Positions 1 through 64,000 of a stretch of 64,000 nt of DNA are shown one piece after another. Source of the stretch: an uncultured Candidatus Saccharibacteria bacterium. Lineage in GTDB: Bacteria; Patescibacteriota; Minisyncoccia; Phycocordibacterales; PALSA-1337. The stretch lies in the NCBI GenBank assembly GCA_964600255.1, contig CAZRIX010000001.1:43948-107947 (forward strand). The letters run 5' to 3'. Positions within the stretch are counted from its first letter, which is position 1, and each line of letters starts with the position of its first letter. Both the position numbers and the translations under genes were made by a program. The notes below the pieces were generated by a model. It was not told where the DNA came from. It made no database searches and worked only from the letters and a program-made list of their open reading frames with translations.

Positions 1-38
1 TAATTAGTTGTGCCGTAATTCGAGCGGTAGTTAATAAA

Positions 39-980
39 ATGAGTAAGCTATTCCACAACATCATATTCAATATCCTAGGAGCTCTAATAGGGTTTGCCTT
101 TGGTGTTATAGCTTTACTATTTTTCCCCGCGCCACTTAGTAGCTATCCAGATTTTTTCTTTGTACTTTCAACTTCGATAATTGGAATAGTAACTAGCTTG
201 GCAATAATTTATTACACCAAGGACAAGCAAGCTATCGCAGAAGAGAAACTTAGAAATGAAGCAGTAGCATTGATTACTCATGAGATGAGAACTTCCCTCA
301 CAACGACTACATGGACTATTGATTACCTTCTACATAACTATTCAGATGTGATGAAAAGTGATGATAAGAAAATGCTAAATGACATAACAAAGTCTATCCA
401 CACTACCGTTATGCATACCGTAAATCTACTTGATGTGAGTTTGCTGGATGTTGGTAAGTTGGCTATATCACTAGAGTGGACAGATCTTGCGGATCTAGAA
501 GCAATGTTTAAAGAAATAGTCGATAAGTACAGCTTGGGAATGAAGAAGGACAATATCAAATTCGAAACGAGTATCAATCTCAACAAGAATATGAAAGTTG
601 AGGTTGATAAATTGAGATTGAGAATCATTATCGAGAATCTCATCGAGAATTCGATACAATACACCAAAGAATCTGGCAAAGAAATCACTCTAGATATATC
701 AAACGACGATCATAATCTAAAAATAAACATATCTGATAACGGCATAGGAATACCCGAAGATGAGAAGGCGTCCATATTTACTGAGTTCTATAGAGCAAGC
801 AATGCACGCGCAAAGCTAAGTAGTGGAAGTGGTATAGGTTTACATATGTGCGCACAATATGTAAAAGCTCATCACGGAACAATAGACTTTGAATCAGAAG
901 AAGGTGTGGGCACAAAGTTTTACGTAACTATCCCTCTCAAAACAACTGCGGATACTAGAGAATTTTTGAAGCAAATATAG
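39..980 (+). CDS. Sensor histidine kinase. N-terminal TM helices, then HisKA and HATPase_c domains.
   Basis: Two N-terminal hydrophobic helices. H-box ITHEMRTSL. ATP-binding motifs DNGIGIPED and GSGIGLHMC. No response regulator lies inside the window. Confidence 0.75.
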   Translation: MSKLFHNIIFNILGALIGFAFGVIALLFFPAPLSSYPDFFFVLSTSIIGIVTSLAIIYYTKDKQAIAEEKLRNEAVALITHEMRTSLTTTTWTIDYLLHNYSDVMKSDDKKMLNDITKSIHTTVMHTVNLLDVSLLDVGKLAISLEWTDLADLEAMFKEIVDKYSLGMKKDNIKFETSINLNKNMKVEVDKLRLRIIIENLIENSIQYTKESGKEITLDISNDDHNLKINISDNGIGIPEDEKASIFTEFYRASNARAKLSSGSGIGLHMCAQYVKAHHGTIDFESEEGVGTKFYVTIPLKTTADTREFLKQI

Positions 981-1048
981 TTTTTCCAGACTAACAAACA
1001 CACTTATCCCACATTACCTAATTGTCGAATTATTGATATAATAACGAC

Positions 1049-1792
1049 ATGAAAGATCTGATTGTATTTGATTTAGATAACACCCTCGTTCCAAGCAAAA
1101 CTATTATGGACGATGAGATGGTCGGACTATTCACCGAGTTAATCAATAAAAAGAAAGTTGCTGTAATGTCAGGTGGAAGTTTGGAACAATTTAAGAAAGA
1201 ATTTATCAATTCCCTGCCAAGCACGGCGAATCTCTCAAACCTACTACTTTTTCCAACTGACGGGGCTGCTTTCTATAAATGGTCAGACTCAATAAAAGAT
1301 TGGGAGAAAGTATATCAAGAGACTCTGACGGTGGAACAAAAATCTAAAATTATAAGTGCTTTTGATGAAGTACTAAGTAGTATAAATTTTGATAGAGAAA
1401 ACATTAAAGGAAAATTGATCGAGGACAAAGACTCGGCAATGACCTTTTCTGCACTTGGACAAGATGCAGAACTTAAAATCAAAGAAGTTTGGGATCCTGA
1501 ACAGAAGAAAAGAGAGGAAATAAAATCTCTACTAGATCCGATTCTGACTGATTTTGAAGTACGAATAGCTGGAACAACATCAATTGATATAACCAAGAAG
1601 GGTCAGGATAAATCTTTTGGGATGCAAAAAATGATAGAATATACAGGAATCAAGGTAGAAAATATTGTTTATATAGGTGATTCCCTATTTGATGGTGGTA
1701 ACGATAATCCAGTAAAAAGTACTGGTGTAACAACGATCTCAGTTAGAAATCCAGAAGGTACTAAGGTTTTTATTAGACAAATAATTCAATAA
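1049..1792 (+). CDS. HAD-IIB hydrolase, eukaryotic-type phosphomannomutase/phosphoglucomutase-like
   Basis: N-terminal FDLDNTL (DxDxT) motif. C-terminal YIGDSLFDGGNDNPV resembles the PMM GGNDxEIF region. Spacing (SGGSLEQFKKE) matches eukaryotic PMM. ~247 aa. Confidence 0.55.
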   Translation: MKDLIVFDLDNTLVPSKTIMDDEMVGLFTELINKKKVAVMSGGSLEQFKKEFINSLPSTANLSNLLLFPTDGAAFYKWSDSIKDWEKVYQETLTVEQKSKIISAFDEVLSSINFDRENIKGKLIEDKDSAMTFSALGQDAELKIKEVWDPEQKKREEIKSLLDPILTDFEVRIAGTTSIDITKKGQDKSFGMQKMIEYTGIKVENIVYIGDSLFDGGNDNPVKSTGVTTISVRNPEGTKVFIRQIIQ

Positions 1793-1795
1793 TAT

Positions 1796-2344
1796 ATGAT
1801 CAAACCATTCGCTGAACGAGGTCACGAGAAAATGAAAGAGGTGTTAATGAATCCGGAAGCTTCTGGTCCAGCTATACACTACTACATGATCCGTGGTGGA
1901 AGTGACAAGAGAAACATAACTGTATGGGAACCTGGCACTATTGGTGGTGAGTACATCAAAGCTTATGGACATTATCATATTGGTGATCTTGAGGAAGACT
2001 ATACTATTTTAGAAGGTGAAGGAATGATACTACTACAAAGCCCTATCGTAGATGGTAGTGTATCTAGTTTCAAGGCTATCCGCGTTAAAGCTGGTGACAC
2101 AATCCATATTCCAAAGAATACAGGACACCTAGCACTAAATACAGGCAAAACATGGCTTGTGACATCAGACAACAGTCCAGTAAATTTTGAAGAGAAGGAT
2201 CCTGTGAGTTTGCCTGGCCACGCGGATTATGAAGTCGTAAAGAGTATAGGAGGATTTGCATATTTTGTCATAGAGCAAGATGGCAAGCCGGCATTTATAA
2301 AAAATCCGAAGTATAACAAGGTCCCTCCAGTAGAATTAGTGTGA
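1796..2344 (+). CDS. Cupin-type (archaeal-type) glucose-6-phosphate isomerase
   Basis: 182-aa cupin with GHYHIGDLEEDY, giving metal ligands H-x-H plus E. A second His motif lies in IHIPKNTGH. This is the pattern of Pyrococcus/Thermococcus cPGI. Confidence 0.6.
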   Translation: MIKPFAERGHEKMKEVLMNPEASGPAIHYYMIRGGSDKRNITVWEPGTIGGEYIKAYGHYHIGDLEEDYTILEGEGMILLQSPIVDGSVSSFKAIRVKAGDTIHIPKNTGHLALNTGKTWLVTSDNSPVNFEEKDPVSLPGHADYEVVKSIGGFAYFVIEQDGKPAFIKNPKYNKVPPVELV

Positions 2345-2357
2345 TATAATTTAAAAA

Positions 2358-3884
2358 ATGACTGCCAATATTCAACTGATGCGTTTTATTAAAAGACAGA
2401 AAGGATTAAAAATCCTCTTTGTGGCAACAGAAGCAGCTCCTTTTGTAAAAGTTGGAGGTCTAGGTGAAGTATTATTTGCTTTACCAAAAGCTCTAAGAGA
2501 ACTTGGTCATGATGCCCGCGTACTCATACCCAAATATTCTAGTATCCCAGCAGACAAATTCTCATTCAAACCACTCATTGATGGGATCAACATTGAAGGC
2601 AATGTAACAGGTAGACCTATCGTATGCAACGTAAGAGTGCTGGATCAAAAACAAGATGAGCCTATACATAACTATTTCCTAGAAAATCAAGAGTATTTTG
2701 AACAGAGAGGAAGTGTATACGGATACGATGATGATGCTGCTAGATGGGCTGTTATGTGCCGCGGGGCTTTAGAATTCGTCCGCACAGAACAAAATGACTG
2801 GAAGCCAGACTTGATAGTAGCTTCAGATTGGCAAGGTGGACTTATACCCAACTTGATGAAAACTGAGTACAGAGATGATCCTGTAATTTCCAAAATCGCA
2901 GTAGTATTTTCAATACACAATTTACACTACCAGGGAATGTTCGATCATCACCACATTAACGAACTAGACTATGATGATGGTCAGTCTCCTGTTCCTCATG
3001 TCGGTGACCCTAGACTCTTCAAAGCTAACTTTATGCGAAGAGGTATACGTTATGCTGATATAGTAAATACAGTTTCTCCAAACTATGCTCGCGAGATAAC
3101 TACACCGGAGTACGGCGAACTGCTCAACAATATTCTACAGGAACGTCGAGCGAGAGTATTTGGTATTCTAAATGGTATCGATTATACAACCAACGATCCT
3201 ATGTCGAATCCACACGTAGAGTTCAAGTATGATTCAAAATCATTGAAAGAAAGAGAGAAAAATAAACTTTTCCTACAGAGAAAATTCAATCTTGAAGAGA
3301 ATGTAGATATACCAATTTTCGCTATTGTTTCAAGACTTAGTGGACAAAAGGGTCTAGATTTATTGGCCGACACAATAGAACCACTACTGAATAACTACAA
3401 GATGCAACTTATAGTTCTTGGAACTGGAGAATCTAGATACCTTTCATTGTTTGACGATTTGGACAAGAGATATCCGCAGGTTGGAACACATCTTTCATTC
3501 GACCGAGCACTTCCCCACACTATTTATGCAGGCGCAGATGTGATAATGGTACCATCAAAGTTTGAGCCGTCAGGACTAACACAAATGGAAGCTATGAGAT
3601 ACGGTGCATTACCACTCGTTCGCAAAACTGGTGGACTAGCAGACAGTGTTGAAGCGTATTGCCCTATCAACAAAACAGGAACAGGATTCGTATTTGATAA
3701 CTATGACAAGTTTGCATTCTTTGGTGCCGTCGTTCAGGCAATAGAGACTTTCAAACATAAGGACGATTGGTTGGCTATCCAGAAACGCGCTATGGCATCC
3801 AATTTCTCATGGGAGAAGTCAGCAAAGGAATATGTGAATCTATTTAAAAAAGCAATTAATTTTAATAACGAGTATAAAGAATAA
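2358..3884 (+). CDS. glgA: Glycogen/starch synthase (GT5)
   Basis: N-terminal KVGGLGEV motif (KTGGL family). 508 aa. GT-B C-terminal half. Confidence 0.8.
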   Translation: MTANIQLMRFIKRQKGLKILFVATEAAPFVKVGGLGEVLFALPKALRELGHDARVLIPKYSSIPADKFSFKPLIDGINIEGNVTGRPIVCNVRVLDQKQDEPIHNYFLENQEYFEQRGSVYGYDDDAARWAVMCRGALEFVRTEQNDWKPDLIVASDWQGGLIPNLMKTEYRDDPVISKIAVVFSIHNLHYQGMFDHHHINELDYDDGQSPVPHVGDPRLFKANFMRRGIRYADIVNTVSPNYAREITTPEYGELLNNILQERRARVFGILNGIDYTTNDPMSNPHVEFKYDSKSLKEREKNKLFLQRKFNLEENVDIPIFAIVSRLSGQKGLDLLADTIEPLLNNYKMQLIVLGTGESRYLSLFDDLDKRYPQVGTHLSFDRALPHTIYAGADVIMVPSKFEPSGLTQMEAMRYGALPLVRKTGGLADSVEAYCPINKTGTGFVFDNYDKFAFFGAVVQAIETFKHKDDWLAIQKRAMASNFSWEKSAKEYVNLFKKAINFNNEYKE

Positions 3885-3888
3885 ATAA

Positions 3889-5382
3889 ATGTACTGGGCA
3901 AACTTTCTTCACATATATCAGCCAGCAAACCAGAGGAAGGATGTAATAGAAGCTGTTATTGCACAGTGTTACCGTCCACTACTTAAACATATACAAAAAT
4001 CCAAGCATGTAAGACTGACTTTGAATATAAATGCATCACTAGTTGAGCAATTCTACGAACATGGTCATCATGATCTCATCGAAATTCTAAAGGAAGTTGG
4101 ACTCGAAGGTAGAGTCGAGTTTACAAGTTCTGCAAAGTACCACGCATTTCTACCCCTGCTATCTGAAGATGAGATAGTACGTCAGATAAGGATGAATGAT
4201 GAGACAAACAAAAAGTATCTAGGTGACGCCTACAAGCCTGTAGGTTTCTTTTCACCTGAAATGGGATACTCTGAGAAACTACCGGCAATAATAGAAGCCT
4301 TGGGATACAAATGGATGATACTGGATGAAATCTCTGCATTCGGAGAGACTGAAAAGGTTGATCATGCAAAGATCTATAAAATAAAGAATACAAATGTTAA
4401 TGCTTTTTTCAGAGAAAGAAGAATAAGTAACTTAATAATGAGTGCCGTAGTTCGTTCTAGAGAGACACTTATAGAGGCAATGAAAGATGATTTGAAAACA
4501 AATAGGTACTTGATAACAGCGATGGATGGAGAGACATTCGGTCATCACAGGCCTGGCTTGGAGAAAATGCTATTTAAAGTATTTGATACACCAGAGTTCA
4601 ACTTGGTTACAATTTCAGATCTACAAAAACACTATCACGATATTGTAGAAATAGTTCCTGTAAAATCAACATGGGCAAGCAGTAAGCAAGATATTGATAG
4701 AGGTGTTCAGTTTCTATCATGGCATGACCCCTCAAACATCATCCATAGCTGGCAGTGGCAACTTATAAATCTAGTGGGGGCTCAGGTTAAAAAAGTTGAT
4801 ACGAAGGACCCAAAATACGAAGAAATCAGAAAGAAAATGGATCGTGCGCTAGCAAGCGATCATCTATGGTGGGCATCAGCGAAGCCTTGGTGGAGTGTTG
4901 AAATGATAGAGGATGGAGCGTTCAGATTGATAGAGACAATACGACTCATTCCAGGAGTAAGCGATACCGACCTAAGTGCTGCAAGTAAGCTATATGAGAA
5001 TATAGTATCGACCGCTTTTGATTGGCAGCGTTCAGGAAAAATATACCAGATGATGCAAGAACAGAATTCAATACTCAGAATTCCCTTCTTAGAAAGGACA
5101 GTTGGTAAAGGTGGTGCTGAGGTTGGTGTATATCATGCAATTATAAGTCTTATGAAAGGTCTCGAGGAGAAAGCAATAGAAAAGCGTGAATACGAGCAAG
5201 CAATACTTTGGAGAGATGCGATGTACAAACTAGAAAACAAGCTCGATATATACGATACAGTAAACGCAATTGACCTAATGAGAACCCATATTCCGAATGA
5301 TGAAGTTGAGAAGGTTATCGAAATGTACAAGGAAAAGTATAGAGAAATACGAGGTGGTCAAGTTGAACAAAGGGGATCATAA
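3889..5382 (+). CDS. GH57-family glycoside hydrolase (alpha-glucan branching enzyme or amylase type)
   Basis: N-terminal HIYQP motif. Downstream DGETFGHH catalytic region is typical of GH57. Confidence 0.7.
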   Translation: MYWANFLHIYQPANQRKDVIEAVIAQCYRPLLKHIQKSKHVRLTLNINASLVEQFYEHGHHDLIEILKEVGLEGRVEFTSSAKYHAFLPLLSEDEIVRQIRMNDETNKKYLGDAYKPVGFFSPEMGYSEKLPAIIEALGYKWMILDEISAFGETEKVDHAKIYKIKNTNVNAFFRERRISNLIMSAVVRSRETLIEAMKDDLKTNRYLITAMDGETFGHHRPGLEKMLFKVFDTPEFNLVTISDLQKHYHDIVEIVPVKSTWASSKQDIDRGVQFLSWHDPSNIIHSWQWQLINLVGAQVKKVDTKDPKYEEIRKKMDRALASDHLWWASAKPWWSVEMIEDGAFRLIETIRLIPGVSDTDLSAASKLYENIVSTAFDWQRSGKIYQMMQEQNSILRIPFLERTVGKGGAEVGVYHAIISLMKGLEEKAIEKREYEQAILWRDAMYKLENKLDIYDTVNAIDLMRTHIPNDEVEKVIEMYKEKYREIRGGQVEQRGS

Positions 5383-5421
5383 TACAATTATTTAATTTTA
5401 AATAAATTCACTCACAAGCAA

Positions 5422-7038
5422 ATGTGGTTAGACAAATTCAAGAAACCAGAAAACTATAAAGGATTTAGAAAGGAACCAGTAGCGTATTTTTGTGCTGAGT
5501 ATGCCCTCTTTGACCATACACCACTTTATGCAGGTGGACTTGGTATTCTAGCTGGAGACTATGTAAAAGAAATGGTAAAAGAAAACATGCCTGCCGTAGC
5601 GGTAGGCCTTTATTACCACAAAGAACATGAACACGGGCTTGATTTGAATAGAGAAAAAAAGACACCTACAGATCTGGGATTGAACTTAGTGAAAGATTCA
5701 AATGGGAATGTAGTCAAAATACCCATCCTACTCGGTGAAAGAACCGTCTATGTTCAAGTATGGAGCTGGAAAAAGAGTGAGTTGAACCTATACCTTCTGG
5801 ATACTCAAGTCGCTGAAAATAGTCCTATTGATTGGGATATTTGTGACTATCTATACGTGGAAGATAGAAATATCAGACTTAGACAAGAAATTATTCTAGG
5901 TATAGCCGGAGTTAGACTGCTTAAAGTTTTGGATATCAGACCATCAGTTTTTCATATGAATGAAGGTCATTCAGCTTTTCTAGCGTTTGAATTGATACGA
6001 CATGAGATGAAGAGTAGGAATATTGATTTCAAGACTGCGGTAAACTTTGCAAAACAGCGCATTGTTTTTACAAACCATACACTAGTTCCTGCTGGTCACG
6101 AATTGTTCAATATTGACACCATAAAAGATGTGGCGGCTGGATTTGCCAAAGATCTTGGGATTGATATAAACGAACTAGTTCAACTAGGATTCAATAGTGA
6201 GACAAATATGTTCTCTATGACGGAATTGGCTTTGACACTATCTACTAAGGTAAATGCAGTGAGTAAATTACATGCAGTTAAAGCGAAAGAAGTTTGGAAA
6301 TCTCATGAAGTGGAAGTAGTTACTAATGGTATATACGTAGATGATTGGGATCAATTGAAACACTATAGCCACAAGGAACTGAAGAGAAAACTGATAGATC
6401 ATGTTAATACAAATTGCGGAGTAAACTTCAGTGAAGATATATTAACACTTGGTTGGGCTAGGAGATTCGTCGATTACAAGAGACCTTTAGCGATTCTAGG
6501 AGACGTTGAGAGACTAAAGAAACTAGGGAAAGTTCAGATTGTATTTTCTAGTGCAATAAATTCTACATATTCCGAGGAGAATGAATACTATAAAGAACTT
6601 TTAAAGCTAAGCGAAAACGAACTTAAAGGTATGGTAGCTATTATTCCAGACTACGACATACATGTTGCAAAACTGATGACTTCTGGTTGTGACGTATGGC
6701 TCAATACTCCAATAGTTGGCCGCGAAGCTTGTGGTACAAGTGGAATGAAGGCCTGCCTAAATGGTGTACTACCCCTATCAACAAGTGATGGATGGGTTGA
6801 TGAAGTTGATCTAACTGATATTGGTTGGAAGGTAGAGGATGGAGAGATAACAAAAAACCTACTAGATGCATTAGAAAAAGAGGTTATACCTGAGTACTAT
6901 AACAATCAGGAAAGTTGGACAAGGAGAATGCGTAAGTCTAGAGAATTAATCGTGCGTGGCTTTGGAATGAATAGAGCCCTAAAGGAATATATCAACAATA
7001 TATACTTGCCAATATACAATACTAGGAAAAATAACTAG
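5422..7038 (+). CDS. glgP: Alpha-glucan (glycogen/maltodextrin) phosphorylase, GT35
   Basis: FCAEYALFDHTPLYAGGLGILAGD N-terminal signature. EACGTSGMKA pyridoxal-phosphate lysine motif. Confidence 0.8.
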   Translation: MWLDKFKKPENYKGFRKEPVAYFCAEYALFDHTPLYAGGLGILAGDYVKEMVKENMPAVAVGLYYHKEHEHGLDLNREKKTPTDLGLNLVKDSNGNVVKIPILLGERTVYVQVWSWKKSELNLYLLDTQVAENSPIDWDICDYLYVEDRNIRLRQEIILGIAGVRLLKVLDIRPSVFHMNEGHSAFLAFELIRHEMKSRNIDFKTAVNFAKQRIVFTNHTLVPAGHELFNIDTIKDVAAGFAKDLGIDINELVQLGFNSETNMFSMTELALTLSTKVNAVSKLHAVKAKEVWKSHEVEVVTNGIYVDDWDQLKHYSHKELKRKLIDHVNTNCGVNFSEDILTLGWARRFVDYKRPLAILGDVERLKKLGKVQIVFSSAINSTYSEENEYYKELLKLSENELKGMVAIIPDYDIHVAKLMTSGCDVWLNTPIVGREACGTSGMKACLNGVLPLSTSDGWVDEVDLTDIGWKVEDGEITKNLLDALEKEVIPEYYNNQESWTRRMRKSRELIVRGFGMNRALKEYINNIYLPIYNTRKNN

Positions 7039-8012
7039 CGTGAGTCGCCGACTTTGTCGATAAACTGACCTAATAGCTTTTCAGTATTAATCTCCCTCTC
7101 ACCAAAATCAGAACGTAGTATTATTACCGCTATTGGATAGCGTTTGTTACCGATCTTTTTGTCGAAAAGTGTAACCATAGCTTCTTTTGCCTCATTTGTT
7201 CTACCAGTCTTCCCTCCTATAAATTCAGGATATGTTACAAACGGATTGATATTTATCAGACTATTTGATCCATGAGTGGTCGTTGTTGCAATATCAATTT
7301 GCTGAACCCTAGAAATCCTGAGTATATCCGGCTCTGAGCGATATAAGTATTTTGCTAATATAAACAAATCATTTGCATTCGAGATATTTCCAGAACTTAA
7401 TCCTGATGGATCCTTGAATGACGTATTACTCATACCAATTTCCTGAGCGAAAGCATTCATACTTTCGATAAATTTATCGTAACCATATGAGTAAGCAAAG
7501 GCTTCTGCCGCATCATTACTCGAAACTAGAAGCAGACTGTGCAGTAGTTCACCTATATTGTATCTCTCATCAAGTTTAAGTCCCCCAGAATCACCGTAGG
7601 CATCTAGCATTGGTTGGGTTATAGCGATACTAATATTTGGATCGAGAATGTGCTTTACCACAAGAGATGTATACAATTTACTAACTGATGCTATTGGAAA
7701 GACTTTACTTGGATTGTACTGTAGGTATCTCTCACCGGTTTCTAGATTGGCCACAAGGTATGACTCTGCCGTTATATATGGTTTTATTACAATTTTTGCC
7801 GGCTCTTTGATTTCTGTCTTTTTAGCAGTAATAGGCTGCTCATGATCATCTAAAAGAATGCTTGAGTCCAGCCTATTATTTAAAGTGCCGACTGGTCTAT
7901 CCAGCTGCACGGCTCGGTTTAGTTCAGGTAATCGAGAATTGATATCCTTGACCGAAGCGACAATCAATACCAAAACTATACAGAAAATTAAAAGGTATTT
8001 ATTGCTATTCAT
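7035..8012 (-). CDS. D-alanyl-D-alanine carboxypeptidase (S11, PBP5/6-like)
   Basis: Signal anchor. SVSKL (SxxK) motif, SSND (SxN) motif and KTG motif. Confidence 0.7.
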   Translation of the reverse strand: MNSNKYLLIFCIVLVLIVASVKDINSRLPELNRAVQLDRPVGTLNNRLDSSILLDDHEQPITAKKTEIKEPAKIVIKPYITAESYLVANLETGERYLQYNPSKVFPIASVSKLYTSLVVKHILDPNISIAITQPMLDAYGDSGGLKLDERYNIGELLHSLLLVSSNDAAEAFAYSYGYDKFIESMNAFAQEIGMSNTSFKDPSGLSSGNISNANDLFILAKYLYRSEPDILRISRVQQIDIATTTTHGSNSLININPFVTYPEFIGGKTGRTNEAKEAMVTLFDKKIGNKRYPIAVIILRSDFGEREINTEKLLGQFIDKVGDSR

Positions 8013-8052
8013 TTAATACATTATACATCATATTTGCATATGAAGTCTGCCC

Positions 8053-8634
8053 CTACCTTGTAGCTTCGATGTTGGGAGTTATTTCACCCGTAGCACTAAC
8101 TACGATACGTCCGTTGGTATCCTTTGATATCAAATACTTTGTATCATAATCAGTAACTGATGTGAATTTGGCTCCAGTAGCTGTTGGATCAAAAGGTAGG
8201 CTCGATATGTATGTTGGAATCAAACATGAAGCGATATCAACACCCTGAGTCGTATCACTACTTATTACCTTTGGTGTACTTGGTATAACAACGGGACAGT
8301 TGAACACTCCGCGATTCTCGGCCATGTTCTGTCCAACGGCATTTAGGATTGCTGTCACATTACTAACCCTTTGTGAATCGTGTGCTAGCTTGAATTGACG
8401 TGATGGATTGATCGCTACTAGAACTATTGCAGATAGTACGGCAATGATACCTATTACCACCAATATTTCGATCAGAGTAAAACCGGAATTAGTTCTGAGA
8501 CTGCCTGACTTACGCGTCACAACAGGATCTCCAGCCCCAACCTTACTCCTTGCATTACTCACACCACCCCTCATTATTTTAATTTTATTATTCATTGTTT
8601 CTTGTATTATTAATAATATGTAAATCTTACACAA
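8053..8634 (-). CDS. Type IV pilin (prepilin with G/FTLIE processing site)
   Basis: GFTLIEILVVIGIIAVL class III signal with Glu at +5. The leader is long, so the true start may be an internal Met. Confidence 0.7.
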   Translation of the reverse strand: MCKIYILLIIQETMNNKIKIMRGGVSNARSKVGAGDPVVTRKSGSLRTNSGFTLIEILVVIGIIAVLSAIVLVAINPSRQFKLAHDSQRVSNVTAILNAVGQNMAENRGVFNCPVVIPSTPKVISSDTTQGVDIASCLIPTYISSLPFDPTATGAKFTSVTDYDTKYLISKDTNGRIVVSATGEITPNIEATR

Positions 8635-8687
8635 AACTAATTAAGGATCTTTAAATTAAAGATTAAAAAGTTATGAATTTTTTATAA

Positions 8688-9056
8688 CTAATTTACTATT
8701 TCCAAATAGCTATCAAAAAGCCTGACTTGTGAAGTCATCTTTACGTCTATATTCATATAATTCCCAGTCACATCAATAGTTACCACGCCATTTTTCTCAT
8801 CAACGCGATCAATACTACAATCAAAGTCAACCATCTGAGTTGATGTCGATACTCTATAGTAGAAATCATATGACAAGTTCAATATCGCTTGATCTATACA
8901 CGAAAGAGCATTGTAGTGATTCATGAGCCTATATTCCTTTGTCCTAGTTTGATCAAAGAAATGAGCTATTGCTATTGTTTTACTAAAAGACAAAGCCAGA
9001 AGTAGACCAGTTACAGTAATTACCAGTGTTATAGATATGAATCCTTTATTATTCAT
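8688..9056 (-). CDS. Small membrane-anchored protein. Possible degenerate pseudopilin.
   Basis: N-terminal KGFISITLVITVTGLLLALSF hydrophobic segment with no Glu at +5. Sits between prepilin genes in the same strand run. Confidence 0.35.
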   Translation of the reverse strand: MNNKGFISITLVITVTGLLLALSFSKTIAIAHFFDQTRTKEYRLMNHYNALSCIDQAILNLSYDFYYRVSTSTQMVDFDCSIDRVDEKNGVVTIDVTGNYMNIDVKMTSQVRLFDSYLEIVN

Positions 9057-9216
9057 GATAGTTTTTTATTAATTTTTCATAGTCAGCATCTGTAAAGTCT
9101 GAATGATTGGTTCCTGACCTAACATAGCTGAGAACAAGTGAAAACACTCCAGTCATGAGCACTGACACCAGAGAGATATAGACTATGAGTTCAAGTATAG
9201 AAAAGCCTTTTTTCAT
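9053..9216 (-). CDS. Small prepilin-like protein (~54 aa), absent from the ORF track
   Basis: Reverse-complement reading gives MKKGFSILELIVYISLVSVLMTGVFSLVLSYVRSG... with a G/FSILE class III signal. Its stop overlaps the start of the next gene. Confidence 0.5.
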
Positions 9217-9217
9217 A

Positions 9218-10534
9218 TTATTTTAAATCGATCATTAAGAAACCTTTCATATCTCCAGTAGCAAAATATAATCTTGAATTGTCACACGTCATTTTTACAA
9301 CCGATCCAACTAGCGGATAGCTTTGTTTCAGATTTAATAGACTAGGATCATACACTTGTAGTTCCTTACCAGTTGCATGAGTTAATAAAAGCAAATCACT
9401 TGGAGTCTGTATAATCCCATACACACCACCAGGAATATCTTTTGAGATAGTCGAGGTACCGAATACAAATACTTCGTGGTTACTTGTAACGTTAAAGCCA
9501 CCGACCGTTCTACCCAACATCAATCTATCCTCAAACATATTGATTGTTTTACCCTCCTGAGTCTGCCATCCGCTCGATGTAAATGAGTCTATTAGTCTAG
9601 GCTGTGATTTATCTTTTACATCAAGTACTCTCATCTGCATTTCGTCTGATGTAGCCAAATAGACCTTATCACCGGTGGCGTATATATCATTTACCAAGGT
9701 ACCAGTCTCATAGCTTCCAACCACAAATGGAAACTTTTTATCCGAGACATTTATAATATTTAACTCTGGACCATTCCATTTTGTCGTACCGAGATATATA
9801 TGGTTTCTATAATAGAAAATTGACGTAGCGATAGGTGGCGTGGTGGTTGGTGTTGGTAAAGGTAATCTCAACTGAGATATAAGTTTTGGATTGGTACGGT
9901 CGCTAATATCAACTATCTGCAACTGATTGGCTGTACTCGCCTGCGCAACAAACATATACGGTCCAGCAACTTCAAGTGACTTTATACCTGGACCAGTATG
10001 CAGTGACGACAGTATTCTTGGTATGTCCGCATCTGAATTATCAACTATATACAAATCCGGCAGGGATACATTACTTGAATCAGTTGATAGATATACGACA
10101 TCGTTTCTTGCCTCTATGTCTGAACTATAGTTACCCACTCCCGTATTTATACCAGTTGTGTATTCCCTTAACTGGCTGGGGTCGAAACTGAGTCTGGGAT
10201 AGCAAGCACCTCTTCCCCATGCATCAGTGTAGTTTGAGTGTGCAAGAGTAAAGATCTCATTAGAATATCTCATAGTACTATTACCATACATTGTTGAACT
10301 GGCGTATATACCGCGATCAAAGTCACGGACTAATAACTCCATTCGGTCTAACTCATTTAATGACCAAATCTTTAACCTTTGCATAGATAGATCAAGACTA
10401 AATATTGATATGGTAAAAATGGTAAAGATTGAAAATGCCAACATTACTTCAACAATCATAAACCCGCGATTTCTTATCTTCATTTTACTTCCACTTACTT
10501 TCACATTATTTTGATAGATGGTTTGAGATCTCAT
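9218..10534 (-). CDS. Large prepilin-like protein (minor pilin or tip adhesin candidate). N-terminal class III signal, repeat-rich extracellular domain.
   Basis: MKIRNRGFMIVEVMLAFSIF prepilin signal. The start is more likely the internal Met at ~10483. ~420-aa beta-rich body. Confidence 0.55.
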   Translation of the reverse strand: MRSQTIYQNNVKVSGSKMKIRNRGFMIVEVMLAFSIFTIFTISIFSLDLSMQRLKIWSLNELDRMELLVRDFDRGIYASSTMYGNSTMRYSNEIFTLAHSNYTDAWGRGACYPRLSFDPSQLREYTTGINTGVGNYSSDIEARNDVVYLSTDSSNVSLPDLYIVDNSDADIPRILSSLHTGPGIKSLEVAGPYMFVAQASTANQLQIVDISDRTNPKLISQLRLPLPTPTTTPPIATSIFYYRNHIYLGTTKWNGPELNIINVSDKKFPFVVGSYETGTLVNDIYATGDKVYLATSDEMQMRVLDVKDKSQPRLIDSFTSSGWQTQEGKTINMFEDRLMLGRTVGGFNVTSNHEVFVFGTSTISKDIPGGVYGIIQTPSDLLLLTHATGKELQVYDPSLLNLKQSYPLVGSVVKMTCDNSRLYFATGDMKGFLMIDLK

Positions 10535-11582
10535 ATACAGGCAAAATTATTGATAGAGCAATAGATCCAACCACTAAGCCCATAAAAACCATTAGCACCG
10601 GCTCTATAAGTGAAGTAAAACTCTTTAATACATTCTCTATTTCTTGTTCAAATATCCTAGCCGTATGTCCGAAAAGCGCACCGAGGTTGCCTGTCTTTTC
10701 CCCAATACTAACCATATCAATCATCAAGCTTGGTATATACAATTTAGATCTATCCAAAGATATTGATAGTGCAATACCATTCAAAGATTCTGCATAAACT
10801 CTATTGAATGTATTCTTCAATACTGAGTTTGAATTTGAATCCCGAGCAAATACAAGAAGCTCCTGAATGCCTCTGCCGGAGTTAAGTAGCATTTCTCCCA
10901 TACTGCATATCGGTATCATCATATTTATTTTTGTATATTTATGAACTATGGGTATAGACAGGATAAGTAGATCGAACTTGTATTTAACCGTGGTGGATTT
11001 TAGGATAAGAATTCGAAGTAGTACACCTAGGACCAAGCCTGAAACAAGTGCATATATTCCAAACTCAGTCATGAGATAGTAGATCTCCTGCACTATTCTA
11101 GTCATGAGTGGTAGCTCAATATCTAGACTAGATAATAGAGGAACTATTTTAGGAAAAATATAAAGGATTAGAAAAAGCGACATAAAGATAGTGGCGATAA
11201 ATATAAATATTGGATACACCAATGCACTAACTATCTTCTTTTTTAACTCACTCTTTTTATAAAGATAGTTGTATGCCTGCAACAGTGAATCTGAAAGAGT
11301 TCCATTCTGCTCTCCGTTTTCTATGAGTATTAGCAGTAAACTATTGAATCTTAAGTTCTGGTTCCTTATAGATTTACTCAGACTTAATCCATGTTGAATA
11401 CTATTCACTATCTCTCCTAGCATATTTTTCTTACCTATAGAATTTTCTATCTTGCGGATCATCTCTAACCCATCGACAAGTGATATTCCGGAATTTAGTA
11501 ATATAGACAATCTCTGTGCAAAGTGTATTTGATCTGCCAGACTAAAAATCCTACTATTCATGTAATGTTCGATTGACTTCAT
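10506..11582 (-). CDS. pilC: Type IV pilus/T2SS platform protein (GspF/PilC family)
   Basis: Two T2SSF-like repeats with polytopic TM topology. Lies directly downstream of the PilB ATPase. Confidence 0.75.
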   Translation of the reverse strand: MKSIEHYMNSRIFSLADQIHFAQRLSILLNSGISLVDGLEMIRKIENSIGKKNMLGEIVNSIQHGLSLSKSIRNQNLRFNSLLLILIENGEQNGTLSDSLLQAYNYLYKKSELKKKIVSALVYPIFIFIATIFMSLFLILYIFPKIVPLLSSLDIELPLMTRIVQEIYYLMTEFGIYALVSGLVLGVLLRILILKSTTVKYKFDLLILSIPIVHKYTKINMMIPICSMGEMLLNSGRGIQELLVFARDSNSNSVLKNTFNRVYAESLNGIALSISLDRSKLYIPSLMIDMVSIGEKTGNLGALFGHTARIFEQEIENVLKSFTSLIEPVLMVFMGLVVGSIALSIILPVYEISNHLSK

Positions 11583-12690
11583 TTTCAGTTGTTATTCCAT
11601 TTTCTACTTTTATCATTGCGTCCTCATACATTGTCTTCATACCTTTGGAACGGGCATAAAGGGTAATATCTGCCATAGATGTTCGAGTCATTATGTATTT
11701 TCTCATTTCATCATCAACCATGAGTGTTTCTGCAACGACGGTTCGACCTTTATATCCAGACCCATCACATACCAAACATCCGCAACCAGCCCCGAAACAC
11801 ACCCTGCAAGTCTTTCTCACTAGTCTCTGGGCAATAACTAGTGAAAGAGTCGATGCTACTAGATACGGATCTATACCCATATCTACAAGCCTAGGAATTG
11901 CTCCTAGGGCCGAGTTTGTATGCAAAGTGGATAGAAGCAAATGACCAGTCAAAGAAACGTTTGTGGCAATGACAGCAGTCTCTTTGTCACGTATCTCACC
12001 TACCATTATGATATCTGGATCCTGTCTAACGATGGATCTCAATCCATTTGCAAAAGTAATACCGTGTTTTGAGTTTATTTGTATCTGCCTTACATCTGGG
12101 ATTGCGTATTCTATTGGATCCTCTAGTGTGATTATTGAGTTCTTGTTGGTAGCAAGTGATGCAATGAGTGTATACAGGGTCGAAGTCTTTCCGGACCCGG
12201 TTGGACCTGTTACCAATATCATTCCCTGATGCAATGACAGACTTGTAAGTATTCTATCTACATCTAGCTCAGAAAATCCGAGACTGCCTAGTGTAGGAAT
12301 TTCTTTGTCATTCTTTAATATTCTAAGTACAGCATTCTCTCCGTAGTGTGTCGGTATGATCGAAACTCTCACGTCACAGTTAAATGATAATTGAGCAAAC
12401 TTAAATCTTCCATCTTGTGGTACAAAATGTATATCTGTTCGTAATCCAGACACTACTTTTATCCTAGCTATTACTTCTTCATGGGTATCGTGCAAAAGTG
12501 TATCTATCACCGTCAAAACCCCATCTATCCTAAACTTAACAACTGTACCGTTTGGTGATGGGTCTATGTGTATGTCGGATGCATTTCTATACAAAGCAAA
12601 GGTAACTATAGAGTCTACCAGCTCTACAACAGAAACGATGTCATGCAACATTTTTTCGTTATTAATAATTTTATATATCTTTTCTTGCAT
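11554..12690 (-). CDS. pilB: Type IV pilus assembly ATPase (GspE/PilB family), short form lacking the N-terminal domain
   Basis: Walker A GPTGSGKTST. Asp and His boxes. C-terminal tetracysteine CRVCFGAGCGCLVC. Confidence 0.8.
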   Translation of the reverse strand: MQEKIYKIINNEKMLHDIVSVVELVDSIVTFALYRNASDIHIDPSPNGTVVKFRIDGVLTVIDTLLHDTHEEVIARIKVVSGLRTDIHFVPQDGRFKFAQLSFNCDVRVSIIPTHYGENAVLRILKNDKEIPTLGSLGFSELDVDRILTSLSLHQGMILVTGPTGSGKTSTLYTLIASLATNKNSIITLEDPIEYAIPDVRQIQINSKHGITFANGLRSIVRQDPDIIMVGEIRDKETAVIATNVSLTGHLLLSTLHTNSALGAIPRLVDMGIDPYLVASTLSLVIAQRLVRKTCRVCFGAGCGCLVCDGSGYKGRTVVAETLMVDDEMRKYIMTRTSMADITLYARSKGMKTMYEDAMIKVENGITTENEVNRTLHE

Positions 12691-12823
12691 GCGAAAAGAT
12701 TAACAAAATGAGATTAAGAGAATATAAAAGATTAATAAAAAAGTGATAAAAAGACCTATATACTGTGAATATCTTTGTAAATTATGTCGTTATACACATA
12801 TACACAGCCATAATTGATTTTGC

Positions 12824-13582
12824 TTGTTTTTTGTTGTATATTACTATCCGGCTGTTCTTCTCGTTTTTAACGTTAAGAAATCTCCAGCTACGCTAGAAAA
12901 TTCGGTGAAAGGAATAAGAGTGAGAAAACTGGTTCACTTTGGCCTCCACGGCCCATCATGCTCCGGAAAGGGCTACGTCACAGGTCACCTATGCGAACGC
13001 TATCACGGACACGTCTTCGTGATTGGTCTAGGTGACATGATTCGTGCTCGGCGCAGTGCCGATCCAGAATTCAGAGCCTATACTGACCAACAGACGCGCG
13101 ACGGTGTGATGATAGATGACGCGATTGTCACAGAAATGACTCGAGTCCGATTCGAGGAAGGCCTTCGTGCCGGATACGACACCTTCATCTGGGAAGGTTT
13201 CGGACGCAACTACACCCAAATGAAGCAGCAAATGGAGTGGTGGGGCAAAAATGATGGTCGTATCTTCAACCTCCTAGCAGGCCTAGACACAGTGGTCGAG
13301 AGACTTCGTAAGGCAATCAGTGAGGGCAGACGATCTGATCGAGAAGATAACGGTGCGATCACTGTACGTTTTGCGCTTCACGACAGTCAGATGAGTGAAG
13401 TTGCGCGGGCGGTAAGGAACGCTGACCGTTTCTTGACCCCGATCGATGCGAGCGTTGATTTGGGGTTGTTTGCTCGCAAAATTGCGTTCTACGCCAACGG
13501 AGTGCGTGGTTTTAGGGAGGCTTCAGCCCCCACAGAATCATACATGAACAGCCAGCGTACTGCGGATGCAGTTGCAGCATAG
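12824..13582 (+). CDS. P-loop nucleoside-monophosphate kinase, adenylate-kinase-like. High-GC foreign gene. True start is probably near 12905-12930.
   Basis: GLHGPSCSGKGY P-loop. GDMIRA and GFGRNYTQ resemble the adenylate kinase GDLLRA and GFPRT motifs. GC is ~53% in an AT-rich backbone. Confidence 0.45.
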   Translation: MFFVVYYYPAVLLVFNVKKSPATLENSVKGIRVRKLVHFGLHGPSCSGKGYVTGHLCERYHGHVFVIGLGDMIRARRSADPEFRAYTDQQTRDGVMIDDAIVTEMTRVRFEEGLRAGYDTFIWEGFGRNYTQMKQQMEWWGKNDGRIFNLLAGLDTVVERLRKAISEGRRSDREDNGAITVRFALHDSQMSEVARAVRNADRFLTPIDASVDLGLFARKIAFYANGVRGFREASAPTESYMNSQRTADAVAA

Positions 13583-13603
13583 TCCCGCCTCTTACAGGCT
13601 CAA

Positions 13604-13637
13604 AGCCGTCGCCCCCTCACGGGACGACGGCTTTTTT
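13604..13637 (+). terminator. Intrinsic terminator after the kinase-like gene
   Basis: GCCGTCGCCCC...GGGACGACGGC hairpin followed by TTTTTT. Confidence 0.6.
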
Positions 13638-13676
13638 CCATCCAATTTTACCTAGAAATCTCTATTTTAAATATTC

Positions 13677-15872
13677 CTACCCAACCCATTCTTCAACCAT
13701 CAACATTTTCTTGTCCTGTATAGGCATATCTTTCCAAATCTCTTCTGTTACATATGGAATAAATGGATGTAGTACTTTTAATATTTTTGCCAACGTATGC
13801 AATAGGAACTGCTTGCGGGATTTTATCTCCATTTCATTTCCCTCTTTTAATATTTTCTTACTATCCTCAAGTATTACATCTGCAAAGTTATGCCATGCAT
13901 AGTGGTACAACTTCTCTGCTGCTAGGTATAGACGATAATTCTCAATGTCACCGGTAATCTCTTTTAGTAGACTTGATAGCTCTTCATTTAGTTTTGCATC
14001 AGCATCACTCCACTTATCAAATCCCTTATCCAATTCTTCCCCATCAACTGAAGTCAAAACGAAGCGAGTGATATTCCAAAGCTTATTTGCAAAATGTTTG
14101 TAACCCTTGATCTTATCTTCAGAAAGTTTCAAATCATTACCCGGTCCATTACCTATGATCAAAGACAAGCGTGTTGCATCAGCGCCGTATTTCTCAATCA
14201 TATCGAGAGGATTGATGTTAGTTTCTGGCTTTGACTTAGACATTTTCTCTCCACTTGCTGTACGTACTAGTCCATGTAAATACACAGTTTTAAATGGGAC
14301 AGTATCAAGCAAACATCCAGTCATTAGTATCATACGAGCTACCCAGAAGAAAAGAATATCGTATCCGGTCTCTAGTAAATCAGTTGGATGGAAAGTATTT
14401 AGATCTACAGTCTTCTCTGGCCAACCGAGAGTAGAGAAAGTCCAAAGTCCAGATGAGAACCAAGTATCCAAGGTATCCTCATCTTGCTTCCAGCCCTCAC
14501 CCTTTGGTGCCTCAACTCCAACATAAATCTCTTCACCCTTGTACCAAACAGGAATTCTATGACCATACCAGATCTGTCTTGAAATACACCAATCTCGAAG
14601 ATTATTTATCCAACTAAAATATGTTTTCTCAAATCTATCTGGAACAATATTTATCTTCTTACTCTCAACAGCATCAATCATCATTTCCTTGAGAGTTCTC
14701 TCCTTCCCATTTTTCTTAAACTTTTTGTTAACAGCGATGAACCATTGCAACATAACTTGTGGCTCTATAATTCCACCAGTTCTCTCGGCCGTCGCAACGT
14801 TGTGAGTATAATCTTCTTCTTTTACCAAAAGACCTTTTTCCTTCAACTTCTCTAGCATCTTTTTCCTTGCCTCAGCAATTTTCATTCCAGCAAATTCTCC
14901 GGCGATTGGAAGTAGTTTGCCAAGTCTATCTATAATCTGTTCACCTTCAAGATTATGTCGTTGGGCGATATCAAAGTCCACCATACTATGGAAAGGAGTA
15001 ATAGTCATAACTCCAGTACCAAATTCCATATCGATAGAATCATCCTTTATGATAGTTGCCGTGATGGGTCCGTTTATCCATTCCAAATCAATTTTCTGTC
15101 CATGCTTGTAATCCTCATATCTCTTATCGTCTGGATGCATTACGACGTACTTATCACCGAACTTTGTCTCAGGTCGTGATGTACCAATAGTAAAAGGTCC
15201 GTACTTGAAATAATAAAACTTTGTCTTCTCTTCAACATAAACAATCTCATCGTCAGAAATGGTTGTCTGTCCTTTTGGATCCCAGTTAACTATTCTATTG
15301 CCACGATAAATGAGACCTAGGTCATACATTTCTTTAAATGCAGTTCTTACGGCTAGATTTCTTTTTTCATCCAAAGTAAAAGCTTCGCGAGACCAGTCTA
15401 TAGATGCTCCCATTTTTATAACTTGCCCGACAATAGTATCGTGACTAGCCAAAGCAAAGTCATTCACTCTTTTCAAAAATTCTTCACGCCCCAAGTCATG
15501 ACGGTTCTTGCCTTCTTTCTTTGTTAAATCTTTCTCAACTTTAGATTGAGTAGCGATTGCAGCATGATCAGTTCCAGGAATCCAAAGAGTTTTGTACCCT
15601 CTCATTCTCTTAAAACGAATCAAAATATCCTCTATAGCAATCATAGCAGCGTGACCCATATGCAAAGTTCCAGTAACGTTCGGTGGAGGCAAAACGATGG
15701 TATATGGCTCTACATGACGAGCAGGAAGCTTGTCAGGATTGAAATACCCACTAGCAAGCCACTCTTCGTAAGTTCGACTTTCGACCTCTAGGTGGTTGTA
15801 TGGCTTTAGGAATTTCTCATTTATGTTTGGATTAATATAACCCTCCTTCTGCTCTTTGATGTCTTTGCTCAT
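13677..15872 (-). CDS. valS: Valyl-tRNA synthetase (short form)
   Basis: PPPNVTGTLHMGHA (HIGH) and KMSKS motifs. Editing-domain region present. 731 aa. Confidence 0.8.
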   Translation of the reverse strand: MSKDIKEQKEGYINPNINEKFLKPYNHLEVESRTYEEWLASGYFNPDKLPARHVEPYTIVLPPPNVTGTLHMGHAAMIAIEDILIRFKRMRGYKTLWIPGTDHAAIATQSKVEKDLTKKEGKNRHDLGREEFLKRVNDFALASHDTIVGQVIKMGASIDWSREAFTLDEKRNLAVRTAFKEMYDLGLIYRGNRIVNWDPKGQTTISDDEIVYVEEKTKFYYFKYGPFTIGTSRPETKFGDKYVVMHPDDKRYEDYKHGQKIDLEWINGPITATIIKDDSIDMEFGTGVMTITPFHSMVDFDIAQRHNLEGEQIIDRLGKLLPIAGEFAGMKIAEARKKMLEKLKEKGLLVKEEDYTHNVATAERTGGIIEPQVMLQWFIAVNKKFKKNGKERTLKEMMIDAVESKKINIVPDRFEKTYFSWINNLRDWCISRQIWYGHRIPVWYKGEEIYVGVEAPKGEGWKQDEDTLDTWFSSGLWTFSTLGWPEKTVDLNTFHPTDLLETGYDILFFWVARMILMTGCLLDTVPFKTVYLHGLVRTASGEKMSKSKPETNINPLDMIEKYGADATRLSLIIGNGPGNDLKLSEDKIKGYKHFANKLWNITRFVLTSVDGEELDKGFDKWSDADAKLNEELSSLLKEITGDIENYRLYLAAEKLYHYAWHNFADVILEDSKKILKEGNEMEIKSRKQFLLHTLAKILKVLHPFIPYVTEEIWKDMPIQDKKMLMVEEWVG

Positions 15873-15960
15873 ATATTTATGTATTGAATAATAGCAGAAA
15901 AAGGGGCCTTTTGACTAGTTTTTTATATAAAAAACATTCAATTTTGTCTAATCTTTACTA

Positions 15961-16082
15961 TTGACTTTTCATATAAAATGTGCTAATATATTAGGAGAAG
16001 TTAGAGAAAACTGAGTACTCTGCCGTGCTTTGCACGGAGTGGAGGAAAAAGTGATCTTTGACAATTTAACAGGAGATAGTGT
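15961..16082 (+). promoter_or_regulatory. Consensus-like sigma70 promoter (TTGACT-17-TAATAT) plus conserved structured leader, copy A
   Basis: TTGACT at 15961-15966, 17-nt spacer, TAATAT at 15984-15989. The leader has a CCGTGC/GCACGG hairpin and GGAGG tracts. Copy B at 17070 is near-identical. Confidence 0.6.
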
Positions 16083-16970
16083 ATGGACATTAGTTTTAAC
16101 AAGGAAACCAACGTTTTGAGATGGACCCCAGTTCTATTAACAGATCGATATGTAGTGAAGATGGAAGGTGGAACTGCTCCAGATGACTGGACTAATGAGT
16201 ACTCAGTCCCTGAAACAGTAACCGGCATTAAACTAGTTGAATCGGCGTACTGGGGCAACATCAAGGAAACTGGTGCGAAGATAACCATCACTGCGCTCGA
16301 TGATAGTAGGAGCACTCTGGATACTGTCGACATCAACATTACCATCCCGAAGCAGAAGTGGCACCAGGGAGCGGCCGTGAGGCTGTTCATGCTACTGGCG
16401 GTCCTACTCGGCGCTTGGGCGTCATACTCACAGTACAAATTGGGTAAGGCCAATGACGTTATGGCTGAGCGGGATGAAGCAAAAACACTTCTTGCTGCTC
16501 AGGTGACACTGACAGCAGACTGGAAGAAGGCACACGACAAAGCTACCAACCAGCCAGTTGTAACATTGTACGAAACCAATGTGGTAACGGTGCCTGTGTA
16601 CGAGAAGATCAAAGTCTACGACATCCCGCAAGGGATGCCGAAGGCTGGACCAGCGACGAATGATACGTTGGTCCATTACTTCTCGCCTACCAACCAGCAC
16701 ACGGTGACGAAGTTCATCACCGATGGAGATGGGACTATGTTCCTCACTCCAAACGACTGGCAGATCAACTGCCTGGTCTACGGTAACGTGGCCGATTTCG
16801 ATCGGCTCGTGAACATCGGGGGACTTACCAACCCCCACTGGATCCATTACGGACCAGGAACAAAACTTCCAGAGGCGACCAAGGTGGTCGCATATTGGAT
16901 TAGAAACCGAGTGCAGAACTCCCACCTCAAGGTGGAGTTCGTGCTCACACCCGTCGCCTCTACTCCATAG
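16083..16970 (+). CDS. Hypothetical membrane protein (single central TM) in the high-GC island
   Basis: 295-aa ORF with RBS AGGAGA. GC ~50%. Central hydrophobic helix AAVRLFMLLAVLLGAWASY. No recognisable motif. Confidence 0.5.
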   Translation: MDISFNKETNVLRWTPVLLTDRYVVKMEGGTAPDDWTNEYSVPETVTGIKLVESAYWGNIKETGAKITITALDDSRSTLDTVDINITIPKQKWHQGAAVRLFMLLAVLLGAWASYSQYKLGKANDVMAERDEAKTLLAAQVTLTADWKKAHDKATNQPVVTLYETNVVTVPVYEKIKVYDIPQGMPKAGPATNDTLVHYFSPTNQHTVTKFITDGDGTMFLTPNDWQINCLVYGNVADFDRLVNIGGLTNPHWIHYGPGTKLPEATKVVAYWIRNRVQNSHLKVEFVLTPVASTP

Positions 16971-16990
16971 CAAAGCGCGACCGGCAAAGG

Positions 16991-17025
16991 GAGCCTGGGA
17001 TTTTATTCCAGGCTCTTTTCTTTTG
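16991..17025 (+). terminator. Intrinsic terminator
   Basis: GAGCCTGG-N9-CCAGGCTC perfect 8-bp stem followed by TTTTCTTTT. Confidence 0.65.
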
Positions 17026-17069
17026 TGTGTTTACTAAATAATTTAAAGATTTTTAAAGCATAATTACCA

Positions 17070-17182
17070 TTGACTTTTCATTTAAAATGTGCTAATATAT
17101 TAGGAGAGTTAGAAGGCCAAGTACTCTGACACGCTGTAGCGTGGAGGGAGGAAAGGAAGAACTTTGACAACAAGGATAATTC
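17070..17182 (+). promoter_or_regulatory. Consensus-like sigma70 promoter plus conserved structured leader, copy B
   Basis: TTGACT at 17070-17075, 17-nt spacer, TAATAT at 17093-17098. The hairpin ACGC/GCGT sits where copy A has CCGTGC/GCACGG, which is a compensatory change. Confidence 0.6.
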
Positions 17183-18112
17183 GTGAAAAAACTATCATAC
17201 GAGTCGCAATTTTGGAGATTAGTCGTCTCCATCATGTCACTGCCCATAACGATGTACGTCATCTACAAGGTCGTATACACGGTTGTTGTATTCATGCGAT
17301 TCGATCCATCGGTGGCCGAGAAGTTAGCGAACTGGGTAGGCCTACCGGCCTCCTGGTATATCTACTTCAAGTTCCTACTCGAACGGTTCTGGATTGATGT
17401 AGCACTTGAAGACGTGGTCCTAGAAGATTCCTTCAGTTTCCGGAACAGGAAGGTCGGTGATCAAGCAGACCCATTGGCTTTGCCGAGTGGTCTGAGGTCA
17501 GTTGGTGGACCAGGGTTCAGAGCGAAGGGTTTCTTTGAGACCGTCAAGACGAGATTACCTGTAGTATCTAAAGAGAAGAATGGTGGCCTCGAAGTCGACG
17601 ACAAGCAAACGAACACCTTCAACGTCAGTTACTCCATGACATTTACTAGGGTCAGGGGTAAATTCTCTGTGATTGGTTCAACCTACAAAGAGGAAGAGGC
17701 AGTTAAAACCCTCGAAGCCATCGTTGAGGCGCGAATTGAGGAATTATTCGCAAACGAGCAGGATGGTAGGAATATCCGGGCTTCACTTGATAAACGTAAC
17801 GAGGATCTCTCTAAGGTCCTCGGCGGCGATCGAGATATCAGCACCGAAGAGATTCGTTGTGGGTTCTTCATAACAAAACTTCGAATCAAGACGGTTGATG
17901 AGGCTGCAGCAACAAAACAGCGTAACCAGACCCAAGCGCTGGCAACAGCTGTGAATTCTGCAGCAGATGCTCTATCAAAGGGTATCGGGGCTGGAGCAGA
18001 TCCAAACCTTATTATGGCCCTTGCTGCAAGTGCAGCTGGGGTTAAGGGTGACGGAGTTAAAGTGAGTATAGTCAAGGGTCTCGAGAAAGGCGGCACATAC
18101 AACGTAAGTTAA
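17183..18112 (+). CDS. Membrane protein with weak SPFH/band-7-like features (GTG start)
   Basis: N-terminal TM helices. Central region and Ala/Gln-rich C-terminal helix loosely resemble stomatin/HflKC organisation. Unknown function. Confidence 0.4.
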   Translation: MKKLSYESQFWRLVVSIMSLPITMYVIYKVVYTVVVFMRFDPSVAEKLANWVGLPASWYIYFKFLLERFWIDVALEDVVLEDSFSFRNRKVGDQADPLALPSGLRSVGGPGFRAKGFFETVKTRLPVVSKEKNGGLEVDDKQTNTFNVSYSMTFTRVRGKFSVIGSTYKEEEAVKTLEAIVEARIEELFANEQDGRNIRASLDKRNEDLSKVLGGDRDISTEEIRCGFFITKLRIKTVDEAAATKQRNQTQALATAVNSAADALSKGIGAGADPNLIMALAASAAGVKGDGVKVSIVKGLEKGGTYNVS

Positions 18113-18113
18113 C

Positions 18114-18554
18114 ATGAACACCACACTTCTCAAAAAACTGGCGTGGTATGGGCCAATCGCGGCGATACTAATCGCTACGATGTTCTACATCCGATCCTAC
18201 AACGGGTCAGAAAAGAAGGTACAGCACGTCCCTGTCACTGGCGGTGGTAAGGCTTCGGCAACCACCACAATCACGATCATCAAGGGGGCAACTCCTAGGA
18301 TGATCGATTACCCACATTTCTCCCGGTTCAGATCGGGAATTGTGGAAGATGACGTTGCGTACGTCATACACATCAATCTCGTCGGTCGGCCTGACCATGA
18401 GATTGAAAAAATATTCGTACCTGCCAGAAACGACAGACCGAGCAATTGGTCTGATCCGCTCGCAGGCAAGAATATTGCGAGGATCGGGTTTACGCTCGAT
18501 CCTTCCTCGGCCAAGGATATTGGCCACATCGAGTACGTAGTCGAGAGGCAGTAG
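18114..18554 (+). CDS. Hypothetical membrane-anchored protein, probably co-transcribed with 17183..18112
   Basis: ORF begins 2 nt after the upstream stop. N-terminal TM. High GC. Confidence 0.45.
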   Translation: MNTTLLKKLAWYGPIAAILIATMFYIRSYNGSEKKVQHVPVTGGGKASATTTITIIKGATPRMIDYPHFSRFRSGIVEDDVAYVIHINLVGRPDHEIEKIFVPARNDRPSNWSDPLAGKNIARIGFTLDPSSAKDIGHIEYVVERQ

Positions 18555-18580
18555 ATAATACCACCACTCGAAAACGGCAA

Positions 18581-18608
18581 AGGGGGACCCTATGGGACCC
18601 CCTTTTAC
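18581..18608. terminator. Bidirectional intrinsic terminator between the island and the pilin array
   Basis: GGGGGACCC-TAT-GGGACCCCC hairpin with an A-run upstream and a T-run downstream. Confidence 0.6.
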
Positions 18609-18636
18609 TTTGCATATTTTATTCTAAACAACTTCC

Positions 18637-18966
18637 CTACTGGAATGGATCAGTAACACCCACTGGTGCAAGTGTACTGACTATAACCCTAATTATCCCA
18701 TATGCCGATACCATGATGAACATTCCCGCCGCACTCCAGAATATACTTCTCTTGCCGTCTTCTCTTGCATCAGAATCCTCCTGACTCGCAATCATTTTGA
18801 ATATGCCGTACACAAATGTTACAAAAGACAGTAGGAACATTACACCAAGAATCGGTGTGATTATGTTCAAAGCAATACTATCTAGAAAACCACGTATAGT
18901 GGGGTTCTTCGATAGAACTTGTGACGCAGACTGTGCGTGAGCAATGTTTATCAAGCTAATCATCAA
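18637..18966 (-). CDS. VirB2/TrbC-like two-TM pilin-family protein, paralog 1
   Basis: Signal peptide ending AHAQS. Hydrophobic helix, short Asp/Glu/Arg-rich loop (QEDSDAREDGKRS), second hydrophobic helix. Confidence 0.5.
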   Translation of the reverse strand: MMISLINIAHAQSASQVLSKNPTIRGFLDSIALNIITPILGVMFLLSFVTFVYGIFKMIASQEDSDAREDGKRSIFWSAAGMFIMVSAYGIIRVIVSTLAPVGVTDPFQ

Positions 18967-18973
18967 ATTGGAT

Positions 18974-19345
18974 TTATGGAATCTGTGGTGGTGGTGGAAG
19001 CTGAATGTTGTTTACCTTGTCTGTTGGAAGATTGTTTTGTCCAAACTGGAATGAGTTTGTTAGAAGATATACAAGTCCCCAGATTGATAGGATTGCAAAT
19101 AGACCTATAACTCCATAAAGTATAGCCTGTCCCCCCTTCTTACGAGCTTCCTCATCATCACTACCTGCGATTAGGTATCTGACAACACTGATTATGATCC
19201 ATAGAACTGCAAATGAGATAGCTAGTCTAACGAGCAAGTTACCAATATTTGTTGCCTTCATTGCAACAGAGTTGATGTCATTTAGCTGTTGAGCAAATAC
19301 AAGCGTAGGTGAAAATGCGATAATGGCTGCGATTATTTTTTTCAT
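18974..19345 (-). CDS. VirB2/TrbC-like two-TM pilin-family protein, paralog 2
   Basis: Signal peptide ending VFAQQ. TM. AGSDDEEARKKGGQAILYGVIGLFAIL loop and TM. ~75% identical to paralog 3. Confidence 0.55.
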   Translation of the reverse strand: MKKIIAAIIAFSPTLVFAQQLNDINSVAMKATNIGNLLVRLAISFAVLWIIISVVRYLIAGSDDEEARKKGGQAILYGVIGLFAILSIWGLVYLLTNSFQFGQNNLPTDKVNNIQLPPPPQIP

Positions 19346-19423
19346 GATAATATATTATTTAATAACTACTAAATTATAACAGTTTAAAGGTTTAGCAACA
19401 AATGGGCTGTGGATACGAGAATG

Positions 19424-19795
19424 CTATATATTAGAATTAATCGTAGGGTCCTGTATTCTCAAATTGTTAAAATTTGGTCTTTGATCTTCAGAGAATCTAA
19501 ATGTATTTACTAGAAGATATACCATTCCCCAAATAGACAAAATCGCAAATAGACCAATAACACCATAAAGTATAGCATCACCACCCTTCTTGCGAGCATC
19601 CTCATCGTCACTACCTGCGATTAGGTATCTGACAACATTTACGATTATAAATACTACAGCCAGTGAAATTGCTAACTGGATTACAAGATTACCAATGTTT
19701 ACACTCTTCTGCGCCACATCATTAATATCTCGTAGCTGTTGTGCTGATGCAAATGCTGGAAATAGGATTGTTGTTAGAGTAAGTATTTTTTTCAT
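19424..19795 (-). CDS. VirB2/TrbC-like two-TM pilin-family protein, paralog 3
   Basis: Same architecture. Loop AGSDDEDARKKGGDAILYGVIGLFAIL. Confidence 0.55.
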   Translation of the reverse strand: MKKILTLTTILFPAFASAQQLRDINDVAQKSVNIGNLVIQLAISLAVVFIIVNVVRYLIAGSDDEDARKKGGDAILYGVIGLFAILSIWGMVYLLVNTFRFSEDQRPNFNNLRIQDPTINSNI

Positions 19796-19802
19796 ATTTT
19801 AT

Positions 19803-20411
19803 TTAATTACCTGATGGGTCCGAACCTGTAGCACCGGATTCTGATGGTTGTGTACCACCAGTACTAGGTGACCCACTCGGAGAGTTTGATGTACTACCAG
19901 ATCCGCTACCATTTGAATTCCCTGTTGCTGGCGATCCGCTTGGTCCATTGAAAACATTACCTGAACCGCTTGGAGGGTTTGTTGTTCCACTAGTGCCACT
20001 TGAAGGGTTTGTTGTAGCTCCACTCACACTTGGAACTGTATTACCACCAGATGTACTGCCACCACCGCCATTGAAATTCACAAATGATGGTACGGTTCCT
20101 GGTTGTCTACTATCTAACTGTAGTGTATTAGTAAATATTGCGACTATTCCCCAGAACGAAAGTATTACAAAGAATCCAATTACACTGAATAATACGTACT
20201 TACCTGCTTCAGTTCTGTCCTTTTCAGTAAAGAAGTAGATGAATACATTCCAAACAAACACCACAACGGCAAGACCTATGATCAGTGATAAGGCTATGTT
20301 TAGATATTCAGCTACTAGACGCGCTAGATCCTTCAGTGACTTGCCCTGCGCAAAAGTAAAACCGGGTAAAAGTAGTGTTAATAGTAATAATTTGCTTTGT
20401 AATTTATTCAT
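19803..20411 (-). CDS. VirB2/TrbC-like two-TM pilin-family protein with Gly/Ser/Thr/Pro-rich C-terminal tail, paralog 4
   Basis: Signal peptide. TM. TEKDRTEAGKYVLFSVIGFFVIL loop and TM. Then a ~100-aa low-complexity GSTPN tail. Confidence 0.5.
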   Translation of the reverse strand: MNKLQSKLLLLTLLLPGFTFAQGKSLKDLARLVAEYLNIALSLIIGLAVVVFVWNVFIYFFTEKDRTEAGKYVLFSVIGFFVILSFWGIVAIFTNTLQLDSRQPGTVPSFVNFNGGGGSTSGGNTVPSVSGATTNPSSGTSGTTNPPSGSGNVFNGPSGSPATGNSNGSGSGSTSNSPSGSPSTGGTQPSESGATGSDPSGN

Positions 20412-20420
20412 AAATATTAA

Positions 20421-20846
20421 TTATTTTTTAAATTGCTGTTCAGTAACCAAACCCGCACTGATGAGTGTGGTCTTAACAACTTCTACCACAACCTTTGAAC
20501 TGATGAGTAAGGCAGTACCTATAACGGCATACATAAACCATTCTTTGGCTTCAGATATAGCACTATCATTACCCTGTGCCATTACAAATTTGAATCCTAT
20601 GTATATAAACATAAGCACGGCCACGATAGATCCAAGATATATCGCCAGATCAACAAGAGTCAGCAGAAGATCACTTATACTATTTACTTTGATTGGATTG
20701 TCGAGTTTGACCACTACTGGTGTCTTGTTGGCAGTTGTATCTAAATTACCTTTATTTGCGGTAGTATCAATAGCAGCATTTGTAATAGGAAAACTATACA
20801 CAAATCCGGAAATTAGTAGAATCGCAATAACTAGTATTTTTTTCAT
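20421..20846 (-). CDS. VirB2/TrbC-like two-TM pilin-family protein, paralog 5
   Basis: Signal peptide. TM. AQGNDSAISEAKEWFMYAVIGTALL loop and TM. Confidence 0.5.
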   Translation of the reverse strand: MKKILVIAILLISGFVYSFPITNAAIDTTANKGNLDTTANKTPVVVKLDNPIKVNSISDLLLTLVDLAIYLGSIVAVLMFIYIGFKFVMAQGNDSAISEAKEWFMYAVIGTALLISSKVVVEVVKTTLISAGLVTEQQFKK

Positions 20847-21298
20847 TTTGATGGTGTATTAATAAATGTACCGATCACAGTTTTATTCTTCTCTGTCACG
20901 AACCAGTTGACTACCGTGATAACTGAAATCCATGCTACAAGCATTATTATAAACCCCTTAGCCACTGATGGGAAGATCTTCTTTGCTGTACTTATATTAC
21001 CAGAAGTACCTGTCATATACAGAAGTCCTGCATAGGCCATAAGCACAGTGACTATTGGCACGGTTATGAAGAACAGCCAATTTATCGTTGATTTCACCAT
21101 ATTCATTAGTGCATTGAAATCACAAACTTGTTGTCTGTCTTTCTCTAATGGATTACCATTTATATCTTTAGCCACAACACCATCACACTTCACCAACCCG
21201 CTATAATCTAGCTTTACCGGCTGTGCATTCTGCGCAAAAGAAAATACTGGGACAATAAGAGATAAAAATATTGTAAGTGTTATTAGATATTTTTTCAT
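20843..21298 (-). CDS. VirB2/TrbC-like two-TM pilin-family protein, paralog 6
   Basis: Signal peptide ending SFAQN. TM. TGTSGNISTAKKIFPSVAKGFIIMLVAW loop and TM. Confidence 0.5.
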   Translation of the reverse strand: MKKYLITLTIFLSLIVPVFSFAQNAQPVKLDYSGLVKCDGVVAKDINGNPLEKDRQQVCDFNALMNMVKSTINWLFFITVPIVTVLMAYAGLLYMTGTSGNISTAKKIFPSVAKGFIIMLVAWISVITVVNWFVTEKNKTVIGTFINTPSK

Positions 21299-22587
21299 TT
21301 GTTTTGTAGTGATAGGTTAAGTTCATCACTTGCATTCTTGATCGCAGTATATGTATCCAAACGACCACTTGTGACAGATTGGACCATATTTGTAAATATT
21401 TGGTTTGATCTTACAGGGTCAGCGTCCAGCCAACCTCGTGAAATAAGCGCTGCATCCAAGAAGCTTGCCATATATGGATTGGTAGATCCTTGAGCTATTA
21501 CATCACGCCTAACTGATGGTAAAAATGTTATCTTGCTCAAGATAGACATAGCGTCGCCTGCTGTAAGTATTCGCATAACATTATATGTATTTGCTTGATT
21601 TTGTGAACTTTTTACCAATGACAATCCATACATATTTCCGTATGTAGTTCGTATTGTACCAGTTCTAGCTTGAGGTATCGGAGCAACATCGTAGTCTATG
21701 TTTGGATTCTTTTGCCTTAATTCATTTACCTCTGAAGCAAAACCAAAATATGTAGCCAGGGTTCCAGCTAGGAAACTTGCTTTTGATGATGGTAATGACC
21801 TATTCCAAGAATAGTGTGAATCTCTAGGATCTGAAAACTGAGTAAAGAAAGTCAGTGCAGGTGTAGAAGTTCTAGAACCTGAATATGAACTGTCACTTAG
21901 CCCACTCTGTATACCAGCTGAACCATATAGTGTTACAGGATTACCAGCCTGAAGGAATAGAGTGCTTAGGATTTCTCTAGCATGATCAATATTTGCGAAC
22001 TCTCCCATAGCTATAGAACTTCTTCTAATATTTGAATTGATATCCTTGATGTCTATTTTCTTTCCTATATTTGCAAACTCATCCCAATACACTGGGTACT
22101 TTGCTATACCTGCATTTGTAAACATTGTTCTATTCCAATACATGACCATAGGATCCACTAGGAAAGGAATAGCTGTGAAGCCTGTTTGTGTAATATACAA
22201 ATCTGATTGGCCAATAAATGTATCTTGATATGCACGCTGTGACAGTGCAGTGTTTGGAATCTCGATAATCTTATCTACTAGACCCAATATGTACTGCTGC
22301 GGTACTAGTATTGCGTCGGGGCCTCTACCATTTGCTAGCTCCTCTATGAACTGTCTTCTAAAGTCTGCTGCGGGTATTTGGACATAGTTGATACTCAATG
22401 CTGATGCACGTGTCTGGTTCAACTGATTGACCATCTCGGTAATAGTAGAAGATGGTAGAGTTCCCCATATCGTTACTGTTGGTAACTGAGTTGATGTATT
22501 ACTACTTTTGAATGTGGCGAAAGCAATAACTCCGATCACGATACAAAAAACAAAAACTCCAGTTAAAATTATTTGAAATTTACTCAT
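21295..22587 (-). CDS. Membrane-anchored protein with periplasmic solute-binding-protein-like fold
   Basis: N-terminal TM anchor, then a ~400-aa alpha/beta domain of SBP-like composition. No ABC permease nearby. Start and stop overlap the flanking genes. Confidence 0.35.
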   Translation of the reverse strand: MSKFQIILTGVFVFCIVIGVIAFATFKSSNTSTQLPTVTIWGTLPSSTITEMVNQLNQTRASALSINYVQIPAADFRRQFIEELANGRGPDAILVPQQYILGLVDKIIEIPNTALSQRAYQDTFIGQSDLYITQTGFTAIPFLVDPMVMYWNRTMFTNAGIAKYPVYWDEFANIGKKIDIKDINSNIRRSSIAMGEFANIDHAREILSTLFLQAGNPVTLYGSAGIQSGLSDSSYSGSRTSTPALTFFTQFSDPRDSHYSWNRSLPSSKASFLAGTLATYFGFASEVNELRQKNPNIDYDVAPIPQARTGTIRTTYGNMYGLSLVKSSQNQANTYNVMRILTAGDAMSILSKITFLPSVRRDVIAQGSTNPYMASFLDAALISRGWLDADPVRSNQIFTNMVQSVTSGRLDTYTAIKNASDELNLSLQNK

Positions 22588-23108
22588 TGTTTTTTAAATA
22601 TAATACCATAATGATGATCTCCGGCATCAAAAGTCTTCTCTATTGTAAGACCTACCTTTTGGAAAATACCTTCAGCAAGCATCTGTGGAACTAGTGTCTT
22701 TGGACTCAATGGACTTCCAGATGACCAATCGATAACTAGAAGCTTACCTCCGGACTTCAGAAGTCTCTTTACCTCAAGTGCTAGGTTGTCTCTATCTGCA
22801 ACTTCTATTTGGAAGAGTGTATTTGAAAGAATTACACGATCAGCGATCGCTTCACGAAGTTTTGTTCCACCTAGTTTTTCTATATTACCCCAAACAACCT
22901 CGATATTGCGTAGACCGGCAAGTGCCCCACTGTTTTTAATCTTGTTCAAAAGATCTTGTTGAACATCTACTGCATATACTCGTCCAGAAGCACCGGCTTT
23001 CTTGGCTGCTTCTATTGTATAGAAACCTGATCCAGCACCTAGGTCGACAACTTTCATACCATGGTCGATACCTAACATTGCTATATTTTTTTGAGGGTCA
23101 GAAAACAT
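22584..23108 (-). CDS. Class I SAM-dependent methyltransferase
   Basis: VVDLGAGSGFYT glycine-rich SAM motif. Acidic residue after strand 2 (AVDVQ). Confidence 0.65.
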   Translation of the reverse strand: MFSDPQKNIAMLGIDHGMKVVDLGAGSGFYTIEAAKKAGASGRVYAVDVQQDLLNKIKNSGALAGLRNIEVVWGNIEKLGGTKLREAIADRVILSNTLFQIEVADRDNLALEVKRLLKSGGKLLVIDWSSGSPLSPKTLVPQMLAEGIFQKVGLTIEKTFDAGDHHYGIIFKKQ

Positions 23109-23293
23109 GCAATTATTATAACATAGGAAATAAAAAACAAGAGCGATTTAAGATATTGTATGCAAAAGAGAATGAAATATACGCCTCAGGACACGCACTA
23201 TCGCCTACTGGCGATGTACTAGTTCTCGACGTCTCCACGTCTCCGAAATGTCCTTCGTCATACATTTCATTCTCTCTTCTTTTTTACCAACAA

Positions 23294-25774
23294 TTATAAA
23301 CAAATAAGTGACGCCAATGAATCCCCATCTCTTAGCTTCATCACACGCACTCCTTGAGTTGAACGGCCTAGAGTTGGAATTTCATTTAGATTTACACGGA
23401 TAACTTGACTCTTCTTTGACATTGCCACCATTTCTTCGATCTCATCTGTAACAACCTTTGCAGCAATCAATGGACCTGTCTTGTCTGTGACGTTCATAGT
23501 TAGAATACCTGAGCCACCACGATTCTGTGTCTTGTATTCTTCAAGTTTTGTTTTCTTTCCATATCCATGAGCACCCATTACGAATAGTTTTGGATTCTTT
23601 GCGTCCTTTGATACAACATCAGCACTGATAACCGCATCGTCTTTACCAAGCTTTATCACACGAACTCCGGCTGCATTTCTGCCCATCTCACGAACGTCTT
23701 CAGCTTCGAAGCGGATTGATTGACCGTCACGAGTTGCAATAACCACATCATCATTCTTTGATACAAATGATGCAGACATTAGCTCATCACCATCTTCTAG
23801 TGTGATAGCGATCAAACCAGAACGACGAACGTCATGGAAATGTGTAGCTGAACTCTTCTTTCCTGTTCCATTCTTTGTAACCATCATCAAAGCTAGACCA
23901 TCTGCTTCCTTTTTGTTCTTTGGCATTGGCAAAATAGATGTGATTTTCTCTGATTCTGAAAGTGATAGGAAATTCATCACTGACTTACCACGAGTAGCTC
24001 TTTTACCCTCTGGAAGATCGTACATTTTGATCTGATATGCCTTTCCTTTATCTGTAAAGAAAAGAAGATCGTTGTGAGCATTGGCATAAACTAGGTGAGT
24101 AATGAAATCCTCTTCCTTTGTATCTAGATCAACAACTCCAACACCGCCACGCTTCTGCTGGCGATATTCATCTGGATTTGTGCGCTTTATGTAACCTCCC
24201 TTTGTAAGGACAAGTACACTTTCCTGATCTGGAATCAAATCTTCTGGATTGAAATCCTTTAGACCATGCTTTATCAAACGAGTACGTCTCTCGTCACCAT
24301 ACTTTGCCTTTATTTCAACCAATTCATCACGTATGATTCCGCGGATCTTTTTCTCACTACCTAGAATCTCTTTCAGCTTAGCGATAAGTTCCTGGATCTC
24401 AGCCAATTCATCTAGAACTTTCTTTCTCTCTAGACCAGCGAGCTTTTGCAAACGCATTTCAAGAATAGCTGTAGCTTGCTTTTCTGAGAATTTGAACTTT
24501 TTCATCAAATTAGCATGAGCCTCAACAGCATCCTTTGAACTACGGATCAAAGTTATGATTTCATCGATATGATCTAGAGCCTTTTTCAAGCCTAATAGAA
24601 TATGCTCGCGCTCTTCTGCTTTATTCAAATCAAATTGTGTACGACGGCGAACAACCTCAACTCTGTGTAGGATGAATTCTTCTAGGATAGACTTTAGAGA
24701 TAGAGTTTGAGGAACACCGTTTACCAGAGCAACTGTATTTACATGGAAAGTATCTTCGAGTTGAGTATGCTTGTAGATGTAGTTTAAAACCTTTTCTGGA
24801 TATGCACCGTTCTTGAGATCGATAACGATACGCATCTCTTTGTCTGATTCATCACGAAGACCCTTGATACCTTCGATAGCTTTGTCGCGAACTAGGTCTG
24901 CGATTCTCACTATCAATTCTGACTTGTTTACACGGTATGGAATTGAACTGATGATGATTTGGAATTGACCTTTCTTGTCTTCAACTATTTCTGCTTCACC
25001 ACGAACAACGATCCCTCCACGACCTGTTGAATATGCATGCTGGATATCCTTTTCTCCATACATAATTCCTCCAGTTGGGAAATCTGGACCCTTAATGAAT
25101 TGCAGTAGATCTTCTGTAGTTGCATTTTTGTTTTCTATCAAATGAGTAGTTGCATCTACAACCTCACCTAGGTTGTGAGGAGCTATATTTGTTGCCATAC
25201 CCACAGCAATACCCAAAGTTCCATTCAAAAGTAGGTTTGGAACAGCGGTTGGTAGAACTACTGGCTCTTTGCGTGTACCGTCGTAGTTTGGACGGAACTC
25301 CACAGTATCTTTCTCAATATCACGAAGAAGTTCAGCAGCAGGACGAGACATCTTGGCCTCGGTATAACGCATAGCAGCTGCTGGATCTCCGTCAATGTTA
25401 CCGAAGTTACCTTGACCTTGGATTAGCTGATATCTCATCTTAAAATCCTGAGCCATACCTACCATAGAATCGTAAACAGCAACGTCACCGTGAGGGTGGT
25501 AGTTACCAAGCACGTCTCCCACAACAACGGCAGACTTACGGAACTTTGCAGAGGCGGTTAGTCCCTTTTCATGCATTGCATAAAGGATTCTGCGGTGCAC
25601 AGGCTTCAAACCATCACGAACATCTGGAAGTGCACGTGCAGTAATAACTGACATGGCATAGTCCAAGTATGACTCACGCATTTCGGCCGTTATGTTTCTT
25701 GCGACAATTCCAAGCGCTGGATCTCGAGCTTCTGGAGCATCATTCTTCTCAGTTATTTCTGGTTTTTTTGCCAT
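23294..25774 (-). CDS. gyrA: DNA gyrase subunit A
   Basis: [15 protein letters not shown] signature. Active-site Tyr region. C-terminal beta-pinwheel repeats. 826 aa. Confidence 0.9.
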
Positions 25775-25887
25775 GGTTTTGTTGTGTTTTTGATAATTTT
25801 ATTTGGAAAGTATAGCAAAAAAATGGAGTTTTGTCGCGGTTATGTCTGTATTGACTTTGTGCCAAATAAATGTTATGATATGGTCTG

Positions 25888-26163
25888 ATGAAAAGAATTC
25901 AAATGGTGGGTGTCGCCATTGCTGCATACACTCTCTTAATTACAGTGGAGTACCTTTACCTAAATATATGGTGGTCGATGCCGATTTGGTTATTATCGGG
26001 CGTGACTGCATATAGACTCTCTAACCAGAAGGAGAGTCGCTACGCAATAATGATCCTGTCCTGCATCGCAGGACTGTTCTCTCTCGCCTATCTACTCGGA
26101 TACGTAGTGGCAGAGTACGACATAGAGAGAATTACAAACCCCGGTAAAAAAACCGGGGCATAA
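25888..26163 (+). CDS. Small hypothetical membrane protein
   Basis: 91-aa ORF with two hydrophobic helices. TTGACT-17-TATGAT promoter upstream. Stem-loops plus T-run downstream at 26140-26210. Confidence 0.4.
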   Translation: MKRIQMVGVAIAAYTLLITVEYLYLNIWWSMPIWLLSGVTAYRLSNQKESRYAIMILSCIAGLFSLAYLLGYVVAEYDIERITNPGKKTGA

Positions 26164-26220
26164 TCAAATTTCGCCCGCGGCACATCAAGTGTTCCGGGCG
26201 ATATTCTTTTTATAAACAAA

Positions 26221-26565
26221 CTATCTCTCCCCTCCTACAATTTCTATTTGCGATGAATACTCTGTTTTGTTTGATCCGAAGATAATACTCTTTACATCAT
26301 CAAAAACTCCAACAGCAGAAGCACTGAGTGAAGAAATTGGTGAATCTACTTTTGCACTTTGTGTCTCTTTCGAATTTGTCTGTGCACCATTTACATCCTT
26401 TGTGGTATTTGCACTTGTATCTGCTAGTACTGGAGAATTGCTAAATCCATATGAAGCAATCCATCCTACAAAAATTAGAGCTGATATAGAAAAAGAAACG
26501 ACAAAGGCATATTTCCTTCGAATATGCTCTGGTTTGCCCTTCATTTTCTCTATGTGTTCAAACAT
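26221..26565 (-). CDS. Hypothetical membrane-anchored protein
   Basis: N-terminal TM (FVVSFSISALIFVGWIASYGF) followed by a Ser/Thr-rich segment. Confidence 0.35.
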   Translation of the reverse strand: MFEHIEKMKGKPEHIRRKYAFVVSFSISALIFVGWIASYGFSNSPVLADTSANTTKDVNGAQTNSKETQSAKVDSPISSLSASAVGVFDDVKSIIFGSNKTEYSSQIEIVGGER

Positions 26566-26637
26566 GTATATATTTTATCACAGAAATCTTTTGCAAACAT
26601 CAACGTAACGGAAATATTCTAGCGGTAGATGAATGTA

Positions 26638-27357
26638 CTACTCATTTACAGAATCCAAAAGCACAATATCACCTTCTTTTCCTTCTAGATCCTTTTTCTT
26701 TAGAGTAAGCTTTGGCTCAGACTTTGGATTCTCCCCTGCTTCTTTTAGGAAAACCTTCAGAGCGTCTTTTTCTCCAATATCACCAAAATGCATTGGGATT
26801 ATAATCTTTGGTTCAAGTGATACGGCTAGCTTGTAAGCCTTTGCAGGATCGAGCACACCATCTCCACCAATTGGAACGAATAGAATATCGATCTCGTCTA
26901 GAGCCTCGACAGTTTCATTCTTTAGCTCAGCGCTATTGTTTGCACCCAAGAAACAAATGTTCATATTCTCAAGAGATACTGTATATATAGTATTTACCAA
27001 ATCTTTGCCACCGTATTTAGACTCTGAAGGAAGGCCTTTGATGAAAACTTCCTTTACCTCATATTCACCGGGACCTGATATTACGAAAGGTTTCTTTTCT
27101 CCGTGAGTCACCTGATCTACTCCATTGAAGTCCTCATGATATGTACTTGTAAGAACAATGTCGGCTCCGAAGCGACTAGACTTTAACTTTGACTCTTTAG
27201 AAATAGGATTAAAAGCAAGCGTTGTATCGCCAAACTGTACCTTAAAAAATTCACCTCCGTAATATGTAATAATCATAGTGAGTGCATTATAACAGAAAGA
27301 TATGATATCGTTAATACATGCAAGAAAATATCTGGGAAAAGGAATATCGCGATCCAA
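26638..27357 (-). CDS. MBL-fold metal-dependent hydrolase (UPF0173-like)
   Basis: ILFVPIGGDG...IIIPMHFGD pattern typical of the metallo-beta-lactamase superfamily. Confidence 0.55.
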   Translation of the reverse strand: MDRDIPFPRYFLACINDIISFCYNALTMIITYYGGEFFKVQFGDTTLAFNPISKESKLKSSRFGADIVLTSTYHEDFNGVDQVTHGEKKPFVISGPGEYEVKEVFIKGLPSESKYGGKDLVNTIYTVSLENMNICFLGANNSAELKNETVEALDEIDILFVPIGGDGVLDPAKAYKLAVSLEPKIIIPMHFGDIGEKDALKVFLKEAGENPKSEPKLTLKKKDLEGKEGDIVLLDSVNE

Positions 27358-27992
27358 CCTTGGTTAGTCTAAGTGACGTACCTGCACAATGTGTGAGGGA
27401 TTTTGCGCGTTTCTTGAGAAAGGAGAAAAAAATAGAGCTAGACAATCTCAATATTCTCGATCTTGGCTGTGGAAATGGCAAGAATAGTCACTATATAGCC
27501 GAGCAAGGTTTGAACAATAAGATTACAGGCATAGAAATATCTGATACCGTTCTCAATCATGCTCGTAAGCTCGTTCCAAATGGGAATTTCATAAAGCAAA
27601 GTATAGGGATCAAATGGCCAGTAGCTGATCAGAGTTTTGATATCGTTCTAGATGTCACTTGTTCAAATTCATTAAATGAACAAGAAAGAGCCGTCTATTT
27701 ATCTGAATTACAAAGAAGCCTGAAGCCTGGTGGTTACTTTTTCCTTAGAGCACTTTGCAAAGATGGGGACAAAAACGCACAGAATTTACTAAAAACAAAT
27801 CCAGGTACAGAGAAAGACACGTATATAATGCCAGGATTAAGATTAACTGAGAGAGTTTTCTCTAAGGAAGACCTGTTGGCGACGTATTCTAGTCTAGGTG
27901 AGCCTTTGTATTTGGACAAAGAAGTCCATTATACGCAGTTCGGAGGAAAGTCTTATAAAAGAAATTTCTGGGTTGGGGTGTGGGGGAAGTAA
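27318..27992 (+). CDS. Class I SAM-dependent methyltransferase
   Basis: ILDLGCGNGKNSHYIA motif I. Acidic motif II IEISD. Confidence 0.6.
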   Translation: MQENIWEKEYRDPTLVSLSDVPAQCVRDFARFLRKEKKIELDNLNILDLGCGNGKNSHYIAEQGLNNKITGIEISDTVLNHARKLVPNGNFIKQSIGIKWPVADQSFDIVLDVTCSNSLNEQERAVYLSELQRSLKPGGYFFLRALCKDGDKNAQNLLKTNPGTEKDTYIMPGLRLTERVFSKEDLLATYSSLGEPLYLDKEVHYTQFGGKSYKRNFWVGVWGK

Positions 27993-28000
27993 ATAGACGA

Positions 28001-28624
28001 TTATTTATCCAGAGATTCTACTGGTCGGAAACTGAAGTCTCGGATTATCCAATTTGCCCATTGTACATTATCTGGATATTTCTTACTCTTTATTAAATAG
28101 TGAATAATCAGTTTCTTCCCTACAGGATTTTCCACCAAAACATAATTGTACATGTCGTTATCTCTCAGAGCGTAACCTGTACCATTTTCTCCATTAAATT
28201 TATCTTCTAAGGTAAATGAATACGCGGGATTACCAGCAAAAGTTATTTGCTTCAAATCTCCAACCTTTGGATCATTACTTTTACTACTATCATCCAACTG
28301 CATGTTTCTAATACGTTGAGCATATTCTAAAAGTGGAGTTGTTGTTGGCTCATTAAGATCAACATTTATAGAGAAAATTTCACTTTCACCTGGAATTTCG
28401 AGATAAATATCTTTTTGAACCTCGAGAGAATTTCTGCCGTAATCATTGTCTGTACCCATTTTCATAAAAGATGGATAATCTAAAATGTATCTGTAAGTAT
28501 TGTTCATATACCTAAAAGAACTTTCTACCTTCCTCTTTTCTTTAGTGCTAGATAAATTTACCAGAGTCAAAACGACAGCTAGTAATATTAGTAATATAAA
28601 CAATAACGTTAAATTTTTCTTCAT
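28001..28624 (-). CDS. Hypothetical exported or lipo-protein
   Basis: N-terminal signal/TM segment LTLLFILLILLAVVLTLVNL. No recognisable motif. Confidence 0.4.
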   Translation of the reverse strand: MKKNLTLLFILLILLAVVLTLVNLSSTKEKRKVESSFRYMNNTYRYILDYPSFMKMGTDNDYGRNSLEVQKDIYLEIPGESEIFSINVDLNEPTTTPLLEYAQRIRNMQLDDSSKSNDPKVGDLKQITFAGNPAYSFTLEDKFNGENGTGYALRDNDMYNYVLVENPVGKKLIIHYLIKSKKYPDNVQWANWIIRDFSFRPVESLDK

Positions 28625-28670
28625 TATAATTAAATACTAGCACTAATTAAAAATTTAAGGAAGAATTAAA

Positions 28671-28760
28671 TTGACTTTGAGCATGACTCGGCTATAATTT
28701 GTACATTATACGGACATGGTCGCATCGAGATTCCCCGCCTTAAAGCGGGGTTTCGTTTTA
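28671..28760 (+). ncRNA. Candidate small RNA unit: promoter TTGACT-16-TATAAT plus ~55-nt transcript ending in an intrinsic terminator
   Basis: TTGACT at 28671-28676. TATAAT at 28693-28698. CCCCGCC-TTAAA-GCGGGG hairpin at 28733-28750 followed by TTTCGTTTT. No ORF between them. Confidence 0.35.
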
Positions 28761-29156
28761 TATAAAAGAGTTCATGCTTTTCTCCTTTATTAATTCAAAT
28801 TCTACTTCTCCAAGTCTCCTGATTAATCTAAGTAACCTGTTTGAGCTGTAAGATCTGATTTGATTCAATAATATGTAATTTAACTCCCCTTTATATAGTA
28901 TTGTGTATTTTAAATCTCTCTTATTTTTCTGTGATGTAATCGGTAAACCGATAAATGAATTTTCATTGAACTTCTTTAAAATTAAAACTGGTCTTTCAAA
29001 ATTATCATGTTTCCCATCAATCTCATTTCCGATATTTACTCCTGTTGATGTCCACCAAATTTCTCTATCCAAGAAAAAGAAAGAGTCTGGTAATACCCTC
29101 TTGTTTAGATCTTTTTTCTTATTGTTCCATTTATCATAATCCTTCTCATAACCCAT
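28758..29156 (-). CDS. PemK/MazF-family endoribonuclease toxin
   Basis: REIWW...ERPVLIL...FIGLPITS...LNQIRSY.. parallels Kid/MazF (GEIWLV, RPVLIV, LPVVPVTS, C-terminal RxxD). No antitoxin ORF adjacent. Confidence 0.65.
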   Translation of the reverse strand: MGYEKDYDKWNNKKKDLNKRVLPDSFFFLDREIWWTSTGVNIGNEIDGKHDNFERPVLILKKFNENSFIGLPITSQKNKRDLKYTILYKGELNYILLNQIRSYSSNRLLRLIRRLGEVEFELIKEKSMNSFI

Positions 29157-29306
29157 CCCTCAATTATGATAAATAGAAAAACTAAAACAATAGTAAAAAA
29201 TATAATAATTTTAACAATTTTTCATTCCGCGGGGATATGTTGGGGATAAGTAGAAAGACCGCTCAAGCTTTCGCTTGGCGGTCTGTTGTGTGGGTTTATG
29301 ACAACC

Positions 29307-29768
29307 CTATTTTCGCAATGTCGCGATAAGTGCAGATCGATCAATGAGCAAATCGAGCGCGTCTAAGATTGAAGTTGTAACGATGTCCGAATTTAAAAGC
29401 ACCTGTACATGTACACCCTCAGACTGAATCGTAACTATTCTGAGCTTGACCACCTTCATGAGCTCTAGATCTATCAAACCGTTGCCAATAGACACGCAAG
29501 TATCGGGATTGAGCTTTAACGCTTCATACCTTTTTGCGTCTCCATTTTCAGCCAAAATCCAATCAATACCCAATTCAGCAGCGATTTGATCTGCATTGTT
29601 GCGTGTATTGCCAGTAAAGAACAGGATATGATATCCAAGGTCCTTTAATCGTGTAAGGCGTTCCTTTACTCCTTCGGGGATTACTCCCATGACGGTTAAA
29701 GTGCCGTTAAGATCGAGAATGAGAGTTTTAAGCTCCAACTGACCGACACCGGGAATTTGGTATACCAT
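29307..29768 (-). CDS. Small HAD-superfamily hydrolase
   Basis: LILDLNGTL (DxD motif I). FFTGN motif II. GNGLID motif IV-like. ~153 aa. Confidence 0.5.
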   Translation of the reverse strand: MVYQIPGVGQLELKTLILDLNGTLTVMGVIPEGVKERLTRLKDLGYHILFFTGNTRNNADQIAAELGIDWILAENGDAKRYEALKLNPDTCVSIGNGLIDLELMKVVKLRIVTIQSEGVHVQVLLNSDIVTTSILDALDLLIDRSALIATLRK

Positions 29769-30028
29769 TGATTGATTATATGAAATTTAAATTTAATATT
29801 CAAATCTCCCCTCGACATTTGCCATCTTTTATACTATAGTATCTCCTACGGCGTATTTGTTATTTATTTAATAAATTAGCCATTATTAACCCCTGTGTAC
29901 GCTAAAACCGCAATTATTTTTTCTTCCGGCAAGCGAGGAGCGTGTGAAAGATTATCTTTCACAACGTCCGAGCGCAGACGGAACAATTACATTACTAGTT
30001 TAAAAAGCGGACCGTATGCATTTAAAAT

Positions 30029-31180
30029 ATGATTAAAAAAACAAAGGACGTTGAGGTTGTGGAGGAAGCTCCAGTCAAGAAAGTTAAGAAGGAGAAGGTT
30101 GTCGTTGTTCCAAAGCTCGACACACAGATGGACAGAATCGTTCACGAATCTGCCAACCCACCACTTGTAGGTGAGCTAGTTGAAGGACCAGTTATTAATA
30201 TTGAGAAGTCAGCAGTTTATATTGATCTCGCACCATTTGGTACTGGTATCATTTATGGACGTGAATATCTTACAGCTCGCGATATTATCAAGAAAATAAA
30301 TATCGGGGATGTTATCGCTGCTAAGGTTATAGAAACAGACAACAAGGATGGATACTTGGAACTTTCTCTAAAGGAAGCTCGCCAGGCACTTATCTGGTCT
30401 GAAGCTGAAGCTGCTATTAACAACAAGACAACTCTTGAACTTCCAATCATCGAAGCAAACAAGGGAGGACTTATCATTCAGTGGCAAGGTATTTCTGGTT
30501 TCCTTCCAGCATCTCAACTTAAGACTGAACACTACCCTCGTGTAGCTGACGGTGACAAGGACAAGATTCTAGAAGAACTGAGAAAGCTTGTTGGAACAAA
30601 GATTTCAGTTTCTATCATTTCAGCAATTCCAAAGGAAGGTAAACTTATCTTCTCAGAGAAGACACCTGAATCAAAAGACAAGGAGAGAATTATCGGTAAA
30701 TACAAAGTTGGAGATACTATCGATGGAACAGTTACAGGTATCGTAGACTTCGGTGTTTTCGTTAAGCTTGAAGATGGACTAGAAGGACTTGTTCATATCT
30801 CAGAAATCGATTGGTCACTTGTAGAAGATCCACGTGCGCTATTTAAGGTAGGACAGAAGATCAAGGTGAAGGTAATCGAGATCAAGGAAGGAAAAGTTTC
30901 TCTATCTCTAAAAGCACTTAAGGAAAATCCTTGGGTAGAAGCTTCAAAGAAATACAAGAAGGATCAAGTAGTAGAAGGTGTAGTTATCAAGTTCAATAAG
31001 CACGGTGCCCTAGCTTCAATAGAAGAAGGAATCGCAGGACTTGTACACATTTCAGAATTTGGTTCAGAAGAAAAACTAAGGAAGACTCTAGAGTTAGGAA
31101 AGTCATACAGTTTCAAGATTACATTGTTTGATGTAAAGGAACAGAAGATGGCTCTATCTTTCACAGGAGAGAAGAAATAA
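30029..31180 (+). CDS. rpsA: 30S ribosomal protein S1 (short, ~4 S1 domains) with Lys/Val-rich N-terminus
   Basis: Repeated S1 domains, for example GDTIDGTVTGIVDFGVFVKL...GLVHISEI. 383 aa. Confidence 0.75.
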   Translation: MIKKTKDVEVVEEAPVKKVKKEKVVVVPKLDTQMDRIVHESANPPLVGELVEGPVINIEKSAVYIDLAPFGTGIIYGREYLTARDIIKKINIGDVIAAKVIETDNKDGYLELSLKEARQALIWSEAEAAINNKTTLELPIIEANKGGLIIQWQGISGFLPASQLKTEHYPRVADGDKDKILEELRKLVGTKISVSIISAIPKEGKLIFSEKTPESKDKERIIGKYKVGDTIDGTVTGIVDFGVFVKLEDGLEGLVHISEIDWSLVEDPRALFKVGQKIKVKVIEIKEGKVSLSLKALKENPWVEASKKYKKDQVVEGVVIKFNKHGALASIEEGIAGLVHISEFGSEEKLRKTLELGKSYSFKITLFDVKEQKMALSFTGEKK

Positions 31181-31195
31181 TAATTCTTTCAAATA

Positions 31196-31222
31196 AAAAA
31201 CCGCCACAAGCGGTTTTTTGTT
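31196..31222. terminator. Bidirectional intrinsic terminator between rpsA and pth
   Basis: AAAAAACCGCCACAAGCGGTTTTTTG: stem flanked by an A-run and a T-run. Confidence 0.7.
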
Positions 31223-31239
31223 TTGTATACAATTTGATA

Positions 31240-31818
31240 TTAGTTAAACTTCGTCATCGCCATATCCTTCCCTTCTTTTATAAGAACTTCAATAGCTTCA
31301 CTCACAGTCTTTGCTGTCTTTTTTATTATCTTCATCTCATCATCCTTAAAACCACCTAAAATAAACTTCTCTATTTTGTCATCTCCATGTGGAACTTTTG
31401 CTAAGCCTTTTGTATTCTCTGGTGCTACCCCTATTCTGATACGTAGAAACGCTTCGGTTTTCACTGCCTTTATAATAGACTCGACTCCATTGTGACCTCC
31501 TGAACTTCTATTGTATGAGATTCGTATTTTTCCTAGTGGTAAATTGAAATCATCGTAGATTACGATTAACTTCTCTGCCGCTTTTACACTTTTTACTAAA
31601 TATGCAATAGACTTACCAGAATTATTCATAAAGGTATCTGGTGCAACTAGCCTCACCTTCTCCTTTCCAACTTTTAATTCACTAATTTGCGCATTTATTT
31701 TTTTATCAAAAGAAAATTCCTCATCAGTTAATGATTGTAAAATAATTCTTCCAGTATTGTGACGAGTTTTTTCATATTCTTGTCCTGGATTTCCTAAACC
31801 TGCGATTATGTATGCCAT
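31240..31818 (-). CDS. pth: Peptidyl-tRNA hydrolase
   Basis: MAYIIAGLGNPG...YEKTRHN N-terminal signature. 192 aa. Confidence 0.85.
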   Translation of the reverse strand: MAYIIAGLGNPGQEYEKTRHNTGRIILQSLTDEEFSFDKKINAQISELKVGKEKVRLVAPDTFMNNSGKSIAYLVKSVKAAEKLIVIYDDFNLPLGKIRISYNRSSGGHNGVESIIKAVKTEAFLRIRIGVAPENTKGLAKVPHGDDKIEKFILGGFKDDEMKIIKKTAKTVSEAIEVLIKEGKDMAMTKFN

Positions 31819-31827
31819 GTAGCTATT

Positions 31828-32454
31828 ATGTCACAAACGAAAATCTTGTGTCAAACGAACATTGGCAGTACAATTGTTGCAATGAATCCTGAAATTAATA
31901 CAAATCAGCCTAAAGAAAATTTCTTTAAAGAAATTATTAAGTTCATCATCATAGCTCTAATAATAGTCATTCCTGTTCGCACATATATTGCTCAACCTTT
32001 CATAGTAAATGGTCCATCAATGGATCCAACTTTCAATACTGGCCAGTATATTATCGTTGATCAACTATCTTACCGATTGAATTCACCTGAGAGGGGTGAT
32101 GTTATCATCTTCAAGTACCCGAGAAATCCAAAAGTTTACTACATCAAGCGTATAATCGGTCTGCCTGGAGAAACTCTAGTATCAAACGGTGGTCGAGTTA
32201 CTGTTCAGAACAAAGAAAATCCTGAAGGTATAGTTCTAAACGATAGTTTTATTGCTGATCGTCACAGAACTAGCGATGATTTCAAAATCTCTCTCGGTCC
32301 AACTGAATACTTCGTTATGGGTGACAACCGTGCAGAGAGCGCGGATTCAAGAACTTGGGGGCCTCTTGATAAAAAGTTAATAGTTGGTCGCGCCTTCATA
32401 CGTTTATTACCACCCACAAAAATATCGATCCTACCTGGAGAATTTAAAATTTAA
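31828..32454 (+). CDS. lepB: Signal peptidase I
   Basis: GPSMDPTF (catalytic Ser), KRIIGLPGE and GDNRAESADSR boxes. Confidence 0.85.
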   Translation: MSQTKILCQTNIGSTIVAMNPEINTNQPKENFFKEIIKFIIIALIIVIPVRTYIAQPFIVNGPSMDPTFNTGQYIIVDQLSYRLNSPERGDVIIFKYPRNPKVYYIKRIIGLPGETLVSNGGRVTVQNKENPEGIVLNDSFIADRHRTSDDFKISLGPTEYFVMGDNRAESADSRTWGPLDKKLIVGRAFIRLLPPTKISILPGEFKI

Positions 32455-32463
32455 TACACTGAT

Positions 32464-33696
32464 ATGCAAAAGAATAATAATTCCACAGAGCAGAAATTCA
32501 TTCCGCACGAAAATTTAGACAAGATTGGTGAAATACCTGTTTACTATGGCTTTACACCACATCAGAGTCCTGAGATCAAAAAAATAGACATAGATCAGTC
32601 AAAAGGTTTGCTTGAAGGTGATCATATAGACGAAGATGAGAAATCTAGTACAAAACTACCACTACATGTAGAAGAAAAAGTGGCTCTTTTGCGCATGTAT
32701 ACAGAAAAAGAAATGCATGCACTACCTCAACCAATAATGTTCTATTTCAAAGAACCATTTAAGGGTTCAATAAAAAAGGGTGCGAGCTTCAATCGTTACT
32801 GTGATTTGGAAATAATGGGAGGATCGAAGAGTATTGCAGAGGCATTACTGATTCAGACAACTCGTGCGATTCTCAAAGAAGAAGGTTATGAGAATATTTG
32901 CCTTGAGATCAATAGTATTGGCGACAAAGAATCCATTAACAGATACACACGTGATCTTAGTAACTACTATAGGAAGCATGTAAACGATATGCATGCCGAG
33001 TGTCGTCAGCTTCTGAAAAAGGACCCTTTTGAACTTTTAACTTGCCAGAATGATAAATGTAAAAAAATAAATGAGAATGCACCAAACTCAATGACATTCT
33101 TGTCAGAGTCTAGTAGAACACACTTCCAGGAAGTTCTAGAGTACGTAGAGGCTCTTGGTATTCCATACAGAATAAATCACCACCTGATTGGTAATAGAAA
33201 ATATTGTACTGAGACAATCTTTTCAATAATAAACCTAGATCATGAGAATAATAAAAAAAGTAAGGAACAAAAAGTCCTAGCTATCGGTGTGAGATACGAT
33301 GGACTATCAAAGAAAATCGGCTACAAGAAAGAAATCCATGGTGTAGGTATATCACTACTTATTAAAGGTGGTAAAGCCGAACTAAGAAAGGAAATAAAAA
33401 AGACAAAGAGACCATTTGCATCTTTTGTTCAGCTTGGATTCGAGTCAAAACTCCTAAGTTTGGGTATCATAGAGAAACTTAGAGAAGTAAAGATACCTCT
33501 TTTTCTGTCATTGGCCCGCGATCGCCTAGGAGCACAGGTTTCAGCCGTTGAAAAATATCATATTCCATATGCCTTGATTATGGGTAAAAAGGAGGCTGTT
33601 GAAGGTACAATAATCGTAAGAAACAACGATACACATGCTCAGGAAGTGGTAAATATAGCTGATTTACCAAAATACATGAAAAAACTTGAAAAGTAA
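32464..33696 (+). CDS. Divergent histidyl-tRNA synthetase-like class II aaRS
   Basis: GVRYDGL (motif 3-like, GGRYD). C-terminal anticodon-binding-type domain (ALIMGKKEAVEGTIIVRN). N-terminal HisRS motifs are degenerate. Confidence 0.45.
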   Translation: MQKNNNSTEQKFIPHENLDKIGEIPVYYGFTPHQSPEIKKIDIDQSKGLLEGDHIDEDEKSSTKLPLHVEEKVALLRMYTEKEMHALPQPIMFYFKEPFKGSIKKGASFNRYCDLEIMGGSKSIAEALLIQTTRAILKEEGYENICLEINSIGDKESINRYTRDLSNYYRKHVNDMHAECRQLLKKDPFELLTCQNDKCKKINENAPNSMTFLSESSRTHFQEVLEYVEALGIPYRINHHLIGNRKYCTETIFSIINLDHENNKKSKEQKVLAIGVRYDGLSKKIGYKKEIHGVGISLLIKGGKAELRKEIKKTKRPFASFVQLGFESKLLSLGIIEKLREVKIPLFLSLARDRLGAQVSAVEKYHIPYALIMGKKEAVEGTIIVRNNDTHAQEVVNIADLPKYMKKLEK

Positions 33697-33723
33697 TAGA
33701 CTTTGTAGTAATATACTAAAAAT

Positions 33724-33969
33724 ATGATAAACGTAGAAATTACAAGAAATGGCAACGAAAACAGCGTAGGGGTTATTCGTCGTTTTACAAAGAAGGTTCA
33801 GGCAGCTGGTATTTTGCCTAGAGTTAGAAGTATTAGATACAATCAGAGAGAACTATCTTCATACAAGACAAAGATGAAGACCCTAAAGTCTCTAAAGCGC
33901 AAGGCAGAAATAGCAGAACTGATCCGACTTGGAAAGATGCAGGAAAAGACTTCTCGTTTCTCTAAATAA
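33724..33969 (+). CDS. rpsU: 30S ribosomal protein S21-like
   Basis: VIRRFTKKVQAAGILPRVRSIRYNQR parallels S21 [27 protein letters not shown]. Basic C-terminus. Confidence 0.55.
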   Translation: MINVEITRNGNENSVGVIRRFTKKVQAAGILPRVRSIRYNQRELSSYKTKMKTLKSLKRKAEIAELIRLGKMQEKTSRFSK

Positions 33970-34355
33970 TGAAGGGAGATAATTTTCATATAACAAATAC
34001 AACAAAATCAAAGTTACCAAACTTTGATTTTGTTGCTATGAAAGAGGCTGTTCTAGGTAAAAAGTATGAACTTTCTGTAATAATCGTTGGCAAGAAGGAG
34101 ATTCAGAAACTAAACAATGAGTATAGAGAGATAAACAAACCTACTGACATTCTAAGCTTCCCTCTTTCAGATAGTTTTGGAGAAATGTATATAAATCCAG
34201 AAATGACCGAGCTCGAGGCCAAAAAATTCGACCGAGATTATGATAATTTTTTCGCTTTTATATTTATCCACGGTTTGGTGCATTTGAAAGGATTCGATCA
34301 TGGTAGTACAATGGAAGGTATAGAGGCTCGTTTCCGAAAGAAATTCGGCATATAA
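33969..34355 (+). CDS. ybeY: rRNA maturation endoribonuclease YbeY
   Basis: IHGLVHLKGFDH zinc-binding motif (H..H...G.DH). 128 aa. Confidence 0.8.
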   Translation: MKGDNFHITNTTKSKLPNFDFVAMKEAVLGKKYELSVIIVGKKEIQKLNNEYREINKPTDILSFPLSDSFGEMYINPEMTELEAKKFDRDYDNFFAFIFIHGLVHLKGFDHGSTMEGIEARFRKKFGI

Positions 34356-34390
34356 ATGCGAATACATTTTGGAGACTCTTCTAACTCCGA

Positions 34391-35596
34391 ATGGCAAGCA
34401 ATATAATCACAGGAATAGATGTAGGAACACATCACGTAAAAGTGGTTATTGCTGATGCTTCAGAAAAAAATGAAAAGGTTGTCAAAGGTGATAACCGAGG
34501 TCAGCCAAAAATAATAGGTATTGGCTTGATAGAGACTCGAGGACTACGTCACGGCTATGTACTAAACATACAAGACGTAATAGCCAGTATTAAACAAGCA
34601 ATCCTTGAAGCTGAGAAAAGAGCTGATGTGAAAGTAAAGAAGGCCTATCTATCTATAGGTGGTATTGGTCTTGGAAGCATTACTTCATCAGGATCAACAA
34701 TCATCACACGTGCAGATTTAGAAATAACAAACCTAGATATTAAAAGAGTGCAGGAGCAGTGTGAAAAAGATATTCCACCCGCAGCGTCTTTGAATAGAAA
34801 AATAATTCATAGTATTCCAGTTCAGTACAAAATAGATGGAAAGCCAGCATTGGGCAAACCTGAAGGAATGCATGGTAGTAAATTTGAAGTTAAGACTTTG
34901 TATATAACATGCCTAGAACAACACCTAAACGACATAATAGAAGCGGTTGAGGAATCAGGTATTAGTGTACAAGACGTAATGGCTTCACCTATTGCAGCAA
35001 GTTTGGTAACACTAACCAAGTCACAGAAAATCGCAGGTTGCGTACTTGCAAACATCGGTGCTGAGACCGTTTCAATTGCCGTCTTTGAGAACAATATTCC
35101 TGTATCACTAGAAGTCTTCCCTATCGGATCTACAGATATCACTAACGATATCGCTCTCGGTCTAAAAGTACCGCTTGAAGAAGCTGAACAAATAAAGATT
35201 GGTGCAATCACTGGAACTTCATATCCAAGGAAGAAACTTGAAGAAATCGTTTCTGCTAGAATGTCAGATATTTTTGAACTTATTGAAGCTCATTTGAAAA
35301 AGATTGGACGAAATGGATTACTTCCAGCAGGAATTATTCTAACTGGTGGTGGTGCAGGTCTATCAGGAATAGAAGATATGGCAAAGTCATCACTTAGACT
35401 TCCAGCTCGTATCGGAAGCCTGAACCTTGGCCTACCAGAGAAAAACGGATTGAAGGATCCAGCATGGGCAGTGGCCTACGGTCTATGTATTCTGGGTATG
35501 CATGCGGATCAGGACACACCTATAGATTCTAGCTCGAGAATTTTTGAAAATTCAAAGAAAACTATACTAGCGTGGCTAAAGCAGTTTTTGCCATAA
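34391..35596 (+). CDS. ftsA: Cell division protein FtsA
   Basis: Actin-fold ATPase. ITGIDVGTHHVKVV phosphate-1 motif. Directly upstream of ftsZ. Confidence 0.8.
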   Translation: MASNIITGIDVGTHHVKVVIADASEKNEKVVKGDNRGQPKIIGIGLIETRGLRHGYVLNIQDVIASIKQAILEAEKRADVKVKKAYLSIGGIGLGSITSSGSTIITRADLEITNLDIKRVQEQCEKDIPPAASLNRKIIHSIPVQYKIDGKPALGKPEGMHGSKFEVKTLYITCLEQHLNDIIEAVEESGISVQDVMASPIAASLVTLTKSQKIAGCVLANIGAETVSIAVFENNIPVSLEVFPIGSTDITNDIALGLKVPLEEAEQIKIGAITGTSYPRKKLEEIVSARMSDIFELIEAHLKKIGRNGLLPAGIILTGGGAGLSGIEDMAKSSLRLPARIGSLNLGLPEKNGLKDPAWAVAYGLCILGMHADQDTPIDSSSRIFENSKKTILAWLKQFLP

Positions 35597-35661
35597 ATAA
35601 TTATATTTGGCTTGATATTAAAGTCTTTTGACTTATCCAAGCCATTTGATAAGATTGGACT

Positions 35662-36870
35662 ATGCCGAATATTACCCCAGAAATTGAAGCTTTTGCCCGT
35701 ATCAAAGTTATCGGTGTAGGTGGATCCGGAAAGAACGCAGTAAACCACATGATCAGCTCAAAGGTTAAAGGAGTTGATTTTATCTCAATAAATACTGACG
35801 CTCAGGATTTACACCACTCTCTAGCAAAGAAACGTATACACATTGGTAAGAATCTTACTCGTGGTCTAGGTACTGGAATGAATCCAGAAATGGGTCGCCG
35901 TGCTGTAGAAGAAACAAAAGAAGAAGTTCAGGAATCTCTAAAGGGTGCTGACATGGTTTTTGTTGCTTGCGGACTTGGAGGAGGAACTGGATCAGGAGCA
36001 AGTCCTGTAGTTGCCCGCACAGCAAAGGAACTAGGTGCGCTTACTGTTGCTGTAGTTACAAAGCCTTTCTTTTTTGAAGGACAAGCTCGTTCAAAGATTG
36101 CAGAATCAGGATTGGAGGAACTGAGAAAAGAAGTTGATGCAATCATTGTTATTCCAAACGACAGACTACTTTCAACAATTGATAAGAACACTACAGTCAA
36201 GAATGCATTCTCTATCTGTGATGAAATACTACGCCAGGCTGTAGAAGGTATTTCAGATTTGATCACAACTCCAGGTATCATCAACATTGACTTCGCTGAC
36301 ATTCGAACCGTTATGGAAAGTGCAGGTTCAGCACTTATGGGTATTGGTTCTGCCATAGGAGACAATCGTGCTGTAGAAGCTGCTAGAATGGCCATAAACT
36401 CTCCCCTACTTGATGTTTCAATACATGGAGCAAAAGGTGTTCTATTCTCTATTGCCGGTGGTGAGGATCTAACAATGTTTGAAATCCAGGATGCAGCAAA
36501 GGTTATTACCGAGTCTGTCGATCCAAATGCAAAGGTTATCTTCGGAACTGTTCGTGATGATAAGCTAAAGAAGAATGAAGTAAAAGTTACTGTTATTGCG
36601 GCTGGTTTCCCAGAAGGCATGCAGATCAATACTCCAGACAAGACAACAAATGCAGTAAACAGTATGCAGGAATTAAAGCCAAAGGAAGACACGTTGAGGA
36701 ATCGAATCTTCAATTCTGCTCCAGCGCCAGCTCGTGAACCAGTACCTACTCCAAAGGTAGTAGAGAAAGTTGTAGTAGAAGAGAAAAAAGAACTAAAGAA
36801 TGATATACAAAGCGACGATGATGATTGGGGTGCTGTTCCTGCCTTCTTGAGACGTTCTAAACTTAAGTAG
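35662..36870 (+). CDS. ftsZ: Cell division GTPase FtsZ
   Basis: Tubulin signature GGGTGSG. IKVIGVGGSGKNAV N-terminus. T7 loop region. Confidence 0.9.
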   Translation: MPNITPEIEAFARIKVIGVGGSGKNAVNHMISSKVKGVDFISINTDAQDLHHSLAKKRIHIGKNLTRGLGTGMNPEMGRRAVEETKEEVQESLKGADMVFVACGLGGGTGSGASPVVARTAKELGALTVAVVTKPFFFEGQARSKIAESGLEELRKEVDAIIVIPNDRLLSTIDKNTTVKNAFSICDEILRQAVEGISDLITTPGIINIDFADIRTVMESAGSALMGIGSAIGDNRAVEAARMAINSPLLDVSIHGAKGVLFSIAGGEDLTMFEIQDAAKVITESVDPNAKVIFGTVRDDKLKKNEVKVTVIAAGFPEGMQINTPDKTTNAVNSMQELKPKEDTLRNRIFNSAPAPAREPVPTPKVVEKVVVEEKKELKNDIQSDDDDWGAVPAFLRRSKLK

Positions 36871-37011
36871 TTAGTAAAATAGAGATAAAATCCGGTGAGG
36901 AAGTCTTTTTATTTTCTAGCATAAGCGTAAAAATAAAAAGAGCTTACGAACGCAAGTGATTTTACCCTATTTTATCTAAACTTTCTAAAACTTGTAGTAT
37001 AATATACTTCT

Positions 37012-37947
37012 ATGATTTACGACTTAACAATAATCGGTGGTGGACCAGCTGGAGTTGCCGCTGGAGTTTATGCTGCGCGCAAAGAACTCAATACCCTTTT
37101 CATTACAAAAGATTGGAATAGTCAGAGTACAGTATCTGAAGGTATCGAGAACTGGATAGGAACAATAAAGATTTCTGGTGCAGATTTTGCAAAGAGTCTT
37201 GAGGGTCATCTTCGTGCATACGCTAAAGATAAGGTAGATATTCATGTAGGAGAAGGAGTAGATTTGGTTGAGAAGTCTGCTAATGGTTTTAAAATCACGA
37301 CGAGTAAAGGTGGCAAAATTGCAACTTATGAATCAAAGACCGTTCTAACAACAGCAGGAAGTTTTAGAAAGAAACTAGAAGCGATTGGTGCTGACAAGTT
37401 TGAACACAAGGGTCTAACATATTGCGCATCATGTGATGGACCTCTTTTTGCTGGACAGGATGTTATTGTGATCGGTGGTGGAAATGCCGGTTTTGAAAGT
37501 GCTTCTCAACTCCTTGCATATTGTAAGACCGTTACTCTAATAAATCGCACAGAAACTTTCCGCGCAGATCCCATTACAGTAGAAGCTGTATCAAAGAATA
37601 CTCACTTTAAAATAATAACAAACGCTATTTCAAAAGAAATAAAGGGTGATAAGTTTGTTAACTCATATGTTTACACAGATACAAAAACAGGCAAAGATAT
37701 CGAAATACCTACAACAGGTATATTCGTAGAAATAGGTTCCCTACCGAATACATATTTTATAAAAGATTTAGTAAAACTTACTCAGTATAACCAAGTGATA
37801 GTTGATCCTAGAACACAGAGAACATCAGTAGATGGCATATGGGCTGCGGGAGATTGTACAGATGGACTATATCACCAGAACAACATTGCAACTGGAGATG
37901 CGGTAAAGGCACTTGAGGATATCTATCTTTATCTAAAGACTAAATAA
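37012..37947 (+). CDS. trxB: Thioredoxin-disulfide reductase
   Basis: GGGPAGVAAGVYAAR FAD motif. Redox CASCDG. GGGNAG NADPH motif. Confidence 0.8.
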   Translation: MIYDLTIIGGGPAGVAAGVYAARKELNTLFITKDWNSQSTVSEGIENWIGTIKISGADFAKSLEGHLRAYAKDKVDIHVGEGVDLVEKSANGFKITTSKGGKIATYESKTVLTTAGSFRKKLEAIGADKFEHKGLTYCASCDGPLFAGQDVIVIGGGNAGFESASQLLAYCKTVTLINRTETFRADPITVEAVSKNTHFKIITNAISKEIKGDKFVNSYVYTDTKTGKDIEIPTTGIFVEIGSLPNTYFIKDLVKLTQYNQVIVDPRTQRTSVDGIWAAGDCTDGLYHQNNIATGDAVKALEDIYLYLKTK

Positions 37948-38662
37948 GACCTTCTGCGTATTCAACTTCCTCTTTGCTATTTAGTCCCATTGCTTCAAAA
38001 AGTCCTATTTCTACTTCTGCAATACTATCTGCCATTTTAATTACGTCGGTTAAATAATACTCTCCTTGTATATTATTTGGTCGAACCTTACTTAAAGAAT
38101 CTCTAAGCCAATCAATACGAAAAGCATAAAATCCTGGATTAATTTTCTTTTGCAAGCGAACATCTTCACTTGCATCCTTATACTCAGTGATTCCTTTTAT
38201 CTTTCCTTCTGGAGAATACATTATTCTGCCCCAGTGTTGAAAAAGTTTTCTCCATCCCTCGAAATCTTCAGAATATGTAGTAGCTATTGCAACTGTGTGA
38301 GATTCTAATCCTTGAATTAGATTATCAATAGTCTGAGAGGATACGAATGGATGATCTGCATAAAGGATGACTACATATTTAGTACCTGGTAAGACAGCGG
38401 GTAGAGCAGTTAATGTTGCGTGACCTGTACCCTTTTGTTCTTCTTGATAAATGTACCTGACACGTTCATTTAAAAAAGCCTTAACCTGATCTGCCTTGTG
38501 ACCGATAACAACAATAGGCTTATGAATGAGTCCATTTTCCAAATTTAAAAGCAAACGATGAATCATAGGTTCACCCTTAACTTCTATTAAACACTTGGGC
38601 AAATCTGATGCCATTCGTGTACCCTTGCCAGCGGCAAGAATAATAATCTCCGTATTTTGCAT
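37940..38662 (-). CDS. Sugar-phosphate nucleotidyltransferase (GlmU N-terminal-domain-like NTP transferase)
   Basis: IILAAGKGTRMASDLPK signature of nucleotidyltransferase family. Confidence 0.55.
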   Translation of the reverse strand: MQNTEIIILAAGKGTRMASDLPKCLIEVKGEPMIHRLLLNLENGLIHKPIVVIGHKADQVKAFLNERVRYIYQEEQKGTGHATLTALPAVLPGTKYVVILYADHPFVSSQTIDNLIQGLESHTVAIATTYSEDFEGWRKLFQHWGRIMYSPEGKIKGITEYKDASEDVRLQKKINPGFYAFRIDWLRDSLSKVRPNNIQGEYYLTDVIKMADSIAEVEIGLFEAMGLNSKEEVEYAEGLI

Positions 38663-38665
38663 GGT

Positions 38666-39280
38666 CTATATACTACTACAACTATTCCATAATCCAAGTT
38701 TTTGCTCACGTGCTTTTTTCGCAAGTTCCTTGAAATCCTTTTGCTTCTGATATGGTGTATTGTAAGTATATTCATGCGCATATCCATTTTCTATCAAATA
38801 CTGATTTACCAACATACCATCATCTCTATATACATATGCTAAAAATCTACCGAACTTGTCTGTAGCACCCTGTGTAGTATCGGTCTCAAGTGTCACAGAA
38901 TGACCCAGGAGAAGCTCTCTGGTCTTGTCTGAGGCTTGCTTACCAAAACACTGAACCGCCTTTCTAGGGTCGACAGTCTCGGGAGTATCAACTCCTATCA
39001 TTCTTACCTTTACTACTCGACCTTCAACCTTAATGTCGAATGTGTCACCATCGACTACCTTTGTGACTTCATACTTCTTACTGAAGTCAATTTGCTCTAT
39101 TTTTGTAGAAAACTTATTATTCTTTGATTTTTGATTTGAACTTTCAGCAAAATATCCCAGAGTTGATGTCGTAATGATAATTAGAATAATAATAAAGGGT
39201 TTCCATTTATTCCTTTTCAAAGATTCGATATTATTTATACCCTTTATCAATTCTTTTTGAATATCATTACTAGTAGACAT
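38666..39280 (-). CDS. Membrane-anchored thermonuclease (staphylococcal nuclease-like)
   Basis: N-terminal TM. VVDGDTFDIKVEGRVVKVRMIGVDTPE SNase motif. Confidence 0.75.
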   Translation of the reverse strand: MSTSNDIQKELIKGINNIESLKRNKWKPFIIILIIITTSTLGYFAESSNQKSKNNKFSTKIEQIDFSKKYEVTKVVDGDTFDIKVEGRVVKVRMIGVDTPETVDPRKAVQCFGKQASDKTRELLLGHSVTLETDTTQGATDKFGRFLAYVYRDDGMLVNQYLIENGYAHEYTYNTPYQKQKDFKELAKKAREQKLGLWNSCSSI

Positions 39281-39339
39281 GTGTATAGGATAGCAGAGAT
39301 ATGATATAGGTAAAAGCCAATTTAATTGATATTAAAAAG

Positions 39340-39373
39340 ATGCGCAGAGATAAATCTCTGCGCATTCGTTGTC
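39340..39373 (-). terminator. Intrinsic terminator of the desaturase gene
   Basis: GCGCAGAGA-TAAA-TCTCTGCGC perfect 9-bp stem. The minus strand is followed by ATCTTTTTAAT. Confidence 0.6.
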
Positions 39374-39376
39374 CTA

Positions 39377-40306
39377 TTACAAGGACTTGAAGATCCCCAA
39401 CTTAATGAGAATCCAGATAGAAATGCCTGACCAATCAAAGCATCTCTCGAAGGTCGTCTCGCCTTGCCAATACAGTTGACTGCGATCAACTCGTGTATTC
39501 CTCCCCTCCCTTACACATTTAAGTGAAGGGTAGGCGTTATGGTGATTGTTGTGCCACCCTTCACCTAATGTAAGAATCGCGCATATCAAACTATTACGAC
39601 TTTCATCTCCGGTGCTATACCTCTGTGTTCCAATCAAATGCATGGCGGAATTAATGAGGAACGTGCCGTGCCAAAGAATCGTCGTAGCGAAGAAATAAGC
39701 ACACAAGGAAAAGATGAAATTCCAAATGAAAGAAGTATATCCACCAATCGAAAGTAGCCCCCCGACTAGTGAAAATATTCCTCCACCTGAAATAATACCG
39801 ATCCATTGGCGATTCTCGATCCACCTCAGAAACATGTTTCTACCTAAAAGAGGTATGAGTGACCAATCAACAACTCTATCACTCCCCTCCTTAACTACCC
39901 AGAGCCAATGGCACCATGGTATACCTCGCTGTTTGCAACTATGGTGATCCTCAGGCTCGTCTGAGTATCTGTGGTGCCATACATGCTCTGCAGCCCACTG
40001 ACAAACACCACGTTGAGCATCTGCAGATGATATGAAAGCAGAGACATTCTCCATCCACTCAAAACGCAGTCTGAATGAACGGTGGGCAAAATACCGATGT
40101 CTCCACACAGTTATGAACCACATCCCGATCTTGTATCTAAAGAACACCATGAACAAAGAGAGTAGGAGGTTCTCAACACTAAGTGATCCCGCAACACCTC
40201 TCCAAATCAAGGAAAGTAGCCAGGCCACTCCTATCACTTGTACACCGAAAAACACATATGTGTTCGGTGACTTCCAATCTACTTGCGATAACGCTTTCAT
40301 GTACAA
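39377..40306 (-). CDS. Membrane fatty-acid (acyl-lipid/acyl-CoA delta-9-type) desaturase
   Basis: Three His boxes: HRYFAH, HVWHHRYSD and WHNNHHNAYP, in the order and spacing of stearoyl-CoA desaturases. GC ~45%. Confidence 0.65.
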   Translation of the reverse strand: MYMKALSQVDWKSPNTYVFFGVQVIGVAWLLSLIWRGVAGSLSVENLLLSLFMVFFRYKIGMWFITVWRHRYFAHRSFRLRFEWMENVSAFISSADAQRGVCQWAAEHVWHHRYSDEPEDHHSCKQRGIPWCHWLWVVKEGSDRVVDWSLIPLLGRNMFLRWIENRQWIGIISGGGIFSLVGGLLSIGGYTSFIWNFIFSLCAYFFATTILWHGTFLINSAMHLIGTQRYSTGDESRNSLICAILTLGEGWHNNHHNAYPSLKCVREGRNTRVDRSQLYWQGETTFERCFDWSGISIWILIKLGIFKSL

Positions 40307-40448
40307 TCCTTGGTTAAGGTCTGTACTAATTTTAACATATGTAACTAGTTGAATAAGGTGGTGTTAAAAACTTCGATAACATAACCTTACATGCCGTCAG
40401 TCAAAAAACCGTATAGTTATTTTGATTGATCATTATATCAAATCTTTG

Positions 40449-40520
40449 TGACCCTACAGAGAGTCGAACTCTGGTTAACGGATTGAAAACCCGCTGTCCT
40501 AACCGTTAGACGATAGGGCC
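40449..40520 (-). tRNA. tRNA-Glu (UUC)
   Basis: 72-nt cloverleaf on the minus strand. Anticodon loop UUUUCAA. D- and T-arms close to bacterial tRNA-Glu. CCA not encoded. Confidence 0.8.
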
Positions 40521-40556
40521 ATTTGGCACTTTCAAATACTAACATATTTTTAAAAA

Positions 40557-40907
40557 ATGGCAAAAAATGCTACAATTTTGACGTTAAAAATAACACATAA
40601 AAATATGAAAGGATTTATTGATTTTATACGTACACAAGGGGTGGTTGGGCTGGCTGTAGGATTCATTTTGGGTAAGGCTGTATCAGACGTAGTGGCATCT
40701 ATAGTAAATGACCTTATAAACCCTATTATAGGCATAGTTTTGGGCCGTTTTGGGGACCTTTCTGCCCTATCTTTGCATGTATTATCAGCCAATATTACCT
40801 ACGGTAAATTCATAAGTATACTAATAAACTTCGCCATAATTGCCGGGGTGGTATATTTTGGAGTAAAGAAGTTGGGATTGGACAAGCTTGATAAGCCGAA
40901 GGTTTAG
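40557..40907 (+). CDS. mscL: Large-conductance mechanosensitive channel
   Basis: GFIDFIRTQGVVGLAVGFILGKA N-terminal signature. Two TM helices. 116 aa. Confidence 0.85.
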   Translation: MAKNATILTLKITHKNMKGFIDFIRTQGVVGLAVGFILGKAVSDVVASIVNDLINPIIGIVLGRFGDLSALSLHVLSANITYGKFISILINFAIIAGVVYFGVKKLGLDKLDKPKV

Positions 40908-40956
40908 AGTTAGTATAAAAAGCAAATCTTCTCGATTCTAACGGATCGAGAATCAT

Positions 40957-41032
40957 GCGCGGTTAGCTCAGTTGGTAGAGCATCCCCTTGACGTGGGGAG
41001 GGTCACAGGTTCGAGTCCTGTATCGCGCACCA
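40957..41032 (+). tRNA. tRNA-Val (GAC), CCA encoded
   Basis: 76-nt cloverleaf GCGCGGTTAGCTCAGTTGGTAGAGC...ACAGGTTCGAGTCCTGT...CCA. Anticodon loop UUGACGU. Confidence 0.85.
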
Positions 41033-42085
41033 ATGATTACATTAGGAATCGAAACAAGCTGTGATGAAACAGCACTATGTTTACTTGAATCAAGCGATAG
41101 TGACCGTGATGTTAAATACCGTGTACTTGGCAACATCGTTCACTCTCAAATAGATTTACATCGTGAATTCGGTGGTGTCTTCCCTATGCTTGCCAAAAGA
41201 GAACACATTAAGAACCTTCCAATTTTATATAAAAAAATAATCGAAGATAGCGGTGTCGATGAAGGCAATATAAACAGAATCGCTGTCACAAAGGGCCCTG
41301 GTCTTGAACCTGCTTTGTGGACTGGAATTCTTTTTGCAAATGATTTGGGTAAAAGACTGAACATACCGGTAATCCCTATAAATCATATGGAGGGTCACAT
41401 CATGGCTTCTTTGATATCAGATTCAAAAGCTAGTAGTGAATTTCAAATGTTAAAAGAAATCCAGTACCCAGCTCTGGCCCTACTTATAAGTGGTGGTCAT
41501 ACAGAAATTGTAAAAATTCACGAACATCAAAAATTCGAAATACTTGGTAGTACGGTAGACGATGCAGTTGGTGAGGCGTTCGATAAAGTAGCCAGAATGA
41601 TGAATCTCCCATATCCAGGTGGGCCAGAGATTTCAAGGCTTGCGGAACAGGCTCGTAAAGAGAATATACCGAATCTAGTCACTCTTCCCCGCCCAATGAT
41701 TCATTCCAAAGATCTTAGATTCTCTTTTTCTGGACTCAAAACTGCGGTTCTTTATGCACTAAAAAAGATTGAGAATCTAGATGAAAATCAAAAGAAAGAT
41801 ATAGCTCGAGAATTTGAAAATTCTGTTACCGAAGTTCTAATATCAAAGGTTAAGTTGGCTATAGAGGATAATGAAGTAAGAACGCTAATAATAGGTGGTG
41901 GTGTGATCGCCAATAAATACATTAGAGAAAATTTTGAGAAGTTGGCAAATGAGAGTAGTTTACCTCTATACCTACCTGGCGCTGGATTGACTGGAGATAA
42001 TGCACTAATGATAGCACTCGTTGGAGCAATAAAACCCTCTGATAGTCATGAGGGCTTTAGAGCTGAAGGAAATTTGTCTTTTTAG
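41033..42085 (+). CDS. tsaD: tRNA N6-adenosine threonylcarbamoyltransferase TsaD (Kae1/YgjD family)
   Basis: MITLGIETSCDETA N-terminus (GIETSCDxT). HMEGH metal motif. The ORF-track start at 40988 overlaps the tRNA, so the ATG at 41033 is preferred. Confidence 0.8.
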   Translation: MITLGIETSCDETALCLLESSDSDRDVKYRVLGNIVHSQIDLHREFGGVFPMLAKREHIKNLPILYKKIIEDSGVDEGNINRIAVTKGPGLEPALWTGILFANDLGKRLNIPVIPINHMEGHIMASLISDSKASSEFQMLKEIQYPALALLISGGHTEIVKIHEHQKFEILGSTVDDAVGEAFDKVARMMNLPYPGGPEISRLAEQARKENIPNLVTLPRPMIHSKDLRFSFSGLKTAVLYALKKIENLDENQKKDIAREFENSVTEVLISKVKLAIEDNEVRTLIIGGGVIANKYIRENFEKLANESSLPLYLPGAGLTGDNALMIALVGAIKPSDSHEGFRAEGNLSF

Positions 42086-42102
42086 AATTGCCTAAATACA
42101 AA

Positions 42103-45100
42103 CTATTTTCCAAATAGTAATTTCAATATCTTAAGGAAATATGTCTTTGTACCTACAACAATAGCTGATGTCACCTTTGAGATCGTGCCTTTATTACCTT
42201 TTACTGCAGTTTTGTTAGCACCAGCATCATTCTTTGTACTTGAGACAACCCCTATTAATCCTGTAGCCTTCTTAGATACTACACTCGTCCCTGACTCACT
42301 AGCTTTTACTTCCTTAGAATTTTTTGAACTTTCTAGTGGCTTTAATGTTGGCGCCTTTGTGACTGGGTCCGGCACAAGACTTGCAAATGGTGAGGTTAAC
42401 TGCCTTACAAAATTAATTGCTTTATGTGGATTTACAGCGGTCACAATAGCAGCTACTGGAGTTACAATCTCAGGTTCTGGATTGTATATAGTTATAACTA
42501 CACTTGTTGTTGCGAAGTTATTTGATGAATCGCGTGCTACAGCATATACAGTATAGCTACCATCAGCATAACTAGTACTATTGAGAGAAGTAAAATATGG
42601 ACTAGCCACATCCTCCACTCCCAAATATACTCCATCAATCATAAATCGAACTCCAGCTAGCGATACATTATCTACTGCAGATGCAACTATACTTACCGCA
42701 TTTCCAGATACCACTTCAGCGTTAGCTGGAGATACGATGGAAATAACAGGGGCAGTTATGTCTGGCACAATATTTGAAACCGTAATACTTACCGATGTTG
42801 TCGCATAGTTATTTGATGAATCCCGGGCAACCGCAGTGACAACATAATTACCATTTGCAACTGAAGTACTGTCAAAAGATATTGTGTATGGACTACTTGT
42901 ATCTTCTGATCCAAGATTTACATTATCGAGTTTAAACTGTACCCCTGCGACAGCTATGTTATCTGTTGCTGTAGCGGCAATGCTGTAAGAGCTTCCTGAG
43001 ACCGTAGCGAGGTCTGTAGGTGATGTAATAGATACAACTGGATCTGTAGTATCGGGTATTACAACTGCCAAAGCAGAAGCCATATTAGAATTACTTGTTC
43101 CACTAGCATCAACTAGTCTTATTCTGTAATAATAATCAATTCCATCGGAAATATATGGATCAGTAAATGTTGTTGTACCCTCTGGCACCAAATCTGAAAC
43201 TATGTTTTGAGTAAATAGGAAATTCGTAGCTCTATCTACATACAACATATGTGATGTTGTAGCATTGTTTGTCCAAGTCAGATCAACTTGATTTGCTCCT
43301 CTAGTAGCATCCAAACTTGTTGCAGCTGGAGTCAAACTTACTGATGGGAATACATCATCTAGATTCCAACTACTGTTCCATGAAATAGACATCGTATTGT
43401 TTGTTGGGAATGTCAAAGGTAACCAAACATGTCTACTGTTATACAATGATCCAGCGAGATTATTACTATAATCAAATCTATCTCCGATATAAATATATGC
43501 ATCACCACGTCCAGGTATATGCTCTATATCCGTTGTCTGGGAACGGTAAGCAATCATTCTATCTTCCTCAACACTAACCTGGAATGGATTTACAAGTGGT
43601 GACCAATTGCCCATAACACTCGTTGAGGTTGAATATTTATTCTCGTTTGGAGCCCATCCTGTTAGTCCAGATGTAAGTAGGAAGTACACACCATTTCGAA
43701 GTATCATCTGAGGACCCTCACGACCAATCAATACATTTGGTCTAACATATGTTCCAGAAGTGGTTAGATAATCATCTGATAGTTTTGAAATAACGAAATG
43801 CGTATTCGGACCGTCTGAGTATAGTAGATATCCTGATCCATCAGTATCCTTAAATAGGTTCATGTCGTTTAGATAGAATCCATCTGGGTTGTAAGATGAT
43901 GAAGCAATAGTGAATGCCCCGTATGGTGTGTCGTTGTAAGCAACCACTGCTGTAGATTTTCCGGATGCGATAACTCGGTGACCCCATAGTACGTATTTTC
44001 CAGTCGTGGCGTTATATAGCACGTGTGGTCTTTCTATCATATAACTTCTACCGAGATAAATAACAGGACCTTCATCTTTCCAATTTATCAAATCACTTGA
44101 TGAGTAACATGATATACCTACTGCTTCGATTTCTGGATCGTTTGCATTAAAAATCTGTCCGTACCAATAGTACTTACCGTTAAAGAATTGTATTTCTCCA
44201 TCATGTGACTCAATCAAATGGTTATCAGTATCTAACCAATCCTGTCCTGGCTTAAAATCGATATCGAACCAATATCTAGATTGAGGCGAGACTTCAGAGA
44301 CGAACATGCCATCACTTATAGCTATAGATTGAACTGTGGATGATGCACTCAGTACAAACGGTGCAGTGTATAGTACCGTTGTACCTTGTGGGACTCCGTC
44401 TACTACACTAGGAATACTACCGTCAGTTGTATAGTAAATAGATGCGTTGGTTGTGATACTAGAAAGTCTTACTCTAATTGGTTGTGCATACTTTCCTCCA
44501 TTTGGCGAAGCTGTAGGGTGAACAGGGGTATATGGAGTGGTTGTGCCAGGATTTCCAATCAATCTAAATTCGGCTAGGTTACCGTAGTTTCCATCTGGCA
44601 TAACTAGTCTGTAAAATCTGTATGCACTACCGCCGGCGTCGATAGCAATCTCACTCATCTGTCGCTGAGCATAATACGGAGGATATGGTTGTATTGTGTG
44701 TATAGTTGTCCAAGGTCCAGTACTAGAACTGACATTTGCTCCTTGCAGATATGCACCGTAAACTTGAACTGTGTATCCTGGTCTTGGTGCAATCTTCATT
44801 CGCGTTACAACAGCTGGTGCCTTTAGATCAAGGCCAACTAGAGAACCGTTTGCACTTTGAGAATCCCACCATGTAGAAGTATTGCCGTCATATACCTTTG
44901 AGTAAACATTTCCACTGTTATTGTAACTTCCTGGAGTTCCAAACTGGTATGCAGGTGAGATACTAAACTGTATTTCTCCAGTTGAAGTCGCTACCGGACA
45001 TGTTGCGGTGGTCAATGTCCTGTTTGGTCCATATGAAGTACCAGATAGGTTTATTGTATATGCTCTGAAGTTATAGACGGTAGCACATGATAGACCACTT

Positions 45101-48100
45101 ACTGTTAATGAGTATGGACCTACTGGATACAATCCAGTTTCAGTAGTTGTAGCTCCATAAGCGGAGTTTAGACCATACTGAAAACCTCTGGCTGTAGAAC
45201 TTGCTGCTCCGTCGTTTGTAATATTACCATTTAGTATTGCAGTGAAGCTTGTCGTTGAACTAGCTGCGGATGTAGTGATTGTTGCAGGCATAGAGTTATT
45301 CACGATCACTCCAATTGATGTAGACGTACTTACATTCCCTGTTGCATCCGCAGCAACAACTGAAATTGTATGATATCCATCTGCTACTGAAGTTGAATTC
45401 CAACTGATTGAATATGGTGATGTAGTTCCAGACGCACCTATACTAGTATTGGTATCAATTTTAAACTGTACACTTCCTATTCTCACGTTATCAGAAGTTG
45501 ATGCTGTAAGAGTTACGCTCGATCCTGTTAATGTTGAGCTGGCTGTTGGGACTACAATTGCTGTAGTCGGAGGAATTGTGTCAGCCAAAACTGTTATGGT
45601 TGTAGATGCGCCAGAATCTGGAGCCGTGATCCTCAATGTACCAGTACTACTACCAGCGGATACGGTGATGTTGGCACTGGTAGAGCTTGATACTACTTGT
45701 GACGTTATTGCTGCACCTGTACCACCACTTATTCCAAATGTAGGCGAACCGGGCGTACCAGAAGTCCAGCTGGTTGCATTTCCAGTCAGTGTTATCACAT
45801 TATTTATTGAGTTCTGATATATAGTCGGAGTATTGGCAGAAACAGTAATCTGGGTGTTTATTAGATTGACCAGAACGTCAGTTGATGTACCTACGTTGCC
45901 TGAAGAGTCGGTAACAATTACTCGTATATTATGAGGACCATCAGCAATACTTGCTGAATTCCATACTATTGAATACGGCGATGTTGTTCCAACCGCGCCG
46001 ATGTTTGTATTATCTACCTGAAACTGGACTGAACTTACACTAGTATCATCACTTGAAGTTGCCGTTAGAGTAACATTACCCAAAAGGTCTGCACCGTTTA
46101 CTGGAGACGTAACTGTTCCGGTTGGTGGAGTAACATCGGCTGATAGCAGGAAATTCGCGATAGCTGTTGTAGAGTTTGAAGTACCTGCAGCAGTCACAGT
46201 TCTGATTCTGTAGTAATATCTAGTATCGTTCACAATGTCAGTATCTACAAAATTTGAAATGGTAGTTGTTGCTCGTATTGAAATAAAGTTTTCAGTAAAA
46301 ATATTGTCAGTTGCCCTATCGATGTACAACTCATAGGAGTTCGTCTCATTATTAGTCCAAGACAGATTCACAGTCAGAGCATTCTTGGTTGCTGTGAGAC
46401 CGGTTGCGGCTTGTGTTGGTATAGAGGTTGTAAAAGCCTCGTCCAAAGTCCAGCCTGGATTCCAAGAGATCGACATGGTGTTGTCGGTTGGAAATGTAAT
46501 AGGTAAAAATAAATATGTACTATTGTATAGCGAGCCACTAGCCGTTGCTGAATTATCAAACCTATCTCCCAAATACATATACCCTTCGGTCCTGCCTTGG
46601 ATGGTTAATATGCCAGATGTATGAGATCTGTAAGCGATCGTATTATCTTCAGTTGCACTTGATTGAAAAGGATTAACTAGTGCAGAAAATGTACCCAGAG
46701 GACTGGTTGATGTTGAATATTTATTTGTTGTAGCAGTCCAACTATTTTGTCCACTATTTAACAAAAAGTAAACTCCATTTCTCTTTACCATTGCTGGCGC
46801 ACTTCTATTTGCATTCGCAGCTGAAATATTGGAAACACCAGACATACCTTCGTATGTACTATCTAGCTTGGAAATAATCATTTTAGAATTATCACTAGAT
46901 GTGTAAATTATGTATGCCGTACCATCTGTATCTTTAAATAGGTTGAGATCGTTCAATCCTAGGGCATCAGGATTAAGAGATGTGGTAACAACCCTAAACG
47001 GCCCGTATGGCGTACTTGATGTTGCGACTATTGCTCTAGAGTTTGTTACGTTTCTTGCCCACATAACATACCTACTTGTAGTAGCGTTATATATAACGTG
47101 TGGTCTTTCTAGTATATATGATGTATTTACATTAAAAACCAACCCCTGACTAGTCCAATTTACTAGGTCGGATGATGTATATAAGTTAACACCAAGTTTT
47201 TCCAACTCAGGTGAAATATTGTTCATTGACTCACCGTACCAGTAATATTTTCCATTGAAATAACTTATACCACCAGTATGTGCGTCTATGATATTGCCGT
47301 TATTGTCATGCCACGTGATTCCAGATCGGATTGCGGGATTGATGAAAAAATACGCTGGATTTGAAACCTCTGAGACATATGTATTTGCACTTACAGCAAT
47401 ACTTTTGATAGTCGTTGTTGCTGTTGTAGTTGCCATGAATGGACCTGTGTACAGACGAGTAGTACCTTGTGGTGAACCTCCACTAAAAGTTGGTGTCGTA
47501 CCATCGTTTGTATAATAAATAACTGCGTCCGTGGTTGAACTAGTAATAGTTACTTGAACTGGTTGTGCAAACTTTCCACCCATAGGACTAATCTTTGGGA
47601 CAACTGGTACGTATGGAGTCGTACTTGAAGCAATACCAATTAGTCTCATTTCTCCTAGAGATCCGTAGGCACCGTTTGGCATGACTAGGCGGTAATATCT
47701 GTAGAACAATCCACCAGTATTTATTGGTATTTCAGAAAATTGTTTCTGAGGATAGAACGGAGGATAACTAGGTATTGTATAAATCGTTGTCCAAGGTCCT
47801 GTAGAAGAACTCACGGTTGCACCTTGGAAAACAGCGCCATGTAGTCTAACCGTGTATCCTGTGCGTGGTGCTACCCACAGTTTTGTAACTTGCGCATTTA
47901 CAGTTAGATCCAATCCTACGTTTGAACCATTGGCAAAAGACTGATTGGCATCCCACCAACTAGTCAAATCTCCATCGAATACTTTGGCAATCGTGTTTCC
48001 GTTATTGAAATAACTTCCAGCTGTTCCTATTTGATATTGTGGAGCAATACTAAACTGAACTTCTCCTGTTGCTGCATATATGATTATAGGGTAAACAAAG

Positions 48101-48183
48101 GCGGAGATGAGCAAAAAGATTACTATGAAAAAGTGATCTTTAATCAACTTTTTTACTGCATAGTAAAATGTGCTCTTTTCCAT
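42103..48183 (-). CDS. Giant (2026 aa) secreted or surface protein with two tandem discoidin-like plus GH43-like beta-propeller modules, then FN3/Ig-like repeats
   Basis: N-terminal signal anchor. Two copies of an F5/8-type-C-like domain (DGDLTSWWDA / DGNTSTWWDS). Two clan GH-F propeller units (NGKYYWYG, SSDL.NW, ERPHV.YNATT..YV.W). Lys-rich C-terminal tail. Confidence 0.6.
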   Translation of the reverse strand: MEKSTFYYAVKKLIKDHFFIVIFLLISAFVYPIIIYAATGEVQFSIAPQYQIGTAGSYFNNGNTIAKVFDGDLTSWWDANQSFANGSNVGLDLTVNAQVTKLWVAPRTGYTVRLHGAVFQGATVSSSTGPWTTIYTIPSYPPFYPQKQFSEIPINTGGLFYRYYRLVMPNGAYGSLGEMRLIGIASSTTPYVPVVPKISPMGGKFAQPVQVTITSSTTDAVIYYTNDGTTPTFSGGSPQGTTRLYTGPFMATTTATTTIKSIAVSANTYVSEVSNPAYFFINPAIRSGITWHDNNGNIIDAHTGGISYFNGKYYWYGESMNNISPELEKLGVNLYTSSDLVNWTSQGLVFNVNTSYILERPHVIYNATTSRYVMWARNVTNSRAIVATSSTPYGPFRVVTTSLNPDALGLNDLNLFKDTDGTAYIIYTSSDNSKMIISKLDSTYEGMSGVSNISAANANRSAPAMVKRNGVYFLLNSGQNSWTATTNKYSTSTSPLGTFSALVNPFQSSATEDNTIAYRSHTSGILTIQGRTEGYMYLGDRFDNSATASGSLYNSTYLFLPITFPTDNTMSISWNPGWTLDEAFTTSIPTQAATGLTATKNALTVNLSWTNNETNSYELYIDRATDNIFTENFISIRATTTISNFVDTDIVNDTRYYYRIRTVTAAGTSNSTTAIANFLLSADVTPPTGTVTSPVNGADLLGNVTLTATSSDDTSVSSVQFQVDNTNIGAVGTTSPYSIVWNSASIADGPHNIRVIVTDSSGNVGTSTDVLVNLINTQITVSANTPTIYQNSINNVITLTGNATSWTSGTPGSPTFGISGGTGAAITSQVVSSSTSANITVSAGSSTGTLRITAPDSGASTTITVLADTIPPTTAIVVPTASSTLTGSSVTLTASTSDNVRIGSVQFKIDTNTSIGASGTTSPYSISWNSTSVADGYHTISVVAADATGNVSTSTSIGVIVNNSMPATITTSAASSTTSFTAILNGNITNDGAASSTARGFQYGLNSAYGATTTETGLYPVGPYSLTVSGLSCATVYNFRAYTINLSGTSYGPNRTLTTATCPVATSTGEIQFSISPAYQFGTPGSYNNSGNVYSKVYDGNTSTWWDSQSANGSLVGLDLKAPAVVTRMKIAPRPGYTVQVYGAYLQGANVSSSTGPWTTIHTIQPYPPYYAQRQMSEIAIDAGGSAYRFYRLVMPDGNYGNLAEFRLIGNPGTTTPYTPVHPTASPNGGKYAQPIRVRLSSITTNASIYYTTDGSIPSVVDGVPQGTTVLYTAPFVLSASSTVQSIAISDGMFVSEVSPQSRYWFDIDFKPGQDWLDTDNHLIESHDGEIQFFNGKYYWYGQIFNANDPEIEAVGISCYSSSDLINWKDEGPVIYLGRSYMIERPHVLYNATTGKYVLWGHRVIASGKSTAVVAYNDTPYGAFTIASSSYNPDGFYLNDMNLFKDTDGSGYLLYSDGPNTHFVISKLSDDYLTTSGTYVRPNVLIGREGPQMILRNGVYFLLTSGLTGWAPNENKYSTSTSVMGNWSPLVNPFQVSVEEDRMIAYRSQTTDIEHIPGRGDAYIYIGDRFDYSNNLAGSLYNSRHVWLPLTFPTNNTMSISWNSSWNLDDVFPSVSLTPAATSLDATRGANQVDLTWTNNATTSHMLYVDRATNFLFTQNIVSDLVPEGTTTFTDPYISDGIDYYYRIRLVDASGTSNSNMASALAVVIPDTTDPVVSITSPTDLATVSGSSYSIAATATDNIAVAGVQFKLDNVNLGSEDTSSPYTISFDSTSVANGNYVVTAVARDSSNNYATTSVSITVSNIVPDITAPVISIVSPANAEVVSGNAVSIVASAVDNVSLAGVRFMIDGVYLGVEDVASPYFTSLNSTSYADGSYTVYAVARDSSNNFATTSVVITIYNPEPEIVTPVAAIVTAVNPHKAINFVRQLTSPFASLVPDPVTKAPTLKPLESSKNSKEVKASESGTSVVSKKATGLIGVVSSTKNDAGANKTAVKGNKGTISKVTSAIVVGTKTYFLKILKLLFGK

Positions 48184-48285
48184 AAAAAGTTACATTCATT
48201 ATATCAAAAATGACACGATTTTTATACAATAAAACCCCCAAGTTATTCACATGAGGGTTTTATTGAAAAATAATTTATTTAGAGA

Positions 48286-49305
48286 TTATTTGTAACCGAA
48301 AATCCACTTTACAAATGACCAAATCTTTCCGAAGAATGATGTATTTGCTAGTGCGGCTGTCTGATTGTTACCGTTTGTACCTACTTCAGGAGAAAGTTGA
48401 ATTGTACCTGTAGCGTTTGTGCCGTCCTCTGCTGAGATGATTCCATTATCAATTGAGTTCTTGTATGCCTCTATTGTCGCCAACTGTGCAGCTGACAATG
48501 TTAGGTTTGTTCTACAATATATTTCATTTACCTTCTTCTGAGTTGTGTAGAATACTTCTCCTGTTGGAGTTGTAACTCCCCAAGGTGCCATAGTATCATT
48601 TACATACTTTGCCTGGAATGCCTTTACAGCATCTAGAGTCTTCTGATCAAACTGTCCGTTTATATCTACGTCTAGCTTCTCAGTATTCTTTAGGAATGAC
48701 TGTAGCTTTGTAACCTCAGCAGAATTATTGTTACCACCGAACTTTAGGAAAGTTGTTAGATAAGAACAATTTGCTACTGGAACAATAGTTGTAAAGTTAT
48801 TCAATGGTGCTGGACCTGATCCACCTGATGAACCACCAGAAACCTGGTTTCCGTTTGAAGAACTTCCACCATCTGTATTTGTATCTACTGGGGCTGGACC
48901 TGATGTATTCCCGTTATCTACTGTAGCTGGAGCTGGAGCATCAGCTGTTGTACCGTTTGATACTGTAGCTGGTGCTGAAGTGTTTCCATTATTTACTGTA
49001 GCTGGGGCACTTGTATTACCGTTATTTACAGTTGCTGGAGCTGCTGCATCTGCTGTAGTACCGTTTGATACTGCAACTGGTGCTGAAGTATTTCCATTAT
49101 CCTGTGTTGCAGGAGCACTTGTATTACCATTATCAGCTACTGATAGCTGTGTAGCAGTTGTGTGGTTTTCCACAGTTGCTGGAGCTGCAGTCGCTGTATT
49201 TCCATTATCAGCTACGTTAATGGCAAACGCTGGTGTTATAAACACAGCAAATGTCAGAACCGTAATTGACAGTAAACTTAGGCTTATTTTGATGTTTTTT
49301 GTCAT
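48286..49305 (-). CDS. Secreted protein with Asn/Gly/Thr/Ala tandem repeats and a C-terminal peptidoglycan-binding (PG_binding_1-like) domain
   Basis: Signal peptide. ~10 copies of the NGNTSAPATV-type repeat. C-terminal ...GGNNNSAEVTKLQSFLK...GQFDQKTLDAVKAFQ pattern. DNA-level tandem repeat at ~48880-49200. Confidence 0.55.
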   Translation of the reverse strand: MTKNIKISLSLLSITVLTFAVFITPAFAINVADNGNTATAAPATVENHTTATQLSVADNGNTSAPATQDNGNTSAPVAVSNGTTADAAAPATVNNGNTSAPATVNNGNTSAPATVSNGTTADAPAPATVDNGNTSGPAPVDTNTDGGSSSNGNQVSGGSSGGSGPAPLNNFTTIVPVANCSYLTTFLKFGGNNNSAEVTKLQSFLKNTEKLDVDINGQFDQKTLDAVKAFQAKYVNDTMAPWGVTTPTGEVFYTTQKKVNEIYCRTNLTLSAAQLATIEAYKNSIDNGIISAEDGTNATGTIQLSPEVGTNGNNQTAALANTSFFGKIWSFVKWIFGYK

Positions 49306-49384
49306 ATTTTTAATTATTATAATTCAACTTTTAACCTCGTTACCCTATCATACTAGAGTTAAAATGTCAATGGGTCAGACAAGA

Positions 49385-49414
49385 GAAAAGACCTACTCCG
49401 AAGAATAGGTCCTT
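49385..49414 (-). terminator. Intrinsic terminator of the high-GC secreted-protein gene
   Basis: GACCTA-N10-TAGGTC stem followed on the minus strand by TTTTCTCTT. Confidence 0.5.
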
Positions 49415-49446
49415 TTGGCGCTGATCGCCTCGAACTGAGTCGAGGG

Positions 49447-50418
49447 TCAGGGCATGAGCCGGAAGAATTGGGCGTCGGCGATTCCACTGACGGCAATCGT
49501 CTGACCCGCCACAATGTTGGTACCGGAAGTCCAGGGTCCGGTAAGTGTTGGGGCCACCTGCACCACATAGGTTCCGGCGTTGCCGTTGGTCTCGGCCCCC
49601 AGGTGCACAACACCATCCATGTTGTGGATGAAGAGGCGCGGGGTGGGAGGGATGAGAGACAACGTAAGCACCTTGGATGATGCTCCGGCAGTAGCCGTAA
49701 ACGTGATGGCAAAGTCGCCCACCACGTATGACATGACATTCTGGACCTCATTCTGATTCGAGACCTGGTAGGATTTGAAACCAACCACCACAACGAGCTC
49801 AGCAACCATCTGGGAAGAACTTCCCGTAGTCACCGTGCCACCATCTGCCCTCCAACCAGGCGACAGATCCGTATAGGAGTTGGACAGAAACGTGACGTCT
49901 TGTCCGAGGCTGTTGTTTCCTCCATCCTGACTCCGCAAAGCTGCGGAGACCATGGACAGACTGACATCGTTTGCGCCAGTCTTGCTCTTGGCTCGGACAA
50001 GGACCCACACAGTCTTACCATTCGCACCTGCGAACGAACCGGAAGGATTGAATCCAGCCCAATATGTCACTCCCGAGGGAGTGGTCATGATGCTGTCCCA
50101 CCTAATATGGTTAATCAGGCGGGGATCCGTCAGGTTGGTCGGAGATCCCATCGGCAATGTGCCAGTGGCTCGAACCACCGAAATGGCCTTCGCGACCAAT
50201 CCAGCGAAGGCGGGATTGAACCTCGGTGACCCTTCGAAGGGCACCAGGGTGATGTCGACCTGGGTGGTGGTATCCGCCGCAGGAGCGGCACCGCGAATTG
50301 CGATGCCTTCTGCAGTAGTATCACCATTGTCGACCACCACCGGCGGGGTCGATGCAGCGCTGACTCCGAAGACCATCGCGAAAGCGACGGCCAACAGGGA
50401 CATGATTTTCTTGTACAT
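49447..50418 (-). CDS. Hypothetical secreted protein encoded in a high-GC (~55%) island
   Basis: Signal peptide MYKKIMSLLAVAFAMVFGVSAAS. Gly/Thr/Ser-rich beta-type composition. No recognisable catalytic motif. Confidence 0.5.
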   Translation of the reverse strand: MYKKIMSLLAVAFAMVFGVSAASTPPVVVDNGDTTAEGIAIRGAAPAADTTTQVDITLVPFEGSPRFNPAFAGLVAKAISVVRATGTLPMGSPTNLTDPRLINHIRWDSIMTTPSGVTYWAGFNPSGSFAGANGKTVWVLVRAKSKTGANDVSLSMVSAALRSQDGGNNSLGQDVTFLSNSYTDLSPGWRADGGTVTTGSSSQMVAELVVVVGFKSYQVSNQNEVQNVMSYVVGDFAITFTATAGASSKVLTLSLIPPTPRLFIHNMDGVVHLGAETNGNAGTYVVQVAPTLTGPWTSGTNIVAGQTIAVSGIADAQFFRLMP

Positions 50419-50617
50419 AGGTTATCCTTAATCAGCTCAAATCATCAGGAAACGACTATAGACATCTGTTGTAAAACCGTTACAACATTTGTTTTTAAGT
50501 CTCTGACCGACAGGCCAATTCATCCTTAATTCAAAGAGCTAGTTGCAAGCAACCTATCATAGTTTGATATAATTGTCAATATGCTTCCCTACCTAATATT
50601 GATGCTATAATATTTGC

Positions 50618-51295
50618 ATGATTTTTCTTTATGCTCTTCTTGCAGGTGTACTTCCAGCACTACTTTGGCTTTGGTTTTGGCTACGTGAAGATAACTTGCA
50701 TCCAGAGCCTAGAGCACTAGTTGCTATTTCCTTTTTGATGGGTATTTTTTCAGTTGTAGTTGCAATAGGTCTTGAAAAAATTGTATTTGACATCACAAGT
50801 GACCAGACTTACAGATACATGGCCTGGGCTGCGATTGAGGAGATATGCAAATTCCTAGCAATCGCTTTTATTTTATTTAACTCAAAGTACATGGATGAAC
50901 CAGTTGATGCAATGATCTATTGTATAACAGTAGCATTGGGTTTTGCTGCGCTAGAGAATACACTTTTCATTCTTTCCCCACTTCACGAAGGTGAATTTGC
51001 AAAAGGAATAATTACAGGAAATATGAGATTCATTGGTGCGACACTTGTTCACACAGTTTGCTCAGCTATTATAGGATTTTTTGTCGGTATAGCTTATTAC
51101 AAGGACTTTTTTACAAAAAGTATATCAGTAATTTTTGGAGTTATCCTCGCTATTGTATTGCATGCTGGCTTTAATTTGTCTATAATTAATGAAACGGTAA
51201 CGAATACACTGAAAGTTTTTAGTTGGGTGTGGTTGGCAGTAATTATTACGCTCATCCTTTTTGAAGAAATTAAAGGAGTTCGGGCAAAGAATTAA
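50618..51295 (+). CDS. PrsW-family intramembrane metalloprotease
   Basis: Polytopic protein with AAIEEICKF (EExxK), FAALEN and HAGFN motifs. Confidence 0.6.
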   Translation: MIFLYALLAGVLPALLWLWFWLREDNLHPEPRALVAISFLMGIFSVVVAIGLEKIVFDITSDQTYRYMAWAAIEEICKFLAIAFILFNSKYMDEPVDAMIYCITVALGFAALENTLFILSPLHEGEFAKGIITGNMRFIGATLVHTVCSAIIGFFVGIAYYKDFFTKSISVIFGVILAIVLHAGFNLSIINETVTNTLKVFSWVWLAVIITLILFEEIKGVRAKN

Positions 51296-51312
51296 TTTAT
51301 TAAAATTGTAAT

Positions 51313-51795
51313 TTGAAATTCAGCAAAATCATGGCAAAAGAAAAAAAATCATTTTTTGAAAGAATCACAGGAACAGTCCGAATGGATGATGACAGTGATG
51401 ATCTACTTGAAGAAGAGCAAGAAAGCACAAAGACTATTTCTGCATGGGAAGATGAGGATGAAAAAGAAGGTGAACTAACTGTAGATGTATACCAAACATC
51501 AGACACTATAGTTATAAAGGCCATGATTGCTGGAGTTCGACCTGAAGATCTCGACATTTCTATCACTCGAGATATGGTGACTATTAAAGGAAAGAGAGAG
51601 GAGGAAAAAGTAGCGCGCGAAGATGACTATTTTATGCGCGAACTATATTGGGGTACGTTTTCAAGAACCATTTCCCTACCAGAGGAAATCGATGTGGACG
51701 AATCAGAAGCTATAGAGAAGCACGGGCTATTGATACTTAAGCTTCCTAAGCTCGACAAGAAGAGACAATCAAAATTGAAGGTAAAGATGCTTTAG
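51313..51795 (+). CDS. Small heat-shock protein (Hsp20/alpha-crystallin family)
   Basis: Alpha-crystallin domain GELTVDVYQTSDTIVIKAMIAGVRPEDLDISI...GLLILKLPK. Confidence 0.8.
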   Translation: MKFSKIMAKEKKSFFERITGTVRMDDDSDDLLEEEQESTKTISAWEDEDEKEGELTVDVYQTSDTIVIKAMIAGVRPEDLDISITRDMVTIKGKREEEKVAREDDYFMRELYWGTFSRTISLPEEIDVDESEAIEKHGLLILKLPKLDKKRQSKLKVKML

Positions 51796-51950
51796 AAAAA
51801 GCCTGGCGACATCTACACTGATTAAAATATACACTATTGACATTTATTGGAAATAGTGTATATTTTAATTCTGTTTGGCAATAAAATACCGTGTGATCGA
51901 TTGCCACACAGGGATCCGAACGCTTCCGCGTCTCGGGTCTTCTTTATTTG

Positions 51951-52023
51951 TGCCAAGGACCAGGATCGAACTGGTGACCCTTCCCTCTTCAGGGGAATGC
52001 TCTACCAACTGAGCTACCTTGGC
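51951..52023 (-). tRNA. tRNA-Phe (GAA)
   Basis: 73-nt cloverleaf GCCAAGGTAGCTCAGTTGGTAGAGC-ATTCCCCTGAAGAGGGAA-...GGTTCGATCC. Anticodon loop CUGAAGA. CCA not encoded. Confidence 0.8.
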
Positions 52024-52127
52024 GTTGGTATATCTAACTATAATATAACTTAAGTTGTTTTGGAATGTATACCTACCAAGACAGCTACTTGGCTTGGTAT
52101 TAAAACTACTATATTATATTTTCAAAC

Positions 52128-52394
52128 CTACTTCAATAAATCCTGTAGCAGTTGAAAACTTTCTTGTGGGTTCATTGTTGAATCTTTTGATCCACTAACT
52201 GTACTGCTCAAGAAATTTATATAAGGCTGTATGAAATATATTGCACCAAAAGATATACTGATTATTACTAACCAATATATAACACGCATTACCATTGAGA
52301 TTCTATTGGATAGACGAATAGACTTAAGAATTTCGTTATTCTCCTCGCATAACCTATACGTTCTCTCTAGCAAAGACCTTTCTTCTGGATTCAT
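52128..52394 (-). CDS. Small hypothetical membrane protein
   Basis: 88-aa ORF with one TM helix (VIYWLVIISISFGAIYFI). Confidence 0.3.
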   Translation of the reverse strand: MNPEERSLLERTYRLCEENNEILKSIRLSNRISMVMRVIYWLVIISISFGAIYFIQPYINFLSSTVSGSKDSTMNPQESFQLLQDLLK

Positions 52395-52443
52395 AAATAT
52401 GAGTATAGCAGATTTTATTAAAAAAACCAGAATTCAATCAGGA

Positions 52444-53085
52444 TTAATTATTGTCAGTGTTAATCACAAGGTCCGCTCTCTTTTCCGGATTATATTTTCC
52501 GATATAACGTTTTAGGGCGATTATTACTTGTCCAAAATATGAATCAGGGTGATCTTCTGAAAAATAATCCTTACCCCACATATTCTTTTCCCTTTCTACC
52601 CTTCTTTTATCAACTTCATCAATATTACCTGTAATGTAAATTCTCTTGTCCCAAAGATCATTCAAGAGCTCTGGGTGAAACATAAATGCACCCTCAATCA
52701 CAAGAATGCTTTTTGATAGGTCAAAAGTCTTTTCGACATCAATGTTTCCGGAAACTGGATTAAATATCTGTGTTCTATACAACGGTTCACCAGACCTATA
52801 CTTTTTTATAATATCTTCAATTTTATTACAATCTATATTTCTTAATTCAAATACGACAGATTTATCATTATTGTTTTTGAGTAAGTTTTCCAGGTTAGCC
52901 TTTGAGATCAAAAAATCATCCTGGTGAATAACCAGAACATCAGAATTAATTTTATCCAGTTCATTTGATATAGTAGTCTTACCAACGCCCGTATAACCAT
53001 CAATAGCTACAACCAGTTTTGGCTTATCTTTATACCAAGATTGGATGCTTTTATTTATCTCAGTTGCTAATTTAGAGATCGACAT
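52444..53085 (-). CDS. P-loop nucleoside kinase, uridine-kinase/phosphoribulokinase-family-like
   Basis: Walker A IDGYTGVGKTTIS. Asp-rich HQDDF. C-terminal ADLVIN as in Udk. Confidence 0.45.
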   Translation of the reverse strand: MSISKLATEINKSIQSWYKDKPKLVVAIDGYTGVGKTTISNELDKINSDVLVIHQDDFLISKANLENLLKNNNDKSVVFELRNIDCNKIEDIIKKYRSGEPLYRTQIFNPVSGNIDVEKTFDLSKSILVIEGAFMFHPELLNDLWDKRIYITGNIDEVDKRRVEREKNMWGKDYFSEDHPDSYFGQVIIALKRYIGKYNPEKRADLVINTDNN

Positions 53086-53096
53086 TTTATTATTAC

Positions 53097-53765
53097 CTAT
53101 TTTACCTTAATTCCTAATAATTGAACTATCTGGGCTGTCTGTGAAAAATCAATTGTAATATTTCTCATCTGTTCTGCCCCCATTTTAATACCATCAATCT
53201 GAGAACTGCTTAGATCAACACCCTTAATATTCGAGTTAGAAAAATCAACGTTACTCATCTTACAATTTATAAAATAAACATTATTTAACTCTGCACCTTG
53301 AAAATCTGAATCATTAAGACTACATCCATCAAATATCACATCTTCAATTATAGAAAAACGAAAGAGCGCGAGGTCGGCCTTACTATTCGTAAACGTCACA
53401 TATCTAAGTGAGGCACTTACCAGCTTTAAACCAGTAAGGCGGCAACTCTTAAATTCGACCCTACTGAAGCTAGCTTGCTCGAAATAAGTATTTAGCAGAT
53501 TAACTGCGTCAAACTGGACATCGGTTAATTTTATTGATTTCAGTTTTGAGCGACTGATTTCAACGTGATTAATTATTGAGTTCTCTATCGATAGATCAGA
53601 AGCTTCAACTAGACTTAAATCCAAATCAGATAATTTAATCTTTTCAAAATTAAAATCATCTACAAATTGTTCTCTGGACAACACAACCACATCCAAACCT
53701 TTAGGTATAATTGGTTTTAATATTGAACGGACTTTTTCAGGTTTTTGTTTTAAGGCTTGAATCAT
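53097..53765 (-). CDS. Pentapeptide-repeat protein
   Basis: Tandem A(D/N)LxF-type pentapeptides through the C-terminal half (FQGAELNNVYFINCKMSNVDFSNSNIKGVDLS). Confidence 0.7.
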   Translation of the reverse strand: MIQALKQKPEKVRSILKPIIPKGLDVVVLSREQFVDDFNFEKIKLSDLDLSLVEASDLSIENSIINHVEISRSKLKSIKLTDVQFDAVNLLNTYFEQASFSRVEFKSCRLTGLKLVSASLRYVTFTNSKADLALFRFSIIEDVIFDGCSLNDSDFQGAELNNVYFINCKMSNVDFSNSNIKGVDLSSSQIDGIKMGAEQMRNITIDFSQTAQIVQLLGIKVK

Positions 53766-53767
53766 TG

Positions 53768-53839
53768 TGCCCTCGGCAGGAATCGAACCTACATCTACTC
53801 CTTAGGACGGAACTGTTCTATCCATTGAACTACGAGGGC
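53768..53839 (-). tRNA. tRNA-Arg (CCU)
   Basis: 72-nt cloverleaf. D- and T-arms nearly identical to E. coli tRNA-Arg(CCU). Anticodon loop GUCCUAA. Confidence 0.75.
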
Positions 53840-53860
53840 AGTACAATGAATATACCACAA

Positions 53861-54097
53861 TTACTTAACTCCTAAAACCTCAGCCAAATGAGCCTCATCA
53901 AAGCCGACTGTAATATCGCCTTCAATATCGATAACTGGAACTCCTAGTTGTCCACTCTTGTCTACCATAACCTTTCTTTGCTCTAGATCTGAAGCTACAT
54001 TGTGTTCAGTATAGTTTACTCCGTGTGCCTTGAAATAATCCTTTGCTAATCCACAATAATGACAAGTTGGTGTTGAATATATAATTACATTTTTCAT
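53861..54097 (-). CDS. Glutaredoxin-like protein (NrdH-type redoxin)
   Basis: IIYSTPTCHYCGLAKDYF CxxC thioredoxin fold. 78 aa. Lies near nrdAB. Confidence 0.7.
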   Translation of the reverse strand: MKNVIIYSTPTCHYCGLAKDYFKAHGVNYTEHNVASDLEQRKVMVDKSGQLGVPVIDIEGDITVGFDEAHLAEVLGVK

Positions 54098-54114
54098 ATG
54101 AATATTCTATCAAA

Positions 54115-54492
54115 TTATCTAAACCAATGGAATACTTTAAAAAGTAAACTTTCTGTGGTAGAACCAGTAGTCGGTACTGATGTCGCTATTGGATCGACGA
54201 TGACTGCGATCTTCTCCCCATCTTTTATGGCACGGAACTTCGTGCGTATCTCATCCTCCACACCCTGATCTGTTTTTAAATAGTCTATAGATTCAGACAA
54301 CTTTTGCTGTCTCAAAGATAGCTTTGCTAATTCCAATTTTTCTCTTTCCAAATTTGCCTTACTGATCCGTGCTTTGCTGTACACACCCCATACACCACTA
54401 ATTAGAATGACGAGCAACAATGACATTATCACCAGCACGACGGGTGAATACATGATCTTTTTTAAATTTCTTTTTCTTTGGAAATCAAGCAT
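54115..54492 (-). CDS. FtsB/DivIC-like septum-formation protein
   Basis: N-terminal TM. Coiled coil (LEREKLELAKLSLRQQKL). Conserved C-terminal beta region. Confidence 0.4.
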   Translation of the reverse strand: MLDFQRKRNLKKIMYSPVVLVIMSLLLVILISGVWGVYSKARISKANLEREKLELAKLSLRQQKLSESIDYLKTDQGVEDEIRTKFRAIKDGEKIAVIVDPIATSVPTTGSTTESLLFKVFHWFR

Positions 54493-54675
54493 TGTATAAG
54501 TTGAAAAGTTTCAATATATAGTATACTATATTGCTCATATGTTATTCCACCAAAACACAAAAAAGGCCTTGCGAGTCGTTATGATTGTTGTAGGTATACT
54601 TATAATAATAAGTATGGTTATAAGTGTATTACCTAACTTAATGTAGTTTTATTCGACGTATATTCTAGGTATACA

Positions 54676-56481
54676 CTAGTCCGAGCGCATCATTTTTATA
54701 AATACTTCCTGAGGGATTGTAACGTTTCCTCTACCTAGTTCCTTCATTTTCTTTTTACCTTCTTTCTGCTTTTCCCATAGTTTCATTTTTCTTGTTCTAT
54801 CACCTCCGTACATATGCTGTGTAACGTTTTTCTGCATGCCTGCTAGGGTCTCTGAGGCTATTATTCTTCCCTGCGCTTTACCCTGAATCTTAACTGTGAA
54901 CATTTGTCTTGGTAGAACTTTATGCAACTTCTCAACCGAAGCCTTTGCTTCTTCTTCCAAACGACGTCTTGATACGACCCTAGTGAATGCAATAACAGGT
55001 TCATCAGCTACAAGCAAATCTAGACGAGCAACGTCTGCTTCGCGCATATCGGTAATCTCATATGAAATGGACGCATAACCTGAGGATACACTCTTGATCT
55101 CATCGAAGAAATTCCTCATCAATTCGCGTAATGGCATAATTAATGTTATTGAATTTCGATTTTCTCCAAAGTTATCTGTCGAAGTTACTTCCCCTTCATG
55201 ATTGAAGACACTTTGCATTATAGGACCTAGATAGTCTGGCGGAGTGATTATTTTCATCTTAACCAAAGGTTCATAGACTTTTTTAACCTCATGATCATCT
55301 GGGAAAAGTGCTGGTGAATACACTACCACTGTTTTGCCATTCTTAAGCTCAACGTTATAGGTAATACTTGGAATTGTAACTACTAGGTTTAAATTAAATT
55401 CACGACGCAAACGTTCGGTAATAATCTCAAGATGTAGCATTCCTAGGAAACCACATCGGAATCCTCTACCCAAAGTTCCTGAAGATTCTTCTTCGTGAGT
55501 AAATGATGAATCAGATAGTCTCAAACGACCAAGTGCCATTCTAAGAGAGTTGAAATCATCCTGACTCTCAGGATATACCGAAGCCCATACCACAGGACGA
55601 GGTGTCATGTAGCCATGAAGTGGTGAAGTTAGATCTTTGATTGAGGCAACCGTGTCTCCTACAGATGCGATTCCGGGTTGTTTGATACCAGTCACTATAT
55701 AGCCAATCTCACCAACACTGAGTGACTCAGTTGGAGTATCATCGGGAGCAAAGATTCCAACTTCTAGAGCTTGGAACTTCTCATCTGAAATTTTGAAAAG
55801 GAGTTGATCATGTCTTTTGACTGATCCATTCATTACGCGAATATACACGATAACACCTTTATGATTTGAATATTGAAAATCGAAAACAAGTGAGCGAAAT
55901 TCATTGGTTGCATTGTCTTCTGGAATCTTTGGGGCTGGAATGCGCTTTACAATCTCGTCTAGCAGATTGGTTACGCCCTCACCCGTCTTACCAGAAACCT
56001 TTAGAATCTCGCTTTCATCACAACCTATTAGCTCACAGACTTCTTGAGTCACCTCAGGGATACGCGCTAGAGGTGAGTCTATTTTTGAAATAACTGGAAT
56101 GATTTTTAGACCAGTTTCTTGAGCCATATGCAAAGTAGTAAGAGTCTGCGCTTGAACTCCCTGAGTCGCATCTACAAGTAGAATAGAGCCTTCCACAGCC
56201 TTTAGAGCACGTGACACTTCGTATGAGAAGTCGATGTGTCCTGGAGTATCGATTAGGTTCAAAATATAGTCCTGTCCTGCAGACTTAAACTTCATTCTAA
56301 CTGGCTGCATTTTGATTGTTATACCTCTCTCACGTTCAAGTTCCATACTATCAAGAACTTGCTCCTGCATTTTTCTTTTTTCTATAGTATTTGTAAGCTC
56401 AAGCATACGGTCAGCCAAGGTGGACTTACCGTGATCGATATGAGCTATTATGGAAAAGTTACGAATATTCTTTGGATTCAT
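54676..56481 (-). CDS. lepA: Elongation factor 4
   Basis: NIRNFSIIAHIDHGKSTL G1. DTPGH G3. 601 aa with LepA-specific C-terminal domain. Confidence 0.9.
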   Translation of the reverse strand: MNPKNIRNFSIIAHIDHGKSTLADRMLELTNTIEKRKMQEQVLDSMELERERGITIKMQPVRMKFKSAGQDYILNLIDTPGHIDFSYEVSRALKAVEGSILLVDATQGVQAQTLTTLHMAQETGLKIIPVISKIDSPLARIPEVTQEVCELIGCDESEILKVSGKTGEGVTNLLDEIVKRIPAPKIPEDNATNEFRSLVFDFQYSNHKGVIVYIRVMNGSVKRHDQLLFKISDEKFQALEVGIFAPDDTPTESLSVGEIGYIVTGIKQPGIASVGDTVASIKDLTSPLHGYMTPRPVVWASVYPESQDDFNSLRMALGRLRLSDSSFTHEEESSGTLGRGFRCGFLGMLHLEIITERLRREFNLNLVVTIPSITYNVELKNGKTVVVYSPALFPDDHEVKKVYEPLVKMKIITPPDYLGPIMQSVFNHEGEVTSTDNFGENRNSITLIMPLRELMRNFFDEIKSVSSGYASISYEITDMREADVARLDLLVADEPVIAFTRVVSRRRLEEEAKASVEKLHKVLPRQMFTVKIQGKAQGRIIASETLAGMQKNVTQHMYGGDRTRKMKLWEKQKEGKKKMKELGRGNVTIPQEVFIKMMRSD

Positions 56482-56533
56482 GTAGAACCTATACTATCAG
56501 AAACGTCAATAAAACTAAAGTTTTACGAAAAGA

Positions 56534-58213
56534 CTAGAGAGTTCCCTGGTCTGGAACAACAACGTTTGACTTCCAGAACTTGTGGTGCAGTGTCTGCCAA
56601 ACTTCCTGTATTTCCTTATTCTTTAGGATCAATAGCATCAAGATTAATACAATTATTCCCACAATTCCAGCCAAGAATCCCTGGAAAAACACGTTCCAAG
56701 CCTTTGTTAGTGGGAAGAATATATTAAAGAATCTCAGAGAAATAAAAGTAACATAACCCATGATTACCGATGCTGCGAAACTTTGGAACAATGTATTTAT
56801 AACTGGTTTTGTAAATCCTGGATAATCCTTTTCAAACATATGCCAATGTAAATATGTATTAAACATAACACCCAAACTGTATGCTAGAGCCAGCACAAGC
56901 ACACTAGTACCAGTCTGACCAGAAACTTTGAATAGATCCTCTAAGAAGAATCTGAACAGTGGGTAAAGGAAGAAGAGCTTTGTAAATATGTATCCCGATG
57001 CAACCATTATCGCTCCTGATACTATGTTTATAAATAGAGGCTTTCTTGTTTTACCTTCGGCATAATATGCGCGAACAAAAAGTAGTATTAGACTTTGTCC
57101 CATCACCGAGATTATAAAAATCGCTAGAACAGCAGCAGTAAGTCTAGTATCTGCCCAGTCGAACTTTCCCGCTCCATATATTGTTCTTACTATCTGTGCT
57201 CTCAATACAATAAACAGAATAGTAACGGGTATAGACCAGAATACGATATGCCTAGCTGAATCAATCATTTGACCCAAAAACTTCTGTCTATTTTTCTCTA
57301 CAAAAAATTTAGATAGTGTTGGAAAAACTGCAGAAGAATAGCTAACTCCTATTATTGATAACGGAACTGATTGTAGATTGAAAGCGAGGTTAAATACTGA
57401 TATTGAGCCTGCACTCATAAACGACGCTAGAGATATTAGAAAAAAAGATGCGAGCTGGTTTGAAGACAGAGTTAGTGTTCTAGGAAGAGAGATTACTGCC
57501 ACCTGTCTGATATCAGCCCAATTTATGTTAAAACTAAATCTTGGAAAAGTATCCTTGTGCATAATAAACGGTATCTGGATCGCCATATGCATAAATGCCC
57601 CAGCAACAACTCCAACTATTAGTCCGTTTAGACCTAGATATGGATAGATAAAAATAATTCCGACGATTATTCCTACGTTATATAGAATAGGACTAATAGC
57701 GTAGATCAGAAAACGTTTGTGCATCTGAGTAATACTTGAAAGAAAATTCGAGATTCCAAGAAATATTGGAGAGAGTAGCAATATTCTGGTAGCAAGAATA
57801 AGTTCGGGTAGTGACTTATCGTTCTTAAATCCCGGAACAAGTATTGTGATAATGTCTGGAATGAATATATAAACAATAATACTTACGAATATTATGATTA
57901 TAAAAAACGCTGAGAAAATACTATCAATAAACTTACGACCCTGATCAGGATCTTTGTTATATCTTTCAATGAAGAATGGTACTAGAACCGACGCAGAGGC
58001 TACTGAGGCTATAGATACGAATATCAAGTCCGGTATTCTAAAAGACAAATAGTATATATCTAGAGCATGATCGGCACCAAACTTGAATGCCAACATTTTG
58101 TCACGCACAAGAGCGAGTATTTGTGAGAAAAATGCAAATAGAGCAAGAAGATAGGCAGCCTCATGTAGGCCTTTTATCTCTTTTCCTACCATCTCGAAAA
58201 ACTTTTTTACCAT
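56534..58213 (-). CDS. murJ: Lipid II flippase MurJ (MviN)
   Basis: 14-TM MOP-superfamily protein with N-terminal SQILALVRDKMLAFKFGA...D.YY..FRIPD signature. Confidence 0.75.
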   Translation of the reverse strand: MVKKFFEMVGKEIKGLHEAAYLLALFAFFSQILALVRDKMLAFKFGADHALDIYYLSFRIPDLIFVSIASVASASVLVPFFIERYNKDPDQGRKFIDSIFSAFFIIIIFVSIIVYIFIPDIITILVPGFKNDKSLPELILATRILLLSPIFLGISNFLSSITQMHKRFLIYAISPILYNVGIIVGIIFIYPYLGLNGLIVGVVAGAFMHMAIQIPFIMHKDTFPRFSFNINWADIRQVAVISLPRTLTLSSNQLASFFLISLASFMSAGSISVFNLAFNLQSVPLSIIGVSYSSAVFPTLSKFFVEKNRQKFLGQMIDSARHIVFWSIPVTILFIVLRAQIVRTIYGAGKFDWADTRLTAAVLAIFIISVMGQSLILLFVRAYYAEGKTRKPLFINIVSGAIMVASGYIFTKLFFLYPLFRFFLEDLFKVSGQTGTSVLVLALAYSLGVMFNTYLHWHMFEKDYPGFTKPVINTLFQSFAASVIMGYVTFISLRFFNIFFPLTKAWNVFFQGFLAGIVGIIVLILMLLILKNKEIQEVWQTLHHKFWKSNVVVPDQGTL

Positions 58214-58236
58214 GTGATCTCAGAAAATATTAGGGA

Positions 58237-60657
58237 TTAATTTGTAACTGACTTTGCTGTACTCTTCTCTTTTATTGGTAAAGTCGTTCGCTTCTCTGGC
58301 TTACTATCTATAGGAGCTGGCGCATCATTGAAAGGTGATCTTCCCTTTCTTAAATTTGATAGGATCAAGTTTACCTCCGCATTGTCTGGATTAGAAACAA
58401 CCAGACTCTCAAACTGATCTATAGCTTCTGCCATCTTATTTAGACGTGCATACGATAGTCCCAAGAAGTACTGTGCGTTAGCATATTTTTCGTCTAATTT
58501 TAATGCTTGTGTTAATGAATCGATAGCTAGCTGGTAATTTTTATCATTATACTGCAACAAACCAAGCTGGAAGTGTAGTAGCGGATTCGCTGGACTAATT
58601 TTGATTGCATATTGTACAGAAGTAATTGCCTCCTTGGTCTGACCTTGGTTGACCTGTATCTGTGATAGTAGGAATATCGGATCTATATAATTTGGTTTTA
58701 ATTGTAATGATACTCCTATATTTCTCTGCGCTTCATCCAGTTTATTCTGTGACACTTCTAGTCTCGCTAGTGATAGATAAATAGAAGGATCATATGGATT
58801 GTATTTTAGAGCTGAAGCATATGCACTTTTGGCATTCTCATATGCATTTTCAACCTTTAGAGAGAGAGCGACTTCAGATATGCGAGCCTCTGCTAGATAG
58901 TTGTAATGATCTGTGTTATCTATAGCAATAGCCTTTCTACTATAATCCACAGCCTGAGTCACTAGATCACTAATCTGCTTTAAGATAGCTTCATTGTCCT
59001 TTGAATTACCGTTTGCTGAGTTTGACTGTAGTTGTCTAGAGAGACTTGAAATTCCAATAATGTTCACTTCAGATAGAGCTTGGTAGTATGAATCTGACTT
59101 ATCAAGCATAACTGCTTTTTCAAATGAAGACTTAGCCTTGTCTATGTCTATCAAACCAGTCGCACTATCTTTAGTATCAAGAATCTTAACACCTCTATGG
59201 AAATATGTGAGTCCAACAATCTTCATACCGAACAACACTACCCACACGACGAGCAATAACAGGAATATTAATATACCTGCAGACAAAATTCTTCGAACAA
59301 ATTTTCCATTATCATCATGGATGTTAACAAGTTTCAGATGCCCGCTATTTACAAGAGATGCAACAAACACTCCACTCATAACAAAGGTTAGCAGTAAAAC
59401 AACATGTGAAGGTACATAAACTAGACATACTAACCACAAAAATACTGAGGAAAAGAAAGCTGATGTAGTAAAGTATTTTGACTGTCCGTTACTTTTTTCT
59501 ATCAGAGAACTGTATCCAGTGCGTATAAATGAAGTCAAGAAAAGTATCCAAACTATGAGTCCTAGTATACCTTGTGTAACTACATAAGTAGGGATCAATC
59601 CAAAACCACTATTGAACTCTGCACTCCACAAGTTCGTTGGGTTTACATCATTGAATGGTTTATACTTCAAATACTGTCCGGCAAACCTATTTGGACCAGA
59701 GCCTAGGATAGGTGACTCTATGATAGTTTTTGAAGTTATATCCAAAGTCATTTGCCATGGTAGAGAAACCTCGGTTGGCAATATATTGAGTTTTGTTTGT
59801 AGCTTTGATAGTACTGGCCCACTACCGACGAATCCTAGAACAAATACTAGAGTAATAATAACAGCCATCCATGGAGTGTTCTTTATGATTGAAGATAGAC
59901 TTTTTATATTTACCTCGGATATGTAGTATTCGTATGCAACTACAAACAAAAATACGATAGATAGAACCCCTAGTATTACTTTATAGTTGACGAGCATTAT
60001 GAGCGCAATCGCAATTGCCATTATTCCAAAAAGAATGCCATTATATAACTTAGTTACATTTAAAACTTTGATCGTGCTATATGAAATCAGTGATACCAAT
60101 CCAGATAGTATAGCCAGGTCTCCCCACTTACCGAGAATCGTTGAAGTAGAGTAAGGTAATATGCCTAGAGATAATGTATCTGATCCGAATGCGAATCTTG
60201 AAATATGAAATACAGCAAGTAAACCGAACGAAGCAATTATCGCCCCGTATATGTAAAAGAATCTATCCTTATTCTTGTAAGTTAGATTGATAGTGGCCAA
60301 TGCAGACAAAAACAATATAAAAATAAAGCTCGCAGTGCCAGACTCAAATCCTTGACCAAACAAAGACTTTGAAATATTTGAACTGAACAAGGTTGAAAGA
60401 GACACGGAGGCAAGTATCAAAATTGAAAAGATTGAAATAGAATGACGAGGTATTGCTACAATTTTGTTCTTAAATATCGATACAGCGAGTACAATTGCAG
60501 TCACCAGCACTCCAAAAGTTATAAACACACTCTTTGCCAATTCGATAGGTACAAACTTTGAAGATACGAATATTAGGGGAGAGATAATAACGGTCAGAAT
60601 TAACAGAAAGTATGCCAGATTCTCGAGTCTACTTTTCTTTGTTGGATGAGTGTCCAT
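58237..60657 (-). CDS. Polytopic O-antigen-ligase/polymerase-like (Wzy_C-type) membrane protein with C-terminal TPR repeats
   Basis: ~12 N-terminal TM helices. ~300-aa C-terminal extracytoplasmic region with multiple TPR units (AQYFLGLSYARLNKMAEAIDQFE...). Confidence 0.45.
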   Translation of the reverse strand: MDTHPTKKSRLENLAYFLLILTVIISPLIFVSSKFVPIELAKSVFITFGVLVTAIVLAVSIFKNKIVAIPRHSISIFSILILASVSLSTLFSSNISKSLFGQGFESGTASFIFILFLSALATINLTYKNKDRFFYIYGAIIASFGLLAVFHISRFAFGSDTLSLGILPYSTSTILGKWGDLAILSGLVSLISYSTIKVLNVTKLYNGILFGIMAIAIALIMLVNYKVILGVLSIVFLFVVAYEYYISEVNIKSLSSIIKNTPWMAVIITLVFVLGFVGSGPVLSKLQTKLNILPTEVSLPWQMTLDITSKTIIESPILGSGPNRFAGQYLKYKPFNDVNPTNLWSAEFNSGFGLIPTYVVTQGILGLIVWILFLTSFIRTGYSSLIEKSNGQSKYFTTSAFFSSVFLWLVCLVYVPSHVVLLLTFVMSGVFVASLVNSGHLKLVNIHDDNGKFVRRILSAGILIFLLLLVVWVVLFGMKIVGLTYFHRGVKILDTKDSATGLIDIDKAKSSFEKAVMLDKSDSYYQALSEVNIIGISSLSRQLQSNSANGNSKDNEAILKQISDLVTQAVDYSRKAIAIDNTDHYNYLAEARISEVALSLKVENAYENAKSAYASALKYNPYDPSIYLSLARLEVSQNKLDEAQRNIGVSLQLKPNYIDPIFLLSQIQVNQGQTKEAITSVQYAIKISPANPLLHFQLGLLQYNDKNYQLAIDSLTQALKLDEKYANAQYFLGLSYARLNKMAEAIDQFESLVVSNPDNAEVNLILSNLRKGRSPFNDAPAPIDSKPEKRTTLPIKEKSTAKSVTN

Positions 60658-60737
60658 AATAAAATTTCAAGCGAATTATTAATAATCGAATATCACTTAT
60701 TATATCAAACAAAAAACCTCCTGTTAAGGAAGTTTTT

Positions 60738-61098
60738 TGATGTAACATATCGATAAGCCGAGTTCTGTACTTGGAAGTTTACACGACCAAGCGACAATCA
60801 TTTATCTGGGATTTACTTTACAGTAAACCTCAAGCGGCACTCTCAGTAGGTATTACTACCTACCAAGCACGGCCTTGCACTCAGGTAAGGATTTTGCCGT
60901 TGCACCTTGTATGTTGCCATACAAACTAATCCTAACGGATCCACTAGTCGTTTCCAACCAGTGCGTCTCTGTTCGCACCTCGCACCTCACGGCGGACGGG
61001 CGTTACCCGCTACCCTTTTAGAAGATTGCTCCTCCAAAGTGCTCGGACTTTCCTCTATTTATGCTTACGCATATACAGCGATTGTCTGATATGTACAA
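60738..61098 (-). ncRNA. rnpB: RNase P RNA (bacterial type)
   Basis: Minus strand carries the P4 halves GAGGAAAGUCCGAGC and ACAGAACUCGGCUUAUCG, plus GGGUAACGCC. P1 pairing UGUACAUAUCAGA with UCGAUAUGUUACA sets the ends. Confidence 0.8.
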
Positions 61099-61151
61099 AT
61101 ACTATACCATATTTTGATTAAAAAGGCTAGTTTGAGGTATTCTTGTTTTAA

Positions 61152-61178
61152 GAAAAAACTCTCTAGTGAGAGCTTTTT
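61152..61178 (-). terminator. Intrinsic terminator of nrdB
   Basis: GCTCTC-ACTA-GAGAGT stem followed by TTTTTTCTT on the minus strand. Confidence 0.5.
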
Positions 61179-61195
61179 CTAATTAGTATTTACAT

Positions 61196-62206
61196 TTACT
61201 CTTCCTTCGGCTTGTCGTCCTTCTTCTTTCCGTGTGCGTGTGAGTCTACTTCATAACTTGTATTCTGAGCTTCAAAAAAGTTCACTAGTTCGAATACATC
61301 GGTTGCTGTACTCATCCACTTTGCTGGATTTGTTACATTATAGAACTTTGGGAAACCTAACTCCTCTAGTCTTCTGTCTGTTACATACTTTACATACTGA
61401 TTTACATAGTCAGCATTCAGACCAAGAATTCCATTTGGGAATAGGTCCTTATTGTATTCAACCTCTAGATTCACTCCCTCAATGATTATATTTCTGATCT
61501 CATCAGCGAATTCTGCTGACAATAGTTCTGGATTTTCTTCTAGAATATTGTGAATCAAGTTCATTCCGAACTTGAGGTGTAGACTTTCGTCTCGTAGCAC
61601 CCAGTTGATCATTGAACCGAAGTTTCTAAGTTGCTTTCTCTGACGGAAAGATAGAACCACCATGAATCCTGAGTAGAACCATATACCTTCCATCACGATG
61701 TTTGTTGCAACAAGATTACGAATGAAATCCTTCTTACCTTCTGGAGTTTCTACGTCTAGAGTGGTCTCTGTCATTCTCCTCATGTACTTGTTTATGTAGT
61801 TCTCCTTTGCAATCATTGATGGGACTGAGACATGGTGATTGAAAACCTTCTCACGATCAAATGGGAATGTTTCTAGAACATACTCGAATGCCACACAATG
61901 GTTGGCTTCTTCCCACATCTGCTTTGCAAGGTAAAGATGACACTCTGGAGATTTCAAATATGGATATATTCCTAAAGCGATTGATCTATTTACAATCAAT
62001 TCTGCTGGATTAAAGAACGCCATCAAGAACTCAACAGCATGCTTTTCATCCTCGGTCATATTCTTCCAGTCATCAAGATCCTCTTTCAAAGTAATCTCGT
62101 GTGGAAACCAGGTATTTCTTACGGCTTGGTTATACAAGTCATAAGCCCATTTATACTTGATTGGGTGTAAACTTGTATCTTCTGGTGCAGCTTTTCCTAT
62201 AAGCAT
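61196..62206 (-). CDS. nrdB: Class I ribonucleotide reductase small (beta) subunit
   Basis: Di-iron ferritin-like EExxH motifs (WEEANHCVAFE, RDESLHLKF). Tyr-radical region. 336 aa. Confidence 0.85.
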   Translation of the reverse strand: MLIGKAAPEDTSLHPIKYKWAYDLYNQAVRNTWFPHEITLKEDLDDWKNMTEDEKHAVEFLMAFFNPAELIVNRSIALGIYPYLKSPECHLYLAKQMWEEANHCVAFEYVLETFPFDREKVFNHHVSVPSMIAKENYINKYMRRMTETTLDVETPEGKKDFIRNLVATNIVMEGIWFYSGFMVVLSFRQRKQLRNFGSMINWVLRDESLHLKFGMNLIHNILEENPELLSAEFADEIRNIIIEGVNLEVEYNKDLFPNGILGLNADYVNQYVKYVTDRRLEELGFPKFYNVTNPAKWMSTATDVFELVNFFEAQNTSYEVDSHAHGKKKDDKPKEE

Positions 62207-62312
62207 ATTTATTTATTATTTAAGATTAATAATTTTAAAATCAACACAACTTTACATCTTCGCTTTGGACATTGCAAGTTCCTGCTATTTAACCGAACAC
62301 TAGCCAGAAACC

Positions 62313-64000
62313 TTACTGACAAGCCTCGCACTGTGCCAACTCTGCAGGATCAACTGGGCATACCAAAGGTTTAGTCTTTACTTGAACACTTGGATTCTTA
62401 CTAAGTTGTTGCATTATCTGCTCCTTTGATAAAGCCTCAGATGATGCCTTGGGAATTTCCTTTGCTGGCTCAGGAGCTTTGAATTCGACTGAAGGAGCAC
62501 TAGATATGGGAGCAGTAGCTATGTTAACTACAGGTGTGGGTGCCTGGGACACAACTGAACTGGCAACTGATACAGGAGTAGTGACTGAAGCAAATGAGGG
62601 TTTCTCTGTCTGCATAACCAATGGAATACTCTGCTGTATTGTTGCTGCTTCCATAATCTCTTCTCGCACTTCCTCTCTAGAAAAATTTGGCTTTACTACG
62701 TTTGTAACTTCAACTAGTGGTACTTGTATTGGACTTTCTATAGGTGCCTTTACTTCAACAACGTTGTCGGTAGCTAGCTTTGCAGAAGCAACCGCCGCAA
62801 ATCCCTTCTTACCGAGCTTCTCAGCTTTGTTCACCTTTACTGTACTTTGTTCTGCAGTATGGCGAGGCTTCATGTGTAGATAGTATGTTGACTTCAATCC
62901 TTTCTTCCAAGCTGTAGTATAGATATCCATAGTCTCATCTATATCGCGAGTTTCAAGATACATATTTCTTGATAGAGCCTGATCAACCCACTTCTGAGCA
63001 CGTGCAGCAACTTCTACGTAAGCATAAGGTGAAGTTGTGAATGAGGTTTTATATACGTCCTTGATGTGCTGAGGGATTCCAGGAATATTTGCAATGTCAC
63101 CTTGATTTTCGATGATAGCATCCTTAACTTTTTCCCAAATTCCCATATTCTTCAAATCTTTTACCAGGTTGTTGTTGATGTCAAAATACTTACCTGAGAT
63201 TTTATTTCTAGAGAAAACTTGAGCGAAGCGTGCATCGATACCTGGAGTAGTTCCTACCACTAGACCGATATTTGCATTTGGAGCAACTGCCATTAGTGTT
63301 GCGTTTCGGATTCCCTTCTTGACCTTCTGTCGTAGAATTTCCCAGTTTAGACCCTTGTGCTTGCTCTGAGTATCCACTGTAACATCAATTCCTCTTTCAT
63401 CTGAGAGTTTCTTTATAGAGTCTACTGGCACACGACCCTTTGACCATTCAGAACCCTCAAAGTTACTATATGATCCTCTCTCCTGTGCTAGATTTGTACT
63501 TTCATCTATAGCCATGTAACTTACGAACTCAAATATTCTATCTGCAAAGTCCCAAGCATGCTCACTGTCATAAGCCATACCAAGCTGTTCGATAGTATCT
63601 GCAAATCCCATCACACCAAGACCTATTGCACGATTTGCTTTGTCTGACTTTGTAGCTTCTGCAACTGGAAGTACGTTTATATCGATCAAGTTATCGAGCT
63701 GTCTTACTGCCAAACGAACACTTTCCTCTAGTCTAGACCAGTTTATTTCTTTGTTCTTAATGTGAGCAGCTAGGTTTAGAGATGCTAGGTTACATACAGC
63801 AATATTATCCTTGTCCTGTGGTAGACAAATCTCAGTACACAAGTTAGACATGTGTATTGTTCCTGTATTGTTGTTTAGAGCACGGAGGTTTATTGTGTCC
63901 TTCCATACCAACCATGGATGTGATGTTGACTGTAGAGATGTAAGAATCTGTCTGTATTGTTCTTTTGCAGGAACTTTCTTGAACATTACCATTTCTCCCT
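62313..64000 (-). CDS. nrdA: Class I ribonucleotide reductase large (alpha) subunit. C-terminal part only; the gene runs off the window edge.
   Basis: Active-site NLCTEI motif. C-terminal Cys pair CEAC. An unusual ~150-aa low-complexity Pro/Ala/Ser/Val linker precedes the C-terminus. Confidence 0.8.
   Translation of the reverse strand, partial: GEMVMFKKVPAKEQYRQILTSLQSTSHPWLVWKDTINLRALNNNTGTIHMSNLCTEICLPQDKDNIAVCNLASLNLAAHIKNKEINWSRLEESVRLAVRQLDNLIDINVLPVAEATKSDKANRAIGLGVMGFADTIEQLGMAYDSEHAWDFADRIFEFVSYMAIDESTNLAQERGSYSNFEGSEWSKGRVPVDSIKKLSDERGIDVTVDTQSKHKGLNWEILRQKVKKGIRNATLMAVAPNANIGLVVGTTPGIDARFAQVFSRNKISGKYFDINNNLVKDLKNMGIWEKVKDAIIENQGDIANIPGIPQHIKDVYKTSFTTSPYAYVEVAARAQKWVDQALSRNMYLETRDIDETMDIYTTAWKKGLKSTYYLHMKPRHTAEQSTVKVNKAEKLGKKGFAAVASAKLATDNVVEVKAPIESPIQVPLVEVTNVVKPNFSREEVREEIMEAATIQQSIPLVMQTEKPSFASVTTPVSVASSVVSQAPTPVVNIATAPISSAPSVEFKAPEPAKEIPKASSEALSKEQIMQQLSKNPSVQVKTKPLVCPVDPAELAQCEACQ

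Follow-up and report, generated by a model that had tools for sequence, protein, structure and literature searches.

A convergent, conserved small RNA gene probably replaces the missing protein antitoxin of a MazF-type toxin in Saccharibacteria and other CPR bacteria

The window analyzed here is a stretch of 64,000 nucleotides (64 kb) from an uncultured Candidatus Saccharibacteria bacterium, and it contains a MazF/PemK-type toxin gene whose 3' end is overlapped by a small RNA (sRNA) gene on the opposite strand. The locus comprises the following features:

28758 to 29156, minus strand: toxin gene, predicted PemK/MazF-family endoribonuclease of 132 aa (open reading frame with ATG start, Pfam PF02452)
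29157 to 29251, minus strand: conserved region, presumed promoter and short leader of the toxin gene (comparison with the orthologous loci L081 and L082)
28667 to 28768, plus strand: whole sRNA gene, promoter to terminator tail, converging on the toxin gene (covariance model R1)
28671 to 28676, plus strand: -35 box TTGACT (best match of the promoter scan, 11 of 12 positions)
28693 to 28698, plus strand: -10 box TATAAT after a 16-nt spacer (promoter scan)
28705 to 28759, plus strand: predicted sRNA transcript of about 55 nt (from promoter and terminator geometry)
28713 to 28721, plus strand: small hairpin P1, GAC-AUG-GUC (fold)
28726 to 28755, plus strand: extended terminator hairpin P2 (terminator scan and fold)
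28756 to 28760, plus strand: U tail UUUUA, overlapping the toxin stop codon TAA (28758 to 28760, minus strand; direct sequence reading)

The sRNA start was placed about 7 nt past the -10 box, accurate to 2 nt on either side, and its end within the U tract. The predicted RNA begins with a short A/U-rich 5' tail, which is followed by P1, a weak hairpin in the clade of the window (-0.8 kcal/mol), and by a linker that reads CAUCGAG in this clade as opposed to CUCCGAG elsewhere. P2 consists of the conserved CGAGA-UU, the stem CCCCGC and GCGGGG with the loop CUUAAA, and a conserved UUUCG that pairs back to CGAGA. The covariance model R1 detected this element with 76.6 bits (E 4.7e-15) as the sole significant match in the 64 kb.

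A preliminary description of this DNA had recognized the MazF/Kid signature in the 132-residue protein, and our analyses bear this out. The motifs EIWW (residues 32-35), RPVLIL (55-60), and LPITS (71-75) as well as a basic C-terminal helix are present, and the Pfam family PemK_toxin (PF02452) matches residues 32-126 with 38.4 bits at a cutoff of 23.1 bits (E 1.6e-9). The AlphaFold2 model of the toxin (pLDDT 85.1, pTM 0.81) has the SH3-like barrel fold of MazF and Kid, and when it was compared with the PDB using Foldseek, the best 50 matches were all MazF-family toxins, with a probability of 1.00 and target-normalized TM scores of 0.61-0.78. The top matches were the mRNA interferase of B. cereus (7bxy) and the MazF proteins of S. 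aureus and B. subtilis, all of them MazF or annotated homologues.

A PDB search with the single toxin sequence gave nothing meaningful, and a family profile was needed instead. The profile of 40 homologues matched the MazF proteins of B. subtilis, S. aureus, M. tuberculosis, and E. coli, and also Kid. In the profile alignment, R55-P56 of the toxin correspond to R25-P26 of B. subtilis MazF (4mdx), T74 to T48, and Q99 to Q79. R25 and T48 are the catalytic residues of the B. subtilis enzyme, and R29 and T52 those of E. coli MazF. R55-P56 is invariant across the 40 homologues, and by inspection of the alignment, the position of T74 is occupied by T or S in nearly all of them, so that a lack of the catalytic residues, which the preliminary description had considered, can be dismissed. 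As the Pfam match lies above the cutoff, the modeled fold is that of MazF, and the catalytic residues are retained, sequence and model together identify the 132-residue protein as a genuine member of the MazF/PemK family with intact catalytic Arg and Thr. An additional basic helix at the N-terminus (residues 7-19), confidently predicted in the AlphaFold2 model, is specific to this family; its W10 is invariant and its K14 nearly so.

We found at least 120 homologues of the toxin, and the organism names given by the sources, among the matches listed, all belong to Patescibacteria/CPR lineages. With an alignment of 12 toxin sequences, 80 genome loci were retrieved. They represent many CPR lineages, among them Saccharibacteria, Nomurabacteria, Paceibacterota, Peregrinibacteria, Doudnabacteria, Uhrbacteria, and Moraniibacteriota, and together with the window they gave 81 related loci. 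An all-against-all BLAST clustering of the open reading frames within 1.5 kb of the toxin revealed no neighbor shared among the 81 loci. The largest cluster comprised five of them and reflected local synteny, with a product that by eye resembles the beta subunit of phenylalanyl-tRNA synthetase. Large housekeeping-like genes often abut the toxin start within a few bases, and the ten best small upstream open reading frames matched no antitoxin Pfam family. No co-directional mazE or pemI gene adjoining the toxin was found in the flanks in the window or in the 81 related loci. The earlier statement that a recognizable antitoxin gene is absent next to the toxin thus holds for the window and for all related loci, and this includes any conserved MazE/PemI-like micro-ORF.

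The preliminary description had left room for an antitoxin in the 150 nt upstream of the toxin gene (29157-29306), in the form of either a micro-ORF or a hairpin RNA, and a strong hairpin is indeed present there. At 29256-29284 (AGACCGC-CAAGC-GAAA-GCUUG-A-GCGGUCU), it has 12 base pairs, a single bulge, and the loop GAAA and is thereby stronger than the 7-bp stem originally noted; the fold of this region has an energy of -39 kcal/mol and a z-score of -4.5. The stop codon of a HAD hydrolase gene (29307-29768) precedes the hairpin by 22 nt, and the hairpin is in turn followed by UUUCUACUU. In the orthologous loci L081 and L082, whose toxins are 92% and 70% identical to the window toxin at the protein level, both the HAD gene and the hairpin are missing. 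There, the toxin is flanked by a gene whose product matches S1 domains and by a methyltransferase gene, and other sequence replaces the hairpin and everything upstream of about 29251. As the hairpin lies 22 nt behind the HAD stop codon and is absent where the HAD gene is absent, the comparison identifies it as the terminator of the HAD hydrolase gene and as no part of the toxin system, and it is lost as an antitoxin candidate.

The claim that the upstream 150 nt hold no open reading frame longer than a few codons needs to be corrected in its wording, as frames of 26-40 aa touch this gap. One of 40 aa on the minus strand (29222-29344) starts with a TTG that lies in the HAD gene, and three are located on the plus strand (29166-29249, 29237-29329, and 29286-29366). 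The substance of the claim stands, as the sequence of L081 and L082 differs upstream of about 29251; on this comparison, none of these small frames can be conserved, and there is no plausible gene. Between ACTTATCCCC and the ATG, the segment from 29157 to 29251 is conserved in L081 and L082, whereas L001 shows no such conservation; in our own reading of the sequence, the segment contains only an ATG frame of four codons. A promoter scan of this segment on the minus strand, which is the strand of the toxin, gave no match to the sigma-70 consensus. Tandem repeats were not found in or around the toxin region, and no upstream element is common to the family. An upstream micro-ORF or hairpin antitoxin is thus contradicted by the orthologous loci, with sequence conserved only in the closest relatives, and we regard it as very improbable.

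On the other side of the toxin gene, a flank alignment of the closest relatives showed stronger conservation in the roughly 100 nt past the toxin stop codon than in the gene. The hairpin in this downstream stretch has undergone compensatory changes (CCCCGC/GCGGGG, CCUCCC/GGGAGG, and CCCGCC/GGCGGG), and a profile of the stretch matched the same position in many distant loci. The family has a common layout, in which TTGAC(T) and TATA(C/A)T, separated by 17 nt, are followed after about 12 nt by P1 (3-4 bp), a UCCGAG linker, the GC-rich P2, whose base is lengthened by pairing of GAGA with UUUC, and the U tail. In most relatives, P1 is a stem of 3-4 bp capped by UUCG, GUAA, or UUAG. Conservation per base among 92 members reaches 89-99% in TTGAC, 97-99% at the T, the A, and the final T of TAnAnT, and 85-95% in CCGAG. 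Pairwise nucleotide identity averages 0.73 in the sRNA and 0.64 in the toxin coding sequence, with the sRNA being the more conserved of the two in 90% of the pairs.

The stems of the sRNA are, by the pattern of their substitutions, under selection for structure. P2 is 96% paired and shows compensatory changes at all seven of its pairs in 92 sequences. A hairpin of at least 3 bp is found at the P1 position in 95% of 91 family members (mean z -2.85), and P1 also shows changes on both sides, as in its middle pair, which is GC in 49 and CG in 12 cases. In the 92 copies, 91% of the cells pair as compared to 68% in shuffles, and changes on both sides number 198 as compared to 56; none of 500 shuffles reached the observed pairing values. 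The covariation signal collapses when the pairing partners are slid against each other.

The counts of G-U and A-C in the stems (37 versus 42) do not discriminate between the strands. The functional strand is nevertheless most likely the plus strand, that of the sRNA, because the conserved promoter lies there, the U tail occurs on this strand only, and UUCG loops, mostly closed by C-G, are present in 43 of the 92 copies. The same three features, being on the strand opposite to the toxin, disfavor the view that the element functions on the toxin-sense strand as part of a 3' UTR. We also considered an sRNA-encoded peptide and rejected it as unlikely. As we read the alignment, there is no conserved AUG ahead of P1 (consensus GUGGC), and where an AUG exists, the frame of the core differs between subtypes (GAG AUU CCC versus AGA UUC CCC). 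The changes in the stems also keep the pairing but not the codons. Some toxin homologues carry "NETPP" tails that, judged from the sequence, appear to be translated from the conserved AACGAAACCCC, which suggests a constraint on the nucleotide sequence rather than on the protein.

The covariance model R1 found the sRNA element in all 83 protein-seeded sources, always in convergent orientation at the 3' end of the toxin gene. In all DNA retrieved, it was present at 136 of 138 intact toxin open reading frames, and the other two toxins have variant convergent RNA genes with promoter, hairpins, and terminator. A toxin homologue from a viral contig, the only one of its kind, is likewise accompanied by a convergent RNA gene; an origin of the module from phages was rejected, as the sRNA pattern had no match in viral contigs and this single protein homologue was all that came from them. 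The two genes usually overlap, since the toxin reading frame extends into the RNA gene in 134 of 136 loci. In 82 of the 136, the toxin stop codon lies inside the complement of the U tail, and in 52 the frame reads further, with an overlap of at least 20 nt (20-100 nt). The toxin, which had been called an orphan, is therefore not solitary but invariably coupled to a conserved small RNA gene. The fallback suggestion of the preliminary description, an antitoxin that is not a protein, is the reading that the evidence favors, but the RNA is encoded downstream on the opposite strand and not in the upstream 150 nt. Its gene (28667-28768) lies almost wholly outside the interval originally described (28758-29306).

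As an independent test, we scanned metagenome contigs with a pattern that describes the RNA only. This gave 73 loci, in which the model confirmed 75 sRNA copies. Beside 50 of these 75 copies, an intact toxin was found in the expected place; the toxin was cut by the contig end in two cases, disrupted in four, absent in 17, and not assessable in two. Tiny remnants, in which the N-terminal motif is fused to the C-terminus, persist at some of the 17 toxin-less copies. About a quarter of the RNA genes found in this way thus lack an intact toxin, but no toxin was found without an RNA gene. The toxin-less RNA genes retain full-scoring promoters and folds (81-90 bits). This asymmetry, with RNA occurring without toxin but never toxin without RNA, is what would be expected of an antitoxin.

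The linkage also bears on the idea that the toxin is solitary after all, or that its protein antitoxin is encoded elsewhere, with the downstream element combining no more than a shared terminator and the promoter of some unrelated transcript. For the genome studied here, the neighbor search covered the 64-kb window, which leaves room for a distant antitoxin gene. Moreover, the P2 motif occurs without toxin or promoter in three high-GC contigs, and part of the motif follows a tRNA gene in unrelated high-GC contigs, so that part of it may be a more general terminator. However, a generic terminator does not resemble a promoter-to-terminator unit with conserved internal sequence and covarying stems that is present at 136 of 138 toxins in divergent genomes and contexts, and the promoter drives nothing but the stretch of about 55 nt that ends at the terminator. 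We therefore consider this explanation quite improbable.

A further question is whether the RNA acts against the protein at all. It could be a partner other than an antitoxin, either in a ribonucleoprotein, or as a substrate that the protein processes, or as a guide or regulator of the protein, which then need not inhibit growth. Strict linkage and co-conservation demonstrate a partnership but not the direction of its effect, the N-terminal helix is unique, and the family is confined to CPR bacteria, whose RNA biology is unusual. On the other hand, the catalytic residues of active MazF are conserved, and toxin and RNA are lost one-sidedly, with the toxin disappearing and the RNA being kept. 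In addition, the module is present in multiple copies and patchily distributed, it occurs at unrelated sites, including the inside of an rRNA operon, and decayed copies exist, all of which points to the behavior of a selfish element rather than to housekeeping. In view of these aspects, a partnership without antitoxin function appears unlikely.

We propose that the locus is a toxin–antitoxin-like module of two genes and about 600 bp. The first gene, on the minus strand, would encode a canonical endoribonuclease of the MazF/PemK family, extended by a basic helix at its N-terminus, and the second, convergent on the plus strand, would be an sRNA gene with a strong promoter of its own, a transcript of about 55 nt, and a U tail placed on the toxin stop codon. 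In this module, the sRNA would be the antitoxin and replace MazE. Similar to type III systems, the folded RNA would occupy the RNA-binding surface of the toxin dimer as a pseudo-substrate or decoy, and the protein binding may be strengthened by antisense pairing at the 3' end of the toxin mRNA. As judged from the genomic comparisons, a conserved folded RNA probably replaces the missing protein antitoxin of this MazF-type toxin. That the sRNA is the MazF antitoxin and acts most likely by direct binding to the toxin, with antisense pairing as a potential reinforcement, is a reading that we put forward more tentatively, as a good possibility.

Four aspects argue for protein binding over a purely antisense mode. 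The CCGAG and UUUCG segments are conserved across divergent lineages, which cis-antisense pairing would not need; P1 is capped by compact UUCG/GNRA-type loops and not by kissing loops; promoters and folds still score fully in RNA genes whose toxin has been lost; and the toxin carries a family-specific basic helix. A Kid/MazF-like fold and inhibition by RNA are also known from ToxN, AbiQ, and CptN, and in the case of ToxN-type toxins the inhibition occurs by direct RNA binding. An antisense component is in turn suggested by the strictly convergent and overlapping layout, which a pure protein binder would not need. As the hairpin lacks a U tail on the toxin-sense strand, transcription of the toxin gene should continue through it, so that the mRNA would contain the whole complement of the sRNA, and the gene overlap in 134 of 136 loci implies complementarity wherever the toxin mRNA extends that far.

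The same observations can be read in favor of an RNA antitoxin that functions in a type I-like manner, by pairing with the 3' end of the toxin mRNA in its 3' UTR or last codons. The pairing would lead to cleavage or decay of the duplex or to a non-stop message, so that little toxin would be made. The invariably convergent sRNA gene, the overlap that takes 52 of 136 toxin frames 20-100 nt into the complement, and the full complement that the mRNA should carry in the absence of a U tail on its strand would all suit this mode. Genes that overlap at their 3' ends are known from txpA/RatA and bsrG/SR4 of B. subtilis, and SymE/SymR and RalR/RalA are examples of type I systems whose toxins are not small membrane peptides. 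However, a cis-antisense RNA is complementary by construction, which leaves the conservation of CCGAG, UUUCG, and the fold unexplained. Compact UUCG/GNRA loops are poor kissing partners, and the sRNA genes have remained intact at loci that lost the toxin gene and with it the cis target. Moreover, pairing at the translation start is not specific to the cognate RNA, as duplexes with the cognate sRNA were no better than those with non-cognate sRNAs (-16.0 versus -15.9 kcal/mol, p = 0.95). We therefore regard a type I-like mode as somewhat unlikely. The duplex energies likewise led us to reject an anti-Shine-Dalgarno interaction, or other pairing with the translation start, by the CCUCC of the linker, which in the clade of the window is replaced by CAUCGAG.

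The module shares features with several known systems. With the type II systems MazEF/PemIK (Kis-Kid, EndoA-EndoAI of B. subtilis, and MazEF of E. coli), it shares the Pfam family PF02452, the fold, the catalytic Arg and Thr, and the substrate-contacting Gln. In type II systems, the protein antitoxin, of AbrB-type or ribbon-helix-helix fold, is co-transcribed from an adjacent gene. The module differs from them in that no mazE or pemI gene adjoins the toxin in the window and the 81 loci, in the extra basic N-terminal helix, and in having a convergent sRNA gene as the partner. Like the type III systems ToxIN, AbiQ/antiQ, CptIN, and TenpIN, it joins a predicted endoribonuclease toxin to a non-coding RNA gene. 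However, the toxin matches only PemK in Pfam and not the ToxN/AbiQ, CptN, or TenpN families, and the PADLOC models gave no match to it. The RNA consists of one unit instead of an array of tandem repeats, and it is encoded downstream in convergent orientation with its own promoter, whereas type III RNAs are located upstream and co-transcribed with the toxin, with a terminator in between. In the type I systems txpA/RatA and bsrG/SR4, the RNA gene is likewise convergent with the toxin gene and overlaps it at its 3' end, and other type I systems, SymE/SymR and RalR/RalA, have enzyme toxins. In contrast to small hydrophobic type I peptides of less than 60 aa, the toxin here is a 132-aa soluble protein with an RNase fold, and its RNA of about 55 nt is conserved in sequence and fold across divergent CPR bacteria and lacks cognate-specific pairing with the start region.

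The Rfam database contains a pemK RNA motif that lies upstream of pemK genes in Firmicutes and has been proposed to be a cis-regulatory element. The element described here differs from it in its downstream location on the opposite strand, and the covariance models of Rfam 15, including that of the pemK motif, gave no match over the element on either strand of the window (E up to 10) and none in ten representative loci (E up to 5). A full-text search of the literature yielded no description of a MazF toxin paired with a convergent sRNA. The nearest item, also an antisense transcript at a mazF locus but different in kind, is aMEF, the antisense RNA of E. coli mazEF, which stimulates mazEF expression in the presence of MazE and has a poorly conserved promoter (PMC8749433). 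In the case presented here, in contrast, there is no adjoining MazE, few features are as conserved as the promoter, and the RNA is predicted to be a short terminated unit.

Taken together, the module appears to be an RNA-controlled toxin–antitoxin variant built on a canonical MazF and widespread in CPR bacteria, with a function that we infer from the sequences. It is quite conceivable, albeit short of probable, that a large clade of canonical MazF/PemK toxins, distributed over the CPR radiation, has no protein antitoxin and that each of these toxins is neutralized by a structured, single-copy sRNA of about 55 nt that has a convergent promoter of its own and binds the toxin. If this is true, a type II toxin under type III-like control and with a type I-like gene layout would constitute a new toxin–antitoxin architecture. 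MazF is the textbook toxin of type II systems and is defined together with its protein partner MazE, and a MazF subfamily that always occurs with a folded RNA would blur the classification into types I, II, and III. An RNA partner would also explain why toxin–antitoxin finders report such genes as orphan toxins, and the RNA–protein pair of about 600 bp is compact enough for experimental testing. The genomes of CPR bacteria are small and poorly understood, and few regulatory RNAs are known in these organisms, to which the module would add a previously uncatalogued, covariation-supported sRNA family.

Taking its orthologues L081 and L082 (92% and 70% toxin identity) as the reference, the module of the PemK/MazF-family toxin and its proposed sRNA antitoxin is flanked on both sides in the window by insertions, namely an HAD hydrolase gene and a 207-aa ORF (28001-28624). 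A strong hairpin, which is likely the terminator of the HAD hydrolase gene, begins 22 nt past the stop codon of that gene:

29256-29284, minus strand: the hairpin (12 bp, closed by a GAAA loop)
29307-29768: HAD hydrolase gene

Elsewhere in the window, the sRNA model weakly matched an AT-rich stretch on the plus strand (51833-51886; 16 bits, E 0.49), which is probably noise.

Several of the fetched loci hold modules in tandem arrangement or in more than one copy:

L135, 1664-2666: three copies of the sRNA, accompanied by disrupted toxins
L006, 255-1372: two complete, consecutive modules
L046, 2785-4122: two complete, consecutive modules
L008, 3377-3568: two adjoining sRNA copies
L082, 5199-5691: a further module at 2 kb from the first one, with no counterpart in the window

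The metagenome-assembled genome CAYRXD01 carries at least four copies (L022, two in L046, and L059). In one genome of the CPR (Patescibacteria), the module lies between a 16S rRNA gene and a tRNA gene and therefore within the spacer of an rRNA operon:

L004, 1-914: 16S rRNA gene
L004, 1312-1707: toxin
L004, 1698-1796: sRNA
L004, 1861-1933: tRNA gene

The exact 24-nt pattern of the GC-rich terminator hairpin P2 (CGAGATTCCCCGC...GCGGGGTTTCG) also occurred in three high-GC contigs that are not CPR-like in appearance, and by a rough estimate only about 0.05 chance matches were expected:

L100, ~6030-6150: P2 pattern
L103, ~1250-1370: P2 pattern
L094, ~75-200: P2 pattern

At all three sites, the sRNA promoter, the small hairpin P1, and the toxin were absent beside the pattern, which in L100 and L103 immediately follows an apparent tRNA gene (tRNA-Asp with a GUC anticodon, judging by eye). 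The P2 motif may thus in part represent a more general terminator.

The two genes of the module are convergent, and 52 of the 136 toxin ORFs have no stop codon ahead of the sRNA complement, into which they run on for 20-100 nt. The family alignment A1 accordingly contains predicted C-terminal tails that result from this overrun, such as 'NETPPDGGESR' (e.g., homologues P0024, P0012, and P0111). Tiny toxin remnants, in which for example 'MEKDFDTWNGKKK...' is joined to the C-terminal tail of the toxin, adjoin full-scoring sRNA genes in L108 (~640-834) and L133 (~750-944). As judged from sequence, this indicates that the toxin core was deleted internally while the RNA gene was kept. In L058, where a stop codon interrupts the toxin copy, an 84-aa ORF upstream of this copy (942-1196) resembles a RelE/ParE-type toxin and is probably the remnant of a separate toxin-antitoxin system.

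By eye, a Shine-Dalgarno sequence was not recognisable at many toxin starts among the few start regions inspected (e.g., L026, L027, and L047). A search for a sigma-70-like promoter of the window's toxin gave no match; the sRNA promoter, in contrast, is near consensus. These start and promoter signals would fit a weak expression of the toxin and a strong expression of the RNA.

Follow-up and report, generated by a model that had tools for sequence, protein, structure and literature searches.

How can a protein gene be translated when its start codon lies directly against the 3' end of a tRNA gene, leaving no room for a ribosome binding site? This question is raised by the tsaD locus of an uncultured Candidatus Saccharibacteria bacterium, analysed here within a stretch of 64,000 nucleotides (the window). 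The analysis assigns the host to the Paceibacterota (Parcubacteria). The gene tsaD is essential, and Patescibacteria (CPR) are ultra-small bacteria in which translation initiation is, to our knowledge, largely unstudied. A sequence-only reading of the window had placed the tsaD ATG immediately after a tRNA-Val with its CCA, and had proposed that the mRNA is released from a tRNA-mRNA co-transcript by tRNA processing and translated without a leader.

The anatomy of the junction was borne out by ARAGORN, by Rfam and by the letters themselves. The tRNA-Val gene (anticodon GAC) occupies positions 40957-41029 of the plus strand from G1 to the discriminator A73; it is reported by ARAGORN as 40957-41032 with the CCA included, and the match of Rfam RF00005 to 40957-41029 (67.0 bits, E 3.3e-14, model positions 1-71 of 71) lies above the gathering score of 29, with a perfect cloverleaf and a recognisable anticodon. 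The junction reads ...ATCGCGC A CCA ATG ATT ACA TTA GGA ATC GAA ACA AGC TGT GAT, where the discriminator A is position 41029, the CCA spans 41030-41032 and the tsaD ATG spans 41033-41035. The 3 nt on the plus strand between discriminator and start codon represent an encoded 3' CCA or, alternatively, one form of the C-initial spacer found in relatives. The tsaD gene (41033-42085, plus strand) encodes the t6A37 threonylcarbamoyltransferase subunit of 350 aa, and its ATG would coincide with the predicted processed 5' end.

The start of tsaD had been considered fixed by its conserved N-terminus, and this was confirmed by alignment to TIGR03723 (358.4 bits, cutoff 296.1), in which residues 4-333 correspond to profile positions 2-311; with residue 4 at profile position 2, the start is uncertain by no more than about two residues. 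The N-terminus is MITLGIETSCDET with the IETSCDET motif, and the arrangement M-x-x-L-x-IETSCDET is common to the TsaD proteins of 80 relatives. Relatives in which tsaD starts at a downstream Met with a Shine-Dalgarno (SD) sequence, which would have spoken against this start, were looked for: tsaD begins with the homologous Met, or a few codons before it, in 80/80 and after it in 0/80, and an SD-like motif precedes tsaD in 2/80. In the window, the 25 nt upstream of the tsaD ATG are acceptor and T-arm sequence of the tRNA. A GGAG-like motif is absent there, as is a TAnnnT hexamer or other -10 box from the last 25 nt of tRNA-Val. The statement that an SD has no room here also holds, and a promoter would not fit either. 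In an exact-sequence look-up neither the 350-aa TsaD nor a 365-aa form extended to an upstream TTG was on record.

The arrangement recurs in related genomes, as the earlier reading had suggested should be verified. Among 80 species-representative relatives, tsaD starts 1-3 nt past a tRNA discriminator in 12, the tRNA being tRNA-Val and also tRNA-Pro (locus L007) and tRNA-Glu (L080), and a tRNA ends within 30 nt upstream of tsaD in 19. The abutting state is spread over about eight clades of the TsaD tree and is absent from the closest relatives (L001, L002, L004 and L005, 71-76% identity), and is thus dispensable. A metagenome scan found at least 119 contigs with tRNA-Val within 30 nt of tsaD, several of them from assemblies of the Hainich aquifer (for example L082 and L094). 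The spacers at these junctions show a sharp peak at 1 nt and a thin tail to 28 nt (1 nt, 33; 2 nt, 9; 3 nt, 18; 4 nt, 10), so that 60 of 119 measure 1-3 nt and 59% measure up to 4 nt, and a spacer of 0 nt occurs in none of the at least 119. Their most frequent letters are C (33), CCG (8), CC (6) and CCA (6), besides others. Spacers of 6-28 nt make up about one third of the metagenome junctions, which therefore would yield short leaders and not leaderless mRNAs.

Contact between tRNA and tsaD is beyond chance. In the window and the 80 related loci, considering ORFs of at least 100 aa, an ORF starts 0-4 nt past the discriminator of 21/132 tRNAs, with about 4.0 expected at random positions and 0/123 in a divergent-direction control. 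By far the commonest abutting gene is tsaD (13 of the 21 cases). Outside tsaD the phenomenon is modest: 7/119 and 7/132 tRNAs, with controls of 0/123 and 1/137. A genome-wide use of tRNAs as punctuation was considered and rejected, as only about 5% of tRNAs not linked to tsaD abut an ORF and promoters are abundant. A possible second case in the window is tRNA-Arg(CCT) (53768-53839, minus strand; ARAGORN, Rfam 62 bits), which carries an extended -10 box TGgTATATT (53857-53849) 9 nt upstream and is followed by CA and then by the first ATG of a 222-aa pentapeptide-repeat ORF (53097-53765, minus strand; Pfam Pentapeptide_4, 95.2 bits). This ATG, 2 nt past the discriminator, is a candidate start: the repeats are recognised only from about residue 57, and neither the metagenome locus search nor a protein search returned homologues that cover the N-terminus.

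The start sites of the window bear on whether leaderless messages are usual in this lineage. An SD-like motif precedes 4/59 predicted starts, one of these motifs lying inside tRNA-Arg, and a TAnnnT hexamer ends 4-9 nt before 23/59 starts, in 13 of them at exactly 6 nt and often as TATAAT. With the hexamer at 6 nt, transcription would begin at the A of the ATG (+1), as in the genomes that GeneMarkS-2 assigns to "group C" (PMC6028130). Judged by these signals, the host lineage appears to be a heavy user of leaderless mRNA. The same signal precedes tsaD where no tRNA is adjacent: TAnnnT is found 5-8 nt ahead of the ATG in 31/61 such relatives, as compared with 7/61 at a control spacing of 25-28 nt, and these 31 boxes mostly have the form TGnTAnnnT and mostly end exactly 6 nt before the ATG. 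No tRNA-abutting tsaD locus except L080 has TAnnnT at 5-8 nt. Since the -10 box replaces the tRNA end in these 31 relatives, tsaD is predicted to be a leaderless gene across the clade. An equivalent exchange is seen beyond tsaD, as a gene for a SpoU-family methylase begins 1 nt past the tRNA-Val discriminator in L079 and the ATG of its homologue in L071 follows TGGTATAAT plus 6 nt. For tsaD and beyond, tRNA and leaderless promoter thus appear to be interchangeable.

The best explanation of the locus, and probably the correct one, is therefore that a single pre-tRNA-tsaD transcript is made and that the 3' cut of the tRNA yields a leaderless or nearly leaderless tsaD mRNA which is translated as such; the proposal of the earlier reading finds strong, indirect support. 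According to this model tRNA-Val(GAC) and tsaD would form one transcription unit whose promoter lies upstream of the tRNA. The 5' leader of the pre-tRNA would be taken off by RNase P. Every tRNA precursor also requires an endonucleolytic cut at its 3' end (after A73 or C74, or after CCA), and here this cut would at the same time leave the tsaD mRNA with a 5' monophosphate and 0-3 nt ahead of the AUG. The cut RNA would be translated by the leaderless, SD-independent route from a 5'-terminal AUG, as is predicted for most operon-first genes of the lineage. The tRNA would in this manner take over the role of a promoter in defining a leaderless 5' end, which would make the arrangement a bacterial equivalent of tRNA punctuation in mitochondria. 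What we infer are co-transcription, the precise cut site with its nuclease, and translation of the processed fragment. In E. coli, a leaderless message is translated only if it bears a 5' phosphate and has its AUG near that end (Giliberti 2012, Krishnan 2010, as cited in PMC9031893), a requirement which fits the preference for minimal spacing between tRNA and tsaD.

Several features upstream of the tRNA are compatible with such a unit. A promoter-like TTGATA-17 nt-TAGTAT (40888-40916, plus strand; 9/12 matches) was found by consensus scan upstream of tRNA-Val; the scan returned 7 sites in the window where 5.9 are expected from shuffles, that is, no enrichment, and the site is a candidate for the sole promoter of the unit, weak on its own. 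In relatives with an abutting tRNA, TGnTAnnnT boxes precede that tRNA by 8-35 nt. Between the promoter-like site and the tRNA, at 40929-40952, lies a hairpin of 8-10 bp, TTCTCGAT-tctaacgg-ATCGAGAA, in what is predicted to be the pre-tRNA 5' leader. It coexists with the cloverleaf in the minimum free energy fold of 40921-41090, resembles a terminator on the minus strand, and would be taken off with the 5' leader by RNase P. The window also encodes a full-length RNase P RNA of bacterial class A (60737-61097, minus strand; RF00010, 135.6 bits, gathering score 100, E 2e-41), expected to be the ribozyme for the 5' cut of the pre-tRNA. A motif search of the window and the 80 related loci detected no ORF for RNase Z (HxHxDH) or for a CCA-adding enzyme (GGxVRD).

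Where the 3' cut would fall depends on how the CCA is understood. The description of the three spacer letters as an "encoded CCA" is unsafe, because the other three of the four tRNAs in the window lack it; across window and relatives CCA is encoded in 25/140 tRNA genes and absent from 115/140, and the spacers vary among relatives. Among 3-nt junction spacers CCG is more frequent than CCA, and the CCA of the window is probably merely one spacer variant. C74 is encoded in 137/140 tRNA genes. At the window junction a cut after A73, C74 or A76 would leave a leader of 3, 2 or 0 nt, respectively, and a cut at A73/C74 is more likely than one after A76. The pathway of tRNA 3' maturation is established, and CCA blocks RNase Z of B. 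subtilis. If CCA blocked the 3' endonuclease here, the window tRNA-Val might mature exonucleolytically, which would destroy the tsaD mRNA. In junctions of the form 'A C ATG' or 'A CC ATG' the tRNA has no full CCA and can become functional only through a cut at or beside the discriminator; the 5' end so produced necessarily lies 0-2 nt before the AUG.

These observations lead to a broader reading, offered as a possibility about which some doubt is in order: Paceibacterota (CPR) may regularly produce leaderless mRNAs through the 3'-maturation cut of tRNAs, as a selected mechanism and a bacterial form of tRNA punctuation. The near-invariant C74 would mark the cut site, a cut between the C and the AUG of the dominant 'A-C-AUG' junction would give an mRNA starting with a 5'-phosphorylated AUG, and the C74-ended tRNA would be completed to CCA by nucleotidyltransferase.

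Of the alternatives to the processing model, the one that survives best keeps the mechanism and adds a purpose, namely that the shared tRNA promoter keeps TsaD in step with tRNA synthesis. The earlier reading had likewise held that the arrangement couples a tRNA-modification enzyme to tRNA transcription. In line with such an adaptive role, most of the 80 relatives have tRNA-Val no more than 4 kb upstream of tsaD and on its strand, tsaD predominates among the abutting genes, and in relatives tRNA-Val also abuts genes for a SpoU methylase, a DHH phosphoesterase, an HD domain and a methyltransferase, of which the first three act on RNA or nucleotides. The modification itself argues the other way: t6A occurs on tRNAs that decode ANN codons and tRNA-Val(GAC) reads GUY codons, so that this tRNA is not a t6A37 substrate. 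Many lineages, the closest relatives included, have a tsaD promoter of their own or genes inserted between tRNA and tsaD, and deep synteny plus genome compaction in a lineage with leaderless translation suffices without selection for coupling. That genes other than tsaD abut tRNAs points the same way, and we do not retain the coupling claim, which is unlikely on this evidence.

Translation could also start on an RNA in which the tRNA 3' end is intact, either the uncut precursor or a tRNA-mRNA chimera matured at the 5' end and uncut at the 3' end, by SD-independent internal initiation and with the tRNA acting only as a structured 5' cap. Such initiation must exist to some extent, since most operon-internal genes in the window lack an SD, and the junctions with spacers of 6-28 nt demonstrate that an exactly 5'-terminal AUG is not obligatory. 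The internal starts of the window, however, lie in A/T-rich, unstructured surroundings, whereas the 25 nt before the tsaD ATG are rich in G+C and form part of the acceptor and T arms of the predicted cloverleaf. Moreover, the 3' cut of tRNA-Val is needed anyway for tRNA function, and neither the peak of spacers at 1-3 nt nor the -10 boxes at the exact leaderless distance are predicted by initiation on uncut RNA, which we regard as distinctly improbable.

A primary tsaD transcript might instead arise independently from a promoter inside the tRNA gene, for example from TTGACG in the anticodon loop (40988-40993), 17 nt and TCGAGT in the T loop (41011-41016), which resemble -35 and -10 elements and would leave some 10 nt of leader. 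TCGAGT, however, lacks the near-invariant A at its position 2 (-11) and for this reason went unreported by the scan, and a -10 hexamer at 5-8 nt is seen at L080 alone among the abutting loci, as mentioned above. The motif is an unavoidable by-product of the tRNA-Val(GAC) sequence, tRNA-Pro and tRNA-Glu abut tsaD as well, and the ATG shifts by 1-3 nt relative to a tRNA of constant sequence. This candidate was rejected as unlikely, and an internal promoter of any kind has a very low probability. An annotation artefact, in which tsaD truly starts elsewhere (an in-frame TTG at 40988 would add 15 codons that reach into the tRNA) or in which a pseudogene or tRNA-like relic has been taken for a tRNA, can be dismissed as next to impossible, since the TsaD profile begins at residue 4, the next Met lies at about residue 52 past the conserved IETSCDET, tRNA spacing differs by 1-2 nt among relatives so that no upstream frame is conserved (for which the TTG start was rejected), and the 67-bit tRNA with its perfect cloverleaf is the same tRNA-Val(GAC) conserved in relatives.

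Processing at a tRNA end is preferred to these alternatives, and it has its closest counterpart outside bacteria. The tRNA punctuation model of animal mitochondria was reportedly put forward by Ojala, Montoya and Attardi in 1981. Excision of mitochondrial tRNAs by RNase P and RNase Z sets mRNA ends at or near the AUG, and the messages are leaderless (PMC12242768, PMC13041877). The likeness is that a tRNA directly flanks the coding sequence, at 3 nt in the window. The differences are a bacterial host with many promoters and a bacterial ribosome, a pattern predicted here from the DNA, the minority of tRNAs so used (21/132, and about 5% without tsaD), and the upstream genes, which do not abut tRNA 5' ends (gaps of 49 and 21 nt in the window).

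Among bacteria, E. coli provides a unit, thrU-tyrU-glyT-thrT-tufB, in which tRNAs and a protein gene share one promoter and the tRNAs are cut out; in contrast to tsaD, tufB has an ordinary leader with an SD, and the tRNA end sets no leaderless 5' end. The t-elements of plant mitochondria and the tRNA-like element of Haloferax are tRNA-shaped, are processed by RNase P or RNase Z, and set mRNA ends; these are non-functional tRNA mimics, whereas the tRNA considered here is canonical and presumably essential. Leaderless mRNAs made directly from a promoter are known from Actinobacteria and Deinococcus (group C, PMC6028130; M. tuberculosis, D. deserti). The window and the relatives, tsaD included, share with them the lack of an SD and the -10 box at 6-8 nt from the start codon, but their 5' end results from transcription initiation (5'-PPP) and the one proposed here from RNA processing (5'-P). 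A term search of PMC6028130 found no mention of Patescibacteria.

A processing route to leaderless mRNA has one proposed bacterial precedent: Vesper et al. reportedly described in 2011 leaderless mRNAs generated by MazF in E. coli. The similarity lies in a leaderless mRNA made post-transcriptionally by an endonuclease cut just before the AUG, and the difference in the nature of the cut, as MazF is a stress toxin which leaves a 5'-OH and the cut proposed here would be constitutive housekeeping tRNA maturation. The MazF model was not reproduced by other laboratories, and bacterial leaderless mRNAs are thought to arise nearly only from transcription start at the AUG, MazF being the sole, disputed, processing route proposed (PMC9031893). 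A limited literature search found no published description of leaderless mRNAs derived from tRNA processing in bacteria or CPR, and they are not described in work on P. acnes, S. coelicolor and T. kodakarensis or in a review of leaderless mRNAs.

If the processing model is true, the obligatory 3' maturation of a tRNA would constitute a second, constitutive route to leaderless mRNA, used for an essential gene, and a parallel, independently arisen in bacteria, to the tRNA punctuation of mitochondria. The model predicts that TsaD output follows tRNA-Val transcription and depends on how 5'-monophosphate RNA decays. Gene callers which expect a ribosome binding site or bar contact between tRNA and coding sequence will assign wrong starts to such CPR genes. 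With its predicted 5' end, the junction would offer a simple, testable way into translation initiation in CPR bacteria.

The tRNA-Val(GAC) gene occupies 40957-41032 of the window (ARAGORN), matching the Rfam tRNA model over its full length at 40957-41029 (67.0 bits), and leads into tsaD, the gene for a t6A37 threonylcarbamoyltransferase subunit. The junction reads ...GTATCGCGC-A-CCA-ATGATTACATTAGGAATCGAAACAAGCTGTGAT, with the discriminator A (tRNA position 73) at 41029, a CCA spacer at 41030-41032 and the tsaD ATG at 41033-41035, all on the + strand. The ORF (41033-42085) scores 358.4 bits against a TIGR03723 cutoff of 296.1, position 2 of the profile aligns with TsaD residue 4, and the second in-frame Met lies at about residue 52, past the conserved IETSCDET motif. 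The contact between CCA and ATG described in the sequence-only reading is thus confirmed, and so is its statement that a Shine-Dalgarno (SD) sequence has no room: the 25 nt before the ATG are T arm and acceptor stem and hold no GGAG-like motif. An in-frame TTG at 40988, which would add 15 tRNA-encoded codons, was rejected as a start because tRNA-to-ATG spacing varies by 1-2 nt among relatives, so that the extension is not conserved.

The top TsaD matches show 71-76% identity, and all relatives from species-representative genomes are Patescibacteria/CPR of the Parcubacteria-Paceibacterota branch, including Taylorbacteria, Nomurabacteria, Kaiserbacteria, Zambryskibacteria and others. Gene starts were predicted mechanically at 59 sites in the window: an SD-like motif precedes only 4 (in one case inside tRNA-Arg), and a -10 hexamer pattern (TAnnnT) ends 4-9 nt upstream of 23, exactly 6 nt in 13 and often as TATAAT. 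With a 6-nt gap between hexamer and ATG, transcription position +1 coincides with the A of the start codon, a pattern that marks 'group C' bacteria, in which leaderless transcripts are frequent (PMC6028130). The window genome looks like a member of this group, a trait not found documented for CPR/Patescibacteria in the literature searched. From the rarity of SD motifs and the -10 boxes 6 nt before ATG, the lineage seems to depend on leaderless and SD-independent initiation. TATAAT-like boxes occur exactly 6-7 nt before many ATGs, for example at the starts 1049, 22584-23108 (-), 29307-29768 (-) and 50618. In an MscL-like ORF (40557-40907, +) the N-terminus typical of the family (MKGFIDF...) starts at the second Met, 40605; 28 nt ahead of this Met stands TGcTACAAT (40568-40576), an extended -10 box, and the interval contains no SD.

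In the 80 best tsaD loci used for comparison (L001-L080), every tsaD begins at the homologous Met or within a few codons before it, and an SD-like motif occurs in only 2; relatives using a downstream Met with an SD, which would have spoken against the proposed start, were not found. A same-strand tRNA ends within 30 nt upstream of tsaD in 19/80 loci, and in 12 of the 19 only 1-3 nt separate discriminator and start. The junction is ...GC(G/C)CA-C-ATG in L003, L009, L013, L036, L062 and L067, A-CA-GTG in L014 and L026, A-CAG-ATG in L057 and A-CCA-ATG, as in the window, in L043; the abutting tRNA is tRNA-Pro in L007 and tRNA-Glu (A-CCA-ATG) in L080. TAnnnT lies 5-8 nt before the tsaD ATG in 31 other loci, mostly as the extended box TGnTAnnnT at 6 nt, compared with 7/61 loci when a control interval of 25-28 nt is taken; in several of the remaining 28 loci a -10 box stands farther off, at 9-12 nt. 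In a neighbour-joining tree of TsaD the abutting state is spread over about 8 clades, interleaved with promoter-type starts. Among the loci with the contact is L003 (72% identity); the closest relatives L001, L002, L004 and L005 lack it. In most other loci tRNA-Val sits farther upstream on the same strand, which points to an old linkage repeatedly broken by gene insertions. On this comparison tsaD is a predicted leaderless gene whose 5' end is set by a tRNA end or by a -10 box.

The relatives also show variant layouts. In L007 (3823-3968), tRNA-Val (3823-3897) and the tsaD-abutting tRNA-Pro (3897-3968) share one base according to ARAGORN, a tRNA tandem without spacer plus an mRNA. In L047 (3397-4004) an HD-domain gene abuts tRNA-Val (C-ATG) and its stop overlaps the tsaD start (ATGA), so that the tRNA would define the 5' end of a leaderless first gene, with tsaD coupled to that gene by the stop/start overlap. 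A 73-nt insertion separates tRNA-Val from tsaD in L066 (2244-2316); with its terminal inverted repeats (CCCGTTAGAAATTT / AAATTTCTAACGGG) and duplicated ATGAG it resembles a miniature mobile element at the tsaD start, and it leaves a 23-codon mini-ORF, still abutting the tRNA, with its stop 4 nt before the tsaD ATG. Its 9-mer TTCTAACGG also occurs in a hairpin upstream of tRNA-Val in the window.

A pattern combining the 3' half of the tRNA (T arm/acceptor) with the TsaD N-terminus, with a free gap of 0-30 nt, matched at least 119 metagenome contigs, and tRNA-Val(GAC) was confirmed for 114 of those listed. Among the at least 119 junctions listed, the spacer between discriminator and start codon is 0 nt in none, 1 nt in 33, 2 nt in 9, 3 nt in 18, 4 nt in 10, 5 nt in 3, 6 nt in 9, 7 nt in 4, 8 nt in 6, 9 nt in 2, 10 nt in 7, 11 nt in 7 and 12-28 nt in 11. 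Spacers of up to 4 nt make up 59% of the matches listed (57/95 after crude dereplication), and this sharp mode at the minimum allowed length argues for selection keeping the AUG close to the tRNA end. As summarized in PMC9031893, leaderless translation in E. coli depends on an AUG near the 5' terminus, the 5' phosphate being another determinant (Krishnan 2010; Giliberti 2012).

In the window and relatives CCA is encoded by only 25/140 tRNA genes; C occupies position 74 in 137/140 and position 75 is usually A. Three of the four window tRNAs, all but tRNA-Val, end A-CAA. For CCA-less genes the precursor is cleaved at the discriminator or beside it, and CCA is added enzymatically; as few genes here encode CCA, cleavage must take place at or beside the discriminator, with CCA added or completed. 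In A-C-ATG and A-CC-ATG junctions a DNA-encoded tRNA completion would consume the start codon, so that the cut must fall at A73-C75, automatically 0-2 nt before the AUG. In the A-CCA-ATG of the window it may fall after A73/C74, leaving 2-3 nt of leader, or it may follow A76, exactly at the AUG. The CCA that had been taken as the encoded tRNA end is present, but is best regarded as a variant of the spacer, given the 25/140 genes and since CCG is at least as frequent among the listed 3-nt spacers (commonest spacers listed: C, 33; CCG, 8; CC, 6; CCA, 6). The prevalence of C74, the C that begins every listed spacer and the lack of 0-nt spacers suggest that the 3'-processing nuclease of this lineage depends on C74 or cuts right there, which would be unusual because C74 inhibits B. 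subtilis RNase Z.

No promoter fits in the tRNA-tsaD gap of the window. Upstream, a scan located a promoter-like site, TTGATA-17-TAGTAT (40888-40916, +), weak on its own, followed by the hairpin (40929-40952), predicted to fold together with the cloverleaf; in relatives TGnTAnnnT boxes precede the abutting tRNA by 8-35 nt, or lie upstream of a tRNA-Glu/tRNA-Val tandem. The stop codon of a convergent gene lies 17 nt past the tsaD stop, and the unit thus comprises tRNA-Val and tsaD only. The convergent gene (42103-48183, -) encodes an internally duplicated 2026-aa protein with two GH43, F5/8 type C, chitobiase C-terminal/Fn3-associated and four Big_7 Ig domains. The window also carries, at 60737-61097 (-), a full-length RNase P RNA of bacterial class A (135.6 bits). 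In the proposed mechanism an upstream promoter would produce a single pre-tRNA-Val-tsaD transcript, RNase P would cut it at G40957, and a putative endonuclease, acting at a presumed site at the tRNA 3' end, would release a 5'-P (0-3 nt)-AUG tsaD mRNA that would enter leaderless initiation and be translated. Speculatively, the 5'-monophosphate end should make this mRNA short-lived, so that a strongly transcribed tRNA would be compatible with a modest demand for TsaD.

Other genes also begin at tRNA ends. Counting ORFs of at least 100 aa that start 0-4 nt past the discriminator in the window and the 80 loci, 21/132 tRNAs abut an ORF, against about 4.0 expected at random positions and 0/123 in a divergent-direction control. 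Thirteen of these ORFs are tsaD, one is spurious (L026 tRNA-Glu) and seven are others: a SpoU-family RNA methylase (L079), DHH/DHHA1 phosphoesterases (L052, L065), the HD-domain gene (L047), a methyltransferase (L033), an ORF at tRNA-Phe (L040) and a 222-aa pentapeptide-repeat ORF at tRNA-Arg(CCT) in the window. The SpoU ATG lies 1 nt past the tRNA-Val discriminator in L079, the homologous ATG in L071 is preceded by TGGTATAAT + 6 nt, and both proteins start MRP...; judged by sequence, this is a second clean case of interchange between tRNA end and promoter. Independent metagenome loci gave 7/132 abutments for non-tsaD tRNAs compared with 1/137 controls, a single gene family accounting for 4 of the 7. 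From these counts the putative tRNA-end device is a recurrent yet minority feature, with tRNA-Val-tsaD as its main instance. The window may hold a second instance (53097-53857, -), in which tRNA-Arg(CCT) (53839-53768) is followed by CA and an ATG (53765), with an extended -10 box TGgTATATT (53857-53849) 9 nt upstream of the tRNA and a uridine-kinase-like gene 11 nt downstream of the ORF; no homologues were found for this ORF, whose start is a predicted one, and its Pfam domain begins only at about residue 57.

The proposal that the junction couples a tRNA-modification enzyme to tRNA transcription, an adaptive link that would be layered on the same mechanism, loses weight since tRNA-Val does not belong to the t6A substrates and unrelated genes likewise use tRNA ends, and it is now considered unlikely. 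Translation of tsaD from the uncut precursor is improbable. A promoter inside the tRNA gene is more doubtful still: the anticodon-loop TTGACG and T-loop TCGAGT lack the essential A at -11 and were not reported by the scan, and no TAnnnT at the right distance occurs within the tRNA of the abutting loci except L080. That the junction is an annotation artefact is scarcely credible.

A leaderless tsaD defined by a tRNA end is the probable reading, well supported by comparison. In a 2022 review of leaderless translation in bacteria, MazF is the only post-transcriptional source listed, and is noted there as disputed (PMC9031893); no description of a tRNA-derived leaderless arrangement was found in the literature searched for bacteria or CPR. 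In host biology the closest analogue is the promoter-made leaderless mRNA of Actinobacteria/Deinococcus, and the closest functional analogue is mitochondrial tRNA punctuation. Unlike the latter, the arrangement is not genome-wide in the window and relatives, and it does not belong to that class; it is a bacterial variant that would work like tRNA punctuation at particular loci.

Follow-up and report, generated by a model that had tools for sequence, protein, structure and literature searches.

A 2026-residue predicted surface protein of a Patescibacteria bacterium with a duplicated GH43_24 module, one propeller predicted to be active and the other non-catalytic

Solved exo-beta-1,3-galactanases of GH43 subfamily 24 (GH43_24), such as the Bacteroides thetaiotaomicron enzymes BT3683 and BT0265, Clostridium thermocellum Ct1,3Gal43A, and Phanerochaete chrysosporium Pc1,3Gal43A, are 300–530 aa long and consist of one catalytic domain accompanied by CBM13, CBM35, or no CBM. 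GH43_24 is without the Asp base; in Pc1,3Gal43A, Glu208 is the acid, Gln263 the base, and Glu102 recognizes the C4-OH, substitution at any of the three leaving no detectable activity, and the definition of the subfamily places its Asp pKa modulator at Asp158 (PMC7939473). Furthermore, the catalytic site of the E208A variant of this enzyme was found without ligand, and that of E208Q with ligand (PMC7939473). Two GH43_24 enzymes of Akkermansia were inactive, or nearly so, on the glycans they were tested with (bioRxiv 10.1101/2024.03.27.586211), so that subfamily membership alone is no guarantee of galactanase activity. Several such propellers within one chain are found in the Paenibacillus giants annotated as 'immunoglobulin-like domain-containing proteins' (WP_138754449.1, WP_224725110.1, and WP_141503110.1) and their metagenomic relatives, which comprise 1.5–4.3 thousand residues and carry two or three GH43_24 propellers with Ig-like spacers between them. 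Nearly all of these propellers feature both acid and base and thus look like parts of true multi-enzymes, their second copies representing another sub-type (Tyr/Thr/Gly at position 57 and Ala/Ser/Gly at position 103).

The protein described here likewise separates its propellers by Ig-like spacers, but its two copies derive from an internal duplication of their own, covering a whole unit of approximately 770 aa. Compared to the solved GH43_24 enzymes, to which it is merely ~23–32% identical, it features two propellers in a 2026-aa chain together with CBM62-like, CHB_HEX_C, FN3, and Big_7 domains. The open reading frame, located in the 64,000-nucleotide stretch of DNA that was analyzed (the window), is real: it starts with ATG, the upstream stop is two codons away, and a 100% identical protein (P0001) is encoded on a 381-kb contig of the public collection. 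Its features, and the adjacent upstream gene, are as follows:

42103..48183 (-): whole gene, 2026 codons plus stop
48073..48183 (-): Sec-type signal peptide, aa 1–37, predicted cleavage IYA/ATGEVQF (hydrophobicity and homologue junction)
47614..48072 (-): CBM62-like galactose-binding domain, copy 1, aa 38–190 (phmmer against CtCBM62, 2yb7 and 5g56, E 1.4e-17)
47338..47601 (-): CHB_HEX_C_1/Fn3_assoc, copy 1, aa 195–282 (two Pfam stretches, 72 and 68 bits; paralogue mapping)
46414..47337 (-): GH43_24-like propeller, copy 1, aa 283–590, predicted non-catalytic (PDB sequence, Foldseek, residue mapping)
46801..46803 (-): acid position of copy 1, Ser461
46621..46623 (-): base position of copy 1, His521
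46129..46413 (-): FN3-like domain, copy 1, aa 591–685 (51% identical to aa 1613–1710)
45916..46125 (-): Big_7 Ig-like domain 1, aa 687–756 (Pfam)
45361..45570 (-): Big_7 Ig-like domain 2, aa 872–941 (Pfam)
44524..44985 (-): CBM62-like galactose-binding domain, copy 2, aa 1067–1220 (2yb7, E 4.6e-19; F5_F8_type_C_2)
44260..44523 (-): CHB_HEX_C_1/Fn3_assoc, copy 2, aa 1221–1308 (Pfam, best stretch 1227–1298)
43348..44259 (-): GH43_24 propeller, copy 2, aa 1309–1612, predicted active (E1384, R1385, D1440, E1489, W1510, Q1549)
43054..43347 (-): FN3-like domain, copy 2, aa 1613–1710; the family-conserved part ends here
42541..43041 (-): Big_7 Ig-like domains 3 and 4, aa 1715–1881 (Pfam), a stalk variable within the family
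42106..42498 (-): Lys-rich basic tail, aa 1896–2026 (composition, homologue tails)
42106..42186 (-): tail end, last ~27 aa, ISKVTSAIVVGTKTYFLKILKLLFGK, conserved in an 85%-identical relative
48286..49305 (-): adjacent upstream gene, secreted product of 339 aa containing repeats rich in Asn/Thr/Ala and a domain resembling PG_binding_1

An earlier reading of the sequence alone had described a secreted multi-domain protein with a duplicated carbohydrate-binding and GH43 module and, after it, Ig/FN3 repeats; this description was borne out. Comparison of the protein with itself by BLASTP aligned aa 38–805 with aa 1067–1831 (772 columns, 49.5% identity, E = 0), confirming the two tandem copies, and yielded a second match between aa 865–974 and aa 1805–1912 (37%). 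In both copies, the order of a discoidin-like domain and a propeller stands as proposed; however, a CHB_HEX_C/Fn3_assoc domain of ~88 aa between them had been missed, and the duplicated unit (~770 aa) is larger than suggested, since it also takes in the FN3-like and the first Big_7 domains. The Pfam search of the whole protein returned Glyco_hydro_43 (PF04616) in two stretches (101 bits; cut-off 32), four Big_7 and two CHB_HEX_C_1/Fn3_assoc domains, and each of the previously quoted GH43 motifs (NGKYYWYG, SSDL.NW, and ERPHV.YNATT.[RK]YV.W) was seen in copy 1 as well as in copy 2. The second Big_7 domain is flanked by a beta-rich segment (aa 781–870) and an FN3-like segment (aa 966–1066), and for the equivalent of the copy-2 FN3-like domain in homologue P0002, the Pfam fn3 match was weak and under the cut-off. 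The mature protein would form a long chain of beta-rich domains arranged in two paralogous units, each composed of a CBM62-like domain, CHB_HEX_C, a GH43_24 propeller, and an FN3/Ig spacer.

The two-module family was found in Patescibacteria MAGs alone; among the seven dual-module loci (L001–L007), five belong to MAGs labelled CPR (Saccharibacteria or Taylorbacteria) and two to MAGs labelled 'uncultured bacterium'. GyrA encoded in the same window is 87–93% identical to proteins named Taylorbacteria, Patescibacteria, and Paceibacterota, the 93% match being named 'Candidatus Taylorbacteria'. Judging from these matches, the organism is a small-genome Patescibacteria (CPR; Paceibacteria/Taylorbacteria-like) bacterium, in agreement with the small genome assumed before. 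The proposed dating of the duplication by comparing the copies was carried out: in every homologue, each copy resembles its orthologues more closely than its paralogue, all 40 NJ bootstrap trees unite copies 1 and 2 in one clade, and no recent gene conversion between them was seen. As deduced from these comparisons, the duplication is older than the divergence of the family.

For both propellers, the best PDB sequence matches were GH43_24 enzymes (6eug/6euf, 3vsf, 7bys, 5flw, and 3nqh), with E-values down to 1e-54, those of copy 1 reaching 1e-44. Foldseek searches with both AlphaFold models gave probability 1.00 to GH43 structures, and the top ten were all GH43_24; the top eight PDB and top ten Foldseek matches represent BT3683, BT0265, Ct1,3Gal43A, Pc1,3Gal43A, BT_2959, and the B. 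bifidum exo-galactanase, other GH43 subfamilies ranking behind with much weaker scores in both searches. The models are of moderate quality overall (pLDDT 62 and 68), their CBM and CHB parts being poorly modelled, and the copy-1 propeller core lies between 75 and 95. According to sequence and model, both copies are five-bladed GH43 propellers of subfamily 24, a fold common to BT3683, BT0265, Ct1,3Gal43A, and Pc1,3Gal43A. The arabinan/xylan framing of the sequence-only reading is therefore not applicable, because the subfamily is of the beta-1,3-galactan type, and the Asp/Asp/Glu triad that it had named for inspection is not the catalytic apparatus of GH43_24 (PMC7939473). It had also allowed for propellers without catalytic residues, which applies to the N-terminal propeller, where acid and base are missing, but not to the C-terminal one with its full set.

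Residues were mapped onto Pc1,3Gal43A using 13 anchoring Pc residues with one shared offset. In copy 2, Glu, Arg, Asp, Glu, Trp, and Gln occupy Pc positions 102, 103, 158, 208, 229, and 263 in 14 out of 14 family members, with E1489 corresponding to the acid Glu208, Q1549 to the base Gln263, and D1440 to the modulator Asp158; Glu102, Arg103, Asp158, Trp229, and Asn180, which hold galactose, are all kept. The control set of 72 non-CPR relatives has Glu208 in 72, Gln263 in 70, Asp158 in 72, and Arg103 in 72 sequences. Copy 2 is hence predicted to be a catalytically competent GH43_24 domain. It departs from the other enzymes at two of the five positions that hold galactose in subsite -1 (Glu57, Glu102, Arg103, Tyr126, and Trp229): Glu57, found in 72/72 other relatives, is replaced by Gln (here Gln1343) in 13/14 family members, and Tyr126, kept by most of the family, is Ser1407 in the sub-clade of the 2026-aa protein, so that the specificity of copy 2 may differ. 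The C-terminal unit would represent an inverting exo-beta-1,3-galactanase or beta-galactosidase of the BT3683/Ct1,3Gal43A/Pc1,3Gal43A type, in which Glu1384, Arg1385, and Trp1510 would hold the terminal galactose, and would remove galactose, or galactose bearing side chains, from beta-1,3-galactan backbones at their non-reducing ends, e.g., in type II arabinogalactan. Its natural target may be plant or algal arabinogalactan or, as the sequence-only reading suggested, a glycan of a host or cell surface.

In copy 1, the acid position (208) is occupied by Ser461 and, across the 12 orthologues, by S/N/D/A/V, Glu being present in none of the 12 in contrast to 72/72 non-CPR relatives; position 263 (His521 here) varies among H/Q/L/I, and position 102 among E/R/T/I. 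This lineage nevertheless retains E318 (Glu57), E359 (Glu102), R360 (Arg103), W482 (Trp229), the modulator D412, and N432 of subsite -1, with a gap at Tyr126. Mean pairwise identity across the family amounts to 58% for the copy-1 and 65% for the copy-2 propeller, compared to 26–36% for the C-terminal Big_7 stalk and 47–57% for the two inter-module Big_7 domains, whereas against the 85%-identical relative, 11.7% of sites differ in propeller 1, 2.0% in propeller 2, and 23–30% in the Ig domains. From these values and the model, copy 1 is conserved and not decaying, and, having lost acid and base, has the appearance of a pseudo-enzyme retained as a binding module. Dead glycosidase folds serve as lectins, e.g., the GH18 chitinase-like lectins. 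As in those proteins, the catalytic acid is gone while the fold, much of the sugar pocket, and purifying selection are retained; however, they differ from copy 1 in fold and family, the dead copy here shares its chain with a paralogue predicted to be active, and binding by copy 1 is a prediction. The ligand behaviour of the E208A and E208Q variants of Pc1,3Gal43A makes binding by an acid-less pocket plausible but not assured.

Alongside copy 1, the CBM62-like domain of the N-terminal unit is the best-conserved domain of the family (68% mean pairwise identity, with 66% for the first CHB domain). The closest solved relative of both CBM62-like domains is CtCBM62 of the C. thermocellum arabinoxylanase CtXyl5A (2yb7, 5g56), matched over ~130 aligned residues by either copy. 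Its binding of D-galactopyranose and L-arabinopyranose (PMC5063996) would fit a galactan enzyme. In CtXyl5A, CBM62 is located at the C-terminal end of a cellulosome-borne GH5 xylanase, whereas the domain lies N-terminal to a GH43_24 domain here, in a CPR bacterium. In the whole-protein Pfam search, F5_F8_type_C_2 (PF22633, NedA-like galactose-binding) obtained 35.1 bits against a cut-off of 27.8, aa 1097–1168 of copy 2 being the sole stretch above threshold. Assignment to CBM32 or F5/8 type C, as suggested earlier, was rejected: PF00754 reached 25.0 bits, under its cut-off of 28.2, and while the fold class is shared, the nearest family is CBM62 (2yb7, E 1e-17 to 5e-19). The propeller and the CBM62-like domain of the N-terminal unit would most likely act as a distal head that binds galactan chain ends without cutting them.

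At the N-terminus, where a signal anchor had been proposed, a cleaved signal peptide appears more likely. It represents the sole window of the protein with a KD hydrophobicity above 1.5, and full-length homologues share no alignable sequence over the first ~25–45 residues, as far as a small-x-small site, from where ATG.VQFS is conserved in all of them; identity across the family is 21% for the signal peptide versus 68% for the next domain. The Lys-rich character of the C-terminus was confirmed, the last 80 aa containing 19% Lys (pI 10.2) compared to 1.5% (pI 4.7) in the rest of the mature protein, and in P0093, the terminal motif is kept although the whole tail differs at 63% of sites. A C-terminal PG_binding_1 domain (PF01471) was confirmed at the extreme end of P0002, P0003, and P0007 and appears in the Pfam listings of P0004, P0005, P0008, P0010, P0011, and P0013, but was absent from the 2026-aa protein in the Pfam search. 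The Lys-rich tail occupies the position of this domain in most homologues. Regarding sortase signals, no LPXTG-like [LIV]P.[TSA]G motif in the whole protein and no C-terminal hydrophobic window were found. The product is Sec-secreted and probably retained at the cell surface, and the basic tail with its conserved terminal motif might conceivably serve for retention in place of the peptidoglycan-binding domain found in homologues.

Taken together, we somewhat favour a tail-retained cell-surface protein in which copy 2 would act as a galactanase-type enzyme and copy 1 as a non-cutting binding unit. Because the catalytic residues are kept in the second copy alone, the most likely reading is an enzyme that harvests sugar and grips it with a non-cutting copy of its own, rather than a double enzyme. 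A true bifunctional enzyme, with copy 1 neofunctionalized through relocated residues or another substrate, is considered highly doubtful: purifying selection on copy 1, the many other giant proteins, including those of Paenibacillus, with two or three intact GH43_24 domains, and the migration of catalytic residues known from pseudo-enzymes (PMC10211241) would agree with it, as would the Asp at the acid position of the four orthologues P0004–P0007, where residual or altered catalysis may occur. However, the free variation of the acid, base, and Glu102 positions among orthologues is unlike the behaviour of catalytic residues, Glu208 is invariant among the unrelated relatives, and, in the comparison with the nearest relative, copy 1 has changed at about six times the rate of copy 2. 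It is quite unlikely, too, that the active propeller has shifted off beta-1,3-galactan, its Gln and Ser changes retuning subsite -1 to another sugar or linkage (other beta-galactosides, L-arabinopyranosides, or microbial exopolysaccharide). Q1343 is nearly family-wide where other relatives have Glu, S1407 stands where Tyr recognizes C6/C4, L-arabinopyranose is a further CBM62 ligand, and some GH43_24 members are inactive on standard substrates; on the other hand, copy 2 retains Glu102, Arg103, Asp158, Trp229, and Asn180, most family members keep Tyr126, and the enzyme is paired with a galactose-type CBM.

Rather unlikely, though ahead of these two, is a role mainly as an adhesin by which the CPR cell, as an episymbiont, would attach to a host or partner with galactan-type surface glycans, the CBM62-like domains and the dead propeller forming the binding tip and the active propeller merely trimming or remodelling the host surface locally. 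The conservation of the distal N-terminal binding unit, the long Ig/FN3 stalk, the wall-binding C-terminus of the homologues, and type IV pilus genes within the window are consistent with this role, and no sugar transporter or galactose-catabolic genes adjoin the gene here or at the homologue loci, which also weighs against the favoured reading. Moreover, the average Patescibacteria genome encodes about one GH (PMC9765126), which places the protein outside any broad saprophytic toolkit and counts for adhesion. Against it, the invariant catalytic set of copy 2 and the status of its propeller as the slowest-evolving domain relative to the closest relative point to selection on catalysis, and the sequence identifies no host glycan.

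The 339-aa protein encoded immediately upstream ends in a C-terminal motif similar to that of the 2026-aa protein (...FFGKIWSFVKWIFGYK) and may be its partner. Type IV pilus genes were also observed in the same window.

The reverse-strand ORF at 42103..48183 is genuine and encodes a giant protein of 2026 aa; its ATG is located only two codons after an in-frame upstream stop, and its GC content (0.39–0.42) is in line with that of the window. An identical protein (P0001), encoded on a 381-kb contig, is part of a public collection, and near-identical proteins are present in other records, indicating that the giant ORF is not an assembly oddity. In an exact look-up in a contig index, the gene upstream of the giant ORF was recovered on a 1.7-kb Logan contig, and no match was obtained for the giant protein, P0001, or FtsZ. 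Self-comparison aligned aa 38–805 (copy 1) with aa 1067–1831 (copy 2) at 49.5% identity over 772 columns. The internal duplication noticed in the sequence-only reading was thereby confirmed, but the repeated unit comprises approximately 770 aa and extends far beyond the discoidin-plus-propeller pair described there. Pfam domains above threshold were Glyco_hydro_43 (twice, 101 bits), CHB_HEX_C_1/Fn3_assoc (twice), F5_F8_type_C_2, and four Big_7 domains (a to d; aa 687–756, 872–941, 1715–1784, and 1812–1881); an NCBIfam search of the protein gave no useful match. The core of the earlier proposal, namely that a giant secreted protein of the CPR (Patescibacteria) carries a duplicated module with glycan-binding and GH43 parts, holds.

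In a sequence search, the first matches of both propellers among solved structures were enzymes of GH43 subfamily 24 (GH43_24), represented by BT3683 and BT0265 (6eug, 6euf), Ct1,3Gal43A (3vsf), Pc1,3Gal43A (7bys), the B. bifidum enzyme (5flw), and BT_2959 (3nqh), the best E-values being 1e-54 with the whole protein as query and 1e-44 with copy 1 on its own. AlphaFold models, computed for each module separately, reached moderate overall pLDDT values (62 and 68), the propellers ranging between about 75 and 95; since the CBM and CHB segments were below 50, the models were used for the propellers only. The Foldseek top ten for both models consisted exclusively of GH43_24 structures. The discoidin-like domains had been expected to be CBM32-like, an assignment that was not supported, as their nearest match is CtCBM62 (2yb7; residues 712–842 of 5g56; E-values 1e-17 to 5e-19). 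CtCBM62 has been described to bind D-galactopyranose and L-arabinopyranose (PMC5063996), so that binding domain and catalytic family indicate one sugar.

The Asp that acts as base elsewhere in GH43 is missing from GH43_24 enzymes (PMC7939473). An arabinanase or xylanase featuring an Asp/Asp/Glu triad was therefore rejected, and the double GH43 enzyme with such a triad, as originally envisaged, was not supported in these details. In Pc1,3Gal43A, the numbering of which is used here, Glu208 is the acid, Gln263 (imidic acid) the proposed base, and Asp158 the pKa modulator, the axial O4 of galactose is recognized by Glu102, and Glu57, Arg103, Tyr126, and Trp229 represent the remainder of subsite -1; replacement of Glu102, Glu208, or Gln263 left no detectable activity (PMC7939473). 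The Pc1,3Gal43A and Ct1,3Gal43A sequences were rebuilt from printed alignments, a single offset fitting all 13 named Pc residues, and were aligned with the copy 1 and copy 2 propellers from 14 proteins of the family. Copy 2 features E1384, R1385, D1440, E1489, W1510, and Q1549, all six being invariant in 14/14 proteins. In copy 1, E359, R360, D412, and W482 are present, the acid position is occupied by Ser461, and the base position by His521. Among 12 copy 1 orthologues, the acid position holds S, N, D, A, or V (Glu in 0/12), the base position H, Q, L, or I, and the Glu102 position E, R, T, or I. In a control set of 72 single-domain GH43_24 relatives from unrelated bacteria, Glu208, Asp158, Arg103, and Glu57 were each kept in 72/72 and Gln263 in 70/72. 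Compared to these controls, copy 1 is, by its residue pattern, a pseudo-enzyme across the whole family, and copy 2, judged in the same way, looks catalytically competent, with the caveats that Glu57 is replaced by Gln in 13/14 family proteins and Tyr126 by Ser in the sub-clade of the window protein.

Domain conservation was determined as follows.

Mean pairwise identity among ten full-length family members
CBM62-like domain, copy 1: 68%
CHB domain, copy 1: 66%
GH43 propeller, copy 1: 58%
GH43 propeller, copy 2: 65%
CBM62-like domain, copy 2: 60%
Inter-module Big_7 domains a and b: 47% and 57%, respectively
Big_7 domains c and d of the C-terminal stalk: 26% and 36%, respectively
Alignment region corresponding to the Lys-rich tail: 33%

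In comparison with an 85%-identical relative (P0093), 11.7% of sites differ in the propeller of copy 1 and 2.0% in that of copy 2; four of the five Ig-like/FN3 spacers differ at 21–30% of sites, and Big_7 b at 9.5%. Taken together, these values indicate that the constraint on copy 1 is relaxed but real, and that this copy is, as far as its conservation speaks, retained and not decaying. Within the sub-clade of the window protein, formed by P0001, P0092, P0093, and P0002, the mappable sugar-holding residues of copy 1 (E318, E359, R360, D412, N432, and W482) are kept, only acid and base being altered, while Tyr126 is without counterpart there. This is the residue pattern of a pocket that would be able to hold a terminal galactose, but unable to cut it.

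In every homologue, copy 1 is nearer to copy 1 of the query, and copy 2 nearer to copy 2. Both copies formed one clade against 72 other GH43_24 domains in 40/40 neighbor-joining bootstraps; a larger run yielded this clade in 27/30 bootstraps, but is rough because of a numerical warning for very distant pairs, and the 40/40 tree was therefore relied on. Recent gene conversion between the copies was ruled out, as their DNA identity, seen in patches, amounts to only 67–73%. These results indicate that the whole unit was duplicated once, within the lineage, before the family diversified. Among GTDB genomes (one per species), the two-module architecture was found at seven loci only, five in MAGs bearing the label Candidatus Saccharibacteria or Taylorbacteria and two in MAGs bearing just the label 'uncultured bacterium'. 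The next matches in this set were single propellers with 29–40% identity from Clostridia, Paenibacillus, Bacteroidota, Actinomycetota, and others, and no CBM62, CHB, FN3, or Big_7 domains were found near them.

When 1.84 billion representatives were searched exhaustively with HMMER, 3250 relatives of copy 2 were recovered. Among the best 150 of these 3250 matches, four of which belong to the family, at least two GH43_24 domains were present in 17 of the 146 non-family proteins, including giant Ig-domain proteins of Paenibacillus; accordingly, giants with several GH43_24 domains are not new. However, almost every copy in these outside proteins carries acid and base, whereas the CPR family combines an active with a dead copy, and it is this conserved pair, as predicted from the residues, within a CPR-restricted family that is novel. 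Literature searches for GH43 or arabinogalactan enzymes of CPR/Saccharibacteria retrieved no specific report. Separately, three proteins of the representative library (P0248, P0321, and P0340; approximately 1000–1250 aa) contain two or three tandem GH43_24-like propellers, every copy showing Glu102 to Ala, Asp158 to Phe/Val, Glu208 to Ala/Ser, and Arg103 to His replacements, apparently forming a branch of GH43_24 in which all copies are dead and which is possibly lectin-like.

Regarding export, the only strongly hydrophobic stretch of the giant protein is located at aa 9–42. The leaders of full-length homologues cannot be aligned (21% identity) ahead of a small-x-small site, after which ATG.VQFS follows in all of them; this fits cleavage by signal peptidase I and not the N-terminal signal anchor assumed previously. 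PG_binding_1 forms the extreme C-terminus of the homologues P0002, P0003, and P0007 and also appears in the Pfam domain lists of P0004, P0005, P0008, P0010, P0011, and P0013, which speaks for a protein attached to the wall through its C-terminus and a distal position of the N-terminal unit. Pfam detected no PG_binding_1 in the giant protein, and both an LPXTG anchor and a C-terminal transmembrane anchor were rejected, as neither an LPXTG-like motif nor a C-terminal hydrophobic segment is present. The Lys-rich tail was borne out (last 80 residues 19% Lys, pI 10.2; rest of the mature chain pI 4.7), and we infer that it holds the protein in place of PG_binding_1. Compared to P0093, 63% of the tail sites differ, with the last approximately 27 residues nearly identical. 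A similar end occurs in the adjacent upstream protein:

42106..42186, reverse strand: C-terminal motif of the giant protein, ending ...TKTYFLKILKLLFGK
48289..48345, reverse strand: C-terminal motif of the upstream secreted protein, ending ...TSFFGKIWSFVKWIFGYK
48286..49305, reverse strand: upstream gene; its secreted product (339 aa) is rich in repeats and matches PG_binding_1 weakly

Such ends were present in these two of the 236 window ORFs (at least 60 aa) and in 0/437 ORFs of other CPR loci, and may represent a retention or sorting signal; the resemblance is limited to the last few residues, the BLASTP comparison of the tail with the upstream protein being not significant (E = 7.3). In the upstream protein, about ten degenerate repeats of the (D/N)NGNTSAPATV type precede a PG_binding_1-like domain, and its aa ~180–265 are 38% identical to the region of P0003 just ahead of the C-terminal PG-binding domain. 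The wall-binding part encoded in cis in homologues may be supplied here by a separate neighbor.

On balance, we lean towards a surface-held exo-beta-1,3-galactan hydrolase, the N-terminal paralogue of which has turned into a binding head. The main rival explanation, in which attachment and not nutrition would be the primary role, is considered rather unlikely, although the sequence by itself fits both. Somewhat less likely still is a more far-reaching version, according to which the CBM62-like head and dead propeller would form a host-recognition tip for episymbiont latching, the active copy would feed on that surface, and the tail with its ...FLKI....FGK end, which the neighboring secreted protein shares, would act as a C-terminal retention/sorting signal not described before in these bacteria; if true, a Paceibacteria-type episymbiont would grip a partner with a galactan-rich surface, e.g., an alga or another microbe.

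Under the preferred hydrolase reading, an intact GH43_24 enzyme and a dead paralogue, conserved in one chain, would represent a natural case of enzyme-to-binding-module conversion and a simple testable system, because back-mutating two residues should restore activity. It might also yield a probe specific for beta-1,3-galactan ends for arabinogalactan-protein research. The average Patescibacteria genome has been reported to contain about one glycoside hydrolase gene (PMC9765126), and the 6-kb gene accounts for approximately 1.6% of the 381-kb contig bearing P0001. For such very small genomes, a conserved gene of this size is a large investment, which points to galactan-type glycans as the lineage's key resource or attachment target. 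Current understanding is not overturned, as catalytic family and binding module are already well known.

The window represents ordinary chromosome, encoding GyrA, FtsA/FtsZ, LepA, MurJ, ribonucleotide reductase, a class I tRNA synthetase, PilB/PilC, glycogen genes, four tRNAs, and RNase P RNA. Its GyrA shares 93% identity with a protein named 'Candidatus Taylorbacteria bacterium', 89% with one named 'Patescibacteria group bacterium', and 87% with one named 'Candidatus Paceibacterota', placing the organism in the CPR/Patescibacteria, so that the small genome assumed at the outset is right. The MAGs with close homologues differ in label ('Candidatus Saccharibacteria' for L001, L004, and L006; 'Candidatus Taylorbacteria' for L005 and L007), and as the window GyrA is nearest to Taylorbacteria/Paceibacteria, some of these public labels are probably wrong.

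The giant gene stands alone, convergent with tsaD at a distance of 17 bp. The listed TsaD ORF (40988..42085, forward strand) starts with TTG within tRNA-Val (40957..41032), and its Pfam match begins only at residue 46, so that translation probably starts further downstream. Neighbors of the giant gene differ at every homologue locus: 0/12 neighboring window proteins are encoded in the seven dual-module loci (L001–L007), and the contexts of P0004, P0007, and P0011 have no operon in common. Hence, a polysaccharide-utilization locus is not claimed. No sugar transporter adjoins the giant gene in the window or at homologue loci, and a sugar-binding protein gene is located 20 kb away. A promoter/terminator scan returned fewer matches than expected from shuffled sequence (15 vs. 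21; 1 vs. 3.6), and thus no regulatory claim is made; a hairpin with a 15-nt loop after the upstream gene was noticed by eye and was not called. TrmB-family regulators are often sugar-responsive; such a gene lies approximately 3 kb or less from the giant gene in two homologue contigs (L081, 16401..17129; L085, 4579..5397), and none adjoins that of the window.

Three further regions were observed:

16100..18600 (approximate): GC-rich island (0.46–0.56 vs. ~0.38 background) with three forward-strand ORFs (295, 309, and 146 aa) without Pfam match, overlapped by long spurious antisense ORFs
18637..20411, reverse strand: four tandem paralogous small membrane proteins (109–202 aa)
2358..7038, forward strand: glycogen-type cluster comprising a GT5 starch synthase, GH57, and a phosphorylase-like protein with GT5-like N-terminus

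The island may be foreign DNA. All four paralogues have two hydrophobic segments and an N-terminus resembling a signal sequence; the fourth additionally shows a PF18895 T4SS_pilin match and a Gly/Ser/Thr/Pro-rich tail. The glycogen-type cluster indicates that the organism stores or processes alpha-glucan.
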